A DNA stretch of 64,000 nt, taken from NCBI GenBank assembly GCA_052034405.1, contig JBPOIO010000020.1, positions 9,699-73,698 of the forward strand, written 5' to 3'. The notes beneath the pieces are model-generated. The model had not been told where the DNA came from, did not search any database, and saw only the letters and a list, made by a program, of their open reading frames with translations. Below, in pieces: positions 1 to 64,000 of the stretch. The DNA is from Candidatus Magasanikiibacteriota bacterium (GTDB lineage Bacteria > Patescibacteriota > Patescibacteriia > Magasanikbacterales > UBA922). Position numbers and translations under genes: made by a program. How positions within the stretch are numbered: position 1 is the first letter of the stretch; every line of letters begins with the position of its first letter.

Positions 1-1
1 T

Positions 2-250
2 GTGGTAGAAAAAAATGTGAAGCATGCACATCTTGTTGCCTCACTTCGATCAGTAGACCCACTTATTTTTTCAGTAGAACTTTTTGATGTCTACGAAGGT
101 GAACGACTTGGGGAAAATAAAAAGAGTATGGCATATCATATTACCTATCGTTCCAATGAAAGAACACTTACGACTGCCGAGGTTGATGAAGCACATAAAA
201 AAGTTTTGGAAACACTGCAAAAACAATTTGCAGCAGAAATTCGTAAGTAG
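2..250 (+). CDS. pheT: Phenylalanyl-tRNA synthetase beta subunit, C-terminal fragment (FDX-ACB domain); 5' end lies outside the window
   Basis: C-terminal motif VDPLIFSVELFDVYEGERLGENKKSMAYHITYRS is typical of the PheT anticodon-binding FDX-ACB domain. The ORF is open at the window edge. Confidence 0.75.
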   Translation: MVEKNVKHAHLVASLRSVDPLIFSVELFDVYEGERLGENKKSMAYHITYRSNERTLTTAEVDEAHKKVLETLQKQFAAEIRK

Positions 251-258
251 TATAAAAA

Positions 259-290
259 ACAGACTTATAAACAGTCTGTTTTTTTATTTA
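259..290 (+). terminator. Rho-independent terminator after pheT
   Basis: Hairpin ACAGACT / AGTCTGT followed by a T7 run. Confidence 0.6.
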
Positions 291-364
291 TATCTAAAAA
301 TGTGATATACTTGCAATATAAATTTTTAAATCAAAAAATTATCGCAATATTTTTTTTGATATAA

Positions 365-724
365 GTGTTTCCTTTTATGTTTGTACCAAATTCCTTAGAA
401 CAACTTTTGTATCTTGTGTTGTCCATCTGTGTCGTGTGGGCAACTGTATTTCTATGTTGGCTTTTGTACCAAGCAGGAAAAGTTTTGAAAAATACGAACA
501 AAATTATGGATTCTGTTATCCAAAAACTTGAATATATTTCAGATGCGGTAAGTTATATGCAAGAAAAAATGGATCATGTGAGTAAACACATGGGTTCTAT
601 GACAGGACTTCTTGGTGGAATGGTAGAAAAATTTGTGGTGAGTAAAATTAGTACAAAATTGAGTGGCAAGCTTGATGAAAAATTAGAAGAAAAAAAGAAA
701 AAAGTAACTTCAAAGAAAAAGTAG
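365..724 (+). CDS. Small membrane/coiled-coil protein (DUF948-like); GTG at 365 or ATG at 377
   Basis: N-terminal hydrophobic helix followed by a charged coiled-coil and a lysine-rich tail. No catalytic motif. Confidence 0.45.
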   Translation: MFPFMFVPNSLEQLLYLVLSICVVWATVFLCWLLYQAGKVLKNTNKIMDSVIQKLEYISDAVSYMQEKMDHVSKHMGSMTGLLGGMVEKFVVSKISTKLSGKLDEKLEEKKKKVTSKKK

Positions 725-751
725 TAGGTCCTTGCAATACAATTGTTCTCT

Positions 752-790
752 AAAAAAATACCCTCGCAATAAGCGAGGGTATTTTTTTAT
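752..790. terminator. Bidirectional rho-independent terminator between convergent genes
   Basis: TACCCTCGC-AATAA-GCGAGGGTA perfect 9-bp stem flanked by an A-run and a T-run. Confidence 0.65.
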
Positions 791-1074
791 GAGGCTTTGT
801 GTGGAATGACGTTGACGAATTTTGTTTTTTTCATTGTTCCGTCAAATCGTGTACGTTTGCGGCTTGTAAATTTTACAATACCAGCAACGATGGCGAAGAG
901 TGTATCATCTTTTCCTTGGCGGACATTTTTTCCACCATGGATTGGAGTACCGCGTTGGCGGATCAAAATTGTTCCGCTTTTGACGCTTTGTCCGTCACCG
1001 ACTTTTGTTCCGAGATATTTTGGCTTGGAATCTCGTCCCAAGTGGGTGGAACCACCCGCTTTTTTGTGTGCCAT
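787..1074 (-). CDS. rpmA: 50S ribosomal protein L27
   Basis: [29 protein letters not shown] is the canonical L27 N-terminus. The ORF extends 23 codons further upstream (to 1143), so a cleavable N-terminal extension cannot be excluded. No rplU lies upstream. Confidence 0.8.
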
Positions 1075-1204
1075 GTGTTTTGAACACATCACTGTCAAAG
1101 GGCTTAGCCTTTGACGAACAGCCCGTCCATGCCCTCCAGCCACGAGACGTCGTTAACCATGTCGTAAATTTAAATTGTGCTTATTATAGCGGGTTTGCTC
1201 TTGA

Positions 1205-1233
1205 TTGTCAAGGTCTGTTTTCTAGGGTATAAT
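1205..1233 (+). promoter_or_regulatory. Sigma70-like promoter (TTGTCA-17-TATAAT) upstream of the ORF at 1245
   Basis: TTGTCA at 1205 and TATAAT at 1228 with a 17-nt spacer. AAGAGGG Shine-Dalgarno sits 6 nt before the ATG. Confidence 0.5.
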
Positions 1234-1244
1234 AAGAGGGTATT

Positions 1245-1604
1245 ATGGCAAAATTATATCCAATTAAGCTTTATTTGAAGCATAAAAGTACCTATATTCC
1301 GCTTGCTGTGGCTCTTTTTTTGAATATTATTATTTGGGGCTGGCTTTTGTATAATATTGGGTTTTCCACAGATTCTGTATTTCTTCACTATACTATTTTA
1401 TTTGGAGTGGATCTTACTGGTTCTGCTTTGACGGTGTATTCATTGCCAGGTCTTGGTCTTTGTTTGATTTTTTTCAATGCTTGTATTGGTTGGTTCATGT
1501 ATGAAAAAGATGAATTTGTGGCTCAAAGTGCCAATGTTATCTCTTGTATCTTGCATTTTTTTCTCTTTATTGCGACCTGCATTTTGGTATTTTTGAATGT
1601 ATGA
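1245..1604 (+). CDS. Hypothetical small polytopic membrane protein
   Basis: Three to four hydrophobic helices. Has SD and promoter. Overlaps the ftsW start by ATGA. Confidence 0.45.
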   Translation: MAKLYPIKLYLKHKSTYIPLAVALFLNIIIWGWLLYNIGFSTDSVFLHYTILFGVDLTGSALTVYSLPGLGLCLIFFNACIGWFMYEKDEFVAQSANVISCILHFFLFIATCILVFLNV

Positions 1605-2710
1605 GTACAAAATCTCTCAAAAGTGACAGCGCTTTTTTGGTGTATTTTTTATTAGTTCTTATTTTTGGATTGGTATTTTTGACTTCAGCGAGTTCAGTCA
1701 TTGGATTTGATAAATTTCATGATACTTATTTTTTTGTAAAACATCAACTTTTGTACGGTGTGCTTCCTGGATCTTTGGGTTTTTTGTTTTTTTCCAAGTT
1801 TGATTATCAAAAATTGCGTACTTGGAGTCCAACATTATTTATTGGATCACTTATTTTATTGTTATTTGTTTTTATTCCAGGTATTGGTTCTGCTTTGAAT
1901 ACGGGGAATCGAAGTTGGATTGTACTTCCTTTTTTTTCATTTCAACCTGCGGAGTTTGCCAAATTTGCTTTGATCGTTTATTTTTCTGCGTTTTTAGCCA
2001 AGATGGGGGATGGAATTAAAAATTTCAAAGAAGGATTTTTGATTGCACTTGCGGTTGCTATGATTCCTGTACTTCTTGTGTTGATGCAACCAGACATTGG
2101 AACCATGTCAATTTTGTGTTTTATTATTTTTGGATTGTTGTTTATCGCAGACTCCAAAATGAGTCATATGAGTTTGCTTGCTCTTGTTGCGGTACTTGGC
2201 TTTTTGGTTATCATTGCTATTGCTCCATACCGATTGGCTCGTTTTACTACTTTTTTGCATCCAGAACTTGATCCTCAGGGAATTGGTTATCATATCAATC
2301 AATCCTTTATAGCTATTGGTTCGGGTGGATTTTTTGGAACAGGTCTTGGTCAGTCGAGGCAAAAATATCAGTATTTACCCGAGGTTCAGGCTGATAGTAT
2401 CTTTGCTATTATTTCCGAGGAAATGGGCTTTTTCCTAACGATCGCATTTTTGATGTTGTTTTTATTATTTATTCAACGAGGACTCAAAATTGCAAAAAAT
2501 TCAGATGATTTATTTGCTCGTTTTTTGGTGACGGGGATTATGATTTGGTTTATTGGTCAGGCATTTTTGAATATTGCTGCTATGGTAGGACTTATGCCTT
2601 TGACTGGTGTGCCATTGCCTTTTGTGAGTCATGGTGGAACTGCACTTGCTATTGCTCTATGTGCTGTGGGTGTTGTGTTGAATGTGAGTAAACATTCAAA
2701 AATTGCATAA
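1601..2710 (+). CDS. ftsW: SEDS-family peptidoglycan glycosyltransferase (FtsW/RodA)
   Basis: Polytopic protein with the SEDS signature LPEVQADSIFAIISEEMGFF. Sits upstream of murG in the canonical dcw order. ATG at 1601 is a 4-nt overlap with the upstream stop. Confidence 0.85.
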   Translation: MSTKSLKSDSAFLVYFLLVLIFGLVFLTSASSVIGFDKFHDTYFFVKHQLLYGVLPGSLGFLFFSKFDYQKLRTWSPTLFIGSLILLLFVFIPGIGSALNTGNRSWIVLPFFSFQPAEFAKFALIVYFSAFLAKMGDGIKNFKEGFLIALAVAMIPVLLVLMQPDIGTMSILCFIIFGLLFIADSKMSHMSLLALVAVLGFLVIIAIAPYRLARFTTFLHPELDPQGIGYHINQSFIAIGSGGFFGTGLGQSRQKYQYLPEVQADSIFAIISEEMGFFLTIAFLMLFLLFIQRGLKIAKNSDDLFARFLVTGIMIWFIGQAFLNIAAMVGLMPLTGVPLPFVSHGGTALAIALCAVGVVLNVSKHSKIA

Positions 2711-2727
2711 GAAAATTTTTTGTTTTT

Positions 2728-3792
2728 ATGAAAATACTTTTTTCTGGTGGAGGAACCTTGGGACCGGTGACGCCGCTTTTGGCATTGCATGAAAATATAA
2801 AAGATTTGCCAGGTCTTTCTTGTGTTTGGGTAGGAACAGAGTCTGGTCCCGAAGAAATATTGATAAAAAATGCAGGTATCCCATTTTTGAGTCTTCCTGC
2901 AAGTAAATTACGACGTTATTTTTCTTGGAAAACCTTGAGTGATGTCTTTGTTTTTGCTCAGGCATTGTTTCAATCTTTTGTTTTGCTTCGTCGTGAAAGA
3001 CCAAGTGTGTGTATTTCTGCTGGTGGTTATGTATCTGTACCCCTTCATATTGTGGCAAAAATTTTGGGTATAAAAACATGGATTCACCAACAAGATTTGG
3101 AACTTGGTCTTGCCAATCGTTTGATGGCTCCTACTGCAAATCTTATTACTGTTGCTGTACCACAAAGTTTACTTTTTTTCCCAAAAGAAAAAACTCGTAC
3201 GCTTGGTAATCCTGTACGACCGAGTATTTTGGAAGCAGAAAAAAAGAAGGCTTTTGAAAAATTTGGACTGGATGCGAATCTTCCTGTTATTTTTGCAACA
3301 GGTGGGGGAACAGGATCAGAAAAAATCAATGTTTTGGTCGCACAGCTCGCACTTGAACTTGGTGATAGTGTTCAAATTATCCATTTAACAGGAAAAGAAA
3401 GAAAGACATTGGAACCAGATCGTCCTTTGTTGCATTATCATACGTTTGAATTTTTGGGTGAACATATGGCCGATGCCTATGCGGCAAGTGATATTGTAAT
3501 TTGTCGTGGTGGGTTTGGAACGCTCTCAGAACTTGCGGCTTTGAAAAAAACTGCTATTGTTATTCCGAAATCTGGACACCAAGAAGAAAATGTCAAGTTC
3601 TGTGCGGACCTTGGGGGACTTCTTTCTTTAAATGAAAATACAACAACATCAATTGAACTGCAAAGTAAAGTAGAGGGATTGCTTGCGGATCCACAACTTC
3701 GACTTCATCTTGGAGAAACATTGGCCACTTGTATTCCAACAGCAACAAAAGAATCAATATTTGATTGTTTCAAGTCTTTGGGTGTGATATAA
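2728..3792 (+). CDS. murG: UDP-GlcNAc:lipid I N-acetylglucosaminyltransferase MurG
   Basis: N-terminus ILFSGGGTLGPVTPLLAL, and a GT-B fold C-terminal half with the TGGGTGSEKIN motif. Confidence 0.9.
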   Translation: MKILFSGGGTLGPVTPLLALHENIKDLPGLSCVWVGTESGPEEILIKNAGIPFLSLPASKLRRYFSWKTLSDVFVFAQALFQSFVLLRRERPSVCISAGGYVSVPLHIVAKILGIKTWIHQQDLELGLANRLMAPTANLITVAVPQSLLFFPKEKTRTLGNPVRPSILEAEKKKAFEKFGLDANLPVIFATGGGTGSEKINVLVAQLALELGDSVQIIHLTGKERKTLEPDRPLLHYHTFEFLGEHMADAYAASDIVICRGGFGTLSELAALKKTAIVIPKSGHQEENVKFCADLGGLLSLNENTTTSIELQSKVEGLLADPQLRLHLGETLATCIPTATKESIFDCFKSLGVI

Positions 3793-3821
3793 TATTGGTA
3801 TTCGGTTTTTTCTTTTTTTTT

Positions 3822-5477
3822 ATGCCAATACCTAGTCTTCGTCCTGACTACGAAAGCTTAGGGAAAGATACGATTTGTGTTTTTGCTCAAACAAACTTCC
3901 GCAATCAATTGCGGCGTTTTGGTATAAAATTAGACGACCGTCGTCGTCACATGTATATTGTTGGAAAAACAGGTATGGGAAAATCAACCATGATGGAAAA
4001 CATGGTTCTTGATGATATTTTTTCTGGCAATGGTATTGGGCTTGTGGATCCACATGGAGATTTCGCAGAAAAAATTCTCAACTATATCCCTGCCAAACGT
4101 ATTAATGATGTTGTGTATATCAACCCATCAGATCTTGATTTTCCAATTGGATTCAATATCTTGGAGGTACAAAACGAAGGACAAAAACATTTGATTGTGG
4201 CAGGTCTCATGGGAATTTTCAAAAAGATTTGGCCAGATGTGTGGAGTGCTCGTATGGAATATATCCTCAATAATACACTTCTTGCACTTATTGAATATCC
4301 AGGATCGACCTTGCTTGGTATCAATCGTTTGCTTTCTGATAAAAAATATCGCAAAAAAGTAGTAGCAAAAGTAAAAGATCCTGTTATCAAAAGTTTTTGG
4401 AATGTTGAGTTTGCAAGTTATACAGAAAAATATGCACAGGAGGCTGTGGCTCCAATTCAAAATAAAATTGGTCAATTTTTGTCTACCAATGTTATCCGAA
4501 ATATGGTTGCGCAGGTAAAATCAACGATTGATATTCGTAAACTCATGGATGAAAAAAAGATTGTCATCATGAATTTGAGTAAGGGGCGTATTGGAGAAGA
4601 TAATAGTCGTTTGCTCGGAGGAATGCTTATTACCAAAATTCAGCTTGCGGCTATGGAACGTGTAGATACTCCAGAGGCAGAACGTAAAGATTTCTTTTTG
4701 TACGTTGATGAATTTCAAAATTTTGCAACTCCATCTTTTGCCAATATTTTGTCAGAAGCCCGAAAGTATCGTTTGAGTTTGATTATGGCGCATCAATATA
4801 TCAAGCAGCTCGACGAGATTGTTGCTGATGCTGTTTTTGGAAATGTTGGTACTATTATTTCATTTCGTATTGGTGGGGGAGATGCCGAGATGCTTGCCAA
4901 AGAATTTACCCCAATATTTCTTGAAGAAGACTTGGTAAATTTGCCAAAATTTCAAATATTTTTGAAACTTATGATTGATGGTGTTTCTTCTACACCATTT
5001 AGTGCTATGACTTTGCCACCGCTTGGAAGTCCGACAGGAAGTCTTGAAAAAGTTATTCGAGTCTCTCGTGAACGTTATGGTCGACCTCGTGAGGCTATTG
5101 AAGATAAAATTATGCGTTGGGCAGGCCTTGAGGGTGATATGGTTGATGAAGACGAAGATGAAGAACCTGAACAAAGTTCTCTTGATTCTTTGGAGAGTTC
5201 TGTAGATTCGAAGCCTGCTGTGGTAGAAAAAATCGTAGAAGCGATTCCACCACAAGAAGTTTTTGTCGAAGAGCCTGTTCTTCATTTGGATTCTTTATTA
5301 CCAGCAGAAACTTCTTTGGATAAAAGTGAAGACCTTGTTCATTTTGATAGTCCTGTGCTTCCATCTTCATCTGCACCTTCTGTTGCAAAAGATTCTTCTT
5401 TGAGTGGAGAAAAAAAGAAACGAAGACGTCGACGTAGAAGAAAAAATTCAGGAGCTGTGAGTACAAGTTCTGTCTAA
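3822..5477 (+). CDS. P-loop ATPase of the TraD/VirD4/HerA (DUF87)-like type, with an acidic then polybasic C-terminal tail
   Basis: Walker A is IVGKTGMGKST and Walker B is FFLYVDEFQNF; a VDPHGDF motif is also present. The C-terminal ~120 aa are low-complexity D/E/S-rich and end in KKKRRRRRRRK. Confidence 0.55.
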   Translation: MPIPSLRPDYESLGKDTICVFAQTNFRNQLRRFGIKLDDRRRHMYIVGKTGMGKSTMMENMVLDDIFSGNGIGLVDPHGDFAEKILNYIPAKRINDVVYINPSDLDFPIGFNILEVQNEGQKHLIVAGLMGIFKKIWPDVWSARMEYILNNTLLALIEYPGSTLLGINRLLSDKKYRKKVVAKVKDPVIKSFWNVEFASYTEKYAQEAVAPIQNKIGQFLSTNVIRNMVAQVKSTIDIRKLMDEKKIVIMNLSKGRIGEDNSRLLGGMLITKIQLAAMERVDTPEAERKDFFLYVDEFQNFATPSFANILSEARKYRLSLIMAHQYIKQLDEIVADAVFGNVGTIISFRIGGGDAEMLAKEFTPIFLEEDLVNLPKFQIFLKLMIDGVSSTPFSAMTLPPLGSPTGSLEKVIRVSRERYGRPREAIEDKIMRWAGLEGDMVDEDEDEEPEQSSLDSLESSVDSKPAVVEKIVEAIPPQEVFVEEPVLHLDSLLPAETSLDKSEDLVHFDSPVLPSSSAPSVAKDSSLSGEKKKRRRRRRRKNSGAVSTSSV

Positions 5478-5518
5478 GCAATTTGTGATATACAAAAAAT
5501 CTTATTGAATAAAATTTT

Positions 5519-7759
5519 ATGTTTTCGATTTTCCGGCAGTATTTTCGTCTTTCCTCAATAAATTTTTTTTTCCTTTTGCTAACAATTTTCTGCATTCCCT
5601 TGCTGTATATACCAGCCTTTCGGAGTGTTTGGGATCTTCCAAAAGAGTTGGCTTTGTACACTTTTTTGAGTATTATTTTTGTTTTGAGTCTCTTTGAAAT
5701 AGTAAAGACAAAAAAATTACGACAAAAAAGAACCGTACTTGATAAACCCTTTGTCGTATTGCTCTGTGCGGGTTTATTTTCAACACTTTTTTCAAAAAAT
5801 CCATCCTTGAGTTTTTGGGGAATAGGGGATGCTTTTGTGCTTCATTTTTTTGCAATCTTTTTGTTCGTTGCTTGGGCTTGGATTCTTATTCAAAAAATAG
5901 AATCCGAAAAACTTTTTCATCAAGCTCTTTTTGTATTTTTTTTGTCTGGAATCTTTTCAAGTATTATTTTTCTTTCATTTGAATTTTCACATTTTTTTGG
6001 AAGTCAAATTATAAATCCTGTTGCCAAGCTCAATAGTGTTTTTGGCATATATATGGTGAGCCTTTTTACGCTATCGCTTGGAAGTTTGGTGCCAAGTATA
6101 AAACAAAAGGGCTCGTATTTTGTGATTTCATTGCTCTGTGTTGTCATGACCCTTCTCACTTTGTTTCGGCTTGATTTCCAAATTTTGTGGGTTCTTTTGG
6201 CTTTTGGTATGGGACTTTTGTTTTTGGTATCGATGGCATTTTGGGGTGCTGTTCGAAAGTCTGTTTTGCTCTGTACCTTTTCTCTCTTTTTATTTTCTTT
6301 GTTTCATCTTTTACTTCCCAATGTTCTAAACTTTGGACGAGCTCTTCCTTCGGAAATTAATTTGAATCCTGCTATGTCAGGATCTATTATTGCTTCTGTT
6401 CTTTCTATAAATCCTCAAAACTTTTTACTTGGAAGCGGGCCAGGTACTTTTATGTACAATTTTTCTTTGTTTCGTCCAGGCGAGTTGAATCAGAGTTCTT
6501 ATTTTTGGTCTTTACGTTTTGATTCTCCTTGGAGTTCTCTGTACTCTTGGCTTTGTGAATTTGGATTTTTGGGATCTTTGAGTTTACTTTTTATTTTACT
6601 TTTGATTTTTGGTTCGGTGCTCAGTGCTGTTTTGCATATTCGTTCTAGTTTTTGGAAACGTGCTCGATTTTCTTTTGAAAAAATACGCGCTACTGATTCT
6701 TCTTTGGAATATTTTGTTTGTATGATTGCTTGGTTTTTGTTGACTTGTGGCATTATTATTTCGGTGTATAATTTTGCACTTTGGTTTGTATGGTGGACGA
6801 TGCTTGCTTTTGTCGTTTTGGGTTTGTCATACATTCAACCAAATCTTGTGAAAGAAAGTGAAAAAACTTTTGAAATTAGTCCGCAGTATGTATTTGTGGT
6901 TTCATTTTTCTTTTTGCTTTTATCTGCAGCGACTGTTTTTGGGGGAGTTATGTGGGGAAAAATCGCTGTTGCAGAATATTTTGTAGCACATTCTGATGTA
7001 CATTCTGCTTTAAAAATTCGACCACAGTCTTCGGAATATTTGCTTTTGCTTGCAAGAGAGTCATTGCAAGATTCTCTTTCTTTTGTATCAACAGATCCAA
7101 ATCGTGCAGCAGAGCTTTTATCATCAGCTATTGATTTTGCAAGTCGTGCACGTGAAATTGATCCCAATAATGTTCGTGTTTTTGAAATACTTTCTACCGC
7201 TTATTTACAGACATTGCCCTATACCAATGAATTGTCTTTGCAACAGTCTTTGCTGTATGCTACGGATGCAGTGACACATGCCTTGCAACTTGAACCGAAT
7301 AATCCAGTATTTGTGTCTCAACTTGGTCTTATTCAAGAATTTTCAAGTCAATTTGATTTGGCTGAAAAATCATATAAAAAGGCTATTTCCTTTAAATCAG
7401 ACTATGTGCAAGCATATTTTGATCTGGCGCGTTTGTATGAAAAACAAAATAAGACGGATGCGGCTATTTCGCTCTATGAAGAATATCGGGTTATTGATCC
7501 CCAAAGTAGGGATGTACTCTATGAACTGGGGCGTCTGTATTATAATAGAAAACATGAGGGAGATGAAAAAAGGGCAGAAAAAATATGGTTGCTGTCTGTT
7601 CAAATAGACCCAAATTTTTCAAATGCCCTCTATAGTTTAGGCTTATTATACGAAAAAAAAGGAGAATATGCCTTGGCAGTGGAATACTTTAAAAAGGTTC
7701 ATACCTTGAATCCTGAGAATAAGGATGTGGATAAAAAATTAAAAAGTCTGTCCTTTTAG
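5519..7759 (+). CDS. O-antigen ligase (Wzy_C)-like polytopic membrane protein with a C-terminal TPR domain
   Basis: About 12 TM helices over the N-terminal 470 aa, followed by several TPR repeats (YFDLARLYEKQNK, LYELGRLYY, LYSLGLLYEKKGEY). Confidence 0.55.
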   Translation: MFSIFRQYFRLSSINFFFLLLTIFCIPLLYIPAFRSVWDLPKELALYTFLSIIFVLSLFEIVKTKKLRQKRTVLDKPFVVLLCAGLFSTLFSKNPSLSFWGIGDAFVLHFFAIFLFVAWAWILIQKIESEKLFHQALFVFFLSGIFSSIIFLSFEFSHFFGSQIINPVAKLNSVFGIYMVSLFTLSLGSLVPSIKQKGSYFVISLLCVVMTLLTLFRLDFQILWVLLAFGMGLLFLVSMAFWGAVRKSVLLCTFSLFLFSLFHLLLPNVLNFGRALPSEINLNPAMSGSIIASVLSINPQNFLLGSGPGTFMYNFSLFRPGELNQSSYFWSLRFDSPWSSLYSWLCEFGFLGSLSLLFILLLIFGSVLSAVLHIRSSFWKRARFSFEKIRATDSSLEYFVCMIAWFLLTCGIIISVYNFALWFVWWTMLAFVVLGLSYIQPNLVKESEKTFEISPQYVFVVSFFFLLLSAATVFGGVMWGKIAVAEYFVAHSDVHSALKIRPQSSEYLLLLARESLQDSLSFVSTDPNRAAELLSSAIDFASRAREIDPNNVRVFEILSTAYLQTLPYTNELSLQQSLLYATDAVTHALQLEPNNPVFVSQLGLIQEFSSQFDLAEKSYKKAISFKSDYVQAYFDLARLYEKQNKTDAAISLYEEYRVIDPQSRDVLYELGRLYYNRKHEGDEKRAEKIWLLSVQIDPNFSNALYSLGLLYEKKGEYALAVEYFKKVHTLNPENKDVDKKLKSLSF

Positions 7760-7764
7760 ATTAC

Positions 7765-7793
7765 TTGACAAAATCGGTAAAATATGCTATAAT
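7765..7793 (+). promoter_or_regulatory. Consensus sigma70 promoter TTGACA-17-TATAAT
   Basis: Perfect -35 and -10 hexamers with a 17-nt spacer. The nearest ATG is 120-160 nt downstream, implying a long leader. Confidence 0.65.
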
Positions 7794-7918
7794 ACGCGCA
7801 GCAATTGGTAGGTTTGAAAGACAGGTTTGGGAAAAAATGCTCGTAATAGATCCCAACAAACAGTCACAAAACAAACAGTTGCAGTGAAAAGGTCGGGATT
7901 TATTAAAGAACCCACCCA

Positions 7919-8272
7919 ATGGGTTTACAAATACGAGCATTTAAAATAACCTATACTATGTACGACCAAAACGCAGCACCTCGTCAAATGTACGATGTGA
8001 ACGAAACATGTTCTTCATGTGGAACAGCTATTACTCAACTTCCTTTCATGCCAAGTGGTGACAAACCACTTCTCTGCCGCGATTGTTTGCGCGCAAAGAA
8101 ATCTGCTGGTTTCAACAACCGCGGACCACGTCCAATGAAACAAATGTTTGATGTAGATATCAACTGTTCAGAATGTGGAAAACACATTTCTCAGCTTCCA
8201 TTTCAGCCAACAAACGGTAAACCTGTTTACTGCTTTGACTGTAATAAAGCTCGCCGTGACAACATGGCGTAA
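7919..8272 (+). CDS. Tandem-duplicated CxxC...CxxC zinc-ribbon protein; alternative start at 7958
   Basis: Two ~40-aa repeats: (Q/K)QM(Y/F)DV..(T/N)CS.CG..I.QLPF.P..(D/G)KP..C.DC. Confidence 0.5.
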   Translation: MGLQIRAFKITYTMYDQNAAPRQMYDVNETCSSCGTAITQLPFMPSGDKPLLCRDCLRAKKSAGFNNRGPRPMKQMFDVDINCSECGKHISQLPFQPTNGKPVYCFDCNKARRDNMA

Positions 8273-8290
8273 AATCTTTTTGAGATTTCA

Positions 8291-8325
8291 AGGCCACTCC
8301 CTTCATCGGGGGTGGTTTTTTTATA
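8291..8325 (+). terminator. Rho-independent terminator
   Basis: CCACTCCC / GGGGGTGG stem followed by T7. Confidence 0.5.
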
Positions 8326-8380
8326 CTTGCTTTTTCGCCTATTTTTGCTAGTATAAGAGAAGACTTATTTTCTATTGAAT

Positions 8381-9004
8381 ATGTATAGCCCACAGCAGCA
8401 AGCATTTCTTGAATATGTGACGAAGAAGGTGAAGAACCTTTTTGTTGAATTTCCTGCTCCTGGACATGACTTTCAACATGCATCAAATGTTGCTGCTTAT
8501 GCTAAGGAAGTGGCAACAAAAGAAAACGCGCGTAATATCTTTCTTTCTGAACTGGCTGGAATTTTGCACGATATTGGTCGTGCCCCAGAACATCACGATC
8601 CTGACAACAAACTGCGTCATCACGATTTGTCCTACCAGATGCTTCGACAGTGGTTTCGTGAAGATTCTCATTTTGATTTTTTGACTCGTGAAGAAAAACT
8701 TGAACTTCTGTATTCGGTGAAATATCACTGGAATGATGCGGCAGACGAATATGATACTGCTTGGATTTTGCGTGATGCAGATAAACTCGATGGCCTTGGT
8801 TGTCGAGGACTTGAACGTTTCAAAGAATATCGTGCCAATGATCCTGCAGGGATTGCTCTGGATTGTCGTTTGACTTATCAATTTTGGTATTGGATTCATA
8901 CTGAGTCTGCTCGTACTATTGTGCGTGAAAAAAAGTTGATTGAAGAAATGGATAAAATTGTTATTGAAAATTTGAAAGCAAAAATAGAACCCGTGGAATT
9001 ATGA
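8381..9004 (+). CDS. HD-domain phosphohydrolase
   Basis: H..HDIGR...H HD motif. First ATG at 8381; the ORF-track start at 8375 is TTG. The stop overlaps the mnmA start (ATGA). Confidence 0.65.
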   Translation: MYSPQQQAFLEYVTKKVKNLFVEFPAPGHDFQHASNVAAYAKEVATKENARNIFLSELAGILHDIGRAPEHHDPDNKLRHHDLSYQMLRQWFREDSHFDFLTREEKLELLYSVKYHWNDAADEYDTAWILRDADKLDGLGCRGLERFKEYRANDPAGIALDCRLTYQFWYWIHTESARTIVREKKLIEEMDKIVIENLKAKIEPVEL

Positions 9005-10077
9005 GCGTAAAGCAAAAGAAAAAAGTACTTATTTGTATGTCTGGCGGCGTCGATTCTTCGGTGGCTGCGCTTTTGCTCGTGCAAGCAGGCTACGAGGTGA
9101 CGGGGGCCTATATGAAGCAGTGGAGTGACTCCAAGGGGCTCTCTGGTGTGTGTAGTTGGAAAGACGATCGTCGCGACGCACTTCGCGTGGCAGCTCATCT
9201 GGCAATTCCACTTTTGACACTCGATTTTGAAAAAGAATATCGAAAATGGGTGGTGAAATACATGTTTGACGAATACCGTCGTGGACGAACTCCAAATCCA
9301 GATGTGATGTGCAACAAATATGTAAAATTTGGTTTTTGGATGGAAAAGGCGCGTGAGCTTGGATTTGATTATCTTGCGACTGGTCACTATGCACAAGTGC
9401 AAAAAGTTGGTCGAGTGGTCAAACTGCTCGAAGCAAAAGATACAGAAAAAGATCAAACATATTTTTTGCATCAACTCGGTCAAGAACAATTATCGCATAC
9501 ACTTTTTCCAATTGGCCATTTGAAAAAAACAGAGGTTCGTAGGCTGGCCAAGAAATATAAACTTCCGACTGCCGAGCGTGCTGAAAGTATGGGCATTTGT
9601 TTCATTGGCGAAGTACCAATGAAAGAGTTTTTACAGCAAAAGATTAAGCCCAAAAAAGGCAAAATTCGAAATACGAGTGGAGATGAAATAGGGGAGCACG
9701 AGGGCCTAGCTTTTTATACCATTGGTCAGCGTCATGGATTTTCGCAATCAGGTGGTACAGAGCCTTTGTTTGTGGTGGCAAAAAACATGAAGAAAAATGA
9801 GTTGATTGTCGGAAATGAAGATGATCCGGCGCTGTATAAAAAGGAAATTGTCCTAGAAAATATACATTTTGTGAGTGGACAGGCTCCAAAATTTCCGCTA
9901 CAATGCCAAGTACGAATGCGACATCGTCAAGCTTTTCAAAAGGTGATTGTTACAAAAGGAAAGAAGTCAAAAACTGTTATTCTTGCATTTCAAAAAGCAC
10001 AAAAAGCTCTTACCCCAGGACAATTTGCTGTTTTGTATAAAAATGCTGAGTGTTTGGGTGGTGGGGTGATTGAATAA
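9001..10077 (+). CDS. mnmA: tRNA-specific 2-thiouridylase MnmA
   Basis: PP-loop VLICMSGGVDSSVAALLL, catalytic Cys motifs, and a conserved C-terminal beta-barrel. Confidence 0.9.
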   Translation: MSVKQKKKVLICMSGGVDSSVAALLLVQAGYEVTGAYMKQWSDSKGLSGVCSWKDDRRDALRVAAHLAIPLLTLDFEKEYRKWVVKYMFDEYRRGRTPNPDVMCNKYVKFGFWMEKARELGFDYLATGHYAQVQKVGRVVKLLEAKDTEKDQTYFLHQLGQEQLSHTLFPIGHLKKTEVRRLAKKYKLPTAERAESMGICFIGEVPMKEFLQQKIKPKKGKIRNTSGDEIGEHEGLAFYTIGQRHGFSQSGGTEPLFVVAKNMKKNELIVGNEDDPALYKKEIVLENIHFVSGQAPKFPLQCQVRMRHRQAFQKVIVTKGKKSKTVILAFQKAQKALTPGQFAVLYKNAECLGGGVIE

Positions 10078-10096
10078 TATTTTCAAAATAATTTAT

Positions 10097-12007
10097 ATGA
10101 CTACACATGAAATTCGCAGTAAATATCTAGAGTTTTTCAAGAGCAATGGACATGCAATATTGCCATCCGCGTCGCTTTTGCCGGAAAACGATCCAACCAC
10201 ACTGTTTACCGGAAGTGGTATGCAGCCAATGGTCCCATATTTGCTTGGTCAAAAACACCCAATGGGAACACGCCTTTCAGATAGTCAAAAATCTTTTCGT
10301 TCTGGAGATATTGAAGAAGTGGGCGACAATCGTCATACCACATTTTTTGAAATGCTTGGAAATTGGTCACTCGGAGATTATTTCAAAGAAGAGCAGATTC
10401 CTTGGATGTGGAATTTTTTGGTGGAAATTTTGAAACTTGATCCAAAGAATCTTTATTTTACGTGTTTTCGTGGTCTTGAAAGCGCTGGAATTCCAAAAGA
10501 TACTGAATCTGCGCAGATGTGGCAAAAACTTTTTGCTTCTGTTGGTATTGAAGCAAAAATTGGCGAAAATCCAGAAATCGATGGAATGCGACCAGGTGAA
10601 AAGATTTTTTATTTTTCTGAAAGAAAAAATTGGTGGAGTCGTAGTGGTACCCCAGACAAAATGCCAGTGGGTGAGCCTGGTGGACCTGATACAGAAATGT
10701 TTTGGGATTTTGATCCAGAAAATATTCAAAAATTGCACGAAAACTCTGCTTGGAAGAATGAAGCCTGTCATGTAAATTGTGACTGTGGACGCTACATGGA
10801 GATTGGAAATAACGTGTTCATGCAATACCAAAAGACGGCGAGTGGATTTGAACTGCTTCCTCAACAAAATGTAGATTTTGGTGGGGGCCTAGAACGTATG
10901 GCAGCAGCAGTGAACAATAATCCAGATGTTTTTACGATTGATCTTTTTGACACTATTCGTGGCGCGATTGAATCGGCAAGTGGCAAAAAATATGGCGCAG
11001 ATGCCACCGAGACCTATGCCTTTCGTGTTGTCATGGATCACCTCCGTGCGGCAACATTTTTGATCGCAGATACTGCGGTCCCAAGCAACAAAGACCAAGG
11101 ATATTTTACACGCCGCCTCATTCGTCGTGCTATTCGTTATGCACGAAATCTCAATGTGCACGAAAATTTTTGTGTGTCTGTTGTTGAGGCTGTGATTGAA
11201 ACATATAAGGACGCCTATCCAGATTTGCTTGCCAAGCAGGCACAGATTATTTCTGAAATTGAAAAAGAAGAGCGAAAATTTCGTAATACTTTAGAGCAGG
11301 GGCTCAAAATTTTTGAAGAAATACTCAAACGAACTGACAATAATACTATTTCAGGGCGTGATGCATTTGACCTCAACCAATCATATGGTTTTCCTCTTGA
11401 AATTACAGAAGAACTTGCCAAAGAACGAGGCTATAGTGTAGATATACAATCTTTTGAAGAAGAAAAAAGTAAACACCAAGCACTTTCTCGTGCTGGAGCC
11501 GAACAAAAATTCAAAGGAGGTCTCGCTGATACCGGTGAAATGAGTGTAAAATATCACACAGCGACTCATCTTCTTCATGCTGCGCTTCAAAAAATCCTTG
11601 GACCTGGGGCAACACAAAAGGGAAGTAATATTACCGCAGAGCGTATGCGCTTTGACTTTGCTGCAAACGAAAAAATGACTCCAGAACAAATCAAAGAAGC
11701 AGAAGATTTGGTAAATGCTGCTATTGCACATGATTACCCTGTAACTTTTCAAGAACTTCCTCTTGAAGAGGCAAAGAAAAAACAAGCCATTGGTCTTTTT
11801 GAAGACAATTATGGTGCCGTGGTGAAGGTATATACGGTTGGTGATCCAGAAGGACTTCCACAAGCTGATCCAAACGCTGCAACATTTAGTCGTGAATTGT
11901 GTGGAGGACCTCATGTTGAACATACTGGTACTATGGGGCATTTCAAGATTATCAAAGAAGAAGCATGTAGTAGTGGTATTCGCCGCATTAAGGCGATTTT
12001 AGAATAA
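10097..12007 (+). CDS. alaS: Alanyl-tRNA synthetase, short form (~636 aa; catalytic and editing domains, no C-Ala domain)
   Basis: N-terminus EIRSKYLEFFKSNGHAILPSASLLPENDPTTLFTGSGMQP. Editing-site HTATHLLH...CGGPHV. Ends right after the editing domain. The upstream in-frame TTG at 10070 is unlikely to be used. Confidence 0.85.
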   Translation: MTTHEIRSKYLEFFKSNGHAILPSASLLPENDPTTLFTGSGMQPMVPYLLGQKHPMGTRLSDSQKSFRSGDIEEVGDNRHTTFFEMLGNWSLGDYFKEEQIPWMWNFLVEILKLDPKNLYFTCFRGLESAGIPKDTESAQMWQKLFASVGIEAKIGENPEIDGMRPGEKIFYFSERKNWWSRSGTPDKMPVGEPGGPDTEMFWDFDPENIQKLHENSAWKNEACHVNCDCGRYMEIGNNVFMQYQKTASGFELLPQQNVDFGGGLERMAAAVNNNPDVFTIDLFDTIRGAIESASGKKYGADATETYAFRVVMDHLRAATFLIADTAVPSNKDQGYFTRRLIRRAIRYARNLNVHENFCVSVVEAVIETYKDAYPDLLAKQAQIISEIEKEERKFRNTLEQGLKIFEEILKRTDNNTISGRDAFDLNQSYGFPLEITEELAKERGYSVDIQSFEEEKSKHQALSRAGAEQKFKGGLADTGEMSVKYHTATHLLHAALQKILGPGATQKGSNITAERMRFDFAANEKMTPEQIKEAEDLVNAAIAHDYPVTFQELPLEEAKKKQAIGLFEDNYGAVVKVYTVGDPEGLPQADPNAATFSRELCGGPHVEHTGTMGHFKIIKEEACSSGIRRIKAILE

Positions 12008-12011
12008 TTTT

Positions 12012-12314
12012 ATGGCAGGAGAATCTGTTCCCCAGAATGAAAAACGTGATTTTTATGATACCTTTTTTGATCGTGATGCTGCGGAGTTACGCATGGGGGA
12101 CAAAACTTTGAAAGTCGGAACCTTTGTAACCATAAAAAAAGAAGGATTTGATCCTGAAATGCTGTATTTTGTCACAGAGCTGCTTCCAGATGAAAAGTAT
12201 AAAATTGTGAGTGAAGTGGGTGGTGTCGGAATGATATTTTCAAGAGATCAATTGGTAAAATTTGATATTGATACTCAAACATTTGGTTCGAAAAAAAAGT
12301 CGGGTACTGTCTAA
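12012..12314 (+). CDS. Hypothetical protein
   Basis: 100-aa ORF with no recognisable motif, tightly packed after alaS. Confidence 0.35.
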   Translation: MAGESVPQNEKRDFYDTFFDRDAAELRMGDKTLKVGTFVTIKKEGFDPEMLYFVTELLPDEKYKIVSEVGGVGMIFSRDQLVKFDIDTQTFGSKKKSGTV

Positions 12315-12329
12315 AGTATTTTTAATACT

Positions 12330-13169
12330 ATGTCCCAATTTCAAACAGAGGAAGAAGCAATCAATTGGTACGAATCACAACCACGCGTCCTTACGAAAGA
12401 ATTTATTGATTCTATTCCTTGGAATGAGGTCAAAAATCATGCTATCAACGAGAAGTTTATTCCCGTACTCTTTTATATGCGCGATGTGGAGCGCCTGACC
12501 GAGGTCTATTACAAAGAGTTACTCGCAACGCCATCTGGTCGGAACCCTTGGGTACGACGTTTTATTGATAAGTGGAGCAGCGAAGAACCTGTCCATGGCG
12601 AGACATTGAATCGTTTTTTGGCTGAGCTTGGCTATCCAAGTGAAGAAAAATGGTTTGAAAAAGTCAAAAAAGACATGCCTTTTTCCTATAAAGTTTCAAG
12701 TAAAATTGCTTCGGCTACAGCGAACATGTTTGGAAGTCGTTTTACCCCAGTACATATGACTATTGGGGCTATTCATGAGATGACGACCCTCAACGGCTAT
12801 CGCAAGCTTTGGGAAAATGCCAATCATCCGGTGCTCACTTATATTTTAAGGTCCATTGCCCGCGAAGAGGCCGCTCATGTATTTATGTATTCGACGATTG
12901 CCAGGATTCACCTACAAAAGTCTCAGTTTCGCCAAAAACTTACCGATTATATAGTAGAAAAGTTTTGGACCCCGGTTGGCCAGGGGAGTAAACGTGCAGA
13001 AGATACAAATTATGTTATACAGACGCTTTTTTCTGGTCCAGAAGGTCTAAAAGAGATCCAAAAGTATGTATCTGGTCGCATGAGGGATCAATTTCCTAGT
13101 CTTGAAAAAGCAGCCCAAAAGGTGACGGACCATATGGCTTGCATTGTTTCAAAAACTAGGCTATACTGA
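12330..13169 (+). CDS. Di-iron carboxylate protein, acyl-ACP desaturase-like
   Basis: Two E..H motifs resembling desaturase ligands: WSSEEPVHGETL and IAREEAAHVFMY. Confidence 0.4.
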   Translation: MSQFQTEEEAINWYESQPRVLTKEFIDSIPWNEVKNHAINEKFIPVLFYMRDVERLTEVYYKELLATPSGRNPWVRRFIDKWSSEEPVHGETLNRFLAELGYPSEEKWFEKVKKDMPFSYKVSSKIASATANMFGSRFTPVHMTIGAIHEMTTLNGYRKLWENANHPVLTYILRSIAREEAAHVFMYSTIARIHLQKSQFRQKLTDYIVEKFWTPVGQGSKRAEDTNYVIQTLFSGPEGLKEIQKYVSGRMRDQFPSLEKAAQKVTDHMACIVSKTRLY

Positions 13170-13220
13170 GAATAATCTTTAAAATCAATACTTATTCACA
13201 ACTGGGACCCCTCCAAATCC

Positions 13221-13249
13221 TTGACAGGGGGGAAAAATCAGGATATAAT
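13221..13249 (+). promoter_or_regulatory. Sigma70 promoter TTGACA-17-TATAAT for the infA-alpha operon
   Basis: Perfect hexamers; infA ATG lies 22 nt downstream of the -10. Confidence 0.65.
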
Positions 13250-13270
13250 ACTGCCAGTTAATTTTTTTCC

Positions 13271-13489
13271 ATGGGCAACAAAACTGATGTTATCGTAGTA
13301 AAAGGTACCATTGACGAGCTGTTACCGGGGGCAACCTTCCGTGTGATTCTCGAAAATGACCTTGAAATCATTGCACATCTCTCAGGAAAAATGAGAATGA
13401 ACCGAATCAAACTCGGTGTAGGGGATGAAGTAAAGGTGGAATTAACACCTTACGACCTCAGCAAGGGTCGAATCACCTATCGTTTTTAA
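13271..13489 (+). CDS. infA: Translation initiation factor IF-1
   Basis: 72-aa S1-like OB fold; [31 protein letters not shown]. Confidence 0.9.
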
Positions 13490-13590
13490 CTATCAATATT
13501 AAAACATATTCAACATATCAACCAGTGCGGTGGAGCTTTATAAAGCTATGATATCGCGGCAGTGGTTGGTATTTTTTTGCTTCAAAGATT

Positions 13591-13731
13591 ATGAAAGTAC
13601 AAGGATCGGTAAAGAAACGTTGTAAAAATTGTAAGTCAGTTCGCCGACGTGGTTGTGTTTATATTATTTGTGAAATCCCTCGCCATAAACAGCGTCAAGG
13701 TTCAAATAAACAACGAAAGAGTGCGGGCTAA
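13591..13731 (+). CDS. rpmJ: 50S ribosomal protein L36
   Basis: Hand-translated 46 aa: [37 protein letters not shown]..., the C-x2-C-x12-C-x4-H zinc ribbon of L36. Absent from the ORF track only because it is shorter than 60 aa. Confidence 0.85.
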
Positions 13732-13775
13732 TTGTTTTATATAATCCTTAAATTTTTAAGTGTAGAATTTTGTAT

Positions 13776-14162
13776 ATGAGAGTTTCTGGTGTCAACATCC
13801 CTCGAGACAAACAAGTTGTTATTTCCCTTACCTATGTATATGGTATTGGTAATACAACTGCAAAGAATATTTTGGCAAAAGCAAAAATTGCTGAAAATAC
13901 TCGTGTAAAAGATTTGAATCAAGACCAAGAAGATAAACTTCGTGCTTTGATTGAAAAAGAACACAAAACAGAAGGTGATCTTCGCCGTGAAGTTTCTAGT
14001 AATATCAAACGTTTGAAAGATATCAAAGCATACCGTGGTATTCGTCATGCAAAAAAATTGCCAGTACGCGGTCAACGAACAAAAACAAATTCTCGTACGG
14101 TTCGTGGCAACAAACGTAATTTTGCAACCAGTGGTAAAAAACCAGCTGGACAAAAGACCTAA
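13776..14162 (+). CDS. rpsM: 30S ribosomal protein S13
   Basis: [25 protein letters not shown]. An in-frame ATG two codons upstream (13770) is also possible. Confidence 0.9.
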
Positions 14163-14204
14163 ACGTTGACCCGATACTTAAATATTTAATTAAATGATTG
14201 CTTT

Positions 14205-14609
14205 ATGGCAACAGCTCAAGCAAAAGCAAAAAAAACTACAAAAAAGAAAAAATTGAACAAAATCGTTCCAAACGGACGAGCTTATGTTCAAGCTACTTTC
14301 AACAATACTATTGTTACTCTTGCAGACCAAAATGGTGATGTTCTTGGCTGGGCAAGTGCTGGTATGATTGGTTTCAAAGGACCAAAAAAAGCAACTCCTT
14401 ATGCTGCTGGACAAGTTGTAAAAAAAGTTGTTGACGCTACCAAACAATATGGCCTCAAAGAGGTAAATGTATTTGTAAAAGGTATTGGTGGCGGACGCGA
14501 AGGTGCGATTCGTGGTTTCAATGCCAATGGTGTCAATGTACTTTCTATTAAAGATATTACACCGATTCCACACAATGGCTGCCGACCTCCAAAACGCCGT
14601 CGTGTCTAA
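14205..14609 (+). CDS. rpsK: 30S ribosomal protein S11
   Basis: NGRAYVQATFNNTIVTLADQNGDVLGWASAG. Confidence 0.9.
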   Translation: MATAQAKAKKTTKKKKLNKIVPNGRAYVQATFNNTIVTLADQNGDVLGWASAGMIGFKGPKKATPYAAGQVVKKVVDATKQYGLKEVNVFVKGIGGGREGAIRGFNANGVNVLSIKDITPIPHNGCRPPKRRRV

Positions 14610-14632
14610 ATTTTTGAATTTATACTATTGCT

Positions 14633-15256
14633 ATGGGTAGAAATATTGGACCAAAAAATAAAATCGCTCGAAGATTTGGTATCAACCTTGGCCTCAAAAC
14701 CAATCCTGTTAAGGTTGCAAAACGTTTGAGTCAACCACCAGGAGTACATGGGCCAAAAAAACGTGGTGGTCCAGCTTCAGGATTTGGAAAACAACTCGCA
14801 GAAAAACAAAAAGCTAAAGTTATTTTTGGACTTCGTGAAGCCCAATTTAGTAAATATGTAAAAGAAGCGGCACGTATGACAGGAGACTCTTCTGTAAACT
14901 TGCAACAGCTTCTTGAACGTCGTCTTGATAATGTTGTTTATAAACTTGGTTTTGCTGTTACTCGCGCTCAAGCTCGTCAAATGGTTGGACACAAATTGTT
15001 TACCGTTAATGGAAAAGCAATGAACGTTCCTTCATATTTGGTAAAAATTGGTGATGTTGTAGAACTCAAAGCAACAAAAGCAAAAAGTCGTTTGTTTGAA
15101 GGACTCGAAGAACGCATGGCAAAAATGGAACTTCCTTCATGGTTGAAATTGGATCTTGCAAAAAAATCTGGAAAAGTTCTTGGAATTGCAGCAGATGCTG
15201 ATTTTGAAAAATCTTTTGATACAAAACTTATTATCGAGTATTACTCAACTCGCTAA
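14633..15256 (+). CDS. rpsD: 30S ribosomal protein S4
   Basis: MGRNIGPKNKIARRFG...; S4 domain. Confidence 0.9.
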   Translation: MGRNIGPKNKIARRFGINLGLKTNPVKVAKRLSQPPGVHGPKKRGGPASGFGKQLAEKQKAKVIFGLREAQFSKYVKEAARMTGDSSVNLQQLLERRLDNVVYKLGFAVTRAQARQMVGHKLFTVNGKAMNVPSYLVKIGDVVELKATKAKSRLFEGLEERMAKMELPSWLKLDLAKKSGKVLGIAADADFEKSFDTKLIIEYYSTR

Positions 15257-15291
15257 TTTTAGCCGAGATTCCTCGGATTTAAATTTACTTT

Positions 15292-16104
15292 ATGGAACAC
15301 ATATCACTTCCAACATCAATTGAATTCCTCGAAGGCAATACAACAAATGTTGGTAAAGTTGTGGTTAGTCCATGTACACAGGGCTATGGAACAACACTCG
15401 GCAATGCACTGCGCCGTGTTTTGTTGTCATCTCTTCCTGGTGCGGCTGTTGACTCTGTGAAGATCAATGGTGTGAGTCATGAATTTTCTGCCGTAAATGG
15501 AGTTCAAGAAGATATGATTGAGATTATTTTGAATCTCAAACAAGTTGCTGTGAAATTATATGGCGACGAACCCGTTGTCCTTACTTTGAACAAAAAAACT
15601 ATTGGTCCTGTGACTGCTGGAGATTTTGAAAAAAATTCTGCGGTAGAAATCATGAATCCAGAATTGGTATTGTTCAATATTACCAAATCTACTCCAGTTG
15701 AAATGGAAGTGACTATTGTAAATGGTTGGGGATTTGTTTCTGCAGCTGAAAAAGAAAAGAAAAATTTGGACCTTGGAACGATTGTGATTGATTCACTTTT
15801 TACTCCAATCCGTGATGTTGGATATGCTGTTGAACTTACTCGTCTTGGAGATGTTACTGACTTTGAAAAATTGACTTTGACGATTGAAACAAACGGAACA
15901 GTAAGTCCAAAAGATGCCCTTTCTGAATCAACAAAAATTTTGATGGATCATTTTTCTCTTATCTTGGAATCATGTGGTGATGCACGAAGCGTGGCTCCAG
16001 TAAAACATGCAGAACTTCTTGTTGAAGAAGTACAATCAAATGATGAAAGTTCTGATGAAAGTGAAGATGAAAAGCCAAAAGCAAAAAAGAAAGCAAAAAA
16101 ATAA
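15292..16104 (+). CDS. rpoA: DNA-directed RNA polymerase alpha subunit, N-terminal domain only plus a charged tail
   Basis: Alpha-NTD dimerisation/assembly motifs (GYGTTLGNALRRVLLSSLPG). The protein stops at 270 aa with SNDESSDESEDEKPKAKKKAKK and no HhH alpha-CTD. Confidence 0.85.
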   Translation: MEHISLPTSIEFLEGNTTNVGKVVVSPCTQGYGTTLGNALRRVLLSSLPGAAVDSVKINGVSHEFSAVNGVQEDMIEIILNLKQVAVKLYGDEPVVLTLNKKTIGPVTAGDFEKNSAVEIMNPELVLFNITKSTPVEMEVTIVNGWGFVSAAEKEKKNLDLGTIVIDSLFTPIRDVGYAVELTRLGDVTDFEKLTLTIETNGTVSPKDALSESTKILMDHFSLILESCGDARSVAPVKHAELLVEEVQSNDESSDESEDEKPKAKKKAKK

Positions 16105-16125
16105 ATTTAAATATCGTTTGATTAT

Positions 16126-16476
16126 ATGCGACACAACAGTAAAAAAGTTACTCTCGGACGCGAAGCTGCTCCTCGAAAAGCCTTGATGAGAAATCTTGCA
16201 GAGAGTTTGATTTTGAATGGATCTATCCGTACTACTACCGCAAAGGCAAAAGCACTTCGCAGTGTTGTTGAACCTCTTGTTACTAAGGCAAAAACTGGAA
16301 CACTCGCAAATATGCGAAATATTAAGCGTGTTCTTTTTACTCGTGAAGCGCTTGAAGTTTTGATGAAAGATATCGCACCTCGTTATGTAGAACGCAAGGG
16401 TGGTTATACTCGTGTTATCAAACTCGCTCCTCGTCCAAGTGATGGAGCTGACATGGCGAGAATTGAATTTGTATAA
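16126..16476 (+). CDS. rplQ: 50S ribosomal protein L17
   Basis: MRHNSKKVTLGREAAPRKALMRNLAESL. Confidence 0.9.
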   Translation: MRHNSKKVTLGREAAPRKALMRNLAESLILNGSIRTTTAKAKALRSVVEPLVTKAKTGTLANMRNIKRVLFTREALEVLMKDIAPRYVERKGGYTRVIKLAPRPSDGADMARIEFV

Positions 16477-16483
16477 AATTTTT

Positions 16484-16840
16484 ATGAAAAAGATCAAAAA
16501 AACAATTGAAATCGACGCCGCTGGTCAAGCTGTAGGACGTGTTGCAAGTCAAATTGCCATGGTTCTCATGGGAAAACATGAGCCAGATTATGATCGTGCA
16601 CTTGATACCGGTGATATGGTAAAAGTGATTAATGCTGGTAAAGTTATTTTTACAGGAAACAAACTTGTTCAAAAAGATTACTATCACCACAGTATGCATC
16701 CAGGTGGAATCAAACGTGTTCCAATGCAGCATGTGTTTGTAGAGGATCCTGCAGAAGTTATTCGCCATGCAGTGAACGGAATGATTCCAAAAAATCGTCA
16801 ACGTGAGGATCTCATGAGACGACTCACTATTACCGCTTAA
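16484..16840 (+). CDS. rplM: 50S ribosomal protein L13
   Basis: IDAAGQAVGRVASQIAMVLMGKH...MIPKN. Start taken at the ATG of MKKIKK, internal to the longer ORF at 16400. Confidence 0.85.
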   Translation: MKKIKKTIEIDAAGQAVGRVASQIAMVLMGKHEPDYDRALDTGDMVKVINAGKVIFTGNKLVQKDYYHHSMHPGGIKRVPMQHVFVEDPAEVIRHAVNGMIPKNRQREDLMRRLTITA

Positions 16841-16849
16841 TTTTTACTT

Positions 16850-17260
16850 ATGGCTGAAAAGAAAACAAATACAACTTCAACTGAGAAAGCTGTCGGACGC
16901 CGCAAAACTGCTGCTGCTCGTGTTCGTATCATGCCAGGAACTGGTGTTATTACAGTGAACGACCGTGTTCATACTGAATACTTTCCAGTCAAAATCTGGT
17001 CAGATAAGGTCATGGCACCACTCGTGGCTGTAGGACGTGAAAAAACACTTGATGTATCTGTAAAAGCTGCAGGAGGTGGAGTTCATGCTCAAGCAGAAGC
17101 GACTCGTCATGGAATTGCTCGTGCACTTATCAAATGGGATGAAACACTTCGCCCAATCCTTCGTGCAGAAGGCTTCCTCACACGTGATCCTCGTGCGAAA
17201 GAACGTAAGAAATTTGGTTTGCACAAAGCTCGTCGTGGACATCAATGGAGAAAACGTTAA
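16850..17260 (+). CDS. rpsI: 30S ribosomal protein S9
   Basis: GRRKTAAARVRIMPG...KARRGHQWRKR C-terminus. Confidence 0.9.
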   Translation: MAEKKTNTTSTEKAVGRRKTAAARVRIMPGTGVITVNDRVHTEYFPVKIWSDKVMAPLVAVGREKTLDVSVKAAGGGVHAQAEATRHGIARALIKWDETLRPILRAEGFLTRDPRAKERKKFGLHKARRGHQWRKR

Positions 17261-17273
17261 TCTGTATTTTCAA

Positions 17274-17302
17274 AACAACTGCCTCAAGCGGTTGTTTTTT
17301 TA
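17274..17302 (+). terminator. Rho-independent terminator after rpsI
   Basis: AACAACTGC / GCGGTTGTT stem plus T7. Confidence 0.55.
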
Positions 17303-17346
17303 TCCCTTGCTCCTCGCTGGCTTATTTGATACCATAAGGGCAGTTT

Positions 17347-20295
17347 ATGGATACTGTAGAAATAGAAAAACTGCTCGAAGATAATGAGAGGTCTCTGATT
17401 GAGATCTATTTTGATTTGCAGGCGCAATTTGAAGAAAAATATGGGGCTAATACGGTGGTACTGATTGAAGTGGGATCGTTTTTTGAAGTCTATGGAGTAG
17501 AGAGTGATGAAATCAAAATTGGAAAACCAAAAGAAATTGCCGAAATTTTAAACCTTCAACTCACTCGGCGCAATAAACAATTTCCAGAAAATTCCTTGAA
17601 AAATCCATTGCTTGCTGGTTTTCCGGTAGCAACTTTTGATCGCTATATTGCGAGGCTTATTCAAGAACATAAATATACTATTGTTGTAGTGCGCCAGGCA
17701 GGGTTGCCTCCACATATTCGGCGTTATGTAGAACGTATTATTTCTCCTGGTGTGAACTTTGATTATTCATTGGGGCGTGATAATAATTTTATTGCATCTC
17801 TTTTGATCGATGAAATTCATGGGTTGTATTCTGTTGGTTACAGTGCACTTGATGTGACAACTGGAAAAACTTATGTTGAGGAAATTCAGAGTACCAAAGA
17901 AGATTCCAATTTTGCACTTGATGAAGTGTTTCGTTTGCTGCGCAGCTATCCTACAAGTGAAATTTTGTTGACTTTTTTGAGTACTGACATTGACCAGTAC
18001 AAAGTTCGGCAGTATTTGGAAATTTTGGAAAGTGATGTCAAAATAAATACAAAACGTTTGAAAATTTCCTATCAAAATGAACTTTTGAAACGGACCTATA
18101 ATGTTCAATCTTTTTTGTCAGCCATTGAATTTTTGGATTTGGAAAAAAAACCATTGGCATCTGAGTCGCTTGCTGTTTTGGTTGATTTTATTATTGATCA
18201 TGACAGTCAAATTATTCAAAAACTGGAAAAACCAATTATTTTATCAAATGAAAATTATTTGTATTTGGGAAATAATCCACTCGAGCAATTGAATATTATT
18301 GGGACGAATCTCAATGAATTGCATATTGCTTCGGTGATTGATTACACTCTGACGAGTATCGGTGCGCGCCTTCTTCGTGAACGTTTGTCAAATCCAATTA
18401 CAAATTCTACAGAAATTGAACAGCGTTATAATTTGTCAGAAATTTTGGGTGAAGTGCATTTGTCTCTTGATCAAGAACTTCGTCATGTCTATGATTTGGA
18501 GCGTATTATTCGTCGCATTCAACTTGCGCGTTTGCATCCATTTGAAATAAATTTTTTGTATGATTCACTCAAAAGTGCAGATTGTATTGTGCAGTCACTG
18601 CAGAATATAAAAAATCATAGAGTTTTGGAAGAATTTTTTCAAGAAAAAAACAGGCTTCAAGATTGTTTGCGTTCACTTGAAAAAATATTTGATTTTGAAC
18701 AAACGAGTCGAGTTGCACTGCAGGCTATTGATACGACTATTTTTCAAGTTGGATTTCATGCCGAGCTCGATAATTTGATGCGTAGACGTGCGGATCTTGA
18801 AGAAAAGCTCGAGATTATTCGTGGAAAAGTTTTGGAGGTTCTCGAAAGTGAAATAGGAAAAAAAGAAAGAGACTTTGTAGAAATTCGCCAACTGGATAAA
18901 GAAGGACATTATATTACTCTTACAAGAAGTCGTTTTGCCCTTATTGAAGAAAAACTTAAAACAACATTTGTGTCTCTTGATGGCACTGTCTATGCGTTTT
19001 CGGATTTTTCTTTTAAAACACAAACAACAAACGTAAAAATTACTGCTCCTATAATAGATCGTATTTCCGAGGAGATTGTTTTGCTACAAGGAAAAATTGC
19101 TGCGACAACTAGAGAATTGTATATTCAAGAATTGCATAAATTGGAAGAGAACTTTTTGAATTTGTTTATTGCAACTTCTTCTTTTTTGGCCAAAATTGAT
19201 GTGGCTCTGTCAAATATAAAAGCAAGTATCAAATTGAATTTGTGTCGGCCAGAAATTGTAGCATTTGACAGTGAGCCCTTTATGGAAATTTCCGACTTGC
19301 GGCATCTGCTCGTCGAGGCGCGTGAAGAAAATGGTATTTATGTACCAAACGATGTATTTTTGGGAAATAAAAAATATGCGCAAAAGGAATCCATTTTTAC
19401 ACAGATGATACAAGAAAATATTCGTGGTGTGCTCCTCTATGGAATCAATTCGAGTGGAAAATCTTCGTATATGAAGAGTATTGGTGTGGCGGTGATTTTG
19501 GCACAGAGTGGTTTTTTTGTACCAGCCGAGTCTATGCGTTTTTCAATATTTTCTGAAATTTTTACGCGTATTTTGGCGCGAGATAATTTTGAAAAAGGAT
19601 TATCCAGTTTTGCAGTAGAGATGTTGGAACTCAAAAATATTTTCAATCGTTGCAGCAAGAGAAGTTTGATCTTGGGAGATGAAATTAGTCATGGAACAGA
19701 AACACTTTCTGCCTTGGCTATTGTGAGCGCAACCATTGAACATTTGGCACTCAAAGATTGTTTTTTTCTTTTTACTACGCATTTGCACCAACTGTGCAAT
19801 TTGGAGAGAATTCAAAAGATAAAAGAAGTTCGAAGTGTGCATTTGCAAGTGTGCTATGATGCTCAAAAAGATAAACTTATTTTTGAACGTAAACTCCAAG
19901 CTGGAAGTGGAAGTAGTATTTACGGACTTGAATTTGCCGAGTCGCTTCATATTGATAAGGACTTTATGAAGCGTGCGCAAACTATACGAAAAGAGTTGGC
20001 CGAGGATTATCAGGAACTTGAACTCTTAACAAAAAAACAAAAAAGCAAGTATCACAAAGAATTGTATTTGTCTTCCTGCGCTATTTGTAAAAAAATGGTG
20101 GAAGATACGCATCATATTGCGCCCCAAGAGATTGCGGATAGTGATGGCAATATTGGGCACTTTCACAAAAATCACAAATATAATTTGCTGCCACTATGCA
20201 AAGACTGCCATAATCGGGTACACGAAGGGAAGCTGATCATTCGTGGATTTGTTATGACGAGTCATGGTCTTGAAATAGATTTTGACGAAAAATAA
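17347..20295 (+). CDS. MutS-family protein with a C-terminal HNH endonuclease domain (MutS7-like)
   Basis: Domain I-like N-terminus with GSFFEVY (the Phe-x-Glu mismatch motif). ABC ATPase domain V with Walker A INSSGKSSYMKS and Walker B LILGDEISHGTE. C-terminal HNH/zinc motif CAICKK...HHIAPQ...N..LLPLCKDCHNRVH. Confidence 0.8.
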   Translation: MDTVEIEKLLEDNERSLIEIYFDLQAQFEEKYGANTVVLIEVGSFFEVYGVESDEIKIGKPKEIAEILNLQLTRRNKQFPENSLKNPLLAGFPVATFDRYIARLIQEHKYTIVVVRQAGLPPHIRRYVERIISPGVNFDYSLGRDNNFIASLLIDEIHGLYSVGYSALDVTTGKTYVEEIQSTKEDSNFALDEVFRLLRSYPTSEILLTFLSTDIDQYKVRQYLEILESDVKINTKRLKISYQNELLKRTYNVQSFLSAIEFLDLEKKPLASESLAVLVDFIIDHDSQIIQKLEKPIILSNENYLYLGNNPLEQLNIIGTNLNELHIASVIDYTLTSIGARLLRERLSNPITNSTEIEQRYNLSEILGEVHLSLDQELRHVYDLERIIRRIQLARLHPFEINFLYDSLKSADCIVQSLQNIKNHRVLEEFFQEKNRLQDCLRSLEKIFDFEQTSRVALQAIDTTIFQVGFHAELDNLMRRRADLEEKLEIIRGKVLEVLESEIGKKERDFVEIRQLDKEGHYITLTRSRFALIEEKLKTTFVSLDGTVYAFSDFSFKTQTTNVKITAPIIDRISEEIVLLQGKIAATTRELYIQELHKLEENFLNLFIATSSFLAKIDVALSNIKASIKLNLCRPEIVAFDSEPFMEISDLRHLLVEAREENGIYVPNDVFLGNKKYAQKESIFTQMIQENIRGVLLYGINSSGKSSYMKSIGVAVILAQSGFFVPAESMRFSIFSEIFTRILARDNFEKGLSSFAVEMLELKNIFNRCSKRSLILGDEISHGTETLSALAIVSATIEHLALKDCFFLFTTHLHQLCNLERIQKIKEVRSVHLQVCYDAQKDKLIFERKLQAGSGSSIYGLEFAESLHIDKDFMKRAQTIRKELAEDYQELELLTKKQKSKYHKELYLSSCAICKKMVEDTHHIAPQEIADSDGNIGHFHKNHKYNLLPLCKDCHNRVHEGKLIIRGFVMTSHGLEIDFDEK

Positions 20296-20305
20296 GTTGA
20301 AAATA

Positions 20306-20340
20306 AAAAGAACTCTCAAAAATGAGAGTTCTTTTGTGTT
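20306..20340. terminator. Bidirectional rho-independent terminator
   Basis: AAGAACTCTCA-AAAA-TGAGAGTTCTT followed by T-rich sequence. Confidence 0.55.
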
Positions 20341-20344
20341 TAGA

Positions 20345-21080
20345 AACTAAGATCGGGGCGCTGCTTCGTGCGGAAGCCGGGAGGGGCCTGTGGCGGGTGC
20401 TGCTCAGGTGGGGTCGGGCAGGGGAGGCATGAGCATGGCAGGCGGCATCAGGACATTGCCGTCGGGCGCCCCGTAGGAGCGCACGCAGGTGTAGCCTTTG
20501 GCCACGCTGCTGTAGGCGCAGGCGACATAGGCGCCATCGGCTTGTGGGCCTTCGGCCTTAGCCTTCACGGCCTCGAGGGCCTCTTTCTGGGTCGCCCAGT
20601 AGGGCGTGACCTTTCCCGTTACCACGTAGGGGCTGCTGCTGGTTGTGGGCGGGCAGTAGGGCATGTCGCCGTCGAATGGACACATGGCCCGTGCCGTGTT
20701 TGGCCTCAGGCGCTGGCCTTGCTCGCTCAGGCAGCGGACGTATCCGCCAGGTACCGAGCAATGGTACTTTCCAGCTTCCACCTCGACGCGGCCCAAAAAC
20801 AACTTGTCCGGTCCGAAAATGTCACAGGTTTGGGCGTCCTGCGGGGCCTCGAAGCCTGGCCCTTTGAGCTCGCAATCTCCCTTGCCCAGGGGTTGAGCCA
20901 AGGGGATGAACCACTTGGCCTCCTCCGCGCTGGGCATCGTGCTGCCGCAGGCTGACAGGATCAGGGCGGCGAGGAAGACGAGGACGATGGCGATCATGCG
21001 CAGCATGAGATGACTCCTAATCAGCTGAAATTGCGGCATTTGGGCTGCCGCCTGGCCCGGTGCACGAAGCACCGCGATCT
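20345..21080. other. Compositional island of ~65-68% GC in a ~34% GC background, bounded by imperfect inverted repeats
   Basis: Abrupt GC shift at both borders. Left end is GATCGGGGCGCTGCTTCGTGCGGAAGCCGGG. The reverse complement of the right end is GATCGCGGTGCTTCGTGCACCGGGCCAGG, sharing GATCG and a CGNTGCTTCGTGC core. Confidence 0.6.
20404..21006 (-). CDS. Cys-rich secreted lipoprotein encoded in the GC-rich island
   Basis: Signal peptide plus lipobox MLRMIAIVLVFLAALILSAC-GS. AGGAG Shine-Dalgarno 7 nt upstream. Nine cysteines. GC3-rich codon usage unlike neighbouring genes. The ORF-track version is extended N-terminally to 21090. Confidence 0.55.
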   Translation of the reverse strand: MLRMIAIVLVFLAALILSACGSTMPSAEEAKWFIPLAQPLGKGDCELKGPGFEAPQDAQTCDIFGPDKLFLGRVEVEAGKYHCSVPGGYVRCLSEQGQRLRPNTARAMCPFDGDMPYCPPTTSSSPYVVTGKVTPYWATQKEALEAVKAKAEGPQADGAYVACAYSSVAKGYTCVRSYGAPDGNVLMPPAMLMPPLPDPT

Positions 21081-21177
21081 TAATTTCCAATTGGTCAATT
21101 GTAATGTACGGATAGCTGATTATATCAAAAAACTTCTCTTTGTCAAGAGAAGTTTTGTTAAATTTGGCTCTACTGAC

Positions 21178-23127
21178 TTATCTTTTATATTCAAAAATCC
21201 AGATATTATCATCAATAATCTGCATGCGATCGGCTGTTTTGCTCGCTCCGGCAATAATTTTTTCTGCATTGGCCCAATATTTATTGACCACAAAATATGC
21301 TTTGTTGACATTGACAATATTCATTGCTTCTATCATATACTCACGTTTTTGGCCCTCATAAATCATTTTTCCGTAGTATTTGTACATCTCGCCGCCAGTT
21401 GGAATGGAATAATAAAATAGTTGGCCCAAAGGGGTGTCAAAATATTTTGCAAAACTATATTCGGTGAGAGCAGAAGCTGATACGAGTTGGTCAGAAAGTA
21501 CAATATAGTTATACTCTGAATTTTGATTGTGAATCCATTGTACCGCATTGAAATCACTCTTCGTGACATTGTATCCAGGAAAACGTGCTTTGATATTACG
21601 CTGCGGGTAAGAGAGATAAAGGGCCAGTGTGAGTGAGAGAGGAATGAGACAAAAGACAAAAATATTTTTTAACTGTTTTTTGTTTTTGATCATTTCATAG
21701 AGAAAAGCAAATCCATACATGGCAAAGGGCAAAAGAAAAATGATACTGCTACGAATAAGACGCAGTGGATAATCTCCTTGTTCGTAGGCAACCACATCTG
21801 GGAAAATAATCCAACTGCGCAGGAGCCAGGCATCGATAAAAAGTGCAAGTGCGCTGAGTGGAAAAATCCAGACAAGGAGTGATTTTTCTTTTTTTCGATA
21901 TTGTACAAAACCAAAAAGCGCGAGCAAAAGTACGATTGGAATAATAATTTTTTCAAAGAAATAGAGAATTTCAAAACGCAGTGGGCTACTTTTGGCATAC
22001 CAATATGGATCTTTGAAGAGGTCCAAAAATGAAGAGATATGAGTGAATGGATTGCCAAATGTTGGGATTTTTCCTCCTATACGAAGACCATTGAGAGTAA
22101 ACATGGCAGGGAGCAAGAGACAAAGACCAACAAATGTGAGAGCAAGAATGGAGAGGACAAATGTTTTCTTTGTTTGAAATTTTTGTATGAGAAACACGCT
22201 GAGGGTGAAGATAAAAATTGGGGCTCCAATAAGTGGGTGGGTAAAGAGCGCAGCGAGGGAGATCAAAAAAGAAGGGAGCAGTGATTTGGGATTTTGAATC
22301 TGTGAAAAATTCAAAAATATGAGAACAATTGTAAAGAACAAAACAAGGTTGTGCGGTGTCGTGAGTGAGAGAAGTAAAAATGGGACAAAAGCCAAAATCC
22401 AAAAAGAAATGTAGCGGAGAAATTCGGAGTTTATTGTTTTTTCGAGACTTTTGAGAATGGTCTTGGGTAAAAAGATTGCTGCAAGAGCCGGAACAAGCCA
22501 GACATCGATAAAAAATATTTTGATCTGTGTAATATTGGAGAGGAGTACTACGAGTGAATACTGTCCAATATAGTAAGGTTGTTTTGGGGAAATAAATCCA
22601 TGTGCTTGGATCCAATTTTCGGTAACGCGGTGTATAAAGGCGTCAAAGCCATACCCAAGAGGGTAGATAATGGCGGCAACCGAGAGTCCTACAAAGAAGT
22701 GGAGTGATGTAAGAAAGATATTTTGGGTCGATGAGTTATTTTTTTTGTAGTTCAAAAAGAGCAGAGCTGTCGCTAGGGTATAGACAAGAAAAAAAGAGGG
22801 GTCAATTTCGGTCCATGGTGAGGCTGCCAGGTCAAAGGTTCTGTGAAAAAAGAGCTGGCTTAGAAGAAAAATATCGAGTAGAACTATGGCAATACTTGTG
22901 GGTTGAATTTTTTCTTTTGGAATCTTCCATTTTGGCTTGAAAAGTATAAGTGGAATGGCGATGAGAAAAAATAGAATAAAGGATACAAGGGGAGTGATTT
23001 TGTAGCTATAATAGACGAAACTTGCCAAAATAATGAGAAGAGATAAGAACCCCAAAGAATCAAGGGAGCAAGAACTTCTGTCTATAGAGCGAATTTTGAG
23101 CCAAAACTTCTTCATAACTATTGTCAA
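21178..23127 (-). CDS. Large polytopic membrane protein with a C-terminal extracytoplasmic domain (possible glycosyltransferase or polymerase)
   Basis: About 12 predicted TM helices followed by a ~170-aa soluble C-terminus. No confident family assignment. Confidence 0.45.
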   Translation of the reverse strand: MTIVMKKFWLKIRSIDRSSCSLDSLGFLSLLIILASFVYYSYKITPLVSFILFFLIAIPLILFKPKWKIPKEKIQPTSIAIVLLDIFLLSQLFFHRTFDLAASPWTEIDPSFFLVYTLATALLFLNYKKNNSSTQNIFLTSLHFFVGLSVAAIIYPLGYGFDAFIHRVTENWIQAHGFISPKQPYYIGQYSLVVLLSNITQIKIFFIDVWLVPALAAIFLPKTILKSLEKTINSEFLRYISFWILAFVPFLLLSLTTPHNLVLFFTIVLIFLNFSQIQNPKSLLPSFLISLAALFTHPLIGAPIFIFTLSVFLIQKFQTKKTFVLSILALTFVGLCLLLPAMFTLNGLRIGGKIPTFGNPFTHISSFLDLFKDPYWYAKSSPLRFEILYFFEKIIIPIVLLLALFGFVQYRKKEKSLLVWIFPLSALALFIDAWLLRSWIIFPDVVAYEQGDYPLRLIRSSIIFLLPFAMYGFAFLYEMIKNKKQLKNIFVFCLIPLSLTLALYLSYPQRNIKARFPGYNVTKSDFNAVQWIHNQNSEYNYIVLSDQLVSASALTEYSFAKYFDTPLGQLFYYSIPTGGEMYKYYGKMIYEGQKREYMIEAMNIVNVNKAYFVVNKYWANAEKIIAGASKTADRMQIIDDNIWIFEYKR

Positions 23128-23149
23128 CAGAGCGAAAAATCATTATACT
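23121..23149 (+). promoter_or_regulatory. Sigma70-like promoter TTGTCA-17-TATACT
   Basis: Hexamers with a 17-nt spacer, 22 nt upstream of the ATG at 23171. Confidence 0.5.
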
Positions 23150-23170
23150 AAGCCTATTCTACTAGAAAAT

Positions 23171-23794
23171 ATGAAAATCATCAACCGTTTTGCCGAACAA
23201 CATCCAGATTATTTTGTGTATCAGAAAGCAACTGAAGTCTATCCTCACGATCATTTTTTGGCTTGGACAATTTTGCGTTTTATTCCAAAACGTTGGACTC
23301 CCAATCAATTTACCATGGCGCGGATTTGTTTGACGCCGCTGGTGGCCTGGCTTATGGCAACTCACAATTATAATGTGGGGATTGTGGTATTTGTACTTGC
23401 CGCACTTACGGATGCTATTGATGGATCGCTTGCTCGTACGCAAAATAAAATTACAAAATTTGGAATGTTGTTTGATCCACTTGCTGATAAATTTTTGATT
23501 GGGGTCATGGTGCTTTTTGTGGTTTTACAAAATTACAGTTGGCAGCTTGGTCTTGCGATTATTGGAGTAGAGCTTATAATTATTGTGAGTGCTATTGTTG
23601 CAGAATTTCGTTTCAATACAGTAAGAGCGGCAAATGTTTGGGGGAAAATAAAAATGATCTTGCAGGTTTTGGCTGTGTTTTTGACTCTTGCTGCTTTGAT
23701 TTGGAATGCAACTGTGTTGTTTACTATTGCGGCGTGGCTCTTTGGTGTGGCGATTGGGTTTGCAATTATTAGTCTTTTTGCTCATGGGATATAA
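23171..23794 (+). CDS. CDP-alcohol phosphatidyltransferase (PgsA-like)
   Basis: D-G-x2-A-R...G...D-x3-D motif: DAIDGSLARTQNKITKFGMLFDPLADK. The start at 23171 avoids overlap with the convergent upstream gene; the ORF-track start is 23033. Confidence 0.7.
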   Translation: MKIINRFAEQHPDYFVYQKATEVYPHDHFLAWTILRFIPKRWTPNQFTMARICLTPLVAWLMATHNYNVGIVVFVLAALTDAIDGSLARTQNKITKFGMLFDPLADKFLIGVMVLFVVLQNYSWQLGLAIIGVELIIIVSAIVAEFRFNTVRAANVWGKIKMILQVLAVFLTLAALIWNATVLFTIAAWLFGVAIGFAIISLFAHGI

Positions 23795-23800
23795 AAATAT

Positions 23801-25882
23801 ATGCAAGTATTTTTGATTCTTTTATTTTTTTTCTACATACTTTGGACTGGTTTTTTGTGGAGTAAAGTTTTGAACTCTGTTTTTGGCTTGCGAGAAAAAT
23901 ATATTAATATTCCACTTGGTATTTTTACAAGTTTTTTGTTTTTGAGTTTTTCTGCTGCTGTATTTGTAGTGTGGTATAAAATTACATGGCCGGTGATTTC
24001 TTTTGTTTACATAGTGGGTGCAGCACTGCCTTTTTTGTTTTGTAAAAAAATAAAATCTGTGGATGGTGCTGTTGAAATATCCGAAGAACTTTTTGGAATA
24101 TTTCCAAAGAGAAAATTTTTGTTATTTTGTTTTGCGGCTCTATCACTTTTACAAATTGCTATTCTTGTTTTGTGTCAGAGTGACAAAGTTCTGACAACGC
24201 CTTGGCAAACCCTGCACCCTTGGTATTTGTATAACTTTTTTTTGTTAACTTTTTTGCTTGGGGTTTTGCTTTTTTCGCGTCTTTCATTTCAACTCAAATT
24301 TTTTCTTGTGTTGATCTATTCTGTGTTATTGCATCTGTATTTGCCCTTGGTTCATGTGATGCCTTGGGGAGGGGATGTTTGGCGTATGATTGGTGTGGAG
24401 CAAAAATTGGCGGCTGGGGAAGTGCAACTGCCAGGTTTGCCATATGCGCTGTGGAATCCCTACAAATATACCTATGGACAGCTTTGGGGCCTGATGGCAC
24501 TTTTGAACAAAAGTCTAGGGATTTCTCTTGTTGTTTTGCATCGTTGGTTTATTCCACTTTTGTGGTCTTTGACTTTGCCTGTGCTTGGCTTTTCTTTTGG
24601 AAAAATTATTTTTGAAAATAAAAAAAAGGCGCTCTTTTTTGCTTCACTTTGTTCTTTTCCTTTTGCCTTGCAAGCCATTGGAAGTATTACGGTTTCTACA
24701 AGTTTTGGATTTTTGACATTTGTATTTGCGCTCTTGTTATTTTTTATATCTCAAAAAGAAAATACGCTGTGGCAAAAAAGGATTGTCTTTTCGCTTGGAA
24801 TTTTGATGTTATTTGGATATGCGCTCTATGCTTTGTTATTTTACTTTGTAGTTGGAGTGTCCTTTGCTTTGAAAAACTATTGGAATAAAAAGTATGTTCC
24901 TGTGGCTGTGTGTCTCTTTGCTCTCTTGCTTTTTCCTTTGGTGGATTTTATTCTTGGTTTTAGTCATTTTCCACAGTCATTTTCTATTCTTACTTTTTTC
25001 AAACAGCTGCTTGGACAATTTGGAGGTTGGTATTTTGCAAGGCCGATTTCAAATATGGAAATTTCAAGTGCAAATATTTTGTTTAACCAAGTTCCTGCAT
25101 CTGCATATGTAGAAAATATTTTTTCAGCATTTCGTTGGCCTATAGTGCTACTGAGTATTTTTGTAGCATTGTTTCTTGTATTTGGAATCTATTCTCTTAT
25201 AAAAAAAGAAAAAAATACAGTAGTCTGGCTTCTCGGAGTTTTGCTTTGGTCGGTTCTTGGTGGTTATATTATTGGGTGGTATGTTTTGACGGGTGATCGT
25301 GTATTTGTGCGTCGCCTGGATTCTGTATTGGCATTTTTGCTTCTGCTGTTTACTCTCTATGGTATTTTTTCTTTTGATTTTTCAAAAATTATTTCCAAAT
25401 TTTCAAGAGAAAAAAAATATATTTACTTTTTTCTTGTAACTTTCTTTTTTTCTTTTTGTGCAACGACTATTTATGCAACAGGGCCAGATGTACGAGTTGT
25501 AAGCATTGACGAATATAATAGTGCGCAGTATATTTTTGGACAAGAAAAAAAGAATCCAAAGCCTTGTGTGCTTGCAGATACCTGGACACTGCTCGCACTC
25601 GAGGGGCTTTCGAGCGGGCATATTGTTGGTGGGGGCTTTCCTATAGATGCAAATTTTGGTCAGACTGAACGAGTGAGGCTTTATAATGAACTTCTCAAAA
25701 ATCCAGATATTCGTATTATTCCACAGATTCAGGCGCTTTTGGATGTGTCTTCTTGTTATATTGCAGTGAGTCGTGATCAGCTGGACCCTCGGATAGAACT
25801 GGCTTTTAATAACTTTTTGGGTGATCTGGTCTTCAAATCTGGTCCTATGCTAGTCTGGAAATTGGAGTTGAAAAAACCATAA
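23801..25882 (+). CDS. Large polytopic membrane protein with a C-terminal soluble domain (hypothetical)
   Basis: Fourteen or more hydrophobic helices and a ~150-aa C-terminal domain. Confidence 0.45.
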   Translation: MQVFLILLFFFYILWTGFLWSKVLNSVFGLREKYINIPLGIFTSFLFLSFSAAVFVVWYKITWPVISFVYIVGAALPFLFCKKIKSVDGAVEISEELFGIFPKRKFLLFCFAALSLLQIAILVLCQSDKVLTTPWQTLHPWYLYNFFLLTFLLGVLLFSRLSFQLKFFLVLIYSVLLHLYLPLVHVMPWGGDVWRMIGVEQKLAAGEVQLPGLPYALWNPYKYTYGQLWGLMALLNKSLGISLVVLHRWFIPLLWSLTLPVLGFSFGKIIFENKKKALFFASLCSFPFALQAIGSITVSTSFGFLTFVFALLLFFISQKENTLWQKRIVFSLGILMLFGYALYALLFYFVVGVSFALKNYWNKKYVPVAVCLFALLLFPLVDFILGFSHFPQSFSILTFFKQLLGQFGGWYFARPISNMEISSANILFNQVPASAYVENIFSAFRWPIVLLSIFVALFLVFGIYSLIKKEKNTVVWLLGVLLWSVLGGYIIGWYVLTGDRVFVRRLDSVLAFLLLLFTLYGIFSFDFSKIISKFSREKKYIYFFLVTFFFSFCATTIYATGPDVRVVSIDEYNSAQYIFGQEKKNPKPCVLADTWTLLALEGLSSGHIVGGGFPIDANFGQTERVRLYNELLKNPDIRIIPQIQALLDVSSCYIAVSRDQLDPRIELAFNNFLGDLVFKSGPMLVWKLELKKP

Positions 25883-25902
25883 AGTTAGGGTAGTATAAAT
25901 AT

Positions 25903-26010
25903 ATAGAAAGCGAAGCTATTTGTTTTTTTCGCTTTCCTCGCCTGTTGGCTCAGGGATGACCTCTGCGGAGGTCATAACCCGCTCAAAGTACAAATAGCTT
26001 CGCTTTCTAT
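25903..26010 (+). repeat. Structured intergenic element: perfect 20-bp inverted repeat separated by 68 nt, with nested perfect 8-bp hairpin
   Basis: ATAGAAAGCGAAGCTATTTG (25903-25922) and its exact reverse complement (25991-26010). Inner hairpin ATGACCTC-TGCG-GAGGTCAT at 25956-25975. Confidence 0.55.
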
Positions 26011-26033
26011 TATTTATATGTTCTGAAGAGCTT

Positions 26034-26435
26034 ATGGAGAACTGTATTTTTTGCAAAATTATACGAGGAGAAGTTTCGAGTTACACTGTGTATCAAGACG
26101 ATCATTGCTTGGCATTTCTCGATATTCATCCTGTGACAAAGGGGCATGTTGTTGTAATTCCAAAAGTGCATGCCGAAACGCTTCTTGATTTGAATGACGA
26201 GAGTATAAAAGAATTTTTTGTGGGAGTAAAAAGAGCTCAGGAGCGAATAAAGATTATTCTTTTTCCAGATGGATTCAATGTTGGTTGGAATCATGGAGAT
26301 GCTGGTGGTCAGGCCGTGAAACATTTGCATGTGCATATACTTCCTCGATGGAATGGGGATGCAGGAGGCAGTATGCATTCGATTGTGAAAAAAGAAAGTG
26401 ATCTCTCTGTTGAGGACTTGGCAAAATTATTTTGA
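26034..26435 (+). CDS. HIT-family (histidine triad) nucleotide hydrolase
   Basis: HLHVHILPR histidine triad and an N-terminal CIFCKI motif. Confidence 0.8.
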   Translation: MENCIFCKIIRGEVSSYTVYQDDHCLAFLDIHPVTKGHVVVIPKVHAETLLDLNDESIKEFFVGVKRAQERIKIILFPDGFNVGWNHGDAGGQAVKHLHVHILPRWNGDAGGSMHSIVKKESDLSVEDLAKLF

Positions 26436-26446
26436 AAGAAAATTGT

Positions 26447-27451
26447 ATGAAAGTATTAGTAACTGGTGGCGCAGGTTTTATCGCCTCAAATTTTATCCGT
26501 TATTGGCTTACCACACATCCCGAGGATTTTGTGGTCAATTTTGATACCTTGACCTATGCGGGGAATTTGGAAAATTTGAAAGATTGTGAAACAAATCCAA
26601 AATATAGTTTTATCAAGGGTGATATTTGTGATCGCGAAGTTGTATTTGATGCGGTAAAAAATGTTGATACGGTGGTACACTTTGCTGCAGAAACACATGT
26701 GGATAGATCTATTTTGGATCCAGGTATTTTTGTGCGCAGCAATATTATGGGGACACAGACAGTGCTTGATGCTGTAAAAGAATACGGGAAAAGATTTCAT
26801 CATATTTCTACAGATGAAGTTTTTGGTGCTTTAACTCCAAATGATCCACCTTTCAATGAAAAAACTCCTTATGATCCAAAAAGTCCCTATGCTGCATCAA
26901 AAGCAGCATCTGATCATTTGGTAAGGGCCTACATTCATACTTTTGGAATTCAAGCGACAATTTCCAATTGTTCCAACAACTACGGCCCCTATATGTTTCC
27001 AGAAAAGATGATGCCACTATTTATTGCGAACTTGATGGAAGATAAAAAAGTCCCAGTATATGGTGATGGTATGCAAGTACGCGATTGGATTTTTGTAAGC
27101 GATCACGCAAGGGGAGTTGACGCTATTTTGCAGCATGGTAAAATTGGTGAAACCTATTGTCTTGGTGGAAATAGTGAAGTTCCAAATATTGTAATTGTAA
27201 AAAAGCTATTGGAGCTACTCGGAAAAGATGAATCGTATATTGAATATATCAAAGATCGTCCAGGACATGATCGCAGATACGCTATTGATTTTCGTAAAGC
27301 CAAAAGTGAACTGAATTGGGAACCTATCGTAAAACTAGATGATGGTTTGAAAATAATGGTGAATTGGTATAAGGATAATCAAAAATGGGTAGAGGATTGT
27401 CGTAGTGGTGCCTATCAAGAATATTATGATACTTGGTATAATAAAAGATAA
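26447..27451 (+). CDS. rfbB: dTDP-glucose 4,6-dehydratase
   Basis: MKVLVTGGAGFIASNF Rossmann fold; YAASKAASDH catalytic YxxxK. An upstream in-frame TTG at 26432 overlaps the HIT stop. Confidence 0.85.
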   Translation: MKVLVTGGAGFIASNFIRYWLTTHPEDFVVNFDTLTYAGNLENLKDCETNPKYSFIKGDICDREVVFDAVKNVDTVVHFAAETHVDRSILDPGIFVRSNIMGTQTVLDAVKEYGKRFHHISTDEVFGALTPNDPPFNEKTPYDPKSPYAASKAASDHLVRAYIHTFGIQATISNCSNNYGPYMFPEKMMPLFIANLMEDKKVPVYGDGMQVRDWIFVSDHARGVDAILQHGKIGETYCLGGNSEVPNIVIVKKLLELLGKDESYIEYIKDRPGHDRRYAIDFRKAKSELNWEPIVKLDDGLKIMVNWYKDNQKWVEDCRSGAYQEYYDTWYNKR

Positions 27452-27460
27452 TTTATTTTT

Positions 27461-28333
27461 ATGAAAATACTTATTATTGGTGGGGGATATGTGGGAGAAC
27501 GCTGTGCTGCTGCATGGTCAGATGCTGTTCTTTCGACAAGTCGAGTGACGTCAAAAGAAGATGTTTTAAAGTTACTCGATGAACACAAACCCGATGCAGT
27601 GCTCAATGCTGCTGGAGTTCGTGGTAAACCAAATGTAGACTGGTGCGAAACGCATCAAATGGAAACCATTGTTGGTAATACCAAACTTCCTATTACTATT
27701 GCCGAGGCTTGCCAAGAAAAAGGCATCTACCTTTTGCATATTGGGTCTGGTTGTATTTTTTATGGAGATTCACCTCATGAAGACAAAAAATGGCGTGAAA
27801 GCGATTTGGGAAATCCAAGTGAAGTGACCTATTCTCGTACAAAATGGGCGGCAGATTTGGTATTATCTACACTTCCAAATACCGGCATTGCGCGTATTCG
27901 TATGCCAATTGACTATATTCCTTCTCCACAAAACATGATTGACAAACTTGCAACCTATCCAAAGGTTATTGATGTAGAAAATAGTGTGACGATTGTTGAC
28001 GATATGGTTGCAGTATTTCGTGCGCTTATGGAAAAAAAGGCGCCTGGGATTTTTCATGTGACAAATCCGGGGACTCTCAAACATCGAGAAATTGTTGCTT
28101 TGTATGAAGAAATGGTAGATCCAAATCACAAAAATGAATGGATTAGCAATGAGGCTCTTGTACAGCAGGGTCTTGCCACAAAAGGACGTTCCAATAATTT
28201 TCTTGCTTCAGAAAATCTTGCAAAATTTGGTATTGAAATGCGCGAAGTGCATGTTGCTATGCGAGATACTATGGAAAAATATACAAAAATGAAATTGGAA
28301 GGTAAAAAAAGTGATGAAATTTTATCTTGTTAA
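27461..28333 (+). CDS. NAD(P)-dependent sugar nucleotide reductase, RmlD-like (dTDP-4-dehydrorhamnose reductase family)
   Basis: MKILIIGGGYVG, VLNAAGVRGKPNVDWCETHQ, and position next to rfbB. Confidence 0.5.
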   Translation: MKILIIGGGYVGERCAAAWSDAVLSTSRVTSKEDVLKLLDEHKPDAVLNAAGVRGKPNVDWCETHQMETIVGNTKLPITIAEACQEKGIYLLHIGSGCIFYGDSPHEDKKWRESDLGNPSEVTYSRTKWAADLVLSTLPNTGIARIRMPIDYIPSPQNMIDKLATYPKVIDVENSVTIVDDMVAVFRALMEKKAPGIFHVTNPGTLKHREIVALYEEMVDPNHKNEWISNEALVQQGLATKGRSNNFLASENLAKFGIEMREVHVAMRDTMEKYTKMKLEGKKSDEILSC

Positions 28334-28336
28334 TAT

Positions 28337-29113
28337 ATGATAGTCTTGTGCTCTACCGTACATAGTCCAGAAGCTGGACTCAAGTGGTTATCAGATATTC
28401 ACCTTGAAACACTCAAAGATATTTTTGATGATATTATTGTGGTTGCAAGTCCTTTGACAGACAAAAAATACTTGCAAGAACTCAAAAACTCTGGGATTGC
28501 TGTAGAACAAAGAAAAAATAATAATATTGCAAAAACATATTATCGTGCTATTGAACTTGGATCCAAAACAAATGCAGATTATATTTTTTATTGTGATTTT
28601 GATCGTATTTTACACTGGGTGCATACCTATAAAAAAGAACTGCAAACTTTTGTGAAAACTTTACAAAAAGAATCTTTGAAAAAAAAATCAGTTCTTGAAT
28701 ATATTATTTGTGAACGAACAAAAGAAGGCTATGCTAAACATCACGAAGCATTATTTGAAACCGAACAAATTGCGAGTCGGGTGATAAATCACTTTTTGGA
28801 AGAAAAAAAATCGCATGATTATTTTGGTGGTTCTTTTATTTTTTCTGCAAAGGCCTTTAAAATAATTTTGGCAAAAGGAAAAAACGTAAATGGTCAGGAA
28901 CATTGGGGCTATTGGCCTGTGCTTTTGAAAAAAAATAAAATAAAGGTAAGTTATAAAATGTGCAAGGGACTTGAGTGGGAAACCCCGGATCAGTATAGAA
29001 AAGCAGTGGAAGCTGCAGGTGGACTAGAAAAATGGCGAGAGCAGCTCTCTTCCAAAGAAGAATGGAAGCGCCGTACTCTTTGGGCCAGGGAATTTGTTGG
29101 AAAGTTGCTATAA
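28337..29113 (+). CDS. Hypothetical protein in the sugar cluster
   Basis: 258-aa ORF with no recognisable motif, followed by a terminator hairpin at 29126-29158. Confidence 0.4.
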   Translation: MIVLCSTVHSPEAGLKWLSDIHLETLKDIFDDIIVVASPLTDKKYLQELKNSGIAVEQRKNNNIAKTYYRAIELGSKTNADYIFYCDFDRILHWVHTYKKELQTFVKTLQKESLKKKSVLEYIICERTKEGYAKHHEALFETEQIASRVINHFLEEKKSHDYFGGSFIFSAKAFKIILAKGKNVNGQEHWGYWPVLLKKNKIKVSYKMCKGLEWETPDQYRKAVEAAGGLEKWREQLSSKEEWKRRTLWAREFVGKLL

Positions 29114-29173
29114 ATTTTGCTTGAGAAGGGCAGCCTCAGTGAGGGGCTGCTTTTTTGTATTTGGGTTTTAGTC

Positions 29174-29203
29174 TTGACAAAAACAGCTATTTTATGCTAT
29201 ATT
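29174..29203 (+). promoter_or_regulatory. Sigma70-like promoter TTGACA-18-TATATT
   Basis: AT-rich native-looking promoter immediately 5' of the GC-rich leader of the 29290 gene. Confidence 0.45.
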
Positions 29204-29289
29204 TACTTACTTTGCCTCATCCGAGGCCGAGGAGGTTTGCCCCCACCGAGTGGAAGAGGGGTTTACAAAGACAGGAAGGAGCTTCCATA

Positions 29290-29907
29290 ATGGAGCCCAA
29301 GCCCCAGAGCTGGCAGGAGTGGCTGGTGTTCCGCCAAGCTGCTTCGATGATGACTGTGGCTCGCATCCCGCTCACGGAGGTCCGTGGGTGGGGGATGCAG
29401 CAGGCGGGTGACTTCGCTCGTCCCGATGGGAAATTTTGGGCTCTCAAGGGAGTCCAGGTTTCTCTCGCGGGGCGAGAGGTATCGACCTGGGACCAGCCCC
29501 TCATCGAGGAGTATGGTCAGGGGGTCGTGGTGCTGGTCATTGACCCGACGCAGGATCGCTTCCTGCTTCGGGCAAAGGCCGAGCCCGGCAACGCGGCACT
29601 GGGTTGTGTGGCGCTTGCGCCCACGATTCAGTGCAGTCAGTCGAACCTCACCCAGGTCCACGGCGGCAAGCGGCCGCCGCGGGTCGAGCTCCTCGATGGG
29701 AAGGAGATCGACTGGATCCGCATCCTCCAGGATGGGGGGAAGTTCTACTGCAAGTTGAACATCTATCACATCCTCTACCTTTCCCACGAAGAGGTGGGCG
29801 TGCTCAGCGTGGATGAACGTTGGTTCACGCGCCGGGAGATCCAAGAGGCCTTTCTCGCGGGGGTGGTGAACAGCCACCTCGCCGAGGTCCTTGGCCTGCT
29901 CATCTGA
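29290..29907 (+). CDS. NDP-hexose 2,3-dehydratase-like single-domain protein (GC-rich foreign gene)
   Basis: GC ~62%. AGGAAGGAG Shine-Dalgarno. Motifs REVSTWDQPL, KAEPGN, PTIQCSQSN..HGG resemble the EvaA/TylX3 2,3-dehydratase fold, which acts on dTDP-4-keto-6-deoxyglucose. The ORF-track start at 29155 is upstream and unlikely. Confidence 0.45.
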   Translation: MEPKPQSWQEWLVFRQAASMMTVARIPLTEVRGWGMQQAGDFARPDGKFWALKGVQVSLAGREVSTWDQPLIEEYGQGVVVLVIDPTQDRFLLRAKAEPGNAALGCVALAPTIQCSQSNLTQVHGGKRPPRVELLDGKEIDWIRILQDGGKFYCKLNIYHILYLSHEEVGVLSVDERWFTRREIQEAFLAGVVNSHLAEVLGLLI

Positions 29908-30119
29908 GCAGCCTAGGACGGCTCTCGAAATAGCGCAGTTCTATGCGTGCCCCTGACAATTTTGTCGGGGAAGAGGGCTTCAAGATAGCCCTAGAGAGGC
30001 CCGGAGTGATCCTTGGGAGGGAATCACAAGAATTCGGGCATGCAAAAAGCAGCTTTGTACAAAGGCTGTTTTTTTATTGCTTTTTTTTTGCTTTTTCGCT
30101 ATGATAGCTTCATATTTCT

Positions 30120-31001
30120 ATGAATGAAAACCCAAAAGTACAATTGACGCTTATTACGGTGACCTGGAGTTCTGCTGCTCTTATTGAAGAACAGATTCTT
30201 TCTGTACAAAAAGCCTGCAAAAATATTCGCTATGAGCAGATCATTGTGGACAATGCTTCTCCAGACAATACGGTGGCACTTATCCGAGAAAAGCATCCAG
30301 AAGTTACTCTTATTGCCAATAGCGAAAACAAAGGTTTTGCTGCTGCCAATAACCAGGGGCTTGCTGTAGCAGAGGGTGAATTTTTGCTTTTTCTCAATCC
30401 GGACATGCGCTTGATGCCGGAGAGTCTTGATCTCATGTATGCTTGGATGAAAGAACATGTGGATGTGGGTATTGCAAGTGTGAAACTTGTTGATGAAAAA
30501 GGGGACTTGAATCAAGATGCCTTACCAAGACGTTTTCCTCGTCTTTATGAACAACTCGCATTGCTTCTCAAGTTACCACATGTTTTTCCACAAATATTAA
30601 ATGGATATTTGCTCAAAGGTTTTGATGCCAATGTGGAGCAAGAAGTTGATACGGTTCGTGGATCTTTTATGTGTATGCGTCCCGAGATGCTGAGCAAACT
30701 TGGCTGGGCCTTTGATCCTCGATATTATATTTGGTACGAAGATGTAGATATTTGCCGCGAAGCCAAACGACTTGGATACAAAGTGATGCACACACCTATT
30801 ATTTCTGCTGTTGATTATATTGGTCAGAGTTTCAAAAAACGTGATACCCTGTGGAAGCAAAAAAACTTTACAAAAAGTATGCTGACCTATTACAAAAAGT
30901 GGGAACCTTGCTATAAATGGATTTGGATTGCTGTATTTCGGCATTTTGGAATATTTCTCGCTTGGCTTGCTGATTTTGTTCACAAAAAATTGAAGAAATA
31001 A
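30120..31001 (+). CDS. Family 2 glycosyltransferase
   Basis: GT-A fold: VDNASPDNT...ENKGFAAANNQG...NPDMRL (DxD-like). Confidence 0.8.
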   Translation: MNENPKVQLTLITVTWSSAALIEEQILSVQKACKNIRYEQIIVDNASPDNTVALIREKHPEVTLIANSENKGFAAANNQGLAVAEGEFLLFLNPDMRLMPESLDLMYAWMKEHVDVGIASVKLVDEKGDLNQDALPRRFPRLYEQLALLLKLPHVFPQILNGYLLKGFDANVEQEVDTVRGSFMCMRPEMLSKLGWAFDPRYYIWYEDVDICREAKRLGYKVMHTPIISAVDYIGQSFKKRDTLWKQKNFTKSMLTYYKKWEPCYKWIWIAVFRHFGIFLAWLADFVHKKLKK

Positions 31002-31006
31002 AAAAT

Positions 31007-32056
31007 ATGTTGAAATTGACGGTTCATTTGGTTACTTGGAATGGGGCAAAATACGTACCCTATCTTTTTGAATCTTTGAAAAAACAAAGTTTCAAAGATT
31101 GGAAACTCTTGATTTGGGACAATGCCTCGAGTGATGGAATGGTCGAAGCCATGAAAAAAGAATTGCTCGATTTTCCAGTACCTTATGAAGTGATTGAAAA
31201 TACAGAAAACATTGGTTTTGCAGGAGGTCATAATGTTTTGTTTCAAAAAACTGATGCAGAGTATTTTGTATGTCTGAATCAAGATATGTACCTTGAAAGT
31301 GATACTCTTTTGAAACTGGTACAATTTTTGGATGCACATTCTGATGTAGCGGTTGTTTCTCCACGACTCATGAAATGGAATTTTTCACTTCTTTTGGATG
31401 AAAAAAACGCGCATGATGCGGTTTATAGTGATGAAGTGGATAGCTTGGGGCTCAAAGTTTTTCGATCTCGCAGAGTGATAGAACAGTACGGACAGGAAAA
31501 GTGGCAAGATCTCAAAAAAATATTTCCTTCTCATTTTTTGGAGGTGTTTGGTGTTTCGGGGGCCTTTCCTTTGTTTCGTCGCTCAAGTATTTCACAAATC
31601 ACTTTTAAAGATAATAGTTTTTTTGATGCTTCGTATCATTCTTATAAAGAAGATGTGGATTTGGCATATCGTTTGCGTTCAGCTGGCTTCAAGGCCTTTG
31701 TGCATCTTGATGCCGTGGTCTATCACGATCGTTCAGCTGCTGGTCCAAAAGAAGAATCAGACGTCGCAGCACTTCAAAATAAAAAAACTCAATCGAGTTG
31801 GGTGAAATATCATAGCTATAAAAATCATTTGATGACTTTGTATAAAAATGAATATTGGCAAAATTTTATTCTTGATTTTCCATATATTGTATGGTATGAA
31901 TTCAAGAAGTTTGTATACTTTCTTTTGAGGGAAAGAAAAATTCTTGGGGGACTTCAAGAAATATATACTATGCGTCGTGAGTTGAAACAAAAGAAAAATT
32001 TGATTTCTTCAAAAAGAAAAATATCAGCAAAAGAAATAAGAATTTGGTGGATATGA
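31007..32056 (+). CDS. Family 2 glycosyltransferase
   Basis: WDNASSDG...ENIGFAGGHN...NQDMYL. Confidence 0.8.
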   Translation: MLKLTVHLVTWNGAKYVPYLFESLKKQSFKDWKLLIWDNASSDGMVEAMKKELLDFPVPYEVIENTENIGFAGGHNVLFQKTDAEYFVCLNQDMYLESDTLLKLVQFLDAHSDVAVVSPRLMKWNFSLLLDEKNAHDAVYSDEVDSLGLKVFRSRRVIEQYGQEKWQDLKKIFPSHFLEVFGVSGAFPLFRRSSISQITFKDNSFFDASYHSYKEDVDLAYRLRSAGFKAFVHLDAVVYHDRSAAGPKEESDVAALQNKKTQSSWVKYHSYKNHLMTLYKNEYWQNFILDFPYIVWYEFKKFVYFLLRERKILGGLQEIYTMRRELKQKKNLISSKRKISAKEIRIWWI

Positions 32057-32898
32057 AAGATATAAATATTGTATTTGTAAATTATCTCTGCAAAGACGAC
32101 ATCATGCAAGCTGTGGATTCTGTGCTTTGTGATATCCAAAATTGTCCCTATAGTGTGCAAATAACAGTGGTGGATAATTCAGAAAACAAAGATAGTATAA
32201 AGGAGTCTCTCACTGAAAAATTTCTACAGGTGGTATATGTTGACGCTGGTGGAAATGTAGGATTTGGAAAAGGAAATACCCTTGGGTTTAAAGCGGGTCA
32301 AGCGAAGTATTATTTTGCATTAAACCGTGATACGGTGATTCAAGAAAATTCGCATACCATTGAACGGCTTATTCAGTTTATGGAGGCTCATCCAAAAATT
32401 GGTTGTATTGGTCCAAAGTTATTAAATATGGATCAAACCTTGCAATATTCTTGTTATCGTTTTGATTTGCCTTCTATTCTTATCAAACCTTTGAAACAAA
32501 TGAATTTTGATAAAAAATATAAGTGGGTGAAACAAAGAACAGATCATCTGTTGATGGCGGATTTTGATCACAATTCGGATAGACCAGTAGATTGGGTCCT
32601 GGGTGCTGCTATGATGGTTCGAGGTGTTGTAGCCGAGCAGTTGGGTTGGTTTGACGAAAGATATTTTATGTATCTAGAAGATGCTGATTGGTGTCATAGA
32701 ATGTGGGAAGCGGGTTGGCCAGTTTATTATGTCCATGATATAGTAATACTGCATCGCTATGCGCGTGATTCGGCAAAAGTTCCTGGAATTTTCAAGGCTT
32801 TATTTAAAAATAAACTTGCACGGATTCATCTGGTAAGTTGGATAAAGTATCTGTGGAAATGGCGCCATCAAAATCGTTATTATAAAACTATTTCTTAA
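32053..32898 (+). CDS. Family 2 glycosyltransferase
   Basis: VVDNSENKD...GGNVGFGKGN...NRDTVI. ATG at 32053 overlaps the upstream stop (ATGA). Confidence 0.75.
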   Translation: MKDINIVFVNYLCKDDIMQAVDSVLCDIQNCPYSVQITVVDNSENKDSIKESLTEKFLQVVYVDAGGNVGFGKGNTLGFKAGQAKYYFALNRDTVIQENSHTIERLIQFMEAHPKIGCIGPKLLNMDQTLQYSCYRFDLPSILIKPLKQMNFDKKYKWVKQRTDHLLMADFDHNSDRPVDWVLGAAMMVRGVVAEQLGWFDERYFMYLEDADWCHRMWEAGWPVYYVHDIVILHRYARDSAKVPGIFKALFKNKLARIHLVSWIKYLWKWRHQNRYYKTIS

Positions 32899-32906
32899 TT
32901 TGAGCT

Positions 32907-34007
32907 ATGGAACACTACCCTAAAATAGCTATCGTATATCTGTCATTTCATTGTGAGCCATATATGGATGATATTTTGTCATCCCTCAAAAAATTGACCT
33001 ATCCAAAAGATAAAGTGGAATTTATTATTGTAGATAACCCACATCCACAGCATGGACCTTCTGTAGCCTATATTCAGGATACTGTAATGCCACTTTCTGG
33101 AAAAGAAATTCCTCATGTAACACTGCTCCCTCAAAAAACAAATTTGGGTTTTGCTGGAGGAAATAATGCGGGTGTTGATTGGGCTTTGAAAGAAGGTTTT
33201 GATTATGTTTATTTTCATAACAATGATGGTTTCATGGCTGCGAACTGTCTTGAACCTATTGTTGAAGTCATGGAAAAAGATAAAAGTATTGGAGCAGCAC
33301 AGTCTTTGATGCTCTTACATCCAGAAACAGATCTTATTAACAGTACTGGAAATTCTTTTCAATATTTAGGATTTGGTTTTTGTAATCAATACCGATTTAA
33401 AATAAAAGATGTTGTGCTTCCTCCTGTGAAAGAAATCGCCTATGCCAGTGGTGCTGCTCTTATGGTTTCTGTTGAAAACATTCGAAAATACGGTTCTTGG
33501 GATAATGACTTTTTTCTGTATCACGAAGATTTGGAGTGGAGCATGCGTCTTCGTATGGCTGGGTACAAGGTAGTACTCGTGAGTGATTCGGTGTTTTATC
33601 ACAAATATCAATTTGCAAGAAGTATTACAAAATTTTATTGGATGGAACGCAATCGCTATGGTACCATGCTCATGTTTTTTCGTTGGCCAACGCTTCTTTT
33701 GCTTGCTCCAATGGGGTTGGCGCTTGAATTTGGTCTGATTCTTTTTGCCATCAAGGGTGGTTGGTTTCAAGAACGAATGAAAGTATATAAATATTGGTTA
33801 AAATTGGAAAATTGGAAATTGTGGCTTGGTAAACGTAAAAAAACACAGGCATTACGTACTGTGAGTGATCGTCACTTGATGAATTATGCTGTTTCTGGTA
33901 TATATTTTCAGGATAAATCAACGGATAATCCAATTGTCAATTATATTGGAAATCCTATTATGAAAATATATTATTGGATTGTCGTAAAAGGACTGATTTG
34001 GTGGTAA
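32907..34007 (+). CDS. Family 2 glycosyltransferase with a C-terminal membrane segment
   Basis: IVDNPHP...TNLGFAGGNNAG...HNNDGFM. Confidence 0.8.
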   Translation: MEHYPKIAIVYLSFHCEPYMDDILSSLKKLTYPKDKVEFIIVDNPHPQHGPSVAYIQDTVMPLSGKEIPHVTLLPQKTNLGFAGGNNAGVDWALKEGFDYVYFHNNDGFMAANCLEPIVEVMEKDKSIGAAQSLMLLHPETDLINSTGNSFQYLGFGFCNQYRFKIKDVVLPPVKEIAYASGAALMVSVENIRKYGSWDNDFFLYHEDLEWSMRLRMAGYKVVLVSDSVFYHKYQFARSITKFYWMERNRYGTMLMFFRWPTLLLLAPMGLALEFGLILFAIKGGWFQERMKVYKYWLKLENWKLWLGKRKKTQALRTVSDRHLMNYAVSGIYFQDKSTDNPIVNYIGNPIMKIYYWIVVKGLIWW

Positions 34008-34019
34008 TACATTTATACT

Positions 34020-35111
34020 ATGAAAATACGAAAAGCAATTTTGACAGGTGGTGGACGTGCAACTCGTCTTCAACCAATTACAACAACCATCAACAAACAT
34101 CTTTTGCCTTTGGCAAATAAGCCAATGATTTTTCATGCTATTGATAAAGCGGTAGAAGCAGGGATTAAAGAAATTTTCATCAATGTAAATCCAGGCGATA
34201 CTGATCTTCAAAAGTATATTGGTGATGGTGGGCACTGGGGTATAAAAATACATTTTTTTGAACAAACGGGTGGTCCACAAGGTATTGCTCATGTAGTGAA
34301 CGAAGCAAAACAATTTATTGGGAGTGATCCCTTTATGTTCTATCTTTCAGATAATATTCTTCTTGGAAAGTTGAGTCAGCTCTTTGATGAATTTGAACAA
34401 GGGGATTATCACTGTATGCTGGCACTTTCAGAAGTAGCGGATCCAGAGCGTTTTGGTGTTCCTGTATTTAATGAAGCAAAAGAGTTGATAGATGTATTAG
34501 AAAAACCTTCAAAAGCTCCAAATAATTTTGCTGTAACGGGAATTTATCTTTATGGACCGAATGTGTTTTTTGATGCTTTTGATAACATTGAAAAAAGTGC
34601 TCGTGGAGAATATGAAATTTCAGATATTCACTCGTATTTTTTGAAACAAGGTTTGCGTGTAGGGTATAAAGAAATTACTGGTTGGTGGAAAGATACTGGA
34701 AAATCCGAAGATTTACTCTTGGCCAATAAACTTCTTCTCGATAATATGGAAATAAAAGAATTTCCAAACCATGGAACTGTGGCAGAAGGGGCAAAAATTT
34801 CTGGAAATGTACATGTAGGTATTGGTTCACAAATAAAAAGTACAACGACCATTCGTGGTCCTGTCATTATCGGTGAAAATTGTATATTAGAAAATTGTAT
34901 TATTGGGCCACATGTGACTGTTGGTCCTGGAACCGAAATTAGTGATGCCAGTATTGAAAATTCAATTATTCTTGATAACGCAACAATAAAAGTTCCGATG
35001 ATTATCACCGATAGTCTTATTGGAAAAAAAGTACAACTCATAAAACGAAAAGACGATACTATCCAAGGTCATAAAATGATTATTGGAGATAAAACTTTTT
35101 TTGAAATGTAA
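34020..35111 (+). CDS. Sugar-1-phosphate nucleotidyltransferase, long form (RmlA-like with a C-terminal left-handed beta-helix)
   Basis: AILTGGGRATRLQPITTTINKHLLPLANKPMI N-terminal NTP-transferase motif. Hexapeptide repeats in the C-terminal 110 aa. Confidence 0.7.
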   Translation: MKIRKAILTGGGRATRLQPITTTINKHLLPLANKPMIFHAIDKAVEAGIKEIFINVNPGDTDLQKYIGDGGHWGIKIHFFEQTGGPQGIAHVVNEAKQFIGSDPFMFYLSDNILLGKLSQLFDEFEQGDYHCMLALSEVADPERFGVPVFNEAKELIDVLEKPSKAPNNFAVTGIYLYGPNVFFDAFDNIEKSARGEYEISDIHSYFLKQGLRVGYKEITGWWKDTGKSEDLLLANKLLLDNMEIKEFPNHGTVAEGAKISGNVHVGIGSQIKSTTTIRGPVIIGENCILENCIIGPHVTVGPGTEISDASIENSIILDNATIKVPMIITDSLIGKKVQLIKRKDDTIQGHKMIIGDKTFFEM

Positions 35112-35116
35112 ATATT

Positions 35117-36616
35117 ATGGAGGGGAGACTACAAAAAATAATACACTCAAAAAGCAAAACGTTTCTCGCGTTTTGTTTTTGTTTTCTTTTGGGAATTGCC
35201 TCGCTCTCTTTTGTGAATCAAAAATTTTTTGAGAGAGAAATTTTTGCGCTGTTTCTTATTGCTTTATTTGCACTGGTAATTTTGTGGAAAAAACAACCCT
35301 TTCAATTTTTTATTTTAGCAGCAATATTTTTTCTTTTTGGAATGATGCGAGTCAATTGGGCTATTCCGGAGCATGATGCAAACTCGCTTTCTTTTTATAA
35401 TGATAAAAAACAAAGCATCAGTGGATTTATTGCGGGGGAGCCAGATATTCGTCAAGATGCCGTGCATTATATTGTAGAAGCAAAAAATATTCGTACAGGA
35501 GGGAGTTGGCAAGAGGTCAGTGGAAAAATTGCAGTCAAAATGCCGCTCTATCCTCGCTACAACTACGGACAAAACATTACCCTCGATTGCAACTTGAAAA
35601 CGCCCACTCCCATTGAAGATTTTCACTACGAAAAATACCTTGCGACTTATGGGGTATGGAGTGTTTGTGAGGCCCCGCATATTCAGCTGGAATCAGGCAC
35701 AAGTGGAAACCCAATTCTTCATGCACTTTTTGCATTCAAGTCAAAATGTGCAGAACATATCTCGCGGCTTTGGCACGAACCCTATGCGAGTTTTGTGGCA
35801 GGTGTACTCTATGGGTATCGCGGGGGACTTGGAACACTGAGTACCGATTTCAATCGTACGGGGGTCACGCATATTGTGGCAGTTTCAGGATTCAATATTA
35901 CAATTATTGCCTCAGTATTTGCGGCAACACTTTTGTATCTTCTCGTTCCTCGCAAAAAAGCCTTTTGGATTGTCAGTTTTGCAATACTTCTTTTTGTGCT
36001 TTTTACAGGGGCCAGTGGTTCTGCTGTGCGCGCGGCTGTGATGGCACTACTTGTCCTGATTTCGCGTCAACTGGGGCGAACTTCGCGTATGGATAATGTA
36101 CTCATATTCACCGTCGCACTCATGTCTTTTGCAAATCCATTTACACTGATTTGGGATGTTGGATTTCAACTTTCATTTCTTTCGACTTGCGGACTCGTGT
36201 ATCTTTCACCACATTTACAAAAATATTTTTCACGCGTTCCTACATTTTTGAACCTTCAGGAGTCGCTTAGCGCAACCCTTGCTGCTATGATTTTCACTCT
36301 TCCACTTATTTTATTTGAATTTGGTCGACTTTCTGTCGTAGCAGTTCTGGTAAATATTCTTGTTGTGCCTGTAGTATCTTTTATTATGGCATTTGGTTTT
36401 GCAACACTTTTTTCTTCATTTATTTTTTGGCCACTCGCAAAGATTCTTGCATTTATTAGCTATATACTTCTTGCCTACGTTGTAGTGGTGGTACGTTTTT
36501 TTAGTCAACTGCCTTGGGCTGCGCTGAGTCTGCCACTTCCTTGGTGGGGGATGCTTGGACTCTATGCCCTGTTGATATATTTTTTAAATTTGAGAAAAAC
36601 TTTAAAAAAAGTTTAG
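35117..36616 (+). CDS. comEC: ComEC/Rec2 DNA-uptake channel: DUF4131 plus competence domain
   Basis: TGVTHIVAVSGFNITIIASVF...GASGSAVRAAVMALLVLISRQLGR competence-domain signature. Polytopic. Confidence 0.75.
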   Translation: MEGRLQKIIHSKSKTFLAFCFCFLLGIASLSFVNQKFFEREIFALFLIALFALVILWKKQPFQFFILAAIFFLFGMMRVNWAIPEHDANSLSFYNDKKQSISGFIAGEPDIRQDAVHYIVEAKNIRTGGSWQEVSGKIAVKMPLYPRYNYGQNITLDCNLKTPTPIEDFHYEKYLATYGVWSVCEAPHIQLESGTSGNPILHALFAFKSKCAEHISRLWHEPYASFVAGVLYGYRGGLGTLSTDFNRTGVTHIVAVSGFNITIIASVFAATLLYLLVPRKKAFWIVSFAILLFVLFTGASGSAVRAAVMALLVLISRQLGRTSRMDNVLIFTVALMSFANPFTLIWDVGFQLSFLSTCGLVYLSPHLQKYFSRVPTFLNLQESLSATLAAMIFTLPLILFEFGRLSVVAVLVNILVVPVVSFIMAFGFATLFSSFIFWPLAKILAFISYILLAYVVVVVRFFSQLPWAALSLPLPWWGMLGLYALLIYFLNLRKTLKKV

Positions 36617-36628
36617 AAAAATTTGAGA

Positions 36629-37612
36629 ATGTTTGTGCTATACTTAATTTCTATGCAAAAACGACTCTTTCTTATCCTCGGCGCACTCATACTCTGTATT
36701 GCTGCGCTTGTATATCTTCAACGCCATGAAATACAAACTTTGTATCAGAAATTTTTTGTAGCCAAAACTTTGCAAGTACAAAATGAGGCTTCTTCTGAAC
36801 AGGAAGCAAACATAAAAATAACATTTCTCGATATTGGTCAGGGTGATGCTAGTTTTATTGATTGGCCAGATGGGACGCAGATGCTCGTCGATTGTGCTAT
36901 TGATGCTCGTATTCTCGAGGCGCTTGGCCGGGTGATGAGTCCATTTGATCGCAAGATAGACTATCTTGTCGTAAGTCACCCAGATCAAGATCACTATGGT
37001 GGATGTGTCGATGTTTTGAAGCGCTTTGAGGTAAAGCATATTGTCTACAATGGTTACAAAAAAAATAGCAGTCAGTATTTGCCAGTATTTTTGCAGACGG
37101 TCGAGGATGAAAAAAAAGATGGAGCCGAGTATATTGAAGTAGACCATGAACAAAGCTGGACTATCAACAGCTCGACACTGCATTTTCTCTATCCAGATTT
37201 GCCGATCAATAGCCATCCATTTTTGTCAAAAGTTTCAAAAAACGATGTTTCAAACAATACTTCGATTCTCATGATTTTGCAGTATGGACACAAAAAAGTT
37301 ATGTTTACCGGGGACAGCGAATTTGAAGAAGAAAATTATCTGATGAGCAAATTTTCAAGTGCCACCCTCGACGTGGACGTTCTCAAAGTTGGCCATCATG
37401 GAAGTAGTGGGTCGACATCGGATGCCTTCCTCAAAGTTTTGACCCCAGAGTATGCGATTATTTCGTCGGGAAAGGAAAATAAGTATGGACATCCAAGTTT
37501 GCGGACCTTGCATCGCCTTGAACGTGCCAATTCTCAAGTTTGGCGAACGGACACAAGAGGTGATATAATACTTAACATATATGAAGATACAATCATTTTC
37601 CAAAATCACTAA
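36629..37612 (+). CDS. comEC: ComEC C-terminal metallo-beta-lactamase domain, separated from the channel domain by a single in-frame TAG
   Basis: FLDIGQGDASFI...VVSHPDQDHYGG...VGHHGSSGST. Same reading frame as 35117..36616; TAG at 36614-36616. Confidence 0.7.
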   Translation: MFVLYLISMQKRLFLILGALILCIAALVYLQRHEIQTLYQKFFVAKTLQVQNEASSEQEANIKITFLDIGQGDASFIDWPDGTQMLVDCAIDARILEALGRVMSPFDRKIDYLVVSHPDQDHYGGCVDVLKRFEVKHIVYNGYKKNSSQYLPVFLQTVEDEKKDGAEYIEVDHEQSWTINSSTLHFLYPDLPINSHPFLSKVSKNDVSNNTSILMILQYGHKKVMFTGDSEFEEENYLMSKFSSATLDVDVLKVGHHGSSGSTSDAFLKVLTPEYAIISSGKENKYGHPSLRTLHRLERANSQVWRTDTRGDIILNIYEDTIIFQNH

Positions 37613-39077
37613 ATATCTTGTTATTGGGGCAGCCTGTTTTTTTCTTTCAGGGGTGGTCCATGCTGAACCATTTAATTTTGTCGTTAATAGAGGTTTGTGG
37701 ATGTCCAAAAAAGACGTCTTTGCCGGTTCTTCGGTCAAAATTTATGGAGTTGTGGTGAATAATAATTTTTCTACACTTTCTGCTACGGTAGATTTTTTGA
37801 GTAATGGGCAAAGTATTGGTAAAACTCGAGTAGAAAATATAAAATTTGAAGAGGCTCGGCAGGTGTATGTAGAGTATCTTCTTCCTGCTGGAAGTCTCAA
37901 AATGGAAATCAAGCTTGAATCAATTACTGCCAAAGATGCAGAGGGTAAAAATGTGGTTATTTCGGCCGATGAACTTGCTGCTTTTGGTGCAACACAAGAT
38001 TTTTTTATTGATATTGATACAGACAAAGATAAAATCGGAGATACAAAAGACCCTGACGATGACAACGATACCCTCAGTGATGAAGAAGAAAAAGTACGGG
38101 GGACAGATTCTCTTAAAGTGGATAGTGATGCAGATGGTATAAAAGACGCCGAAGAAGTAAAAAAAGGTTTGGATCCAACTCGTGCGGATAGTGATGGAGA
38201 TGGTACAAAAGATGCTCAGGATCTTTTTCCTCTTGATAAAAATGAATGGGCAGATGCAGACAAAGATGCTATTGGGGATAATGCTGATCCAGATGATGAT
38301 AATGATGGAGTACCCGATCAAGATGAAAAAACACAGGGGACAGATCCTGTAAAATCTGATACTGATGGCGATACACTGCTTGAAGGCGAAGAGCAAAAAT
38401 ATGGAACAAATCCATTAAAAAAAGATACAGATGGTGATGGAGTTGATGATAATTTTGAAATTGCCATGAAAACAGATCCTCTCAAAGCGGATACAGATAG
38501 TGATGGCCTTTCGGATAAAGAAGAAGCGACTCAAAAAACGAGTCCGACTATTGCAGATACAGATAGTGATGGGGTTCTCGATGGAACAGAAGTCGCAGCA
38601 AAGAGTAATCCACTTAAAGTTGATAGTGATGGAGACGGGGTACTCGATAAAGACGATGCTTTTCCAAATGATTCCAGTGAATCCAAAGATAGTGATGGAG
38701 ACGAAATTGCTGACAACAAAGACCAGGATGACGATAATGATGGCTTGACAGATGAGGAAGAATTGGGGTACCATACGGACCCATTGAAGGCAGATAGCGA
38801 CGGGGATGGCGTGAGTGATCACGAAGAGGTTCGTAAGGGCACAGACCCCAATAAAGCCGAGACTTCTTGGCTGAGTGTATTCAAAAAAACAGCTTCTGAA
38901 AGTAATTCGAGCAAACAGACTCCAGACTGGGTTTCTAGTTCTCCTTGGAAAAATATTGTTCAGTTTGGAGCTTTGATATCGTTTCTTGCCTTTGTATTTT
39001 TTGCTCTAAAATATCGTTTTAAAAAGAAAGCAATTCAAAAAAATAAAAATTATGACATTCTCAAAGACGACAAATAA
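37581..39077 (+). CDS. Secreted, C-terminally anchored protein with thrombospondin type 3-like calcium-binding repeats
   Basis: Signal peptide. About 15 D-x-D-x-DG-x-x-D-x-x-E repeats. C-terminal TM helix plus basic stop-transfer. Confidence 0.65.
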   Translation: MKIQSFSKITKYLVIGAACFFLSGVVHAEPFNFVVNRGLWMSKKDVFAGSSVKIYGVVVNNNFSTLSATVDFLSNGQSIGKTRVENIKFEEARQVYVEYLLPAGSLKMEIKLESITAKDAEGKNVVISADELAAFGATQDFFIDIDTDKDKIGDTKDPDDDNDTLSDEEEKVRGTDSLKVDSDADGIKDAEEVKKGLDPTRADSDGDGTKDAQDLFPLDKNEWADADKDAIGDNADPDDDNDGVPDQDEKTQGTDPVKSDTDGDTLLEGEEQKYGTNPLKKDTDGDGVDDNFEIAMKTDPLKADTDSDGLSDKEEATQKTSPTIADTDSDGVLDGTEVAAKSNPLKVDSDGDGVLDKDDAFPNDSSESKDSDGDEIADNKDQDDDNDGLTDEEELGYHTDPLKADSDGDGVSDHEEVRKGTDPNKAETSWLSVFKKTASESNSSKQTPDWVSSSPWKNIVQFGALISFLAFVFFALKYRFKKKAIQKNKNYDILKDDK

Positions 39078-39843
39078 AATAGTATTTTTGGCTTTCGTAC
39101 TGAGTATCACTTTTTTCTTTGCACCTGTAGTTCATGCAGATGTTTTGGACTCTGATCATGATGGTTTGACCGATACAGAAGAAACAACACTCTATGCAAC
39201 TGATCCAAATAATGCTGATACCGATGATGATAGTTTTCTTGACGGTCGTGAAGTAGACAGTGGTTATTCTCCACACTTTGGAAAAGGTGCTCGTTTGAGT
39301 CAAACAGATTTTGATGCGGATGGTTTGAACGATGCTATGGAAATTCGTTTTCATACAAACCTTGGCTCCAAAGATAGCGACGGCGATGCTCATCTTGATC
39401 TTGATGAAGTTCTTTTTGGTTATGATCCAAGCTCTGCCTCCACAGACATTCGACTTTCTCGTGCGGTTATTGTAGATCGTAGTACTCAAAGATTGTCTTA
39501 TCAAGTAAGTGGAATAGAAATGAAAAATTTTCCAGTTTCTACTGGAAACCCATTTACTCCAACTCCAGAAGGAGAATTTTCTGTACAAAGAAAACGTGAG
39601 TATGTGGATTATATTGGTGTAGGGTATAGTTACCCTCATACTCGTTGGAATTTGCAATTTTTGCCACATTACTACCTTCATACAGCTTATTGGCATAATG
39701 ATTTTGGTGTTCGTACTCGTTCCCATGGTTGTGTCAATATGCGTGAGGCTGATGCTGGATTTTTGTTCAAATACCTTGAAGTTGGGGTTCCTGTGACCGT
39801 TACTGGAACAACTCCAATTCACCTTTATGTAGCCTCAAAATAA
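39052..39843 (+). CDS. L,D-transpeptidase (YkuD) with N-terminal TSP3-like repeats
   Basis: Signal peptide, DSDHDGLTD/DTDDDSFLDG repeats, YkuD catalytic SHGCVNM. Confidence 0.75.
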   Translation: MTFSKTTNKIVFLAFVLSITFFFAPVVHADVLDSDHDGLTDTEETTLYATDPNNADTDDDSFLDGREVDSGYSPHFGKGARLSQTDFDADGLNDAMEIRFHTNLGSKDSDGDAHLDLDEVLFGYDPSSASTDIRLSRAVIVDRSTQRLSYQVSGIEMKNFPVSTGNPFTPTPEGEFSVQRKREYVDYIGVGYSYPHTRWNLQFLPHYYLHTAYWHNDFGVRTRSHGCVNMREADAGFLFKYLEVGVPVTVTGTTPIHLYVASK

Positions 39844-39852
39844 TGAATCTCT

Positions 39853-41229
39853 ATGAATACTACTCCCTCAATGGATAATCTCATTTCTTTGTGTAAGCGT
39901 CGTGGTTTTGTGTTTCCAGGAAGTGAAATTTATGGTGGTTTGGCCAACTCTTGGGACTACGGTCCACTTGGTGCTCAGCTCAAAAAAAATATCAAAGACT
40001 TTTGGTGGAAAACTTTTGTACAAACTCGTGAAGATATGGTGCCTTTTGATGGGGCAATTTTGATGAACCCACGGGTTTGGGAAGCGTCTGGACATGTGGC
40101 AACGTTTCATGATCCATTGGTAGAAGATGTTGTGACACACAAACGCTATCGTGCAGATCATTTGCTTGAAGATGCTGGAATCAATCCTACAGGAATGACT
40201 ATTGAACAAATGGGGCAGGCTATTGTGGAAAACAAATTAAAAAGTCCAGAAGGAAATCAATTGTCTGCGCCTCGTCAGTTCAATATGATGTTTCAAACAA
40301 CGATTGGTCCTGTGCAAACAGACAGTGATAACATTGTGTATTTGCGTCCAGAAACAGCACAGGCAATGTTTGTAAACTTCAAACAAGTTGCAAGTACAAC
40401 ACGCAAGCGTTTGCCTTTTGGTATTGCTCAGATTGGAAAGGCTTTTCGAAACGAAATTACTCCTGGAAATTTTATTTTCCGAACTTTGGAATTTGAACAA
40501 ATGGAAATTGAGTACTTTCTTGAAGAAAAAGATTGGCAAGAAGTTTTTGAACAGTGGACCAAAGATATTGAAAAATTTGCCCTCGGTCTTGGTATTGATA
40601 CTACAAAAATTCATCATTTTGAAGTGCCTGCAGAAGATCGTGCCCACTACTCCAAACGTACTATTGATTTCATGTTTGATTTTCCTTTTGGTCAAAAAGA
40701 ACTGTGGGGAATGGCTTACCGCACCGATTATGATTTGAATGCACACCAAACACATTCAAAACAATCTCTTGAATATATTGACCCAGATGACAATAAACGC
40801 AAATTTACTCCACATGTGATCGAACCTTCTTTTGGTGTTGATCGTACATTGTTGGCGCTTTTATCAAGTGTGTACAAAGAAGAAATTGTGGCCGAAGGGG
40901 ATACTCGTATTGTGCTTCAATTTTTGCCACATATGGCTCCATACCAAGTAGCCGTACTTCCTCTTATGAAAAAAGACGGTATGAGTGAACGTGCCAAAGA
41001 AATTTATCGCGAATTGCTCAAAGATTTTCGTGTTGACTATGACGAAGCAGGAAGTCTTGGAAAACGCTATCGTCGTGAAGATGAAATTGGTACACCATAT
41101 TGTGTTACGATTGACTACGAGACATTTGAAGATAACGCTGTAACCGTTCGTGATCGTGATACTATGCAGCAAGAACGTATTGCTGTGGCAGAACTCAAAA
41201 ATTATTTAGCACAAAAGATGATTTTTTAA
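39853..41229 (+). CDS. glyQS: Glycyl-tRNA synthetase (alpha2 type)
   Basis: Class II motifs; FVFPGSEIYGGLANSWDYGPLG. Confidence 0.9.
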   Translation: MNTTPSMDNLISLCKRRGFVFPGSEIYGGLANSWDYGPLGAQLKKNIKDFWWKTFVQTREDMVPFDGAILMNPRVWEASGHVATFHDPLVEDVVTHKRYRADHLLEDAGINPTGMTIEQMGQAIVENKLKSPEGNQLSAPRQFNMMFQTTIGPVQTDSDNIVYLRPETAQAMFVNFKQVASTTRKRLPFGIAQIGKAFRNEITPGNFIFRTLEFEQMEIEYFLEEKDWQEVFEQWTKDIEKFALGLGIDTTKIHHFEVPAEDRAHYSKRTIDFMFDFPFGQKELWGMAYRTDYDLNAHQTHSKQSLEYIDPDDNKRKFTPHVIEPSFGVDRTLLALLSSVYKEEIVAEGDTRIVLQFLPHMAPYQVAVLPLMKKDGMSERAKEIYRELLKDFRVDYDEAGSLGKRYRREDEIGTPYCVTIDYETFEDNAVTVRDRDTMQQERIAVAELKNYLAQKMIF

Positions 41230-41231
41230 TT

Positions 41232-42491
41232 ATGTTTGAAAAATATCAACTCAAAAATAAAATGAATGTGCTTTTGGTGCCTCAGACTGATACTCGTAGT
41301 GCCACATTTATGGTGATGTATCCTGTTGGTTCTCGTTACGAAACAGAATCTTTGCGTGGAGCGTCACATTTTGTAGAGCACCTCATGTTCAAAGGGACAC
41401 ACAAACGCAAAAGTACACTTATTTTGACTCGTGAGATTGATAGACTTGGGGCAGAGTACAATGCTTTTACGGGCAAAGAATATACTGCTTACTATATCAA
41501 AGTAGATGCGAATTATTCTCGTATTGCGCTTGATATTCTCTCAGACATGCTCAACAATTCAAGATTTGATCCAAAAGAAATGGAACGTGAAAAAAATGTG
41601 ATTGTCGAAGAACTTCGTATGTATCGCGACAATCCTCTTATGAATATTGATAATTTGTTTGAGGAGCTCATGTTCCAAGGTTCTACATTGGGGAGAGATA
41701 TTGGGGGAACAGATAAACATGTACTCAATTTTGACCGTGATGAAGTCATGGCCTATCACGATAAATATTATAGTCCAAGAAATGCAACATTGGTTGTTGC
41801 TGGGAAAATTGATGATACCCTCAAGCGTTCTATCGAACAGTATTTTGATGTATATGAAAGTGGTGGTAGTTCAAAGCAAAACTTTAAGCCAAGTAATTTT
41901 GGACCAAATGCACACAAAGACCGTTTGATCATTCAAGAAAAAGTAACGGATCAAGTACAGCTTATGCTTGGTTGGCCAGCATTTGCTCGCGGCGATGATC
42001 GAAATTACGCCCTTGGAATACTCAATACTATTTTGGGTGGATCTATGTGTTCACGTTTGTTTATCGAGGTTCGTGAACGTCGAGGTTTGGCATATAGTAT
42101 ACGCAGTGGAAACGAGACATTTCGTGATACAGGATATAGCTCTGTTCGTGTGGGTCTTGATCCAAAAAATCTCAACAAAGCTATTGCGCTTATCAAATCC
42201 GAGATCATGAAGATGCTCGCAAAAGGTGTGACAGACAAAGAACTTCGTGATGCAAAAACACATATTCGTGGATCACTGACTTTGTCACTTGAAGATTCAG
42301 AAACACAGGCAAACTGGTTTGCTCGTAAATCTGTGTTGTATGACGAAATCTCAACTCCAGAAGAAGAACTCCAAAAATTGGAAGCAGTCACCAAAGAAGA
42401 TATTAAAAAAGTTGCAAAATTGATTTTTGATTGGAATAAAACCCGTGTTGCGATTATCGGACCAGTGAAAAAAGACCAAGTCGTATTTTAA
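41232..42491 (+). CDS. M16-family zinc peptidase
   Basis: Inverted zincin motif HFVEHLMFKGT. Confidence 0.8.
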   Translation: MFEKYQLKNKMNVLLVPQTDTRSATFMVMYPVGSRYETESLRGASHFVEHLMFKGTHKRKSTLILTREIDRLGAEYNAFTGKEYTAYYIKVDANYSRIALDILSDMLNNSRFDPKEMEREKNVIVEELRMYRDNPLMNIDNLFEELMFQGSTLGRDIGGTDKHVLNFDRDEVMAYHDKYYSPRNATLVVAGKIDDTLKRSIEQYFDVYESGGSSKQNFKPSNFGPNAHKDRLIIQEKVTDQVQLMLGWPAFARGDDRNYALGILNTILGGSMCSRLFIEVRERRGLAYSIRSGNETFRDTGYSSVRVGLDPKNLNKAIALIKSEIMKMLAKGVTDKELRDAKTHIRGSLTLSLEDSETQANWFARKSVLYDEISTPEEELQKLEAVTKEDIKKVAKLIFDWNKTRVAIIGPVKKDQVVF

Positions 42492-42506
42492 TCTTCATTC
42501 CCTTAT

Positions 42507-43244
42507 ATGAAATACATCTTTGGAAACTGGAAAATGTACTTGAATGTTGAAGACTCGCTTTTGTTGTCACAAGAACTTTCGAGAATAGCATTTTCAGAAG
42601 CAAAAGTTTGTATTTTCCCCAATGCGCTTGTATTTCGCGCTGTACAGGATATTTTGTCTCATAATAAAAACATACAGCTTGGGGCCCAAAACGTCGCTTG
42701 GACGCCTCAGGGAGCCTATACGGGGGCTCTCTCTGCAGAGCTCTACAAACAGTGTCAGGCAGAGTATGCTATTGTTGGTCACAGTGAACGACGATATATT
42801 TTTGGAGAGAGCAATAGTGATGTTCGAAAAAAAGTCGAAGCTTGTTTGGCCGCTCAAATCACTCCTGTAGTGTGTATTGGAGAAACACGTGAAGACAAAG
42901 AATCAAATACCCGAAGTATTCGTTTGAAAGAACAAATACAAGCAGTCTTTGAAAATCTTGATTGTAGCCCGGATCAAAATATTTTTATTGCCTACGAACC
43001 TGTTTGGGCTATTTCTCGAGGAGCTTCGGCCGATCCCTGTCTTCCTGCGGATGTAGAAGATGTGCATGCTTTTATTGTAACAGAAATAAAACACTATACA
43101 GAAAAAACAGTTCCAATTTTGTATGGTGGCAGTGTCAATGCAGAAAACATTTCTTCGTATCTTGATATCCCCAATGTCGATGGTGTCTTGGTAGGAAACG
43201 CATCTACCAAAAAAGAATTTTGGCAATTTGTATCACATTTATAA
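42507..43244 (+). CDS. tpiA: Triosephosphate isomerase
   Basis: FGNWKMY, AYEPVWAI, YGGSVN. Confidence 0.9.
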   Translation: MKYIFGNWKMYLNVEDSLLLSQELSRIAFSEAKVCIFPNALVFRAVQDILSHNKNIQLGAQNVAWTPQGAYTGALSAELYKQCQAEYAIVGHSERRYIFGESNSDVRKKVEACLAAQITPVVCIGETREDKESNTRSIRLKEQIQAVFENLDCSPDQNIFIAYEPVWAISRGASADPCLPADVEDVHAFIVTEIKHYTEKTVPILYGGSVNAENISSYLDIPNVDGVLVGNASTKKEFWQFVSHL

Positions 43245-43247
43245 TCT

Positions 43248-44147
43248 ATGTACGCTCTTTTTCCTTTACTTCTTATCTTTTGTTCTTTTGCCGCGATTAT
43301 TTTTTTGATTGTAAAAAAATTTCCACAACTAACATTGCTTGATGTAGAAAGTATTCCAGAAGTAAAAGAAGAAAAGAAAAAAGATGAGTTTTTGAAAAAA
43401 CGTGCAGAAAAAAAGATCCAAGAAAAAAAAGAAAAAAAGAAAGTGAAGTGGCAACCACTTTTGGATTTTTCAGAGCATCTCCAATCTGGATTTCGCAGTT
43501 TTGTGGGGACTATTGAAAAAAAAGTTTTTCATATTAACTTTGCAAAAAATCGTGAAAAAAAATTGGAAGAGGGAATTACCCCAGAACAAGAGATTGCACT
43601 TCTTGTACACGAAGCTGAAAATGCTCGACATGCTGGAAATTTGGATCAGGCTGAAAAGAAATATATTGAAGTTATTCGTTTGGATCCAAAATATATTGAT
43701 GCCTATCGGGGTCTTGCCGAGGTATATATGGGACTTGGTCAAAAGAAAGAAGCCGAAGAAACCTATCAATTTTTGCATCATTTGCTTCCAAATGACGATA
43801 TGGTTTGTATACGTCTTGCAGAGTTGGCAGAAGAAGAGGGGAAAACGACCACAGCGATTCAATATTATGAGAAATCTTTGCTTCTTAATGACTCTATTGC
43901 GAGCCGTTTTGCGCACCTAGCGGGCCTTTTGGAGGGGGAAAAACAGTACCCAGCTGCACTCGAGGCCATGGAGCAATCTGTGGAGCTAGAACCCCAAAAT
44001 CCAAAATATCTTGACAATCTTATAGAACTTGCTATAATTGTGAGCGATAAAGAACTTGCCGAAGAGACCTACCAAAAGCTTCGCCTGGTAAACCCAGACA
44101 ATCACAAGCTTCCTCTCTTCAAAGACAAGATTCAGGCCCTAGGATAG
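43248..44147 (+). CDS. Membrane-anchored TPR-repeat protein
   Basis: N-terminal TM helix, lysine/glutamate-rich linker, and several TPR units. Confidence 0.55.
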   Translation: MYALFPLLLIFCSFAAIIFLIVKKFPQLTLLDVESIPEVKEEKKKDEFLKKRAEKKIQEKKEKKKVKWQPLLDFSEHLQSGFRSFVGTIEKKVFHINFAKNREKKLEEGITPEQEIALLVHEAENARHAGNLDQAEKKYIEVIRLDPKYIDAYRGLAEVYMGLGQKKEAEETYQFLHHLLPNDDMVCIRLAELAEEEGKTTTAIQYYEKSLLLNDSIASRFAHLAGLLEGEKQYPAALEAMEQSVELEPQNPKYLDNLIELAIIVSDKELAEETYQKLRLVNPDNHKLPLFKDKIQALG

Positions 44148-44164
44148 GGGAAAATATCCACCAT

Positions 44165-44239
44165 GCCGAGATAGCTCAGCGGTAGAGCAGCTGTTTTGTA
44201 AACAGCGGGTCGCAGGTTCAAATCCTGTTCTCGGCTCCA
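44165..44239 (+). tRNA. tRNA-Thr (anticodon UGU), CCA encoded
   Basis: Manual cloverleaf: acceptor GCCGAGA/TCTCGGC, anticodon arm GCTGT-TTTGTAA-ACAGC, T-loop TTCAAAT. Confidence 0.85.
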
Positions 44240-44300
44240 AGATAATTTACTAATTCAAGTAGTTTACTGAAACTCCTGGATATGGTAATGTGAGAGTAAT

Positions 44301-44912
44301 ATGATTACTCTTCAAAAAGAACAATTACCTCAGATTTTAGATCTTTACAATCAAGGACAGAGTGTTCGTGAAATTTCTGAAAAGTTCGATGTTTCTATTG
44401 ATGCAATGTTTTATTTTTTTCGTAAATATAAAATAGTAAGACGAAATGCCTCTGATAGAAATAAAGCTTTCTTTGAAAGAAAACAATTAAGTTTTTGTAT
44501 AAAAGAAAAACTTTCTTTGGAAGAAGAAAAATTAAAAGTTGCAGGTATAATGTTGTATTGGGGAGAAGGTTCGCAGTGGTCAGGAGAGAAGATTGTTGAT
44601 TTTGCAAATAGCAAACCAGAAATGATAAAAATATTTCTTCAATTTTTGCGAGATGTTTGTGGCATTGATGAAAGTAAGCTGCGTGTTTATGTATATGCTT
44701 ATGAAGATCAAGATCTGAAAAAGATAATGAATTTTTGGTCAAAGTTAACTCACATTCCATTAAAAAATTTTTCTAAGCCTTATATTCGAAAAGATTTTAA
44801 GGTTGAGAAGAGTGGAAAAATGGAATATGGACTTGTTCATATTCGATACTACGATAAAAAACTATTGCTTTTGATAAAGCAGTGGATTCAACAGTACGCT
44901 CAACAATATTGA
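44301..44912 (+). CDS. LAGLIDADG-like homing endonuclease candidate with an N-terminal HTH
   Basis: VAGIMLYWGEGSQ resembles a degenerate single LAGLIDADG motif. N-terminal helix-turn-helix. Lies immediately 5' of the intron-containing tRNA-Tyr; its stop is 1 nt from the tRNA 5' end. Confidence 0.4.
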   Translation: MITLQKEQLPQILDLYNQGQSVREISEKFDVSIDAMFYFFRKYKIVRRNASDRNKAFFERKQLSFCIKEKLSLEEEKLKVAGIMLYWGEGSQWSGEKIVDFANSKPEMIKIFLQFLRDVCGIDESKLRVYVYAYEDQDLKKIMNFWSKLTHIPLKNFSKPYIRKDFKVEKSGKMEYGLVHIRYYDKKLLLLIKQWIQQYAQQY

Positions 44913-44913
44913 T

Positions 44914-45203
44914 GGGTCGGTTCCAGAGCGGTCAAATGGGGCAGACTGTAAAAATGCAGCCCTTGAGGGAAACTTCGAGGTAAACTTTTCGGGATAACGG
45001 TGAAGGCTAAGTCCGTAGGCGGATATGCGAACACCGTGGGAACCCCAATATTTATTGGGGGCACCGTAGAGACTAGATACCGAAATACCTAATACTAAAT
45101 AAAATTGGTAATGGTAAAGATATAGTCCACGCCATAGAGAAATCTAGGGATAAGTGAAATCTGCTGGCTTACGCCTTCGCATGTTCGAATCATGCCCGGC
45201 CCA
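44914..45203 (+). tRNA. tRNA-Tyr (anticodon GUA), interrupted by a group I intron; exons 44914-44949 and 45157-45203
   Basis: The joined exons are colinear with E. coli tRNA-Tyr: GGGTCGG TT CCAG AGCGGTCAAA TGGG GCAGA CUGU|AAA TCTGC, long variable arm TGGCTTACGCCTTC, T-arm GCATG TTCGAAT CATGC, acceptor CCGGCCC, discriminator A. Confidence 0.75.
44950..45156 (+). ncRNA. Group I self-splicing intron (~207 nt) in the tRNA-Tyr anticodon loop, between positions 35 and 36
   Basis: P1 is exon CUGU paired with intron GCAG, with a U.G pair at the splice site. R element GTAGAGACTAGA and S element AAGATATAGTCC form P7 (GACTA/TAGTC). The intron ends in G. Confidence 0.7.
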
Positions 45204-45205
45204 CA

Positions 45206-45238
45206 AAAAACTCTCCATATCGGAGAGCTTTTTTATTT
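45206..45238. terminator. Bidirectional rho-independent terminator
   Basis: CTCTCC-ATAT-CGGAGAG flanked by A6 and T6. Confidence 0.6.
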
Positions 45239-45245
45239 TCAATTT

Positions 45246-45707
45246 TTAGAGTGTTTTCAAATCTGCAATAACCTGGTCCACATGATCAGCAGGTTTTACT
45301 ATTTCGTAGTGCCGTATTATTTTACCTTTTTCGTCAATGAGAAATGAGTCGCGTTGTATTCCCATATATTTTCGACCATACAGAGATTTTTCTCCCCACA
45401 CTCCATATTTTTCAACCACTTTTTTTTCTGTATCTGCAAGCAGGGGAAAGTTGAGCCCAAATTTCTCGGCAAATTTTTGGTGTTTTTTGACATCGTCACA
45501 ACTGACACCAAGTACTTGCACTCCAAATTTTTTGAGTTCATTGAGGCGATCACGAAAACTACAGGCTTCGGTGGTGCATCCTGGTGTGTCATCTTTGGGG
45601 TAAAAATAGAGCAAGACTTTTTTGCCAAGATAGTCTTTGAGTGCCTGTTTTTTGTTGCTTTGATCAAGAAGTGAAAATGCGGGGGCTTTTTTATTGAGAA
45701 GATCCAT
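45246..45707 (-). CDS. bcp: Peroxiredoxin, Bcp type
   Basis: PKDDTPGCTTEACSFRD peroxidatic Cys motif. Start taken at MDLLNKKAP. Confidence 0.8.
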   Translation of the reverse strand: MDLLNKKAPAFSLLDQSNKKQALKDYLGKKVLLYFYPKDDTPGCTTEACSFRDRLNELKKFGVQVLGVSCDDVKKHQKFAEKFGLNFPLLADTEKKVVEKYGVWGEKSLYGRKYMGIQRDSFLIDEKGKIIRHYEIVKPADHVDQVIADLKTL

Positions 45708-45835
45708 AAAAAAAATTAAACGTGAGTATATTTTTATTGTAACTGAATTTGTACTTATCCACAAGGGGCTCTTTTTTTTGCAATACGTGTTATACTAAAT
45801 ATAATTCCTTTGTCTTTATTTTTAACCTTTTCTCT

Positions 45836-46072
45836 ATGTGGAAAGGATGTATCGGTCACAAGATAAGTGGCCTTCTCGTAGTCGTAGGAGCCCTCAATTG
45901 GGGACTCGTTGGAGCATTTGAGTGGAATCTCGTAAATGCCCTTTTGGGACAATGGGCTATGGTAGAACGTATTGTGTACGTTTTGGTGGGGCTTGCTGCG
46001 ATTATGATGATCGTAGGATGCCGATGCAAACAATGCAAAGCTTGCTGCAGTACTGATGCAAAAAAAATGTAG
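45836..46072 (+). CDS. DUF378-like small membrane protein
   Basis: GALNWGLVG...RIVYVLVGLAA, two TM helices. Start taken at the internal ATG. Confidence 0.45.
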   Translation: MWKGCIGHKISGLLVVVGALNWGLVGAFEWNLVNALLGQWAMVERIVYVLVGLAAIMMIVGCRCKQCKACCSTDAKKM

Positions 46073-46133
46073 TTCACTTGTCGTGGACAGGAAACCCTTG
46101 AGATTCTCGAGGGTTTTTTGTTGGAGGAGAATA

Positions 46134-46162
46134 TTGACGGTAGCGCTGCTTTGTAGTACAAT
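46134..46162 (+). promoter_or_regulatory. Sigma70 promoter TTGACG-17-TACAAT for tRNA-Thr(GGU)
   Basis: Hexamers with a 17-nt spacer, 19 nt upstream of the tRNA 5' end. Confidence 0.6.
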
Positions 46163-46180
46163 ATCTGCACTCTAAATAAT

Positions 46181-46256
46181 GCTGCCATAGCTCAGTTGGT
46201 AGAGCGCGGCCATGGTAAGGCCGAGGTCTCCAGTTCAATCCTGGATGGCAGCTCCA
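46181..46256 (+). tRNA. tRNA-Thr (anticodon GGU), CCA encoded
   Basis: Cloverleaf: acceptor GCTGCCA/TGGCAGC, anticodon arm CGGCC-ATGGTAA-GGCCG. Confidence 0.85.
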
Positions 46257-46260
46257 AAAT

Positions 46261-46287
46261 GAAAACCGCTCATTCAAGCGGTTTTTT
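46261..46287 (+). terminator. Rho-independent terminator; first copy of a direct repeat
   Basis: AAAACCGCT-CATTCA-AGCGGTTTTTT. Confidence 0.6.
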
Positions 46288-46337
46288 CATATATTATACG
46301 TTAAAATAGCATAAATGTTATACATATTAACGTATAA

Positions 46338-46366
46338 TTGACAAAAACATGTTAATATGATATAAT
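46338..46366 (+). promoter_or_regulatory. Consensus sigma70 promoter TTGACA-17-TATAAT for fic, flanked by an inverted repeat TATACGTTAA/TTAACGTATA
   Basis: Perfect hexamers. 10-bp IR arms at 46297-46306 and 46328-46337. Confidence 0.6.
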
Positions 46367-46396
46367 TTAAGCAGATTTATATTATACTCTATTTCT

Positions 46397-47269
46397 ATGA
46401 ATAAAATCAGCAAAGATCGAATTCAAGACCTCAAAGAACAATATGACCGTTTACGCATAGGTAAACAGGCTCTTTTGAAGCTTATTGATGAGTCTGAGAT
46501 AGCAGAAAATGTGTACAATTCCAATGCTATTGAAAATTCTACTTTGACACTCAAAGAAACCGAAAAGATTCTTCTTGAAATGGAAGTGTCACGGGATGTA
46601 AGTTTGCGTGAAGTTTTTGAAGCAAAAAATCTTGCTCGCGTTGTTGAATATATACGAGAAAAATCTGCAAATACTGAACTCGACAAAGAAGTGATCATGC
46701 TTTTACACAAAATGCTTATCAGCAATATCGATGACGATATTGCAGGAAGATTTCGCAAAAGCGGAGAGTATGTGCGAGTCGGTACACATATCGCCCCAGC
46801 GCCAGAACAAGTAGAAGGATTTATTGAAAGAGCACTGATTGAATACTCAAAAGATTTGGAAACATTTTTTTCAGACAAAGTAGCTCGTTTTCATTTGCGT
46901 TTCGAACACATACACCCTTTCTGTGATGGAAATGGAAGAATTGGACGAGTGCTTATAAATTATCAACTTCAACGTCTTGGTTTTCCATCTATTATTATTC
47001 GTGATAAAGAAAAACAAGTGTATTATCAAGCATTTCGAGATTTTGACGATAAAAATGTAATGAAAAGCATGGAACGAATTTTGGCTTTGTCTATTATGGA
47101 GTCTTTGCATAAAAGAATTGCGTATCTCAAAGGAGAAACTATTATCACTTTGAGTGAATATGCAAAAAATCAAGAAAAGTCTATTCATACATTGTTGAAT
47201 GCTGCTCGTCGACAAACAATTCCTGCTTTTCGAGAAAAAGGCGTTTGGAAAATTGGGGTTGAAGTATAA
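46397..47269 (+). CDS. fic: Fic-family protein (AMPylation/Doc fold)
   Basis: Canonical HPFCDGNGRIGR active-site motif. Confidence 0.8.
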   Translation: MNKISKDRIQDLKEQYDRLRIGKQALLKLIDESEIAENVYNSNAIENSTLTLKETEKILLEMEVSRDVSLREVFEAKNLARVVEYIREKSANTELDKEVIMLLHKMLISNIDDDIAGRFRKSGEYVRVGTHIAPAPEQVEGFIERALIEYSKDLETFFSDKVARFHLRFEHIHPFCDGNGRIGRVLINYQLQRLGFPSIIIRDKEKQVYYQAFRDFDDKNVMKSMERILALSIMESLHKRIAYLKGETIITLSEYAKNQEKSIHTLLNAARRQTIPAFREKGVWKIGVEV

Positions 47270-47308
47270 GTGCAGTTCTAACGTCACAGGTTATTCGGCT
47301 CACAAATT

Positions 47309-47336
47309 AAAACCGCTTATTTCAGCGGTTTTTTTA
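47309..47336 (+). terminator. Rho-independent terminator; second copy of the direct repeat
   Basis: AAAACCGCT-TATTTC-AGCGGTTTTTTT. Stem identical to the hairpin at 46261. Confidence 0.6.
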
Positions 47337-47422
47337 TGCTCAAGTCGCAGTTTTATACTTATTCACAATGTAACTTGTTTATATAATTATAAAATGTAGA
47401 CTATGGAAGTAACTTATATTGT

Positions 47423-47938
47423 ATGAACTTATATAAACAAAGCACATATGAAACTTGTTTGGCTGTAAGTCTTTTACATATATTAGATATTGTTCCAAAT
47501 AGAAAAAAAGAAATTGAGATTTGGCGGAAAGGATGGAATTTTAACTTTTTGGAAGGTCAACTCAATGCGGTGGTTGGTCAATATTCTGTTTCATTAAATG
47601 TTTTTGTGGGTAGTAAAATCTATGGAGAGTATCTTTGTTCCCATGTTTATTCGAATATTCATATTATCCATCAAAAAATTGATAGTAAATTTATTTTTTG
47701 TTTAGTAAAAGAAAAACCTATAATAGTGTATCTTGATAACTATTTTCTTCAAAAAAAACTTCATGCCCCTCATTTTGTTGTAGTTCTTGAAAGCACTCAA
47801 AAATGTTTGAAAATTTTTGATCCATGGGATGGACGAGAAAAACTTATTTCATTGAATACTTTTCAAAAAGGTGTGAAAAGTTTAGAAACCTATCTCAAAT
47901 TTAGTCCAATAGTTATACAAAGGACTGATTTAGGGTAG
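47423..47938 (+). CDS. C39-like / papain-fold cysteine peptidase domain protein (candidate)
   Basis: QSTYETCLAVSLLHIL (Gln...Cys), HFVVVLES (His) and FDPWDG (Asp) occur in C39 order and spacing. Confidence 0.4.
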   Translation: MNLYKQSTYETCLAVSLLHILDIVPNRKKEIEIWRKGWNFNFLEGQLNAVVGQYSVSLNVFVGSKIYGEYLCSHVYSNIHIIHQKIDSKFIFCLVKEKPIIVYLDNYFLQKKLHAPHFVVVLESTQKCLKIFDPWDGREKLISLNTFQKGVKSLETYLKFSPIVIQRTDLG

Positions 47939-47998
47939 ATAGACAAAATATATTCAATAAGTTACACTTATCTCATAAACTGAAATCTTTCACTATTT

Positions 47999-49060
47999 AT
48001 GAATACCGATGAAGTCGTTATAAAAGAGTCTTTAATTGATGGAAAAGGTATTTTTGCGTCCCGAAACTTTAAACAAGGAGAAGTGATTTTGCATTGGGAT
48101 ACTACTCAAGTTATAGATAAAAGTGAGTTAAAAAAACTTGATGAAGAAGAAAAAAAGTATATAACGCTCGTAAATGGTCAGTATACCAAAATGCAAGAAC
48201 CTGAAAAATTTGTAAATCACTCCTATAATCCCGATACTTACGTAAAAAATTTTTGTGATGTAGCTCTTCGAGATATTTCAGAAGGGGAGGAGATCACAAG
48301 TGACTATACTGATAGCTTACCTCCAAATACGGTGATACCGTGTAATTGTGGAAGTAAGCGTTGTAGAAAAGTTATTACCAATATGAAATTCTTATTACAA
48401 CAAAGTGATTTTGCCGCTATTCCATCACAAACTGAACGATTAGATGAACGGCACCAGACGAGCGAGCCAATGGAGATCGTCTGTTGTGGCCTGCCAATTC
48501 AAGTACTTAGTGGTGTATATAAAACTTCCGCAGATACGGAACTTATGGCAGACACAGTCAAAATTGAGCTTCACCAGACCTTTTTGGAAATAGGTTGTGG
48601 CACGGGTATAGTGTGTATCTCTTTGGCAAAAAAAGCTAAATCAGGAGTTGGAGTAGATATCAATAAACTTGCGGTTGAAAATAGTAAATTAAATTTTGCT
48701 CGACATAGTAGCATAAATAATGTTGAATTTTTGGAATCAAATCTTTTTGAAAATGTACAAGGACAATTTGACGTCATTATATGTAATCCACCATATAACA
48801 ACAATAATGCCAAAGATAATATAGATAAAATGTTTTGGGATGCAAAAGATGACATGAAACAACGTTTTTTCAAAGAAGTAGGGAACTATTTAAAAGAAAA
48901 TGGACGAATATATTTTGGTTGGGCCAACTTTGCAGATTTAGATCTCTATTTGCCATTTCGTTTAGCAGAAGAAAATGGATTTGAAGTGGTAGATGTTCAA
49001 AGTCGTCCTTCGAAGAGTAAAAATTGTTTATTTTATGTTTTTGAGTTTAGAAGAAAGTAA
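47999..49060 (+). CDS. SET domain fused to an NPPY-type class I methyltransferase (PrmC/HemK-like)
   Basis: N-terminal GKGIFA...NHSYNPDT...EEITSDY plus post-SET CNCGSKRCR. C-terminal LEIGCGTGI (motif I) and ICNPPY (motif IV). Confidence 0.7.
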   Translation: MNTDEVVIKESLIDGKGIFASRNFKQGEVILHWDTTQVIDKSELKKLDEEEKKYITLVNGQYTKMQEPEKFVNHSYNPDTYVKNFCDVALRDISEGEEITSDYTDSLPPNTVIPCNCGSKRCRKVITNMKFLLQQSDFAAIPSQTERLDERHQTSEPMEIVCCGLPIQVLSGVYKTSADTELMADTVKIELHQTFLEIGCGTGIVCISLAKKAKSGVGVDINKLAVENSKLNFARHSSINNVEFLESNLFENVQGQFDVIICNPPYNNNNAKDNIDKMFWDAKDDMKQRFFKEVGNYLKENGRIYFGWANFADLDLYLPFRLAEENGFEVVDVQSRPSKSKNCLFYVFEFRRK

Positions 49061-49075
49061 TCATAATTTTATTTT

Positions 49076-49663
49076 ATGGACCAGCAAAGACTACAACAAA
49101 TTATAGATTTCATGCGTGTTACGGATCAAATGAAGTTGATTTATCGAACCGTCGAAATATCTACCAATGAGCGTGGAGAAAGCGACGCCGAGCATTCTTG
49201 GCACTTGGCACTTTTGCTTATGTTACTCGAAAAAGATTTGCCACAAAATATTGATAAAATTAAACTCTATAAAATGCTTGTTATGCATGATATAGTAGAG
49301 ATTTATGCGGGAGATACACCACTTTACGACGATGTTGGAAGAATGGATAAAGCCCAGCGAGAGGCCGAGGCTGCTAAAAAATTATTTTGCCAACTTCCGG
49401 GAGATCTCAAAGAAGAGTTTTTTTCTTTATTTAACGAATTTGAAGCACGGGAAACATTGGAAGCAAAAATTGCAAAAGCGTTTGATAAAATTCATCCTCT
49501 TATTCAAAACTTGTGTTCGAACGGGACAGATTACAGAAATTTTCATGCTACTTATGACGATGAAAAACAGAGAATCGAAAAATATGTCGATTTTGATCCT
49601 ATTTTGAAGCAGATTTCGGACTTTCTTCTTGATGATGCAAAAAAATGTGGGTATATACAATAA
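49076..49663 (+). CDS. HD-domain phosphohydrolase (YfbR-like 5'-nucleotidase family)
   Basis: SWHLALL...MHDIVEIYAGD. Confidence 0.6.
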   Translation: MDQQRLQQIIDFMRVTDQMKLIYRTVEISTNERGESDAEHSWHLALLLMLLEKDLPQNIDKIKLYKMLVMHDIVEIYAGDTPLYDDVGRMDKAQREAEAAKKLFCQLPGDLKEEFFSLFNEFEARETLEAKIAKAFDKIHPLIQNLCSNGTDYRNFHATYDDEKQRIEKYVDFDPILKQISDFLLDDAKKCGYIQ

Positions 49664-49670
49664 AAATTTT

Positions 49671-50018
49671 ATGCAACATCAAATGAAACTTTTACCAGGA
49701 CCTTTTGAAAAAATAAAATTTGGATTCAAAATTATTGAAATTCGTCTTTTTGATGAAAAACGACAACAAATTCAGGTGGGTGATACGATTGAATTTTCAT
49801 TGTTACCTGACCTTACTGAAAAGATATTTGTTGAAGTCACTGGCCTTTTACGATATGCTTCTTTTCGTGATCTTATTGTTGGGTGTGGAATGGAGCCTTT
49901 TGGGTATTTAAGGGAATATCCGCAGGAAGATTTTTTACAAAGTATATATACGATTTATTCAAAAGAAGATGAAGAAAAATATGGGGTACTCGGTATTCAA
50001 ATAAAATTGTGTAATTAA
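49671..50018 (+). CDS. ASCH (PUA-like) domain protein
   Basis: Small beta-barrel pattern LLPGPFEKIKFGFKIIEIRLFD...VGDTIEF. Start taken at the ATG after the upstream stop. Confidence 0.4.
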   Translation: MQHQMKLLPGPFEKIKFGFKIIEIRLFDEKRQQIQVGDTIEFSLLPDLTEKIFVEVTGLLRYASFRDLIVGCGMEPFGYLREYPQEDFLQSIYTIYSKEDEEKYGVLGIQIKLCN

Positions 50019-50027
50019 ACCGAATAT

Positions 50028-50441
50028 ATGGAAAACAGACCAAAGGTAGGAGTGGGTGTTGTTATTATGAAAGATGGGAAAGTACTTTTAGGGAAGAGAA
50101 AAAATGCGCATGGGGAAGGTTCGTGGTGTTTTGCAGGAGGGCATTTGGAATATGGAGAATCATGGGAAGAGTGTGCAAGAAGAGAAGCTCTTGAAGAAAC
50201 TGGACTTACCATCAAAAATGTCCGTTTTGGTACTATCACCAATGATATTTTTGAAAAAGAACAAAAGCACTATATCACTCTTTATATGCTCTGTGAGCCA
50301 GATGTCGGTCAGGTGACTGTAATGGAACCAGAAAAATGCGAAGGGTGGGAGTGGTTCGACTGGGACAATTTACCTCGACCTCTTTTTATCCCGATTGAAA
50401 ATCTTTTGTCTATGGGATATAACCCATTTCAGTCAAAGTAA
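50028..50441 (+). CDS. NUDIX hydrolase
   Basis: Nudix box GGHLEYGESWEECARREALEETGL. Confidence 0.8.
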   Translation: MENRPKVGVGVVIMKDGKVLLGKRKNAHGEGSWCFAGGHLEYGESWEECARREALEETGLTIKNVRFGTITNDIFEKEQKHYITLYMLCEPDVGQVTVMEPEKCEGWEWFDWDNLPRPLFIPIENLLSMGYNPFQSK

Positions 50442-50496
50442 AATATACGTAGTTAAATATGTTAATTATTGTATTTAAAGATATTGTTCAATCACT

Positions 50497-51252
50497 ATGA
50501 AAATAGTTTCTTTAAACACCTGGGGAGGGCGAGCGAGTCTTGAAAATTTGTTACAATTTTTATGTTCTTATAGTGATGTGGATATTTTTTGTTTACAAGA
50601 AGTATGGGGTGGGGGCGAAGATACAGTAAGAAAGCTTTTTTCAGATGAAAATATAAATGAAGTAGAATGGAATCTTTTACAAAAAATAAAAATGGCGTTA
50701 CCAGGTTATAATGCTTATTTTCGTTGTAATTTTTTTGATTTTTTTGGGTTGGCTATATTTGTGAAAAAAGAAATTCATATACTAGAAGAAGGAGATGCCT
50801 TTGTTTATAACGAAAAGGGATATTTTTCAAAAGAAGAATTTGGCGATCATGCTCGCAATATTCAATATATCTGTATTGATACGAATGAAGGTCCTCGGAC
50901 TATTATTAATTTTCATGGTCTTTGGGATGCAATGGGAAAAGGAGATACAAAGAATCGTATATTACAATCTGAAAAAATTTTACAATTTGTAAAAACAATA
51001 CAGAATCCATTTGTTTTATGTGGAGATTTTAACTTGCTTCCAGATACACAGAGTATTCAAATTTTTGAGCAATATGGTCTTAGGAATTTAATTCGAGAGT
51101 ACAAAATAAATTCTACACGAACGAGTTTCTATACCAAGTCAGTGAAATTCGCCGATTATGCCTTTGTGAGTGAAGGTATTCAGGTTGTAAATTTTTTGGT
51201 ACTTCGAGATGAAGTTTCAGATCACTCTCCACTGCTTTTAGAATTTGAGTAA
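50497..51252 (+). CDS. Endonuclease/exonuclease/phosphatase (EEP) family protein
   Basis: LNTWGG...CLQEV...SDHSPL motifs. Confidence 0.7.
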   Translation: MKIVSLNTWGGRASLENLLQFLCSYSDVDIFCLQEVWGGGEDTVRKLFSDENINEVEWNLLQKIKMALPGYNAYFRCNFFDFFGLAIFVKKEIHILEEGDAFVYNEKGYFSKEEFGDHARNIQYICIDTNEGPRTIINFHGLWDAMGKGDTKNRILQSEKILQFVKTIQNPFVLCGDFNLLPDTQSIQIFEQYGLRNLIREYKINSTRTSFYTKSVKFADYAFVSEGIQVVNFLVLRDEVSDHSPLLLEFE

Positions 51253-51286
51253 ATATTTTAGAATAGTATATATACAATTTATATTT

Positions 51287-51715
51287 ATGGATAGCAATTA
51301 CAAAAAAGTACATTTTGGTATTTATGGTATCGCCCAAAAAGACGGAAAACTTTTGATGATCAAAAAATCTCGTGGTCCATATATTGGACTTCTCGATCTT
51401 CCAGGTGGAAGAATGGAAGAATGTGAGATGGTAGAAGAAACATTGATTCGTGAGTTGCAAGAAGAGACGTCGGCAACTGTCAAAAGCATGCAATTTTTTG
51501 ACTTTGCAGAATATAGGTGTGTATACGAAGAAAATGGCGAAACAAAATATTTTCACCATATTGGACTTTATTTTTTGCTAGATATTGAGGTTGAAAATTT
51601 GAAAGAAGGGGCTGATGGTCATGATTCAAATGGGGCCGAGTGGATTCCACTTCCACTTCACGAAAATATGATTGCTCCAATTTTGAAAAAACCTTTGAAA
51701 ATGTATTTAAAATAA
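51287..51715 (+). CDS. NUDIX hydrolase
   Basis: Nudix box GGRMEECEMVEETLIRELQEETS. Confidence 0.75.
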   Translation: MDSNYKKVHFGIYGIAQKDGKLLMIKKSRGPYIGLLDLPGGRMEECEMVEETLIRELQEETSATVKSMQFFDFAEYRCVYEENGETKYFHHIGLYFLLDIEVENLKEGADGHDSNGAEWIPLPLHENMIAPILKKPLKMYLK

Positions 51716-51724
51716 ATTTTTGTT

Positions 51725-52339
51725 ATGCCAGAACAAGAACAGTTACAAAATCCGGAGATCAAAGAAAAATATAATGGAAGTTATGGTATCGTTATAAAAC
51801 CAGATATCTCTACAGGAGAACAGTCTCTTCGACTCGCTAATGAATTAACTCCAAACGCCGAGTATAAAGTGACGGTTCCGCATCTCACACTGTATCATGG
51901 AAATATTTCTAATCTTCCACTCGACAAAGTTCAAGAAATTCTGAGGTCAACACAAGAAATGCTTCGCGATAACATTCACGATCTTCGAGATATTCAAGTC
52001 TTTGGTGGAAAATTTGTGTTCTGGGATGTTATCAAAAACAAGAGTATGCGGCAGGCACATGATATTGCCCTTGGACTTTCGAAATTTTTAGATAGGGAAA
52101 AACTTGCTCGTGCACTTCAGGAGGGTTTAAATCTTACTGAAGAACAAAGACTCAACATGGAACAATTTGGTCATCCATTGGTAGGTGATTTATATCGTCC
52201 TCATATAACTTTATCCTATGATTCTCAAGGAATAGTTTTGCCTGAAGATGTTCAATCATGTGATTGGCGCATGAATGTAAACAATGTTCATTTTGCTGAA
52301 ATTGGAAAATACGGAAGCGTCGCTAAAATTATTTTATAG
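51725..52339 (+). CDS. 2H phosphoesterase (LigT / 2'-5' RNA ligase-like)
   Basis: Two H-x-T/S-x motifs: PHLTLY and PHITLS. Confidence 0.6.
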   Translation: MPEQEQLQNPEIKEKYNGSYGIVIKPDISTGEQSLRLANELTPNAEYKVTVPHLTLYHGNISNLPLDKVQEILRSTQEMLRDNIHDLRDIQVFGGKFVFWDVIKNKSMRQAHDIALGLSKFLDREKLARALQEGLNLTEEQRLNMEQFGHPLVGDLYRPHITLSYDSQGIVLPEDVQSCDWRMNVNNVHFAEIGKYGSVAKIIL

Positions 52340-52365
52340 GAGTGTAAGGAATAGTATAAAGGCCT

Positions 52366-52947
52366 ATGTTGAAATTATTTAAAATTATAAAATATATACT
52401 TTTTACAGGTATTCTTGTTTGTGTTATTACTGCCACAGTGATTATTTGGGATGGGCTTCATGATAATATTCACCAAAATGATGCAATTGTAATATTGGGT
52501 AATAAAGTAGAATTGACAGGTAAACCTTCACCACGATTGTTGAGTCGATTGGAAAAAGGTTTTGAGTTGTATCAAAATAAAACAGCCCCACTCATCATAG
52601 TTACAGGTGGAACTGGGGTGGAAGGATTTGATGAAGCAAAAGTGATGAAACAATATCTTGTTGACAAGGGTGTTCCTGAAGATGTTGTATTTGTAGATTC
52701 TCAAGGAGTCGATACTTTTTCAAGTGCAAAAAATATACAGAAAATTGTGAAAGAGAGAAATATAAAGTCTGTATTGGTAGTAAGTAACTATTATCATATT
52801 TCTCGTACGGTTTTTGCTTTTAAAGAAAATAATATTCTTGAAGTATATTCGGCTCATGCCAATTTTTTTGAATGGAGAGATATGTTTTCAATACCTCGAG
52901 AAGTGCTTGTTTTTTATTTTTATATATGGAAACAAATAAACTCATAA
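52366..52947 (+). CDS. DUF218 (YdcF/ElyC/SanA-like) protein
   Basis: N-terminal TM helix; ILGNKV...IIVTGGTG...FVDSQGVDTF. Confidence 0.55.
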   Translation: MLKLFKIIKYILFTGILVCVITATVIIWDGLHDNIHQNDAIVILGNKVELTGKPSPRLLSRLEKGFELYQNKTAPLIIVTGGTGVEGFDEAKVMKQYLVDKGVPEDVVFVDSQGVDTFSSAKNIQKIVKERNIKSVLVVSNYYHISRTVFAFKENNILEVYSAHANFFEWRDMFSIPREVLVFYFYIWKQINS

Positions 52948-53645
52948 ATTTAAAATTTCGAAAATATTCTCTTTTAGAATTTTGGATATATTATGTTCTC
53001 TATACTCCTGCAATTTATGCAGCTGTATTGTTTTTTCTTTTTTTACTTTTGATTCTTGTTGATTTTGTTTTTGATTCTATTTTTAAATTTTCACTTATCC
53101 CATTTTTTGTATCAAAATATGCACAATCGTTGATTCCCAATAATGAATTTATTTTGGTTATATTTGGAGTTTTTCTTCTTTCTATTTTTATTGGACTCTT
53201 TGCAAAATTTTTCAAATCTTATAGAGCCGAGTGTGTGATTGATGAAAGCGCAAAAACTGTTTCTGTTCAGATAGATCAAAAACCATACAGTGATATAAAA
53301 TTTGTAAAAACTTTTTGGTATTTGCCCTTCGTATTATTCCGTACTCTTGGACGTGGTTTACGATTTTCGGTGTATGCTCTGTGGCTTCGCTATGAGACAA
53401 GGCAAGGAGAAAAAGGATATCTTCTTTTAGAAGATGGATCATTTCTTGATATAAAATTAAATTCTCGATATCAAAAAATTGTTGAGATGGAAGATTATGT
53501 GCATGTTATTTCGCTGTTTTTCAATTTGGGTTTTTTGACCGTTCCTCTCCATGCAAAATTTTTGCGTAGAAAAAAGTTTCTTTCTTGGTTTGTTTGGATT
53601 GTGTTGGGTATTTGTTTTGTTGTTTTGATCGTAACGAAGTTTTAG
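52926..53645 (+). CDS. Hypothetical membrane protein
   Basis: Multiple hydrophobic helices. Start uncertain (52872 or 52926); overlaps the previous gene. Confidence 0.35.
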   Translation: METNKLINLKFRKYSLLEFWIYYVLYTPAIYAAVLFFLFLLLILVDFVFDSIFKFSLIPFFVSKYAQSLIPNNEFILVIFGVFLLSIFIGLFAKFFKSYRAECVIDESAKTVSVQIDQKPYSDIKFVKTFWYLPFVLFRTLGRGLRFSVYALWLRYETRQGEKGYLLLEDGSFLDIKLNSRYQKIVEMEDYVHVISLFFNLGFLTVPLHAKFLRRKKFLSWFVWIVLGICFVVLIVTKF

Positions 53646-53670
53646 TTTTTATAGCGTATTCCATCTATTT

Positions 53671-54072
53671 TTGAAATATATGAGTGAAAGAAAAATGAGA
53701 GATGCATTTGGTATGGATATATTTTATCGCCCTCTTGAAAGAAATCGTGAGGAAATTATAAGAGCTATTGAAATTGCAAATACATCAGGATTTTCTATTC
53801 AAGTAGATTTTATTCTTTCGCCAGAAGTTCGTCCTGCATTACTCCAGATTTTGGCATATACAAATGAAAGGATTCTTTCTCTGACTCAGGTAGGAAAAAA
53901 TCTTTTAAAAAATATAGAGAATATTTCAGATGGTGATACAATTTCTTTAGAAATTTCCCCAAAGTTTGGTGATAAAAGTTTATTTCCGTATAAAAATAAG
54001 ATAGACTCTCTCGTAAAGATTTTGTTATCGTCAAGTCGATTAGAACTTAAAAAATCAAAACAGTACAAGTGA
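53671..54072 (+). CDS. Hypothetical protein
   Basis: 133-aa ORF with no recognisable motif, good coding density. Confidence 0.35.
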   Translation: MKYMSERKMRDAFGMDIFYRPLERNREEIIRAIEIANTSGFSIQVDFILSPEVRPALLQILAYTNERILSLTQVGKNLLKNIENISDGDTISLEISPKFGDKSLFPYKNKIDSLVKILLSSSRLELKKSKQYK

Positions 54073-54795
54073 TTTGATTTTTGAAAATTCTCGATGGGGT
54101 TCAAGAACATAAAATACTTTTGTATTCAAAAATGATTCTGAGAAAAATACAGATTTTTGAGGATCATTTGTATTGTCAGAAACTTTGGGAAAAGAGAGAG
54201 CAATTCCTTTTTCATTTTGTGAAAAACAGTAGCTGATACGATCGTTGTTCAAACTTTTTATATCTTGGTTGACAGAGTGTTCGTAGGGCTTTGAAAAATC
54301 AATAACAAGAATTGATTTTTTCCAAAACAAAAGAGTCCGAGTGAGTTCGAGACTTGTTTTGGATATCTGTATTTTGTAGGGAGAAAAATAATCCCAACGA
54401 AAAAAGATAAGAAGAGATTGGCCTATCGCTATAATGAGTACAATGCCCAAATAGGTCCAGAGTATAAAACTGGGTATTTGTGTGGCAAGAAATGTACTGA
54501 TGCTGTTTTCGGGTAAGAAGATTGGTTTTTCCATGAGCCAGTCAAGACAGAGGAGCAAAAATGCTCCACCGGCAAGGATACTGAGGATAAAAGAACTTGC
54601 AAATACAAAAGTAAATATGGATTTGAAAAAGGGAACTCTTAGTGCACGAACATATTTTTGACCATCGACTCCATAGGTAAAAATTGGACCTTGTTTGTTT
54701 TTTTCTCGTGCCTTGAAAATAAAAATATGGAGGTAGAGGACCAATAGAAAGCTGAGTCCCAGCAGACAAAGAAGTATGATTTTTGAAACTGTCAT
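54055..54795 (-). CDS. Hypothetical polytopic membrane protein
   Basis: Five or six TM helices. Confidence 0.4.
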   Translation of the reverse strand: MTVSKIILLCLLGLSFLLVLYLHIFIFKAREKNKQGPIFTYGVDGQKYVRALRVPFFKSIFTFVFASSFILSILAGGAFLLLCLDWLMEKPIFLPENSISTFLATQIPSFILWTYLGIVLIIAIGQSLLIFFRWDYFSPYKIQISKTSLELTRTLLFWKKSILVIDFSKPYEHSVNQDIKSLNNDRISYCFSQNEKGIALSFPKVSDNTNDPQKSVFFSESFLNTKVFYVLEPHREFSKIKSLVLF

Positions 54796-54800
54796 AAAAA

Positions 54801-55241
54801 TTATTCAAGAAAAAGTCTTTTGGTATCTGCCAAGATGGCCTTTGGGTCTTGTTTCCAGGCGTCGGAAACATCGGCATAGAGTTCAAGCTCATTACCGTCG
54901 GGATCAAGAATATAAATACTGTGAGTCACTCCATGATCAGCTGTTCCAATGATTGTTACATTTTTTTCTTTGAGTTCTTGGTATACTTTTTTGGCGTCTT
55001 CTGCTGAGTCACCAATTTTGAATCCGACATGGTAGAGTCCTGGTTCTGCAGATGCTGGGTGTGTGGGTTTTCCACCAACTTCTATCAAAAGCATTTCGTG
55101 ATGATTGCGTCCTGCCGAAAAAAGAGCGATTCCTTCTTCTCTGTGAATTTCACGAAATCCAAGTATGTCGCGATAAAAGTCGGCTACGAGTGTGAGATGA
55201 GATACATAAAAGACAATATGACCGAGTTCTTGAATTTTCAT
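54801..55241 (-). CDS. VOC-family (glyoxalase/bleomycin-resistance/dioxygenase) protein
   Basis: Paired beta-alpha-beta-beta-beta modules; HVGFKI...HSIYILDPDGNELELY. Confidence 0.7.
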   Translation of the reverse strand: MKIQELGHIVFYVSHLTLVADFYRDILGFREIHREEGIALFSAGRNHHEMLLIEVGGKPTHPASAEPGLYHVGFKIGDSAEDAKKVYQELKEKNVTIIGTADHGVTHSIYILDPDGNELELYADVSDAWKQDPKAILADTKRLFLE

Positions 55242-55365
55242 AAATATAATGAATATTTTCGTTTGAAACAAAGGTATCTTAGCGGTATATAAAGTGTTTT
55301 GTCAAACAGTGTATTTTTATAAAAAAAAGAGACAGCAATTTTTGCTGTCTCTCTATTTTTATCTT

Positions 55366-56031
55366 TTATATATGTCCACCAAAACATTGAAATTCAAATG
55401 GATGGAGTGCACAGTAATTTTGTACGATTGGAGCTTGAAGTTGAATATTTCTTTCGAGTAGAATTTGGTTTATTTGAAAGTTTCCGTTATTGATTCCGTT
55501 GGTACAATTTGCATTGCAGACCATTTTTATATAATACATATCGTCACCGTGTGCTTGTACATGTGGGCGCATTTTGGCCCAATCAAGAGGAGGGGCAAAA
55601 GTATATCGATAAGAACGGTTTGACTCTGACATACCACCATCAACATCTTTGACTATCAGTGGTCTATAAACAACACTCAGTACGTTGTTTACATTTTGAA
55701 GCGTTCCATAATAAAAATTAAATTTGGCTTTTTGTCCTGCAAGAAGTGGAGAATTTCCAAGAGAGAATGTGATTCCTGAAAATTTTTGGATTCCTCCAAT
55801 ATATACAGAAGAAGGGTTATTTTGTGGAAATCCAGGAATAGGAGCAAACCAATCGACGTCACCAATAAGGTCATTATCTTGTGCATCGAGGGTATCATCA
55901 TTCCAGAAATTTCTGTCATCTGCATATCCATAAGAATCTACAGGGTTTTGTACCAAAAAGGCCTTTGCCTTGAGATTTGGGTAGAGACTGATGATAAATA
56001 TCGCTACAATGAGAAAAAATATTTTTTTCAT
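55366..56031 (-). CDS. Secreted hypothetical protein
   Basis: Signal peptide MKKIFFLIVAIFIISLYPNLKA. No known motif. Confidence 0.45.
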   Translation of the reverse strand: MKKIFFLIVAIFIISLYPNLKAKAFLVQNPVDSYGYADDRNFWNDDTLDAQDNDLIGDVDWFAPIPGFPQNNPSSVYIGGIQKFSGITFSLGNSPLLAGQKAKFNFYYGTLQNVNNVLSVVYRPLIVKDVDGGMSESNRSYRYTFAPPLDWAKMRPHVQAHGDDMYYIKMVCNANCTNGINNGNFQINQILLERNIQLQAPIVQNYCALHPFEFQCFGGHI

Positions 56032-56040
56032 AAAAAATGC

Positions 56041-57801
56041 TTAGTACCTCTTTTTGGCAAATTTTTTGCCACGTGTGCGTTCTTTGAATATTTGTGGCCG
56101 TGGAGCAGAAGGTCGTGATGTTGCATGTGCTACACTTGTGTGTACTTCCGCACTTGCTGGAGATACAGGCATTTCTCCGGCAGGTTCTATTCGAAGACTG
56201 ACACCATTTATTATGCGATTATTGAGAGCATTCATGAACATGGTCATACGGGTTTTGTCGATTTCAAGTACTGTACTGTCGGCATCGAGTTTGATATCTC
56301 CAATTTGAATACCTTTGATATTTTTTTGTGAGTTTACGATTTCAAAAAGTTTTGGTACAGAAAAACCCTGGCGTTTTCCAATGTTCATGCGCATTTTGGT
56401 CATGCCTTCTGGATTATAAGGGCGTGGTTCAAACAATTTATTTTTATATGCTGATGGTTTTGGATCTTGAATTACGCTACTACGAATATCTGGAAGATTT
56501 TTATAAAAGTTGATAAAGCGGCCGAGTTCGACACTCACAAGGTGATGAATAAGTTCTTCGCGTGTGAGATGTGACAACTTTTCTTCAATGATTGGCATGT
56601 ATTCACTCATGTCTATATCATCACTTTTTGCTGTAGTAATTTTTTCTACTACTTGGAGGAGTTGGGCAGTGCAGATATCTTTTGCTGTTGGAATCATTTT
56701 ACTTTTGAAAACAATACCTGTTTTGCTTTCAATCATTCGAAGCATGTATTTTTCACGCAGGTTGATAATTGCAATAGAAGTACCGTTACTTCCAGCACGG
56801 CCTGTTCGTCCACTGCGGTGTGTATAGTGATCGGTTTTTGTTGGAAGGCCATAGTGAATGACGTGAGAAAGTTCTTTGACGTCGATTCCACGAGCCGCGA
56901 CATCTGTTGCTACCAGAATCTGAATTTGGCGATTGCGAAATGCGGCCATAACTTGTTCACGTTGACCCTGAGAAAGTTCACCACTAATTGCAGCAGCTGT
57001 ATATTTTTCTTTCATGAGCTGCGCGGCAATATGTTGGGTTTCAACACGGGTATTACAAAAAATAATACCATAAATATCTGGGTGCACATCAAGAATACGC
57101 TTGAGTGTTTCGTATTTATCTTTTGCCTGTACCATGTAGTATTCATGGTCGATGGTTGCTGAGCCTTGGTTTTTTACAGAAGTTGAAATTTCTTTTGGAT
57201 TTTTCATGTAGGTCTTGGCAATGCGTTCAACCGTACGATCCATCGTTGCAGAAAACAGCAAAGTTTGTTTGTCTGCTGGTGCTGTTTCAAGGATAGCATC
57301 AAGTTCTTCTTTGAATCCCATTTTCATCATTTCATCGGCTTCATCGAGGATAAGCCATGAAATGCTGTCGATTTTGAGAGTACCACGTTTGACCATATCA
57401 AGAGTACGTCCTGGTGTTCCTACTACGATCTGTGGACCTGCAAATAGGGCGTTGTATTGCGTCACATAGCTATCTCCTCCGTAAATTGCAGCGACTTTGA
57501 TTGCTGGAAATTCAGACAAGAATGCCTTGATATCTTTGCTAATTTGAAGACAGAGTTCGCGGGTAGGGCAGAGGATCAGGGCTTGTGGACGTTTGATTGT
57601 TTCGTCAATTTTTGACAAAACTCCCAAACTAAAAGCACCGGTCTTTCCAGTACCAGTTTGAGCAAGGGCAATGAGGTCTTGGTGAGAGTTTAAGATGTGT
57701 GGAATAGCCTGGGCTTGGATTTCGGTAGGAGTTTCAAAACCAAGTTTTGTAAGTGCTGCGAGAATTTCTGGGCGCAGTCCCAGTGTAGAAAATGTAGCCA
57801 T
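56041..57801 (-). CDS. deaD: DEAD-box ATP-dependent RNA helicase (DeaD/CsdA-like) with a C-terminal RNA-binding extension
   Basis: AQTGTGKT, PTRELC, DEAD, SAT and HRSGRTGR motifs. Start taken at MATFSTLGL. Confidence 0.85.
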   Translation of the reverse strand: MATFSTLGLRPEILAALTKLGFETPTEIQAQAIPHILNSHQDLIALAQTGTGKTGAFSLGVLSKIDETIKRPQALILCPTRELCLQISKDIKAFLSEFPAIKVAAIYGGDSYVTQYNALFAGPQIVVGTPGRTLDMVKRGTLKIDSISWLILDEADEMMKMGFKEELDAILETAPADKQTLLFSATMDRTVERIAKTYMKNPKEISTSVKNQGSATIDHEYYMVQAKDKYETLKRILDVHPDIYGIIFCNTRVETQHIAAQLMKEKYTAAAISGELSQGQREQVMAAFRNRQIQILVATDVAARGIDVKELSHVIHYGLPTKTDHYTHRSGRTGRAGSNGTSIAIINLREKYMLRMIESKTGIVFKSKMIPTAKDICTAQLLQVVEKITTAKSDDIDMSEYMPIIEEKLSHLTREELIHHLVSVELGRFINFYKNLPDIRSSVIQDPKPSAYKNKLFEPRPYNPEGMTKMRMNIGKRQGFSVPKLFEIVNSQKNIKGIQIGDIKLDADSTVLEIDKTRMTMFMNALNNRIINGVSLRIEPAGEMPVSPASAEVHTSVAHATSRPSAPRPQIFKERTRGKKFAKKRY

Positions 57802-57992
57802 ATGGTAAAAATTACGCACATGACTACTGGAGTGTCTTTGGAACCCTTCCAAAAATATTCACTTGAATCAAGTACGAAGTATAAATTGACTTGGAAGTAT
57901 ATCTGAAATTGAGGCAAATGTCAAGTCTTTTAGTTTACGAAAACTTGAAATAAGCGTATAATACGCTATATTTGTAACTTTAAAAGCATCTT

Positions 57993-58436
57993 ATGTGGAA
58001 AAAAATTTATATATTTTTTGATAAGTTAGAAGATCGTGTTCGTGGGCGCCTGAGTCGAAAACCTATTGGTTATGCTTTTTTGGGAGGTGTTGGAGTAGTG
58101 TTATTTTGGCGTGGTGTATGGCATAGTGTTGATTATTTTATGGGACAGTATTTTACTGGACTTCCAAGTGATACTACTTTGAATTTGTATGAACTGCCAT
58201 GGTGGGATGGACCACTATCACTGGTGTTGGGTACGAGTTTGCTGCTCATGAGTGGTCTTTTTGTATCGAACTTTATTGGAAATGAAATTATTATTTCTGG
58301 AATTCGTGGTGAAAAGAAAATGGTAGACAAAACAGAAGACGAACTCGAAATGGAAATCGATGAACTTGCGTTGATTGAACGAGATATAAAAAAAATTTCA
58401 CGACAGCTCACACTGTTGCGTCGTCGAAGGGGCTAA
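57993..58436 (+). CDS. Hypothetical membrane protein
   Basis: Two TM helices followed by a charged coiled-coil tail. Confidence 0.4.
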   Translation: MWKKIYIFFDKLEDRVRGRLSRKPIGYAFLGGVGVVLFWRGVWHSVDYFMGQYFTGLPSDTTLNLYELPWWDGPLSLVLGTSLLLMSGLFVSNFIGNEIIISGIRGEKKMVDKTEDELEMEIDELALIERDIKKISRQLTLLRRRRG

Positions 58437-58509
58437 ATTTTTTCTTTTTGTAAAATTTGTGTTATACTATACAAAGTTCACATAAATATTTTATTTTTTA
58501 TTCAAATAT

Positions 58510-58959
58510 ATGGATAGTCACAACCATAAGCACGAAAGCTTCGGTGGAATCGTGCTCAAAGTTTTACTCATTGTCATTATTGGTGGATCAATTTTTGGAG
58601 TTGGTGTATCTGCTGGTATTCGCGCGGCTATTTGGAGAGGTCTTGATGTTCCAAGTCCTGCTTCTCGTGTAGCTGTGATGGAACGTGCTGCCAAAGAAGA
58701 CGAAAAATGGGGATGGGGAAAAGATGACCAAAAAATGACTCGAGTATTTGGTGCTATTACAAAAATAGAAGGAAACCAAATTACTATTCTCAACAATGCT
58801 GCAAAAAATGAAATTGTATTGTCACTTTCTACCACAGTAATTACTTCTTCAAGTACTGAAATTGGTATTGGAGCTCTCAAAGCTGGTCAAAATATTGCCG
58901 CTCTTGGTTCACTCAATGCAAACAACATGTTTGAAGCTCGCATTATTCAAGTTCAATAA
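58510..58959 (+). CDS. Hypothetical membrane-anchored protein
   Basis: Single N-terminal TM helix. A terminator lies downstream at 58985-59012. Confidence 0.4.
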   Translation: MDSHNHKHESFGGIVLKVLLIVIIGGSIFGVGVSAGIRAAIWRGLDVPSPASRVAVMERAAKEDEKWGWGKDDQKMTRVFGAITKIEGNQITILNNAAKNEIVLSLSTTVITSSSTEIGIGALKAGQNIAALGSLNANNMFEARIIQVQ

Positions 58960-59052
58960 AAAATCGCTGTACCTAGAAAAGAATACCAAACTATGGTATT
59001 CTTTTTTTATAAGTGAAATAAAAATGTCTTTTTGGGAGTATTAGAGATATAT

Positions 59053-59607
59053 ATGAGTGATTTGACTGATGAAGAATTAGCTCAAAAAGTTCAAAAAGGG
59101 GAAACAGAGGCCTTTGGGATACTCATTGAACGTTTTGAACAAAAAATGCTTCGCTATTCGCGGAAGTTTTTGTTTGGATACGAAGATGCCCAGGATGCGG
59201 TTCAGACTGTATTTTTAAAAGCCTATATCAATATTCAACAATTTGATACGAGTAAAAAATTTTCTTCGTGGCTCTATCGTATTGCACATAACGAATTTAT
59301 TAATGTTATCAAAAAAAATGGAAAAGAAAGCGTACCAATTTTTGAACTAGATACTTTGTTTCCACATCTTGAAGCAAAACAAAATTCAGCACGAGATTTT
59401 GAATTGCAAGAGTTACAGGATTTGATGGAGCAGTATTTGAATAAAATTTCTCCCAAGTATCGTGAAATTTTGGTTTTGTATTATTTTGAACAAATGGGTT
59501 ATACTGAAATTGCAGAGATTTTGAAAATTCCAGCTTCTACGGTTGGAGTTCGTCTGAAGCGTGCCAAAGTCGCTTTCAAAAAATTGATACCAATTGAACA
59601 CTTATAA
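59053..59607 (+). CDS. ECF (group IV) sigma-70 factor
   Basis: Region 2 (FLKAYINIQQFD...WLYRIAHNEFIN) and region 4 HTH (YTEIAEILKIPASTVGVRLKRAK). Confidence 0.8.
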   Translation: MSDLTDEELAQKVQKGETEAFGILIERFEQKMLRYSRKFLFGYEDAQDAVQTVFLKAYINIQQFDTSKKFSSWLYRIAHNEFINVIKKNGKESVPIFELDTLFPHLEAKQNSARDFELQELQDLMEQYLNKISPKYREILVLYYFEQMGYTEIAEILKIPASTVGVRLKRAKVAFKKLIPIEHL

Positions 59608-59609
59608 AT

Positions 59610-60350
59610 ATGGAAGACGAAAAAAAACTTCGTGAAAATATACTTGCTACGATTCAAAAAGGTCAGGCAAAAATGACTCCACGTTGGCATTTTCTTTTGA
59701 AGGCCGCGCTCTTTTTGTTTGGATTTATTTTTATTTTTCTTTGTGCTTTGTATCTTTTGAGTTTTGCATTATTTGTTTTGGATAAAAGTCAGCTTTGGTT
59801 TGTCCCACAATTTGGTAGCCACGGTATATTTATTTTCTTTCGATCACTTCCTTGGCTTTTACTTTTTATTGTTCTTTTGTTTCTTATTGTTTTACAGGTA
59901 CTTGCACGTCATTATTCTTTTTCTTATCAGCGTCCTTTGTTATTTTCACTTTTTGGAATTCTTGTATTTGTAATTATTGGAAGTAGTATTATTCAAAGGC
60001 TTGGATTTCACGAAGGGGTCTCGGAATACTCTCGTCTGCACAAGTTGCCTTTGGCTGCTCCCATGTATGAACGTTTTGAATTTGGAGAAGAGCAGTCTGT
60101 GTATCCTGGAGTTATAGTAGAAATTCGTGATCCAAATTTTTCTATAAAAAGTCGTCGTCAAGAAATATTAAAAGTAGAAGTGACGAGTGAGACTCGTTTT
60201 CCCGCTGGAAAGAAATTTGTGGTTGGGGATGAAGTGTTGGTGTTGGGTGAGCGTGAAGATAATAGTATTGAAGCTTATGGCGTCAGGCCCATTCCACATA
60301 TGCGTGGGAAAATGATGAAATCTTTGCCGCCGCTAGAAGAAAATGAATAA
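59610..60350 (+). CDS. Putative anti-sigma factor / membrane protein cotranscribed with the ECF sigma
   Basis: Starts 3 nt after the sigma stop. Short cytoplasmic N-terminus, three or four TM helices, C-terminal soluble domain. Terminator at 60352-60382. Confidence 0.4.
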   Translation: MEDEKKLRENILATIQKGQAKMTPRWHFLLKAALFLFGFIFIFLCALYLLSFALFVLDKSQLWFVPQFGSHGIFIFFRSLPWLLLFIVLLFLIVLQVLARHYSFSYQRPLLFSLFGILVFVIIGSSIIQRLGFHEGVSEYSRLHKLPLAAPMYERFEFGEEQSVYPGVIVEIRDPNFSIKSRRQEILKVEVTSETRFPAGKKFVVGDEVLVLGEREDNSIEAYGVRPIPHMRGKMMKSLPPLEENE

Positions 60351-60483
60351 GAAAAAAAGCCCTTGAAAAAGGGTTTTTTTGTAAGTGAAATATTTTTTGA
60401 GATTGTATTGTAGTAATAAATAGAGATATCTCAAAATTGTACTTTTTAACTTATATACCTTTTAAGACATAACTCTATTCCAT

Positions 60484-60942
60484 ATGAAAAAAACAAAATA
60501 TATTCTCCCAATGCTCGCTATTCCAGCGATAGCACTTACTCTTATTGGATCTAGTGTTGCTTCTGCAAGTGCTGGTTGGAAAAATATCAGCCCAGAAGAT
60601 TTGGCAAAGCGTCAACAAACTATGTTTGAACATCAATCCACACTTCTTGGTATTTCAGTGAACGAAGTAAAAGATGCTTGGGCTCAGGGAAAAAACATAC
60701 AAGATCTTGCCAAAGAAAAGGGAATCAGTGAAACTGACCTCAAGGCAAAAATGGATGCCCAAAGAAAACAAAATCAGCAGGATCGTCTCAAATCATTGGT
60801 GAGTTCAGGAGTAATTACACAGGCTCAGGCAGACCAACGAATGAAATTTGAAGAAAATAATCCAAACAAAGGACGACATATGATGGGGCAGAAAGGTCCT
60901 GGAATGGGAATGCATGGAATGCGTGAAAATCTCAAAAAATAA
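60484..60942 (+). CDS. Secreted hypothetical protein (helical, Gln/Lys-rich)
   Basis: Signal peptide ending ASASA. Terminator at 60962-60995. Confidence 0.45.
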   Translation: MKKTKYILPMLAIPAIALTLIGSSVASASAGWKNISPEDLAKRQQTMFEHQSTLLGISVNEVKDAWAQGKNIQDLAKEKGISETDLKAKMDAQRKQNQQDRLKSLVSSGVITQAQADQRMKFEENNPNKGRHMMGQKGPGMGMHGMRENLKK

Positions 60943-61041
60943 AATTTATTTTTAAAAAATACTTGAAGACCTCTATTTTTGTGGAGGTCTTTTTGTATTG
61001 ACTAGGGTTATTTTTTGATTTATACTGATGACTCAGTATAG

Positions 61042-61112
61042 GCCTCCTTGGTTCAGTGGTAGAACGACGGTATCGTAAACCGTATGCGCCAGTTCGATTC
61101 TGGCAGGAGGCT
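61042..61112 (+). tRNA. tRNA-Thr (anticodon CGU), CCA not encoded
   Basis: Cloverleaf: acceptor GCCTCCT/AGGAGGC, anticodon arm ACGGT-ATCGTAA-ACCGT, T-arm GCCAG-TTCGATT-CTGGC. Confidence 0.75.
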
Positions 61113-61137
61113 CAAGAATATGTTATACTTATAACAT

Positions 61138-61818
61138 ATGATTAAACTCGTTGGCGTGACCAAACGCTACAATAAAGAAAGTGTTGGTGTTGAAGATATT
61201 CATCTCGCTGTTGATGCGGGAGAATTTGTTTCTATTGTTGGACAAAGCGGAATGGGAAAAACAACACTTATCAAGCTTCTGATTGCCGAAGAACGCCCTA
61301 CACGTGGGCGTATTGAAATTGGTGGTTGGGATATTACTCATGTTTCGCAGGGAGATATTCCACTTCTTCGTCGTCAGATCGGTGTTATTTTTCAGGATTT
61401 CAAATTGCTTCCAAACAAAACTGTTTTTGAAAATGTTGCTTTTGCTTTGCAAGTAGCAGGGGAGAGTGCCTCGCGTGTCAAAGAGGTTGTTCCTGTGGTA
61501 CTCGATATTGTGGGACTCAGTCACAAGATGCGAAATCTTCCAACAGAACTTTCAGGTGGAGAGCAGCAGCGTGTTGCCATAGCTCGTTCACTGGTGCATA
61601 GACCAAAAATTTTGGTTGCCGATGAACCAACTGGAAATTTGGATACGGTAAACACACAGGAAATCATTGAAATACTCAAAAAAATAAATGAATTTGGTAC
61701 GACTATTGTGCTTGTAACGCATAATCGAGAAGTTGTGAATCAGCTCAAAAAACGTGTTGTCACACTCCAAAATGGTCGTATTATTTCGGATGAGCACGTT
61801 GGAAAATATCGTCTTTAG
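61138..61818 (+). CDS. ftsE: Cell-division ABC transporter ATPase FtsE
   Basis: Walker A GQSGMGKTT, ABC signature LSGGEQQR, Walker B ILVADEPTGNLD. Confidence 0.9.
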   Translation: MIKLVGVTKRYNKESVGVEDIHLAVDAGEFVSIVGQSGMGKTTLIKLLIAEERPTRGRIEIGGWDITHVSQGDIPLLRRQIGVIFQDFKLLPNKTVFENVAFALQVAGESASRVKEVVPVVLDIVGLSHKMRNLPTELSGGEQQRVAIARSLVHRPKILVADEPTGNLDTVNTQEIIEILKKINEFGTTIVLVTHNREVVNQLKKRVVTLQNGRIISDEHVGKYRL

Positions 61819-61826
61819 ATTTTTTT

Positions 61827-62735
61827 ATGCTTTCATTTTTTCGAATTATAAAATTTGCGCTTCTCGATATTGGCCGCAACCTCAGTTTGGCATTCATGAC
61901 TGTTTTGATTTTGGTACTCATGATGCTGTCGGTCAATGCACTTTTGGTAGTCCGCTATTTGACCAATCAGTCAATTACTTATGTAAAAGACCAAATTGAT
62001 GTGAGTGTGTACTTTGATCCCGAGGCAAAGGACGAAAAAATAAATGAAGTAAAAAATTATATTGCTGCTTTTCCAGAGGTAACCAATGTGGAGTATATTG
62101 ATCGTGAAATAGTCCTCAAAAATTTCAAAGCAAAACATGCGGATAACAAAGAAATTCTTTCGTCGATTGATGAACTTGGGGTCAATCCACTGGGGCCAAC
62201 CATGATTGTCAAAACGCGTGAACCGAGTGATTACCAAAAAATTATAAAAGCTCTTTCTGTTCCAGAGTATGATGCCATGATTCAAAGTAAAACATTTGCA
62301 GATACCGAAGCAGCTATTCAAAAAATTGATACCGTGACACATCGCGTGGAGCAGCTCAGTTTTGTGTTGATGATACTTTTTGCGTTGATCGCATTTTTGG
62401 TTATTTTCAATACTATTCGTGTTGCTATTTTTACACAGCGTACAGAAATTAGTATAAAAAAATTAGTCGGTGCGACCAATTGGTTTATTCGTGGCCCTTA
62501 TGTGATCGAGTCATTTTTGTTTAGTGTTTTTGCGGTAGCCCTTACCTTTTCTCTTGTGTATTTTGCTTCCAAATTTTTGGATACTTATCTCGTTGTTGTA
62601 TTTGGTCCAGGAAGTACCCTGATACAATATTTTCAAAGCAATATGATCGCTTTGATTCTTGGTCAATTTGTTGCAGTGTTCTTGCTTACACTTGTGACCA
62701 GTCTTCTGGCCATGCGTAAATATCTCAAGGTTTAA
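61827..62735 (+). CDS. ftsX: Cell-division ABC transporter permease FtsX
   Basis: Four TM helices with a large periplasmic loop; FtsX-type C-terminal helices. Confidence 0.85.
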   Translation: MLSFFRIIKFALLDIGRNLSLAFMTVLILVLMMLSVNALLVVRYLTNQSITYVKDQIDVSVYFDPEAKDEKINEVKNYIAAFPEVTNVEYIDREIVLKNFKAKHADNKEILSSIDELGVNPLGPTMIVKTREPSDYQKIIKALSVPEYDAMIQSKTFADTEAAIQKIDTVTHRVEQLSFVLMILFALIAFLVIFNTIRVAIFTQRTEISIKKLVGATNWFIRGPYVIESFLFSVFAVALTFSLVYFASKFLDTYLVVVFGPGSTLIQYFQSNMIALILGQFVAVFLLTLVTSLLAMRKYLKV

Positions 62736-62750
62736 TTTTTAATAAAATAT

Positions 62751-63833
62751 ATGGAAAACAAAAATTGGCCAGTTTTTCTTGGAAGTATTGGTCTTGTGCT
62801 TACTCTTGGTTTAGGAGTAACATTGTATCAAAAACAAAATTCTCTTGAAAATAAAATTACAAATTTAAATTTTATAAGTAAAAATAATCCTCAATCAAAT
62901 AATTTAGATATTGAAGCTCTGAAACAGAAAGTTTTGGATCTTGAACAAAAGCAAAATTTTTCTTCCAATCCAGTTCTTTCAAATATTTTTGAAGACTACA
63001 GTGATCTTTTGTTTACGCTTGCATCTGATCAATTTTTTAAAGAAAATTCAATTAAATACAATGGGGCTCTTCGTTTGCGATCTCGAAATATAAATTTATT
63101 TTCTTTTGATATCCCAGCTTCTACCTATGCCTTTTTTCCGCAAGCACATTATTCCGTAGAGAGATTGGGAGATAAAGATGCTACCCGCCAAGATTCTATT
63201 TTTTTTACACCGCTTGAAAGAGATGCTCAGTCCGTAACCAATGGTTCTTTGCAAATAAAAACATTTTCTTATAGTGGACTTCCGTCGAGTGATTCACATT
63301 GTGCAAATACTGCCTCGGAAGAGTTCAAAAATGTTGCTCTTGTTGTATATCAATTGATGCAAGATCAAGCTGATCTTCAAAAGTATCTTGGATATATCAC
63401 AGACACGTTTGATTTGTGTAAATATATTATTCCACAAAAAGAATTATCATTTGTGGCAGTAGAAATGGGATCGCCTCGGCTTCCAAGCTTTGTTTCGCCT
63501 CCTCTTGCAAAAGATACAAGTACCAAAATAAAAGGTTATATTTTTGATTTTTATAAGCTTGCAGAGGATACTCGGGGTGAAGATAAAATGCCACATAGCG
63601 ACCCTCTTTTGTTTATTGTTCTTCCTTTGCCAAATCAAAATACGTCTGTTTTTCCATATGCAAGAGGTCTTACGGTAACATGGCATACTGGGTTGTATCC
63701 TGATGCTTCTATCTACGAAGACAACAAAGCACTTTTAGAAAAAGGACGAAAGTTGGTTCAAATTACTACTCAATCAATTGCCGATACAACAATTCTTTTG
63801 CCAAGTTGTGAATATGGTGGTTGTGCCTATTAA
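62751..63833 (+). CDS. Hypothetical membrane-anchored coiled-coil protein downstream of ftsEX
   Basis: N-terminal TM helix, coiled coil, large C-terminal domain. No M23 HxxxD/HxH motif seen. Confidence 0.4.
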   Translation: MENKNWPVFLGSIGLVLTLGLGVTLYQKQNSLENKITNLNFISKNNPQSNNLDIEALKQKVLDLEQKQNFSSNPVLSNIFEDYSDLLFTLASDQFFKENSIKYNGALRLRSRNINLFSFDIPASTYAFFPQAHYSVERLGDKDATRQDSIFFTPLERDAQSVTNGSLQIKTFSYSGLPSSDSHCANTASEEFKNVALVVYQLMQDQADLQKYLGYITDTFDLCKYIIPQKELSFVAVEMGSPRLPSFVSPPLAKDTSTKIKGYIFDFYKLAEDTRGEDKMPHSDPLLFIVLPLPNQNTSVFPYARGLTVTWHTGLYPDASIYEDNKALLEKGRKLVQITTQSIADTTILLPSCEYGGCAY

Positions 63834-64000
63834 AAAATTGTTTGTTCTTAGTGGTCTCCCATTTTCTGGGAAAACTACTTGGGCGCGAGAGTTTGTGGGG
63901 GATTCTGTGGCAATCATTTCTCGTGATGAAATTTTGGAAGATATACAAAAAGACGTGTTTTTACAAGCGCGTCTTTTGGTTGAAGCAAAAAAAATCTTGC
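63814..64000 (+). CDS. P-loop NTPase (AAA/kinase-like), N-terminal fragment continuing beyond the window
   Basis: Hand-translated MVVVPIKKLFVLSGLPFSGKTTWAREF with a Walker A motif. Overlaps the upstream gene by 20 nt in another frame. Confidence 0.45.
   Translation, partial: MVVVPIKKLFVLSGLPFSGKTTWAREFVGDSVAIISRDEILEDIQKDVFLQARLLVEAKKIL

Follow-up and report, generated by a model that had tools for sequence, protein, structure and literature searches.

Which MutS lineage does a 982-aa MutS homologue with a C-terminal nuclease motif belong to, and could such a protein repair mismatches without MutL? The gene raising this question is encoded at positions 17347..20295 of the window, the whole 64-kb stretch of DNA analysed here. 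Its carrier is a Patescibacteria (CPR) genome, Magasanikbacteria-like, and not an epsilonproteobacterium. Patescibacteria have minimal genomes and their DNA-repair repertoire is poorly known. The literature treats MutS7 as a hallmark of Mimiviridae and as the sole gene for DNA repair in any animal mitochondrial genome, and its bacterial carriers are said to be "a small number of lineages". The paper defining MutS7 is reportedly that of Ogata et al. 2011. The subfamily is characterised by domains I, III and V with a C-terminal HNH domain, and a self-contained mode of action was proposed for it (PMC3166940).

Domain architecture of the MutS-HNH protein

The open reading frame lies on the plus strand, as do all of its parts described below, with the stop codon included in the end coordinate. 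According to the ORF list it starts with ATG and is free of internal stops; its annotation as mutS7, encoding a MutS-HNH fusion protein, draws on this list, Pfam, NCBIfam, AlphaFold2 and Foldseek. The mismatch-binding domain I (residues 34-136, 17446..17754) was matched by Pfam MutS_I with an E-value of 4.7e-9 and 36.9 bits at a cut-off of 20.6. It carries the Phe-x-Glu mismatch-recognition motif G43-S-F45-F-E47-V-Y49 (GSFFEVY, residues 43-49, 17473..17493), as a previous sequence-only reading of the locus had claimed. This motif aligns with 'GDFYELF' of E. coli MutS (F36/E38), and none of 30 bacterial homologues deviates at F45 or E47. When giant-virus MutS7 proteins are added to the alignment, the Phe is still invariant and the Glu is at least 90% conserved.

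Domain II, the connector (residues 147-282, 17785..18192), gave a MutS_II match below the cut-off (E 4e-4) and forms an alpha/beta fold in the AlphaFold2 model, and the structural alignment with E. coli MutS includes it. Domain III with the core and levers (residues 312-622, 18280..19212; MutS_III, 9e-21) encloses the domain IV clamp at about residues 469-566 (18751-19044). For the clamp, the MutS_IV match was below threshold (0.08), and the model places a beta-sheet at 511-566 between the long lever helices 472-503 and 568-630. Domain V, comprising the ABC ATPase and the dimerisation helix-turn-helix (residues 696-884, 19432..19998), was matched by MutS_V at 9e-47. It contains Walker A GINSSGKSS (residues 699-707, 19441-19467), the signature SSFAVEM (753-759), Walker B D778-E779 and the catalytic-loop His H812, all invariant among homologues, and aligns residue by residue with E. 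coli MutS as far as E. coli residue 796. The MutS ABC ATPase of the sequence-only reading is thereby borne out.

The whole-protein AlphaFold2 model (mean pLDDT 80.7) matched G:T mismatch-bound E. coli MutS (1e3m) in Foldseek with an E-value of 5e-48 over about 890 aligned columns and a TM of 0.79 normalised to the target. This superposition on mismatch-bound E. coli MutS (TM 0.79-0.82) shows that none of domains I-V is missing. On the basis of domain-database searches, MutS7 was stated to be devoid of domains II and IV (PMC3166940). In the window protein both gave weak Pfam matches, and both were modelled and aligned to E. coli MutS. Their reported lack seems to reflect the limited sensitivity of the older analyses and not a true trait of the family, and was therefore not counted against membership in MutS7.

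At the site of the E. coli beta-clamp motif the protein has QELELL (Q-x-L-x-L-L, residues 889-894). This was rejected as a beta-clamp motif, because the Gln varies in the family alignment. No strand-discrimination signal was evident in the window protein.

The C-terminal HNH nuclease domain

The C-terminus had been read as an HNH/zinc-finger nuclease in place of the Smr domain of MutS2. Profiles, conservation and the AlphaFold2 model delimit an HNH (beta-beta-alpha-metal, zinc-knuckle) nuclease domain at residues 911-963 (20077..20235), with the layout C911-x2-C914 ... H922-H923 ... N946 ... C951-x2-C954-H955 ... H959. Among homologues C911, C914, H922, H923, N946, C951, H955 and H959 are invariant, in giant-virus MutS7 as well. 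The N-to-H spacing of 9 is that described for octocoral mtMutS (PMC3166940). In the Pfam scan of the whole protein, MutS_I, MutS_III and MutS_V were above threshold and the HNH domain was sub-threshold (HNH_2 0.004; HNH 0.6). When residues 885-982 were scanned alone, HNH_2 reached 22.2 bits (E 1.3e-4) at a gathering cut-off of 21, with DUF968 at 4e-5 and HNH at 0.011. Thus, about 100 C-terminal residues match HNH profiles, including the last 90 aa on which the sequence-only reading had staked its assignment. Matches to HNH_2 and HNH were obtained for 22 and 20 out of 23 family members, respectively.

The AlphaFold2 model of the domain alone (pLDDT 84) shows a strand bearing HH, a hairpin and a helix bearing CxxCH..H. 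In a Foldseek search of this isolated model against the PDB, the top match was the HNH restriction enzyme TagI with a non-significant E-value of 0.28; searching PDB sequences with the HNH profile gave only matches at E~1-3, to IscB and a SAVED-HNH protein. Motif invariance, the HNH_2, HNH and DUF968 profile matches and the secondary structure of the model place the domain in the His-Me finger / HNH superfamily, whose features it shares: a catalytic His closing strand 1, an Asn, a metal-binding His in the helix and Cys pairs on either side. It is followed by a conserved beta-hairpin tail (G-F/Y-x-M/Q-T-S-x-G-L-x-L, residues 964-982, 20236..20292), supported by conservation and the model, with invariant G967, T971 and G974 and model strands at 963-971 and 974-981. 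This tail is also visible in the giant-virus and Campylobacterota proteins. The catalytic residues for mismatch binding, ATPase and HNH function do not vary, even among sequences of only 50% identity.

Assignment to the MutS7 subfamily

The window protein is almost certainly a MutS7, as had been suggested from the sequence. It shares 40-51% identity over the full length with MutS-HNH proteins of Campylobacterota (epsilonproteobacteria) and 31-36%, HNH tail included, with giant-virus MutS7, compared to 22-25% with MutS1. The sequences P0095, P0099, P0107, P0113, P0116 and P0110 represented Campylobacterota; P0095, whose cluster contains proteins named Sulfurimonas sp., is 50-51% identical to the window protein across 100% of its length. 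A scan of GTDB genomes retrieved relatives from Sulfurovum, Sulfurimonas, Nautiliaceae, Nitratiruptor, Arcobacteraceae and others, together with Magasanikbacteria. Full-length relatives with the HNH tail are encoded by 517 giant-virus loci (E 1e-150 to 1e-171). In the BFVD search, 'DNA mismatch repair ATPase MutS subfamily 7 [Tetraselmis virus 1]' was found at rank 4 with 1.8e-58, and MutS8 of the same virus scored 8.8e-13.

Phylogeny had been proposed as a check on this assignment and was carried out by neighbor joining, a distance method, on 90 sequences exclusive of octocorals (852 columns, HNH region removed, 200 bootstraps). MutS1 was separated from everything else with 100% support, and the window protein grouped with giant-virus MutS7 and Campylobacterota MutS-HNH. 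The Patescibacteria proteins formed their own clade (99-100%), and the giant-virus proteins a separate one (75-97%). Patescibacteria were nested within Campylobacterota with 80-99% support in the full-length and N-terminal trees and 46% with domain V alone. Contrary to this nesting, reciprocal monophyly of the two bacterial groups is favored by the Cys/His character at position 954, as judged from the aligned residues: C-x2-C-H is found in 31/31 Patescibacteria and 24/24 giant-virus proteins, C-x2-H-H in 28/28 Campylobacterota.

The assignments to MutS1 and MutS2 were both rejected. For MutS1, the NCBIfam equivalog cut-offs were missed (MutS NF003810, 380 bits at a cut-off of 480; TIGR01070, 288 at 642), the C-terminus is an HNH domain, and the split in the tree has full support. 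A position within MutS2 had been named as the outcome that would overturn the MutS7 reading. Domains I and II are present, Smr is unmatched, and mutS2 (TIGR01069) scored 115 bits versus a cut-off of 400 and versus the 380 bits of MutS.

Genomic context

The gene follows an S4-rpoA-L17-L13-S9 ribosomal gene block, labelled from the ORF list and from Pfam matches of syntenic L085 genes (84-91% identical), in line with the ribosomal operon of the sequence-only reading. Homologues in two lineages of Patescibacteria adjoin operons for ribosomal proteins, and in Sulfurovum the neighbors are thrS-infC-rplT. Among the clustered ORFs of 82 loci no conserved partner gene, be it a nuclease or a helicase, was detected near the homologues; only housekeeping neighbors recurred, in at most 17 loci.

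Directly after the stop codon, a terminator scan and the sequence revealed a palindromic hairpin with a 13-bp stem (20306..20335, no strand assigned), likely a bidirectional terminator between mutS7 and a GC-rich gene. The GC-rich patch extends over about 20350-21090; the 1-kb bin 20001-21000 has 55% GC compared to a background of 37%. Depletion of homopolymer tracts was rejected as a proxy for active repair: no G/C run longer than 6 occurred, and only 1.6 runs of at least 7 are expected. Of the foreign GC-rich island previously placed directly downstream of mutS7, the GC-richness and the position hold, whereas the foreign origin is not supported: the patch is a lineage-specific orphan gene, relatives have an orthologue at this position that is likewise GC-rich, and no high-GC donor was found among 5.8 billion proteins.

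This neighbor gives some room to the idea that the protein is a mobile or defence ATPase-nuclease merely resembling MutS, either a selfish HNH element or an anti-phage system gained with the GC-rich 'island'. HNH domains occur widely in mobile and defence genes, mutS7 adjoins a gene of unusual composition, and horizontal spread of MutS7 among viruses, Campylobacterota, Patescibacteria and organelles is clear. Against this, the GC content of mutS7 itself matches the genome, unlike that of the adjoining patch, and the terminator hairpin separates it from the GC-rich gene, which is unlinked to mutS7 in more distant relatives. Relatives of 69-81% identity keep the gene next to ribosomal genes, it is single-copy in the window, with repeats or an integrase not noted, and the mismatch-binding motif is invariant. 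A known anti-phage system was rejected, since PADLOC matched no defence family at E<=0.01. A mobile or defence-related nature of the protein appears very improbable.

Possible MutL independence and proposed mechanism

Domain architecture, catalytic-residue conservation, family membership and the housekeeping gene context form the observed ground for a mechanism. The protein has the complete five-domain architecture of a MutS1-like mismatch sensor, in which a zinc-knuckle HNH domain replaces the C-terminal tetramerisation/beta-clamp tail of MutS1, and it probably acts by a MutL-independent recognise-and-nick reaction. We infer dimerisation, mismatch binding, nicking, MutL independence and any strand discrimination as parts of this process. 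The protein would dimerise via the conserved helix-turn-helix of domain V and encircle the DNA, and Phe45 and Glu47 of domain I would recognise a mispair or small loop. ATP binding at the intact Walker A/B site would then switch the clamp, and the tethered HNH domain may cut one DNA strand near the mismatch. Such a cut would provide the incision supplied elsewhere by MutL or MutH, and could lead to resynthesis or excision without MutL. Among the mechanisms considered, "recognise and nick" repair is the best supported; for self-contained mismatch repair as such, we regard the case as evenly balanced. In the searchable literature no published biochemical test of mismatch binding or nicking was found for any MutS7.

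The absence of mutL from the window, noted earlier from the sequence, held when searched: tblastn with E. coli MutL gave nothing at E<0.04 and no MutL motifs occurred in any frame. The flanks of about 80 homologous loci were likewise free of mutL. An ordinary MutS1-type sensor could nevertheless work with a MutL encoded elsewhere, its HNH domain being accessory (e.g. a MutH substitute activated by MutL) or vestigial. The full MutS1-like fold includes the connector, which binds MutL in E. coli, the mutL search of the genome itself spans the 64-kb window, and both MutS and MutL are reported from the CPR groups Gracilibacteria and Absconditabacteria (PMC8406219). The missed MutS equivalog cut-offs, the fully supported separation from MutS1 and the lack of mutL in the window and the flanks point the other way. 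Because its catalytic residues are invariant, the HNH domain is not vestigial. Furthermore, epsilonproteobacteria are described as devoid of several MMR genes, and the genome of Arcobacter butzleri, of a genus cited as MutS7 carrier (PMC6163669), encodes neither MutL nor MutH (PMC2147049). Cooperation with a MutL is therefore considered improbable.

The same anatomy of an intact mismatch sensor and a nuclease, with no visible strand-discrimination device, would also suit cleavage of both strands. With one HNH domain per subunit, the two domains of a dimer could equally make a double-strand break at the mismatch. The lesion might be passed to homologous-recombination repair, a route proposed for plant MSH1, or intermediates of homeologous recombination or transformation might be destroyed, so that the protein would act as an anti-recombination barrier and not in post-replicative repair. 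The lack of a conserved partner gene nearby is in keeping with this, and MSH1, an analogous fusion of MutS with a GIY-YIG nuclease, is proposed to act via double-strand breaks (bioRxiv 10.1101/2024.07.17.603841; 10.1101/2020.02.13.947598). The sequence favors neither double- nor single-strand cutting, and the housekeeping context and universal conservation fit both. Octocoral mitochondria with mtMutS evolve slower than hexacoral ones without the gene, which was read as repair (PMC3166940), although double-strand-break repair could yield the same pattern. We rate double-strand cleavage as unlikely, though less so than cooperation with MutL, and retain the single-strand nick as the preferred mechanism.

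Host range and implications

MutS7 had been described as a rare lineage from octocoral mitochondria, giant viruses and a few epsilonproteobacteria. The family as such was correctly identified, but its Patescibacteria carrier falls outside this host list, and the rarity is contradicted by about 1,485 clusters at 50% identity in metagenomic data, many named matches being Patescibacteria (CPR) MAGs. The literature search found no paper mentioning MutS7 in Patescibacteria, where it is common yet apparently undescribed. The window presents MutS7 as a conserved gene in a housekeeping context in these bacteria, which widens its bacterial host range and makes the usual "epsilonproteobacteria to giant virus" origin story more complicated. 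Neither a new mechanism nor a new protein family is revealed. These small and simple genomes offer an opportunity to compare presence and absence of MutS7 with mutL/mutS1 content and mutation spectra. A more far-reaching proposal, which we advance tentatively and hold to be rather doubtful, is that a large block of Patescibacteria may rely on MutS7 alone for mismatch repair, as a MutL-independent system of one polypeptide retained in genomes of ~1 Mb. The bacterial MutS7 pool of Patescibacteria and Campylobacterota would then be much larger and older than thought, and might have been a reservoir for giant viruses and, via them, octocoral mitochondria.

Comparison with known systems

The closest known counterparts are the MutS7 proteins of Campylobacterota (Sulfurimonas, Sulfurovum, Arcobacter, Nautiliaceae). 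Most have a length of ~915-1,045 aa, share the order of domains I-V, HNH and beta-hairpin tail, and are encoded in housekeeping gene neighborhoods; many residues common to Campylobacterota and Patescibacteria differ in giant viruses. They differ in host phylum and in the second zinc knuckle (C-x2-H-H instead of C-x2-C-H), and the Patescibacteria proteins group in their own clade. Giant-virus (Mimiviridae/Imitervirales) MutS7 resembles the window protein in domains I, III and V, the C-terminal HNH domain with its motif, the tail and the full-length alignment. In contrast, many of the viral proteins extend 50-120 aa beyond the HNH tail, and they form a clade of their own. Octocoral mitochondrial mtMutS is alike by description, having domains I, III and V and a C-terminal HNH domain (PMC3166940; PMC6163669).

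MutS1 (E. coli and Thermus MutS; eukaryotic MSH2/3/6) shares the five-domain fold, Phe-x-Glu, the ABC ATPase motifs and the helix-turn-helix dimerisation element, whereas the window protein has an HNH nuclease instead of the C-terminal tetramerisation domain and beta-clamp motif. Plant-type MSH1 also combines a mismatch sensor with a C-terminal nuclease and has a scattered distribution in eukaryotes, giant viruses and a few bacteria. As described in the papers on MSH1 (bioRxiv 10.1101/2024.07.17.603841; 10.1101/2020.02.13.947598), its nuclease belongs to the GIY-YIG and not the HNH superfamily, and it represents an independent fusion in a separate MutS lineage. MutS2 has the domain III/V core and a C-terminal nuclease in common with the window protein, and its PDB entries gave weak matches (E 1e-13 to 1e-14). 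It is devoid of domain I and carries Smr, whereas in the window protein domains I and II are present and the C-terminal nuclease is HNH.

Domain architecture

According to the ORF list of the window, mutS7 is an uninterrupted ORF with an ATG start (17347..20295, plus strand) that encodes 982 aa. Its product matched MutS_I (4.7e-9), MutS_III (9e-21) and MutS_V (9e-47) above the Pfam thresholds, and MutS_II (4e-4) and MutS_IV (0.08) below them. The best NCBIfam model was canonical MutS with 380 bits, which is under its cut-off of 480 bits; the MutS2 model reached only 115 bits. By these scores and the presence of domain I, the protein is no MutS2, in agreement with the sequence-only reading. An AlphaFold2 model built with 30 homologues as input (mean pLDDT 80.7, pTM 0.70) was superposed on mismatch-bound E. 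coli MutS with E 5e-48, a target-normalised TM-score of 0.79-0.82 and about 890 aligned columns. Thus, all five MutS1 domains are structurally present, connector and clamp included. The Phe-x-Glu motif (G43-S-F45-F-E47), Walker A (GINSSGKSS, 699-707), Walker B (D778-E779), the signature SSFAVEM and H812 are all intact and do not vary within the family. The mismatch-binding domain I and the MutS ABC ATPase recognized from the sequence were hereby confirmed.

The C-terminal HNH nuclease motif proposed in the same reading was also recovered. In the whole-protein scan all HNH matches remained below threshold (HNH_2 0.004, DUF968 7e-4, HNH 0.6), but residues 885-982 scanned alone gave 22.2 bits for HNH_2 against a gathering score of 21. 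HNH_2 was matched by 22 out of 23 family members (best E 6.9e-6) and HNH by 20 (best E 3.6e-6). The motif C911-x2-C914 ... H922-H923 ... N946 ... C951-x2-C954-H955 ... H959 is invariant across the set except for position 954. A domain-only model (pLDDT 84) places HH on a strand, followed by a hairpin and a helix with CxxCH..H, and this predicted layout is the expected beta-beta-alpha-metal arrangement. Matches to solved structures were weak, comprising IscB and a SAVED-HNH protein for the profile against PDB sequences (E~1-3) and the HNH restriction enzyme TagI as best Foldseek match of the model (E 0.28). On the grounds of motif, profile and conservation, rather than of fold, we consider the HNH assignment secure.

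Distribution of the family

A homologue search in which 8,000 candidates were scored yielded 2,333 proteins at E<=1e-5, labeled in the database simply as "DNA mismatch repair protein". The best 120 of these share 49-100% identity with near-complete coverage, and nearly all comprise 966-1,033 aa, two being shorter. The names given among them were Candidatus Magasanikbacteria, which are members of the Parcubacteria/Patescibacteria group, Kerfeldbacteria, Nomurabacteria or "Patescibacteria group". The window can accordingly be assigned to a CPR bacterium. Six sequences from Campylobacterota (P0095 and its relatives, whose cluster includes proteins named Sulfurimonas sp.) are 50-51% identical to the window protein along its entire length. 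A scan of GTDB genomes with a virus-first alignment as query mainly found Campylobacterota, namely Sulfurovum, Sulfurimonas, Nautiliaceae, Nitratiruptor, Sulfurospirillum, Arcobacteraceae, Thiovulum and Hydrogenimonas, interleaved with Magasanikbacteria and Nomurabacteria MAGs.

In IMG/VR, 517 giant-virus loci encode full-length relatives, which align to residues ~16-980 including the HNH tail (31-36% identity, E 1e-150 to 1e-171). Giant-virus MutS proteins also ranked first in the Foldseek search against viral structures, where MutS subfamily 7 of Tetraselmis virus 1 matched with 1.8e-58 and subfamily 8 of the same virus with only 8.8e-13. The lineage had been described as rare, which does not hold: 1,485 cluster representatives (50% identity level) match the HNH-tail profile at E<=1e-10, and the full-length ones (~900-1,100 aa) carry the HNH tail at the C-terminus. 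The MutS-HNH family is therefore large.

Some taxonomic labels deserve comment. Three loci in MAGs labeled Acidimicrobiaceae (L093, PAZD01000060.1), Neomarinimicrobiota (L094, PASS01000009.1) and Cryomorphaceae (L169, JAIXRC010000030.1) encode MutS7 proteins that cluster with the giant-virus clade, and the first two have 29-32% GC. Probably, these contigs stem from giant viruses and were wrongly binned with bacteria. The 322,915-bp contig CAZMHV010000002.1 (L144), assigned to an 'uncultured Gammaproteobacteria bacterium', encodes a MutS7 that shares 69% identity with the window protein and lies downstream of RpoA-L17-L13-S9 as in the window (66-76% identity), and evidently is a Patescibacteria genome under a wrong label.

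Phylogeny

Neighbor-joining trees were calculated from 852 columns without the HNH region (200 bootstraps) for 90 sequences, comprising 31 from Patescibacteria, 28 from Campylobacterota, 24 of giant-virus type and 7 MutS1 sequences, the last drawn from six bacterial phyla or classes and one archaeon. Bootstrap support was 100% for MutS1 versus all others, 100% for the Patescibacteria, 75% for the giant-virus clade and 74.5% for Patescibacteria plus Campylobacterota. The mean identity of the window protein was highest to the Patescibacteria (58%), followed by Campylobacterota (49%), giant viruses (34%) and MutS1 (23%), which, with its separation from MutS1, bears out the proposed MutS7 kinship.

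The Patescibacteria consistently fell within the Campylobacterota diversity, monophyly of the latter reaching 0-2%. Over varied distances, column filters and outgroup sets, a group of both phyla minus Nautiliaceae and the homologous locus L147 received 80-99% support, which dropped to 46% when domain V was used by itself. Residue 954 (nt 20206-20208) is a clean clade marker in conflict with this nesting. All Patescibacteria (31/31) and viral sequences (24/24) have Cys here, and all Campylobacterota (28/28), deep-branching ones included, have His, so that the second zinc knuckle reads C-x2-C-H in the first two groups and C-x2-H-H in the third. This pattern favours reciprocal monophyly; otherwise a two-nucleotide reversal would be needed. 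In view of this conflict we take it as established that Patescibacteria MutS7 either forms the sister group of Campylobacterota MutS7 or is nested in it; transfer may have gone in either direction.

Genomic context

As had been noted, mutS7 lies downstream of ribosomal genes. ORF content and 84-91% identity to Pfam-labeled genes of the syntenic relative L085 identify S4, RpoA, L17, L13 and S9 upstream. The order S13-S11-S4-rpoA-L17-L13-S9-mutS7 is unchanged in an 81%-identical relative; in a 57%-identical one mutS7 is divergent and beside a tuf-S10 operon, and in Sulfurovum it is often found near thrS-infC-rplT. Just 3' of the rpsI stop codon, a hairpin rich in AT and a T-run behind it (AAAACAAC...GTTGTTTTTTT, 17272-17298) were spotted by eye, the GC-pair rule of the scanner not being satisfied. 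They suggest transcription of mutS7 apart from the ribosomal operon. Terminator scan and sequence place a hairpin with a 13-bp stem (20306-20335) 3' of the mutS7 stop codon.

Directly 3' of mutS7, where a foreign GC-rich island had been proposed, a patch of high G+C content extends over ~20350-21090 (55% in the bin 20001-21000, ~37% elsewhere). Its gene (20404-21003, minus strand) codes for a putative lipoprotein that is rich in Cys, carries a signal of lipoprotein type (MLRMIAIVLVFLAALILSAC) and matches no Pfam family. The gene is preceded by a perfect sigma-70 consensus promoter (TTGACA-16-TATAAT, 21146-21119, minus strand) and bracketed by the hairpin at 20306-20335 and another at 21129-21156. 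Two relatives (L085, 13000-13700; L086, 3403-3891) have a fast-diverging, equally GC-rich homologue of 43% identity at this position, between flanking genes of 63-91% identity, and the L085 patch has 63-70% GC compared to ~37% in its flanks. Hence, the patch is not a private assembly artefact. Its foreign origin was not substantiated, since the GC-rich homologue is shared by relatives and no donor was identifiable among 5.8 billion proteins, which contained only 4 homologues.

Further downstream, large polytopic membrane proteins of 649 aa (21178-23127, minus strand) and 693 aa (23801-25882, plus strand), both without Pfam match, bracket a CDP-alcohol phosphatidyltransferase gene; the former is kept 3' of mutS7 in relatives (43-63% identity). 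A second GC-rich patch (~29150-29910, 57% in its 1-kb bin) encodes a 250-aa NDP-hexose 2,3-dehydratase domain (Pfam 2.3e-33) in a sugar-modification cluster that is otherwise AT-rich and contains genes for epimerases and glycosyltransferases; the patch likely was acquired horizontally from a high-GC organism. Over the whole window, A/T homopolymer runs of 5-8 nt occur at 1.5-1.9 times the first-order Markov expectation and those of at least 9 nt are depleted (4 observed, 14.5 expected under the same model); no G/C run exceeds 6 nt.

Discussion

MutL was not detectable in the window, as had been stated before, nor in the flanks of ~80 homologous loci, where no nuclease, helicase or MutL gene recurred beside mutS7. 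No PADLOC defence model matched. Epsilonproteobacteria lack several MMR genes, with Arcobacter butzleri lacking MutL and MutH (PMC2147049), and Arcobacter is cited as a MutS7-carrying genus (PMC6163669). The hypervariable G:C tracts found in Campylobacter and Helicobacter are missing from Arcobacter, Sulfurimonas denitrificans and Wolinella (PMC2147049), an absence that may be linked to MutS7.

In the window protein, an HNH nuclease domain is covalently joined to a complete MutS clamp for mismatch sensing, the ATPase of which is intact. The catalytic and zinc-binding HNH residues are strictly conserved, and mutS7 resides in a housekeeping context with no MutL nearby. In the favoured reading, the protein would form a homodimer via the helix-turn-helix of domain V, which is conserved and aligns to E. 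coli residues ~766-796, with F45 and E47 recognising the mismatch and ATP driving a switch, and incision by HNH would stand in for MutL or MutH. As the main rival, HNH could make a double-strand cut followed by recombinational repair, patterned on a proposal for plant MSH1, or the protein could act in heteroduplex rejection.

MutS7 has been defined by the presence of domains I, III and V, by an HNH with H-H-N-H residues at the C-terminus and by a phylogenetic grouping independent of HNH (PMC3166940), all of which the window protein shares. Since our literature search found no paper linking MutS7 with Patescibacteria, the protein is a correctly identified member of a family already known, from a host group that is apparently major and hitherto unreported, and not a new mechanism. 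It differs from the published description in one trait, the absence of domains II and IV (PMC3166940), as both are structurally present in our model. Most likely, older domain searches were not sensitive enough to detect them.

Follow-up and report, generated by a model that had tools for sequence, protein, structure and literature searches.

Introduction

Horizontally acquired islets and hypervariable surface loci, such as those for O-antigen and capsule, which are replaced by recombination in their flanks, are the closest described counterparts of the locus analysed here. The shared traits are a foreign composition at all codon positions, a patchy distribution, conserved flanks that stay the same while the cargo varies, a tract of recombination running across a flank, and envelope products. 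The locus differs in that it carries a single small gene instead of a cluster, is GC-rich in a low-GC host, and lies in a frame with its own promoter, leader, closing helix and terminator. A second counterpart is formed by the long-range RNase III stems of rRNAs and some phage and bacterial mRNAs. Here, the likeness consists of a 25-28-bp pairing over several hundred nucleotides, arms located inside a strong promoter and before a terminator, and compensatory changes, whereas the predicted stem of our cassette encloses the mRNA of an accessory lipoprotein. To our knowledge, a helix that pairs both transcript ends has been described for rRNA and for a small number of phage or toxin mRNAs, and not for accessory-gene cassettes.

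Three other systems show partial resemblance. Mobile insertion cassettes and MITEs also have an inverted repeat of this typical length around a passenger gene and no transposase inside, but our cassette is found at one site and its arms lie within the predicted transcription unit and covary. Type I toxin mRNAs, such as hok and AapA1, share the predicted pairing of the mRNA ends and an alternative local 5' hairpin, but the cargo is no small toxin, the Shine-Dalgarno sequence is not sequestered, and an antitoxin RNA is not apparent. Integron gene cassettes likewise consist of varied promoterless open reading frames (ORFs) at one site behind a fixed outside promoter, with an imperfect palindromic sequence at the cassette boundary, but the slot described here has no integrase and no array, and its arms vary with the type of cargo. 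In the following, we describe why we consider it fairly probable that this locus is an old, horizontally acquired and hypervariable surface-protein cassette that resides in a conserved expression socket and is closed by an RNA helix.

Results

A GC-rich lipoprotein gene next to mutS

The locus is part of a 64-kb stretch of DNA, referred to as the window, and comprises the following features, with the basis of each assignment in brackets.

17347-20295, plus strand: mutS with a C-terminal HNH-like domain, native composition (ORF, domain search, composition)
20306-20335, both strands: predicted bidirectional intrinsic terminator, 13-bp stem (inverted-repeat and terminator search)
20340-20371, minus strand: 3' arm of the closing helix, GCACGAAGCA GCGCCC CGAUCUUAGUUUCUAA (repeats, folding, covariation)
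20351-21079, no strand assigned: GC-rich segment, 65% GC (composition)
20404-21006, minus strand: lipoprotein gene, 200 aa plus stop, with signal peptide and lipobox Cys20 (ORF, translation, homologues)
21014-21018, minus strand: Shine-Dalgarno box AGGAG (read directly)
21062-21090, minus strand: 5' arm of the closing helix, UUGGAAAUUAAGAUCG CGG UGCUUCGUGC (repeats, folding, covariation)
21091-21112, minus strand: AT-rich 5' leader with CCGTAC(A/C)TTA motif (read directly)
21119-21146, minus strand: predicted sigma-70-type promoter, TTGACA-16 nt-(TG)TATAAT, in AT-rich sequence (consensus match)
21129-21156, minus strand: terminator hairpin of the upstream 649-aa membrane-protein gene (12-bp stem)
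21178-23127, minus strand: gene for a 649-aa polytopic membrane protein (ORF, homologue search)

From GATC to GATC (20351-21079) the segment measures 729 nt and has a GC content of 65%, against a mean of 0.377 for the 64-kb window. When calculated in 200-nt windows, GC peaks at 0.62-0.68 within the segment and amounts to 0.31-0.40 in the flanks, and the borders are not graded but sharp to within a few bases. The abrupt GC-rich island that an earlier, sequence-only reading had pointed out is therefore real, with a jump of approximately 28 points, although the 34% GC that was assumed for the genome was slightly low and the island is not the sole one, a second being located in the window at 29210-30040. 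As in other islets of foreign composition, the deviation extends to all three codon positions, with GC1/2/3 values of 0.62/0.52/0.81 for the lipoprotein gene versus 0.44-0.49/0.30-0.32/0.29-0.38 for its two neighbours. Several unrelated single-gene islets of 60-70% GC with sharp edges are dispersed through the genomes of the window and its relatives, which have 37-42% GC, and these islets persist through lineages with saturated silent sites. A literature search for GC-rich islets in Patescibacteria or Magasanikbacteria returned nothing specific.

The minus-strand ORF starts with ATG and encodes a protein that begins with MLRMIAIVLVFLAALILSAC and contains nine cysteines, with a lipobox LSAC and an AGGAG box 8 nt upstream of the start codon, which confirms the intact lipoprotein gene proposed before and gives it the look of an expressed one. 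The signal peptide is followed by the lipobox (MLRMIAIVLVFLAALILS-AC-GS), the order found in bacterial lipoproteins. The A-C of this lipobox is kept across close homologues, and in most distant family members a Cys ends the N-terminal hydrophobic stretch, P0132 and P0135 being the ones that lack it. The N-terminal domain of approximately 75 aa contains six cysteines and is followed by a C-terminal domain of approximately 80 aa that is missing in some relatives. A Pfam search with the lipoprotein yielded no family, exact-sequence look-up of the 200-aa and 222-aa protein forms gave no encoding contig, and the Magasanikbacteria homologue P0135 was missed by a profile search of a word-indexed database. 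Judged from dN/dS values of 0.25-0.45, the gene is under purifying selection. Its product is presumably a disulfide-rich lipoprotein, likely exposed at the cell surface.

The upstream 649-aa membrane protein is specific to Magasanikbacteria and other Patescibacteria and had no match in Pfam. The loop of its terminator hairpin holds the -35 box of the cassette promoter, and this overlap (CTCTTGACAAAGAG) is also present in relatives. The predicted promoter matches the consensus at 12/12 positions, has an extended -10 box, is the best within 16 kb, and is kept in L001, L004, L007, L009, L011, L013 and L031. On the other side, the cassette and the convergent mutS gene have a common terminator (20306-20335), identical in the window, L001, L004 and L031. 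This arrangement suggests that transcription of the cassette starts around position 21112 and runs from the predicted promoter to the predicted terminator.

The same slot holds different cargo in relatives

The slot between the genes for the 649-aa membrane protein and MutS holds a GC-rich unit in 10 distinct loci, coming from separate samples or assemblies (present in L001-3, L004, L006, L007/8, L009/10, L011, L013, L014 and L031), and the leader motif CCGTAC(A/C)TTA is found in 10/10 of these occupied slots. Cargo GC3 ranges from 0.71 to 0.88 versus 0.29-0.42 for the flanks in every lineage measured. All homologues at this locus are GC-rich and all have inverted repeats; a homologue of native composition without repeats, which the sequence-only reading had listed as evidence that would speak against it, was not found at the locus. 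The flanking genes are saturated at synonymous sites (dS 1.2-3.5), and the cargo proteins are 38-79% identical.

The presence of the same unit in the same slot of 10 loci excludes two earlier suggestions. The first is an assembly chimera, in which a fragment of a high-GC contaminant was joined to a low-GC contig. The abrupt change in composition at both borders, with a GATC in each, would fit this, but independent assemblies, made from at least 8 different samples and sources (Logan, ENA, JGI and NCBI), contain diverged versions of these junctions and of the architecture, and the substitutions follow the pattern of a coding sequence, leaving a chimera next to no probability. The second is that the segment was acquired very recently from a high-GC donor. 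The foreign composition at all three codon positions upholds part of this claim, but "very recent" is incompatible with occurrence at the same site in lineages whose flanks and cargo have diverged to this degree.

What the slot contains depends on the lineage: a lipoprotein, another Cys-rich protein (a different Cys-rich ORF in L009), or a 71-aa hydrophobic protein (in L011 and L014). In three relatives, L005, L015 and L033, the slot is empty, and these empty slots also miss the promoter and the leader. The more distant relative L012 has another synteny and no islands. Since there are relatives that lack the segment at the same locus, as is typical of islets, it constitutes accessory DNA that was most simply gained by horizontal transfer.

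The L001 locus is, by its pattern of sequence identity, a clear recombination mosaic. Positions 1-1050 are 92-100% window-like, followed by a stretch that is 89-99% L007-like and runs over the gene end, the promoter, the 5' arm and the signal peptide, beyond which the sequence is window/L031-like again. In line with exchange of cargo, the flanks are closest between L004 and L013 (dN 0.14), yet the two loci encode different types of lipoprotein (dN 0.53).

Probable closure of the predicted transcript by the inverted repeats

A repeat search detected two pairs of inverted repeats, one of 14 nt with 93% identity (20358-20371 and 21062-21075) and one of 23 nt with 83% identity (20340-20362 and 21068-21090), which combine to an interrupted helix of 28 pairs with one bulge in the window. 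The earlier observation of a bordering inverted repeat was correct, and the repeat is not random, but it does not stop at GATCG and continues 11 nt further into the AT-rich flank. The search for additional copies of the exact repeat core (TGCTTCGTGC) that had been advised found it in only two places in the window, the two arms.

Nor do the GATCG borders represent an integration scar, as had been proposed, since in three other arm types the GATC is replaced by GATGG or AATGG through compensatory changes. We also considered that the GATC borders originated from ligation of a restriction fragment into a BglII-like palindrome (TAAGATCTTA), and rejected this because other arm types do not keep the GATC and the "palindrome" is nothing but the helix itself.

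In all 10 loci (10/10) the arms can form a helix of 25-28 bp, with an arm spacing of 345-800 nt, and they are situated just inside the predicted promoter and terminator. The duplex energy of the transcript ends was -63 kcal/mol, compared to -34 +/- 4.5 for shuffled sequences (0/300 as good), and the cassette has the strongest pairing between 5' and 3' flanks among the 69 ORFs of the window. Both folds computed for the 815-nt transcript, MFE and centroid, contained the closing helix, with pair probabilities of approximately 1.0. Such a helix is not a general trait of GC-rich islets, as the second island of the window and three islets in relatives gave z values of approximately 0. An Rfam search at permissive thresholds found no family, with sub-threshold matches on the terminator only.

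When the arms of the different loci were compared, 98.6% of the cells in the 16 outer pairs were paired, against 30-61% in slid controls, and both sides had changed in 5/16 of these pairs (0/500 shuffles as good). This statistic is weaker than it appears, because there are only about 4 independent arm types and the arms were picked and aligned by hand. All wobble cells of the helix are G.U on the sense strand and none is A.C, an argument that depends on three positions, and in 9/10 loci the antisense duplex is less stable than its sense counterpart, the L009 arm type being reversed. Based on these data, it is most likely that the inverted repeats pair as RNA and close the whole transcript. Inverted repeats at the DNA level, when bound by one protein or homogenized by recombination, would covary as well.

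The sequence-only reading had regarded the repeats as the ends of a miniature mobile element, that is, a mobile insertion cassette or MITE with a passenger gene and a transposase supplied in trans. The arms (20340-20371 and 21062-21090) do form an imperfect 25-28-bp terminal inverted repeat around a passenger gene of foreign composition, its presence is polymorphic between relatives, and similar arms enclose different cargo. On the other hand, a target-site duplication is lacking, as the bases adjoining the two arms differ from each other (...GACCAA and ACACAA for the window, ...ATTCA and ATCGAA for L011). No further arm copies are present in the 64-kb window (33 loose matches versus 40 expected), and among approximately 60 of its ORFs that were scanned there was no cognate transposase and no Pfam match to a transposase or integrase. 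All 10 loci have the unit at this single site, with the arms exactly between promoter and terminator. Moreover, the absence of promoter and leader from empty slots means that the missing piece is not a repeat-bounded element. The arms are also imperfect, with wobble-type mismatches on one strand only, and they drift by compensatory change while the site is fixed, as expected of a structure that is kept vertically and not of repeated insertion. We therefore find a mobile element quite unlikely.

Inverted repeats around a gene for a surface protein, with the promoter outside, could also indicate an invertible segment, in which a recombinase would flip the cargo relative to the promoter and switch the lipoprotein on or off. 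Recombination that homogenizes the arms would predict covariation too, but all of the 10 independent loci show the same orientation, there is no invertase or recombinase gene within the 64 kb, and the arms are only approximately 83-93% complementary, with bulges, whereas known inversion switches have identical crossover cores. Such a phase-variation switch is very improbable indeed.

A specific form of the RNA reading is a 5'-3' interaction of the hok/sok or AapA1 type, whereby the full-length mRNA would be translationally inert until its 3' end is trimmed. The closing helix is predicted to join the extreme ends of the mRNA, and the 5' arm overlaps a local hairpin (21059-21073, GGUGC-UUCGU-GCACC) that, either as such or as a covarying equivalent, is an alternative structure in 4/4 arm types and resembles the metastable hairpins of such mRNAs. 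One of the cargo types, furthermore, is the 71-aa hydrophobic peptide. However, the 200-aa lipoprotein encoded in the window evolves under purifying selection of the ordinary kind, we saw no sign of an antisense RNA gene and obtained no Rfam match, and the predicted unpaired probability of the Shine-Dalgarno box is 0.20 with and 0.19 without the 3' arm. We deem this mechanism distinctly improbable. As the helix leaves the predicted accessibility of the box unchanged, masking of the ribosome-binding site was rejected as its function, and the fold points to no regulatory logic.

In the predicted transcript, the 25-28-bp duplex flanks the enclosed RNA and is of the length of RNase III-type stems (at least approximately 20 bp), and compensatory substitutions, as found in processing stems, occur in 5/16 outer pairs among about 4 arm types. 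A domain search of the ORFs in the 64-kb window gave no RNase III gene. We infer that the closing helix probably serves processing or stability of the transcript.

Origin of the GC-rich cargo

At silent sites of the cargo, 30 changes were from GC to AT and 10 from AT to GC, versus 40 and 54 in the neighbouring gene, and this flux of approximately 3:1 towards AT indicates that amelioration is under way. Counted over all sites, the polarized changes are near balance (window, L031 and L007). An equilibrium GC level, suggested by these balanced counts, was dropped in view of the synonymous third positions. Close homologues of the lipoprotein are confined to this slot, and the distant family members that could be placed are another Magasanikbacteria protein and one on a low-GC contig. 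A distant member is encoded at a native 34% GC within a 30% GC contig, thus the protein does not require GC-rich coding. Searches for protein homologues found no high-GC donor and no GC-rich homologue outside the slot, so that composition and patchy distribution are what points to a horizontal origin of the cargo.

These data also bear on the possibility that the gene is a long-resident native one, with a GC content upheld either through selection, such as selection for a very stable mRNA, or through repair that favors GC where recombination is frequent, at a hot spot. The high GC3 that every lineage retains although its flanks have diverged to saturation, the near balance of the all-site counts, the direct evidence of recombination at the locus, and the fact that no donor was found, would agree with this. 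The trend towards AT at silent third positions, the sharp and ungraded borders, the native-GC distant family member, the existence of empty-slot relatives, and the several unrelated GC-rich single-gene islets dispersed in these genomes argue against it, and we hold a native gene for improbable. Nevertheless, a GC3 of 0.8 where the flanks are saturated is above the expectation of neutral amelioration with strictly vertical descent, hence either exchange of cassettes or some selection for GC must be invoked.

Discussion

In the reading that we favor, the lipoprotein gene would be a horizontally acquired accessory gene, kept in an "expression socket" by a sub-clade of Candidatus Magasanikbacteria (CPR/Patescibacteria). 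The putative socket is made up of a promoter of consensus sequence, a conserved leader of short length, a helix of 25-28 bp that joins the 5' and 3' ends of the transcript, and a shared terminator, and between the helix arms it would accept GC-rich cargo that depends on the lineage. This cargo may have been acquired long ago from a high-GC source and would slowly lose GC at silent sites, while Magasanikbacteria lineages would swap it by homologous recombination via the conserved flanks. The repeats would then not be transposon ends but would act in the RNA, where the whole mRNA is closed as one large stem-loop. The long duplex would most likely be a processing or stability determinant, either as a substrate for an RNase III-type enzyme or by shielding both ends from exonucleases.

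A more far-reaching possibility, unlikely though worth entertaining, is that the locus represents a new gene-cassette system of CPR bacteria, with a fixed socket that takes up, by exchange, unrelated GC-rich genes whose products are small envelope proteins. The helix arms would then belong to the mechanism of exchange or maturation, for instance by delimiting a unit for excision, processing or even circularization as RNA, or by acting as a recombination site. All of the cargo would in that case be GC-rich because it comes from one common pool of cassettes or because the mechanism demands it, and not because of a chance donor. With respect to the integron analogy, no integrase domain was found in the window or in the gene lists of L004, L006, L007, L009 and L011, and an attC-type site is absent, the palindrome halves flanking the ORF without a GTTRRRY core at the borders.

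For annotation, the locus teaches that a jump in composition together with inverted repeats is in itself no evidence of a recent insertion or a mobile element. CPR bacteria are tiny, uncultured and thought to be attached to other cells, which makes their surface proteins central to their biology. The cassette would provide one CPR lineage with a compact way to keep and shuffle foreign surface-protein genes, in a conserved expression frame that adjoins a housekeeping operon. If the helix is a processing signal, it would open a new way to study how CPR bacteria mature their RNA, and if the GC-rich islets share a source, they may point to the host or partner of these organisms.

Conserved position of a GC-rich lipoprotein gene

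On re-measurement, the features described in the sequence-only reading (a GC-rich island, a lipoprotein gene, and a bordering inverted repeat) were all present. GC content in 200-nt windows was 0.62-0.68 inside the segment versus 0.31-0.40 in both flanks, with a mean of 0.377 for the window. The ORF encodes a signal peptide, a lipobox (LILSAC), and nine cysteines, and an AGGAG box is located 8 nt 5' of it. A surface-exposed, disulfide-stabilised lipoprotein is a reasonable reading of this sequence.

Features of the slot and its borders
17347-20295, plus strand: mutS, encoding MutS domains I, II, III, and V and a C-terminal HNH-like nuclease region
20351-21079: GC-rich segment, from GATC to GATC, 729 nt, 65% GC
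20404-21006, minus strand: ATG-initiated part of the lipoprotein ORF, 200 aa
21091-21112, minus strand: AT-rich leader motif CCGTAC(A/C)TTA(C/A)AA, kept in all occupied loci
21146-21119, minus strand: cassette promoter, sigma-70 consensus 12/12 with extended -10, top match in 16 kb
3' of the repeat arms: terminator with a 13-bp stem, common to the cassette and mutS

Loci were gathered through the contigs of lipoprotein homologues (the close ones being four database entries with 67-79% identity) and through relatives reached via the neighbouring 649-aa membrane protein; they carry handles from L001 to L033. Ten different loci with an occupied slot were obtained, each from its own sample or assembly in Logan, ENA, JGI, or NCBI. 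In all ten, the GC-rich segment lies directly 3' of the membrane-protein gene in low-GC surroundings (37-42%), and mutS is the next gene wherever the contig is long enough (all except L014). Judged by the names on homologues of the flanking gene, the organism belongs to Candidatus Magasanikbacteria, Patescibacteria. The island junctions recur in diverged form in relatives, and since ten loci from separate samples or assemblies reproduce both slot and diverged junctions, an assembly chimera, which had been left open, is excluded. The lipoprotein gene shows a dN/dS of 0.25-0.45, and silent divergence of the flanking genes between the same lineages is saturated (dS 1.2-3.5), which contradicts the proposed recent acquisition. 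Either the acquisition is older than the split of the occupied lineages, or the unit has since moved among them.

The mutS fusion measures 981-984 aa in all relatives. Its HNH-like region gave weak Pfam matches to HNH_2 and DUF968, with CxxC...H motifs visible, and presumably resembles the MutS-HNH fusions of some marine bacteria, giant viruses, and octocoral mitochondria.

The inverted repeat as a predicted RNA closing helix

The imperfect inverted repeat consists of 20358-20371 with 21062-21075 (14 nt, 93%) and a second arm pair, 20340-20362 with 21068-21090 (23 nt, 83%). It runs 11 nt past GATCG into AT-rich sequence, an extension that had been overlooked. The exact core TGCTTCGTGC was found only at the two border sites when searched for across the 64 kb, and the window contains no extra arm copies. 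No direct repeat (target-site duplication) flanks the arms, and no transposase, integrase, or invertase domains were found among ~60 ORFs scanned. These results speak against the suggested mini-transposon ends, and the locus thereby differs from a MITE or mobile insertion cassette. It differs from an integron cassette in having neither integrase nor attC site, and from an invertible switch in its single orientation and lack of a recombinase. An integration scar had also been proposed from the GATCG borders; however, the C-G pair within GATC is changed to G-C in three arm types, so GATC is not conserved and is a scar of neither integration nor ligation. No Rfam family matched.

Arm sequences by locus
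Window type: 5' GATCG...TGCTTCG; 3' complementary
L006: 5' GAGATGGATGGTG; 3' CACCACCCATCTGAG
L011: 5' GAGATGGTTGGTGCA; 3' TGCACCAATCCTCCATCTC
L009: 5' AAATGGATGGAC; 3' GTCCATCCCTCCATTT

The arms are placed just 3' of the promoter and just 5' of the terminator, and in every occupied locus the ends of the predicted transcript can pair over 25-28 bp across 345-800 nt. Arm sequences vary by lineage with complementarity retained: for 16 outer pairs, 98.6% of cells were paired and 5 pairs had both sides changed, in a hand-made alignment of author-chosen arms comprising only about four independent arm types. None of 500 shuffles was as good, and slid registers gave 30-61% pairing. The non-Watson-Crick cells that still pair are all G.U on the sense strand, with zero A.C, and the sense duplex is stabler than the antisense one in 9/10 loci. 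When the predicted 815-nt transcript was folded, the helix appeared in both the MFE and centroid structures, with pair probabilities near 1.0. Based on arm covariation, folding, and the negative results for mobile elements, we read the repeats as the closing helix of a predicted RNA and not as transposon ends; symmetric DNA sites would covary too. End-to-end pairing beyond chance was absent in a second GC-rich island of the window and in three islets of relatives, and in this comparison the helix is a feature of this slot only.

The terminator hairpin of the upstream gene (21129-21156, CTCTTGACAAAGAG) contains the cassette promoter's -35 hexamer in its loop. Relatives with an empty slot have the same hairpin with TTGCCA within its loop and no -10 box after it. 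The leader motif is located ~2-15 nt past the inferred transcription start, 5' of the 5' arm, and locus L013 has an additional 45-nt GC-rich hairpin between this motif and the arm.

Variable cargo and recombination

The slot holds an unrelated Cys-rich ORF in L009/L010, and a 71-aa hydrophobic ORF, GC-rich as well, in L011 and L014. In L004 and L031, the C-terminal domain of the lipoprotein is missing by a clean deletion between CPP and DPT. The slot is empty in L005, L015, and L033, whose distance is roughly that of L011; promoter, leader, arms, and cargo are all missing there, and small hairpin repeats are found instead. L012, a more distant relative with 31% GC, has a different synteny and zero GC-rich islands.

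L001 is a mosaic. Its positions 1-1050 match the window at 92-100% identity, a ~550-bp tract (1078-1600) is L007-like (89-99% identity) and includes the membrane-protein gene's end, the promoter, leader, 5' arm, and signal peptide, and beyond 1600 the sequence is window/L031-like again. The tract was imported from an L007-like lineage, and is a clean case of homologous recombination between diverged Patescibacteria. The upstream flank of the window and L001 is ~96% identical, the island only ~80%. Flanks are most similar between L004 and L013 (dN 0.14), yet the lipoprotein types of the two differ (dN 0.53). The cargo variation, the mosaic, and the contrast between flank and island identity thus indicate a hypervariable locus swapped by homologous recombination, resembling horizontally fed hypervariable surface-gene loci in its replacement via conserved flanks.

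Between cassette or empty slot and mutS, some relatives carry mutually related hairpin-forming repeats of ~100-130 nt (e.g. ATGAAAAAGAGAGGGGAAC...GTGTTCCCCTCTTTTTTCAT) with a MITE-type or REP-type look; the window's own slot has none.

Hairpin-forming repeats in relatives
L011: 8690-8840
L013: 6760-6870
L015: 4440-4720
L033: 5210-5390

Origin of the GC-rich cargo

Only 17 relatives of the N-terminal six-Cys domain came up in an exhaustive profile search, nearly all small (115-176 aa) and the majority with a lipobox-like Cys; no high-GC donor was found. One comes from another Magasanikbacteria genome, and one is encoded at native 34% GC in a 30% GC contig, so the protein does not need GC-rich coding. 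Cargo GC3 is 0.71-0.88 in every lineage versus 0.29-0.42 in the flanks. At silent third positions of the cargo, with five lineages pooled, 30 changes were GC>AT versus 10 AT>GC, and in the neighbouring gene 40 versus 54. Judged by these counts, the cargo is losing GC, as foreign DNA should. A GC3 of ~0.8 in lineages with saturated flanks exceeds what simple vertical amelioration would leave; later cassette exchange between lineages can explain the excess, and selection for GC may also keep it high.

The second island, likewise overlooked, showed no end-to-end pairing (closing-helix z 0.4). The genes around it form a native deoxysugar/glycosyltransferase cluster with a 4,6-dehydratase that would provide the substrate of the island's ORF product.

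Other GC-rich islands
~29210-30040: second island of the window, up to 0.69 GC
29174-29203: its promoter, consensus 11/12
29290-29907: its ORF, 205 aa, Shine-Dalgarno box, Pfam NDP-hexose 2,3-dehydratase (E 1e-33)
30044-30074: its terminator
Islets in relatives (0.57-0.74 GC): L004 49-1976; L009 1-502 and 11730-12282; L011 1-438 and 2516-2916; L014 1-210

The islets are sharply bounded, and each one that was read completely has one or two ORFs along with promoter-like and terminator-like sequences of its own. They encode a product resembling a peptidoglycan-binding domain (L009, after rpsI), a small CxxC protein (L011), and two ORFs with zero Pfam matches (L004). Throughout the genomes of the clade, single-gene islets of high GC appear to be a recurring feature, suggesting that DNA was taken up from a high-GC source more than once. 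The window also encodes a TrwB/VirD4-like coupling-protein ATPase (3765-5477) and a ComEC competence channel (35117-36616), both with roles in DNA uptake or transfer, which could matter for foreign DNA entry. A short GC spike (9020-9238, reaching 0.60 in 150 nt), where a tRNA-specific 2-thiouridylase (MnmA-like) gene begins, is probably a conserved nucleotide-binding motif region.

Possible role of the helix

A hok-type translational lock is not supported, since the predicted accessibility of the Shine-Dalgarno sequence is the same with the 3' arm as without it (0.20 versus 0.19). A long duplex around a whole RNA is a classical RNase III substrate, known from rRNA precursors and from mRNAs of the phages T7 and lambda, and the cassette transcript is built like an RNA within a long-range processing stem. 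By analogy, the closing helix may be an RNase III-type substrate and/or shield both ends from exonucleases. In 4/4 arm types, an alternative local hairpin can form from the inner helix's 5' half (GGUGC-loop-GCACC in the window, covarying counterparts in the others), which suggests ordered co-transcriptional folding.

In summary, the observations of the sequence-only reading hold, and the reading as a whole, with its recent insertion, mini-transposon, or chimera, is right only in part. As sequence comparison and folding models portray it, the locus is a conserved socket for predicted expression in a CPR bacterium, with a putative covarying mRNA-closing helix and swappable GC-rich cargo. This arrangement is unusual, and can be tested at low cost with existing metatranscriptomes.

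Follow-up and report, generated by a model that had tools for sequence, protein, structure and literature searches.

In a CPR bacterium of Magasanikbacteria type, a locus for cell-surface glycans contains one gene, here called HexDeh, that is much richer in GC than its surroundings and encodes a 205-aa protein of the NDP-hexose 2,3-dehydratase family. Copies at the same site in relatives, a near-universal GC excess among carriers and mosaicism of the gene mean that a single recent gene transfer cannot explain its composition. We favour, with about even confidence, a reading in which HexDeh encodes an exchangeable, long-standing enzyme of the glycan locus and has been repeatedly overwritten by divergent GC-rich alleles.

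A GC-rich transcription unit in a glycan locus

Bases 29205-30040 of the 64-kb window (the whole stretch of DNA that was analysed) are 60.8% GC, as compared with 37.0% in the rest of the window. The borders of this island are sharp in the GC profile. The ORF at 29290-29907 (205 aa) reaches 62.8% GC, in line with the value of about 62% given in the first-pass annotation. Its GC1/GC2/GC3 values are 0.68/0.41/0.80, to be compared with a GC3 of 0.26-0.35 (about 0.28) in eight neighbouring genes. GC3 exceeds 0.6 in only two ORFs of the 64 kb, this one and that of a first island. Amino-acid composition was rejected as the origin of the GC-richness, GC2 being just 0.41 while GC3 is 0.80. The locus is organized as follows, related loci being denoted below by L and a number.

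26432..27451, + strand: rfbB, dTDP-glucose 4,6-dehydratase (Pfam GDP_Man_Dehyd/Epimerase, E 2e-80)
27461..28333, + strand: NRS/ER-type bifunctional 3,5-epimerase/4-reductase (PDB 4qqr, E 2e-48; 7jid, E 2e-30; Pfam RmlD_sub_bind)
28337..29113, + strand: 258-aa ORF between the NRS/ER-type gene and the island (no significant Pfam, NCBIfam or PDB match)
29128..29156, + strand: terminator-like hairpin and T-run of the upstream 258-aa gene (GCAGCCTCagtgaGGGGCTGC then TTTTTTGT)
29174..29203, + strand: sigma-70-type promoter, TTGACA-18 nt-TATATT with extended -10 TG (11/12 matches)
29205..29289, + strand: 5' leader with two hairpins (GCCUC..GAGGC, CCCCC..GGGG) and ribosome-binding site GGAAGGAG (five-sequence consensus fold)
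29290..29907, + strand: CDS of the single-domain NDP-hexose 2,3-dehydratase-family protein, 205 aa, GC 63% (PF03559, Nudix-like fold)
29908..30043, + strand: 3' untranslated region, rich in GC, with a row of four hairpins (read from sequence)
30044..30074, + strand: intrinsic terminator of the island transcript, a 13-pair stem then a T-run (conserved in relatives)
30120..34007, + strand: four consecutive GT2 glycosyltransferase genes (Pfam Glycos_transf_2; syntenic in L001, L014, L103)
34020..35111, + strand: rmlA (long form), glucose-1-phosphate thymidylyltransferase (NCBIfam TIGR01208 rmlA_long, 351 bits vs cut-off 320)

The island is thus one transcription unit, made of a promoter, a hairpin leader, a 205-codon ORF, a multi-hairpin trailer and a terminator. 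All the motifs quoted earlier for the ORF were found (GREVSTWDQPL, RAKAEPGN and APTIQCSQSNLTQVHGG), and its start was corrected to ATG 29290, not 29291, preceded by GGAAGGAG. With a dN/dS of 0.17-0.30, the gene is under purifying selection and therefore functional.

The hairpin and T-run upstream, identical in 5/5 aligned relatives, form the left edge of the native AT-rich context; they were read directly from the sequence and are not listed by the terminator pattern scan. The promoter is invariant in L009-L012, and equivalent promoters lie upstream of HexDeh in L095, L014 and L103. The earlier description of a GC-rich leader and body behind a native AT-rich promoter is borne out; both the leader (29205-29289) and the trailer (29908-30043) are GC-rich. 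The first 59 nt of the leader are 100% identical between the window and L010-L013, although the genes next to it have diverged by 21-40% at synonymous sites. A homologous leader was found in L095, where 3 pairs of the leader consensus fold are compensated and the trailer hairpin GCCCGGA..UCCGGGC is preserved. Leader and trailer sequences are not repeated elsewhere in the window, nor in the fetched loci outside the orthologues. Except for 3 tRNAs, Rfam gave no gathering-score match in the window, and none at E <= 1 in 29100-30150.

Several other accounts of the island were considered and discarded. An assembly chimera or contamination is rejected because the island occurs with identical junctions between the same flanks in at least 6 independent assemblies (L009-L013, L094). 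A mobile cassette with terminal repeats is rejected as well. As stated in the first-pass annotation, inverted repeats are missing at the ends of the island; a single long inverted pair exists (29131-29155 / 30044-30068, 72% complementary), and it corresponds to the two flanking terminators. No mobility signature was found (mobility genes, terminal repeats, border tRNA), the nearest tRNA being 14 kb off. A non-coding RNA in place of a gene is not compatible with the Pfam match, the dN/dS below 0.3 and the lack of Rfam matches. Finally, a 204-aa minus-strand ORF (29263-29877) is broken in the close relative L009 and also in L098, L106, L174 and L175. It stays open by its codon-on-codon register, the sense gene needing only to avoid TTA, CTA and TCA. 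This antisense ORF is a compositional artefact.

The gene neighbourhood agrees in part with the earlier description. rfbB, the four GT2 genes and rmlA are as described, but the gene called rmlD-like is of the NRS/ER type and the 258-aa ORF intervenes before the island. The PDB matches of the NRS/ER-type gene are a 3,5-epimerase/4-reductase (4qqr) and a UDP-L-rhamnose synthase (7jid); this gene (27461..28333) represents an L-rhamnose branch without RmlC. The 258-aa ORF is confined to the window's own clade, with a dN/dS of 0.04-0.07 vs L010 and L012, and is not present in L014, L095 and L103. The four GT2 transferases are presumed users of activated sugars. rfbB, located 1.8 kb upstream of HexDeh in the window, adjoins it or is close to it in 12 lineages for which the evidence is direct, non-syntenic ones included (the window, L001, L014, L052, L073, L096, L097, L101, L175, L176, and L095 and L103 by partial contigs).

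A one-domain 2,3-dehydratase-family protein

The 205-aa protein scores 116.7 bits against PF03559 (Hexose_dehydrat; gathering score 25), with an E-value of 1.2e-33 over profile positions 5-196 of 203. It is made of a single PF03559 domain, and the two tandem domains of EvaA-type enzymes are not present. The same query region aligns to both halves of EvaA (39-227 and 265-409, with 52 and 54 bits). The AlphaFold2 model has a pLDDT of 92.3 and its top Foldseek matches are the EvaA structures 4j7h and 4j7g (E 9e-11, TM 0.77 over the query). The Pfam score, the match to both EvaA halves and the proximity of the model to EvaA uphold the first-pass assignment to the NDP-hexose 2,3-dehydratase family.

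The A-K-A-E98-P-G-N motif of the query aligns with A-K-M-E139-P-G-N of EvaA, in which E139 is the catalytic glutamate of the active pocket (PMC8987622). Across 25 homologues, no variation was seen at E98, P99 and G100. In the phmmer alignment, EvaA E190 falls inside a 2-residue insertion relative to the query, and D148 (L-Q-D-G-G-K-F), invariant in the subfamily, is one or two positions from the E190 position. These alignments suggest that the protein is the counterpart of that half of EvaA which is competent for catalysis.

With EvaA of Amycolatopsis orientalis (4J7G/4J7H) and the enzymes of the TylX3/OleV/Gra27/SpnO types, the protein shares PF03559 and the Nudix-like fold, the EPGN motif with the catalytic glutamate and, for its gene, linkage to a dTDP-glucose 4,6-dehydratase gene; it has an acidic residue near the E190 position. 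Identity to the EvaA/TylX3 type is 23-34%. Whereas these enzymes have two tandem domains in about 450-500 aa, with the first pocket alone active, a single domain of 205 aa is found here. They belong to antibiotic clusters, while the 205-aa gene lies in a CPR cell-surface glycan locus with no 3-ketoreductase or aminotransferase nearby.

The one-domain architecture had been called unusual. This view does not hold, since PF03559 proteins with one domain and 200-260 aa are encoded by hundreds of bacterial and archaeal loci; among the best 150 cluster representatives, about 45 are of this kind. Those of about 230-260 aa (Alphaproteobacteria, Acidimicrobiia, Thaumarchaeota, SAR11 and others), annotated as “NDP-hexose 2,3-dehydratase family protein”, have the same architecture as the 205-aa protein and share with it the motifs W..Q, AKAEPGN, Q..SN...H.G and [DE]GG[RK]F. 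They are 30-39% identical to it, are extended by about 30 aa at the N-terminus and have another C-terminus. To our knowledge, no one-domain PF03559 member has been assayed. A literature search found nothing on one-domain 2,3-dehydratases, nor on GC-rich single-gene islands in CPR.

RmlA and RfbB, encoded next door, would supply dTDP-4-keto-6-deoxy-D-glucose to the enzyme. We infer that the protein probably acts on this compound as a homodimer. It would divert part of the flux from the L-rhamnose branch, represented by the NRS/ER-type enzyme, to a sugar deoxygenated at C-2, which would go to the four downstream GT2 transferases. The RfbB product had already been put forward as the substrate, and the location of rfbB near the 205-aa gene makes this proposal sensible. 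The accompanying hint of 2,6-dideoxysugar synthesis is not supported, the pathway being incomplete. No GFO/IDH/MocA 3-ketoreductase or DegT-type 3-aminotransferase was found among the cluster genes and the other annotated ORFs of at least 250 aa in the 64 kb, and the NRS/ER-type SDR is the sole reductase near the gene.

This missing next enzyme is a point against dehydratase biochemistry. It counts in favour of a rival reading, in which the protein is no dehydratase but either hydrolyses NDP-sugars with its Nudix fold or binds dTDP-sugars as a regulator, and so would trim or sense the pool of dTDP-4-keto-6-deoxyglucose or rhamnose. Ranking behind EvaA, the structural neighbours of the model are indeed hydrolases of NDP-sugars and ADP-ribose (3o61, a GDP-mannose hydrolase, E 1.5e-5). 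Such Nudix enzymes (E. coli GDP-mannose hydrolase YffH/NudK, ADP-ribose pyrophosphatase) are similar to the 205-aa protein in size and fold; they are homodimeric and have nucleotide-sugar ligands. However, their identity to it is only about 10-15%, their catalytic motif is different, and the 205-aa protein has no match to PF00293 (Nudix) at E <= 1 while scoring strongly against PF03559. Moreover, the conserved glutamate is that of the EvaA active pocket, carried by the EPGN of the active half and not by the VDG of the inactive half. The second pocket of EvaA, a Nudix-like fold able to bind dTDP-sugars without catalysis (PMC8987622), offers a precedent for a binding role. On balance we consider a hydrolase or regulator unlikely, and retain the 2,3-dehydratase reading.

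Synteny, mosaicism and loss of GC

The first-pass annotation stressed the foreign composition, with a recent transfer implied, and had named common homologues of similar GC in related low-GC genomes as the finding that would speak against transfer. A search revealed such homologues, at the same syntenic position in related low-GC genomes, and a recent transfer is not supported. L009-L013 and L094 carry HexDeh at the site where it lies in the window. In L014, L103, L095 and L001, the gene order RfbB-NRS/ER-HexDeh-GT2x4-RmlA is retained. Carriers at the syntenic site include Magasanikbacteria/Uhrbacteria relatives with saturated synonymous sites. The named organisms with the best RpoA matches to this genome all belong to Candidatus Magasanikbacteria. 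Flanking 4-fold sites differ at 0.59-0.78 between the window and L095, L103 or L014. Despite this saturation, GC3 of HexDeh is 0.65-0.83 in these three loci.

More generally, the 205-aa HexDeh is the ORF of highest GC3 in 12/17 loci, with a median GC3 excess of +0.19. The other one-domain PF03559 genes hold this rank in 4/25 and match the GC of their own genome (median GC3 difference +0.02), whereas GC enrichment is nearly universal in the CPR subfamily of 205 aa. Even in L098, the GC-richest carrier, the gene has a GC3 of 0.79 for a median of 0.65 in the other ORFs. Largely or fully ameliorated members also exist (L100 and L101, GC3 0.28-0.30; L102, GC3 0.22). In about 25 sampled contexts, no member of the subfamily was found to match a high-GC host in composition. 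Outside the window's clade, no relative above 55% identity was found, whether in 5.8 billion proteins or in 1.84 billion representatives. The closest non-clade relatives, at most 55% identical, are all in low-GC CPR-type contexts. A phage or plasmid reservoir was rejected, as viral contigs gave no relatives of the protein and plasmids gave only distant Streptomyces two-domain enzymes below 34% identity.

A gene transferred into this genome once, fairly recently, from a donor of high GC (such as an antibiotic-sugar cluster of an actinomycete) and not yet ameliorated would account for the foreign composition and for the GC now being lost; two-domain relatives are typical of Streptomyces. Against it, the gene is found with the same promoter, leader and terminator in relatives whose overall nucleotide identity is 86-91% (flanking genes about 92-95%), and it is also found in deeper syntenic relatives. 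The actinomycete enzymes are two-domain and 30-34% identical, the non-clade relatives are as distant as described above and in low-GC contexts, and the borders have no mobility genes, terminal repeats or tRNA. We regard such a transfer as very improbable.

HexDeh is clearly a recombination mosaic and evolves faster than its flanks. Its identity is 42-52% where the flanks are 61-88% identical. Between L010 and L011, it is 97-100% identical at both ends and 52-62% over columns 61-240, and the nearest relative of this divergent tract lies outside the clade. The HexDeh tree is star-like, and the L001 copy is nearer to that of the window than flank divergence predicts.

HexDeh is currently losing GC in the window's clade. 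Third-position singletons there comprise 34 S->W vs 7 W->S changes (binomial p 3e-5), compared with 58 S->W vs 54 W->S in the flanks (Fisher p 4e-4 against HexDeh). This bias towards AT indicates that the composition is not at equilibrium. S->W changes in HexDeh proceed at about 70% of the rate seen in the flanks, with 34 observed where 49 were expected (P 0.016).

These data fit a process in which divergent GC-rich alleles would repeatedly replace the coding sequence, all of it or tracts of it, through homologous recombination; between such events, the sequence would decay towards AT. Such replacement dynamics recall O-antigen and capsule loci with atypical GC and allele replacement, where deviant composition, mosaic alleles in close relatives and conserved flanks usable as recombination anchors are found, as at the HexDeh locus. 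The drift towards host composition that is classically described as amelioration after gene transfer (Lawrence and Ochman 1997, as cited by PMC12455944) is ongoing at HexDeh too. In contrast to both, the HexDeh anomaly is limited to one gene and its untranslated regions, deviates to high GC in many unrelated low-GC hosts, and outlasts synonymous saturation at one orthologous site with no matching source genome known.

The lack of a visible source, with no high-GC host at parity in about 25 contexts, speaks against import and decay. Pure import and decay predicts sampled source genomes; that none was found favours an intrinsic GC-maintaining force. In this rival explanation, the GC-richness and, within the clade, dense mRNA structure are actively maintained, and the gene resists amelioration instead of being re-imported. 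The CPR subfamily of about 205 aa would be kept GC-rich by a gene-specific force, in dozens of unrelated low-GC genomes and at a fixed syntenic site. This force could be selection on the transcript, for stability or to throttle the translation of an enzyme whose product is reactive; it could also be GC-biased conversion specific to the gene, where recombination has a hotspot. The GC excess in nearly every carrier, the orthologous site retained across lineages with saturated synonymous sites, the ultra-conserved leader and the S->W rate somewhat under that of the flanks are all in its favour.

So is the predicted RNA fold of the coding sequence, with a z of -6.3 vs dinucleotide shuffles and -7.5 vs synonymous-codon shuffles. 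In the latter, the equally GC-rich gene of island 1 has a z of -0.4 and the flanks -1.6 to +0.3. The 150-nt windows that overlap the trailer give the strongest local z of the region (-5.5, 29850-29999), followed by -4.3 (29900-30049) and -3.5 (29950-30099). Changes on both sides were counted in 15 predicted pairs, where shuffles gave 5.2 +/- 1.8 and slid controls 2-4, but the pairs were counted on the same four sequences from which the consensus structure was derived. This extreme predicted structure with compensated pairs hints at selection on the nucleic acid itself. However, the structure signal is missing in the GC-rich homologues L095, L014, L103, L001, L174 and L105 (fold z +1.3 to -1.6). 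RNA structure was therefore rejected as a general cause of the GC-richness, most GC-rich homologues having an ordinary fold z.

Active maintenance is also at odds with the 34:7 bias of in-clade substitutions towards AT and with the sharp edges of the island, where biased conversion would be expected to give gradients. The ameliorated members L100, L101 and L102 show that high GC is dispensable for function. Maintenance is thus a possibility that we hold only tentatively, and repeated overwriting by GC-rich alleles is the reading that we prefer.

Significance for surface glycans and genome composition

The second pocket of EvaA is regarded as a dead relic of gene duplication. The widespread one-domain homologues look like the pre-duplication, presumably homodimeric, form of EvaA-type enzymes. 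NRS/ER is a rhamnose synthase of eukaryote and giant-virus type. The 205-aa gene beside it and four GT2 genes points to a 2-deoxygenated or otherwise modified sugar at the CPR cell surface, which is the interface of these episymbionts with hosts and phages.

HexDeh, GC-rich, mosaic, faster-evolving than its neighbours and with no visible donor, provides a testable case in streamlined genomes, one in which repeated transfer can be told apart from biased gene conversion and from selection on nucleic-acid composition. If its GC-richness were actively maintained, HexDeh would be a clear natural example of resistance to amelioration, within a locus responsible for decorating the surface of episymbionts.

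A GC-rich transcription unit in a glycan cluster

The gene encoding the 205-residue protein HexDeh lies in a GC-rich island of a cluster ordered HIT, RfbB, SDR, a 258-aa ORF, the island, four GT2 genes, RmlA (long form, TIGR01208 above cut-off) and ComEC. The best named relatives of the window's RpoA are all Candidatus Magasanikbacteria proteins. A 300-nt sliding profile shows GC rising from 0.30-0.39 to 0.61-0.65 across ~29200-30040, then returning to 0.40. GC is 60.8% at 29205-30040 vs 37.0% for the remainder of the window, both of its islands being left out. In the HexDeh ORF, GC1, GC2 and GC3 are 0.68, 0.41 and 0.80; GC3 is 0.26-0.35 in eight genes around it. Of the long ORFs in the 64 kb, only HexDeh and the gene of the first island (20404-21090, minus strand) have GC3 above 0.6. 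The island described in the first-pass annotation is thus borne out, and the motifs quoted there are all contained in the ORF.

Features of the window:
27461-28333: NRS/ER-type SDR (NRS/ER, bifunctional 3,5-epimerase/4-reductase)
28337-29113: 258-aa ORF, between NRS/ER and the island
29174-29203, plus strand: near-consensus island promoter, TTGACA-18-TATATT with TG
29290-29907, plus strand: HexDeh ORF, 205 aa, ATG at 29290, GGAAGGAG ahead of the start
30044-30074, plus strand: intrinsic terminator of the island
20340-21125, minus strand: first GC-rich island, lipoprotein-like orphan (MLRMIAIVLVFLAALILSAC...), GC3 0.78

Since promoter and terminator bracket the GC-rich stretch, the GC-rich part is the transcript itself (leader, ORF and trailer). 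As previously reported, the island borders have no terminal inverted repeats; the sole long inverted pair corresponds to the two flanking terminators. An assembly chimera is ruled out, because the island recurs between these flanks in six or more public assemblies that are independent of one another.

The first island has a perfect TTGACA-N17-TATAAT promoter and 20-nt inverted repeats at its ends (AAGATCG.GG..TGCTTCGTGC). Its protein has only 4 homologues in 5.8 billion proteins. In one relative (L178), the gene is found at the matching site beside MutS, still GC-rich (0.62 vs 0.38), and the protein is 75% identical where flanks are 90%, with a different C-terminus. The first island behaves like the second. 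Elsewhere, the window encodes a 982-aa MutS (17347-20295) with domains I, II, III, V and a C-terminal HNH endonuclease/DUF968 module, a TrwB/VirD4-like coupling-protein ATPase (3765-5477) adjoining the cell-division genes FtsW and MurG, and a SET-domain/methyltransferase fusion protein (47999-49060).

Family, fold and putative pathway of HexDeh

A Pfam search returned a single match, Hexose_dehydrat PF03559 (E 1.2e-33, 116.7 bits, profile positions 5-196 of 203). Among PDB sequences, the only real match is EvaA, a two-domain NDP-hexose 2,3-dehydratase, to both halves of which HexDeh aligns near-equally (N-terminal 52 bits, C-terminal 54 bits). A confident AlphaFold2 model built with 21 homologues (pLDDT 92.3) has EvaA entries as closest structural matches (E 9e-11, TM 0.77 over the query), followed by Nudix NDP-sugar and ADP-ribose hydrolases (E about 1e-5). 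The 2,3-dehydratase fold guessed from sequence was therefore right, and membership of HexDeh in PF03559 by sequence and fold is close to certain.

In EvaA, pocket A is active, with E139 and E190 essential, and pocket B, left over from a gene duplication, is inactive (PMC8987622). HexDeh E98 (A-K-A-E-P-G-N), invariant in 25 homologues, aligns to EvaA E139 (A-K-M-E-P-G-N). EvaA E190 aligns into a two-residue insertion beside D148 (Q-D-G-G), which is invariant in the HexDeh subfamily. HexDeh resembles the active half of EvaA, because E98 matches E139 whereas the inactive half has V-D-G at the position of this motif.

Family assignment and recurrent adjacency of rfbB, non-syntenic contexts included, point to dTDP-4-keto-6-deoxyglucose. 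That this is the substrate and that a putative homodimer recreates the two-lobed EvaA subunit is, as a joint claim, evenly balanced. One locus (L175, 84-4430) shows the order RfbB, FdtA-type 3,4-ketoisomerase, RmlD-like, HexDeh and bacterial PGI/SIS.

The unstable product of 2,3-dehydratases is normally taken by a 3-ketoreductase or an aminotransferase. The cluster genes and the window's other ORFs of at least 250 aa yielded neither a GFO/IDH/MocA 3-ketoreductase nor a DegT-type aminotransferase. Characterised 2,3-dehydratases are defined by a two-domain architecture and have their usual partner enzymes, whereas HexDeh has no second domain and its locus lacks these partners. It is filed here as a one-domain, uncharacterised form of a known enzyme kind. 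A literature search found no paper characterising a one-domain enzyme of this type.

The one-domain architecture had been considered unusual. By itself it is not: one-domain relatives were confirmed at 191 loci when one genome per species was scanned with a pattern, and at at least 489 loci in a metagenome scan. Searched exhaustively with HMMER, 1.84 billion cluster representatives gave 1108 matches at E <= 1e-3, of which 63 reach E <= 1e-30; one-domain proteins some 200-250 aa long make up about 45 of the best 150. One-domain genes have host-like GC in Alphaproteobacteria, Acidimicrobiia, Thaumarchaeota, SAR11 and others.

The SDR, earlier labelled rmlD-like, is closest in the PDB to plant (Arabidopsis) NRS/ER (4qqr, E 2e-48), with mimivirus UDP-L-rhamnose synthase (7jid) also among its best relatives. 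Because it is of the NRS/ER type, the locus can make L-rhamnose without RmlC, which the cluster does not have, so this CPR bacterium has a plant/giant-virus-style route. The 258-aa ORF, which has no relative in Pfam, NCBIfam or PDB, is confined to the window's own clade, where a dN/dS of 0.04-0.07 indicates strong purifying selection. In L014, a deeper syntenic relative, the dehydratase gene is directly followed by another single-gene cassette that is GC-rich (56-64%) and has a promoter of its own (6789-7339; 183 aa, no Pfam family), an indication that such cassettes gather in the slot from NRS/ER to the GT2 genes.

GC excess and proposed allele replacement

Proteins of about 205 aa at least 40% identical to HexDeh form a subfamily with genes in CPR-type contexts (L015 and L016 in Magasanikbacteria, L001 and L073 in Uhrbacteria, many low-GC contigs).

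GC of the HexDeh gene and of its flanks in the window and in loci of other assemblies (locus, gene, flank)
window, 0.63, 0.37
L009, 0.64, 0.41
L010, 0.66, 0.39
L011, 0.65, 0.39
L095, 0.63, 0.42
L014, 0.61, 0.39
L103, 0.59, 0.40
L175, 0.62, 0.39
L174, 0.67, 0.46
L106, 0.62, 0.45
L105, 0.64, 0.51
L001, 0.61, 0.49
L005, 0.57, 0.455
L073, 0.58, 0.44
L098, 0.63, 0.54
L096, 0.49, 0.35
L097, 0.51, 0.40
L176, 0.45, 0.36
L177, 0.51, 0.46
L100, 0.39, 0.33
L101, 0.40, 0.34
L102, 0.39, 0.39

Where enough neighbours were available, HexDeh has the top GC3 of all ORFs in 12 of 17 loci (median excess +0.19); for the other one-domain type this holds in 4 of 25 (+0.02). Even in the GC-richest carrier, L098, its GC3 of 0.79 is above every neighbour (median 0.65). 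The compositional anomaly belongs to the whole subfamily, not to the window's genome alone.

L014, L103/L015 and L095 share the order RfbB-NRS/ER-HexDeh-GT2a-d(-RmlA), and L001 shares it in part. The L095 leader can be recognised as a homologue of the window's leader (CCUC..GAGG hairpin, CCCCCACC...GGGG motif, AAGGAG site), and the 3' GCCCGGA..UCCGGGC hairpin and terminator are also retained. Use of an upstream ATG would give the L095 orthologue a 38-aa Cys-rich extension at its N-terminus (832-945; CSKCSGKG...CSC). In comparisons of the window with L095, L103 or L014, a fraction of 0.59-0.78 of the four-fold degenerate sites in flanking genes differs, which is saturation. With flank per-site rates of 0.30 (S->W) and 0.11 (W->S), summed over terminal branches, and an equilibrium GC3 of 0.27, an inherited excess should be gone at such distances. 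HexDeh GC3 is still 0.65-0.83 in all four lineages, so a single acquisition with passive decay misfits. The recent transfer implied by the first-pass annotation is likewise not supported, as GC-rich homologues occupy the matching position in low-GC relatives.

Divergence of the HexDeh protein far outpaces that of its neighbours: identity is 42-52% against 61-88% for flank proteins in the deeper syntenic comparison, and 71-88% against about 95% in close relatives. In the latter, dN/dS is 0.17-0.30 vs 0.03-0.10 for flanks, at similar dS (0.36-0.57 vs 0.25-0.72). L001 HexDeh is 48% identical to the window's though its flanks reach only 35-48%. The non-syntenic L005 matches at 51%, on a par with L095 (52%), the nearest syntenic relative, and the neighbour-joining tree is star-like. 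The alleles are mosaics. Between L010 and L011, identity along alignment columns is 98% (1-60), 52-62% (61-240), 95% (241-360), 75-78% (361-480) and 97-100% (481-639), and the divergent L011 tract is nearest to two proteins outside the clade (P0020 and P0010). The 3' end of the window allele is aberrant, 72-73% identical where the other three alleles are 92-97%. Promoter, leader and terminators are invariant and would act as recombination anchors.

Third-position singletons among four clade lineages give 34 GC->AT vs 7 AT->GC changes in HexDeh (binomial p 3e-5), compared with 58 vs 54 in flanking genes (Fisher p 4e-4). HexDeh is therefore not at compositional equilibrium in this clade; its GC loss runs at ~70% of the flank-predicted rate (34 observed, 49 expected, P 0.016). 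Taking together GC loss, GC3 persistence past saturation and the signs of exchange, recurrent replacement by GC-rich alleles is the most economical account, at about an even chance: the gene would be repeatedly overwritten and would decay towards AT between events.

The weakness of this account is the absent source. Outside the clade, no relative exceeds 55% identity among 5.8 billion proteins and 1.84 billion cluster representatives. Viral contigs yielded no relative, plasmids only distant two-domain enzymes, and no carrier was found in which HexDeh matches its host at high GC. With this source missing, an intrinsic force that keeps GC high is still a rival, though a rather unlikely one in our view; it could be selection acting on the nucleic acid, or biased conversion coupled to recombination.

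Transcript structure

The full island transcript folds at -426.7 kcal/mol vs -358.4 +/- 10.6 in dinucleotide shuffles (z -6.5). For the coding sequence alone, z with dinucleotide shuffles is -6.3 to -7.7 in the window (-7.5 with synonymous-codon shuffles), -5.8 (-6.2) in L011 and -4.2 (-3.9) in L175. Controls are ordinary (neighbouring genes -1.6 to +0.3; the equally GC-rich first-island gene -0.4). All 150-nt windows across 29250-30100 are negative (-1.1 to -5.5), with flanks around 0. Within the first GT2 gene, an isolated 150-nt fold at 30450-30599 reaches z -3.4, its neighbours being near 0.

RNAalifold gives a 205-pair consensus for the four clade alleles, in which 94.9% of cells are paired. 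Both partners have changed in 15 pairs, vs 5.2 +/- 1.8 in shuffles and 2-4 with slid partners, these four alleles having also supplied the structure. Folding is better for the sense strand than for the antisense (z -7.65 vs -5.93), and there are many G-U and G-C-to-G-U variants, which suggests RNA rather than DNA structure. On these predictions, the hyper-structured transcript is a real feature of this clade. Predicted hairpins at the 5' end, a structured body and four further hairpins at the 3' end suggest an mRNA that would be adapted for stability. Such structure cannot be the general cause of GC-richness, because six GC-rich homologues (L095, L014, L103, L001, L174, L105) fold unremarkably (z +1.3 to -1.6).

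The best combined explanation joins family and fold, substrate and dimer, and recurrent replacement; as a whole, we hold it with no more belief than doubt. Two things deserve attention: a GC anomaly that is subfamily-wide, site-stable and mosaic and has no visible donor, and the hyper-structured transcript.
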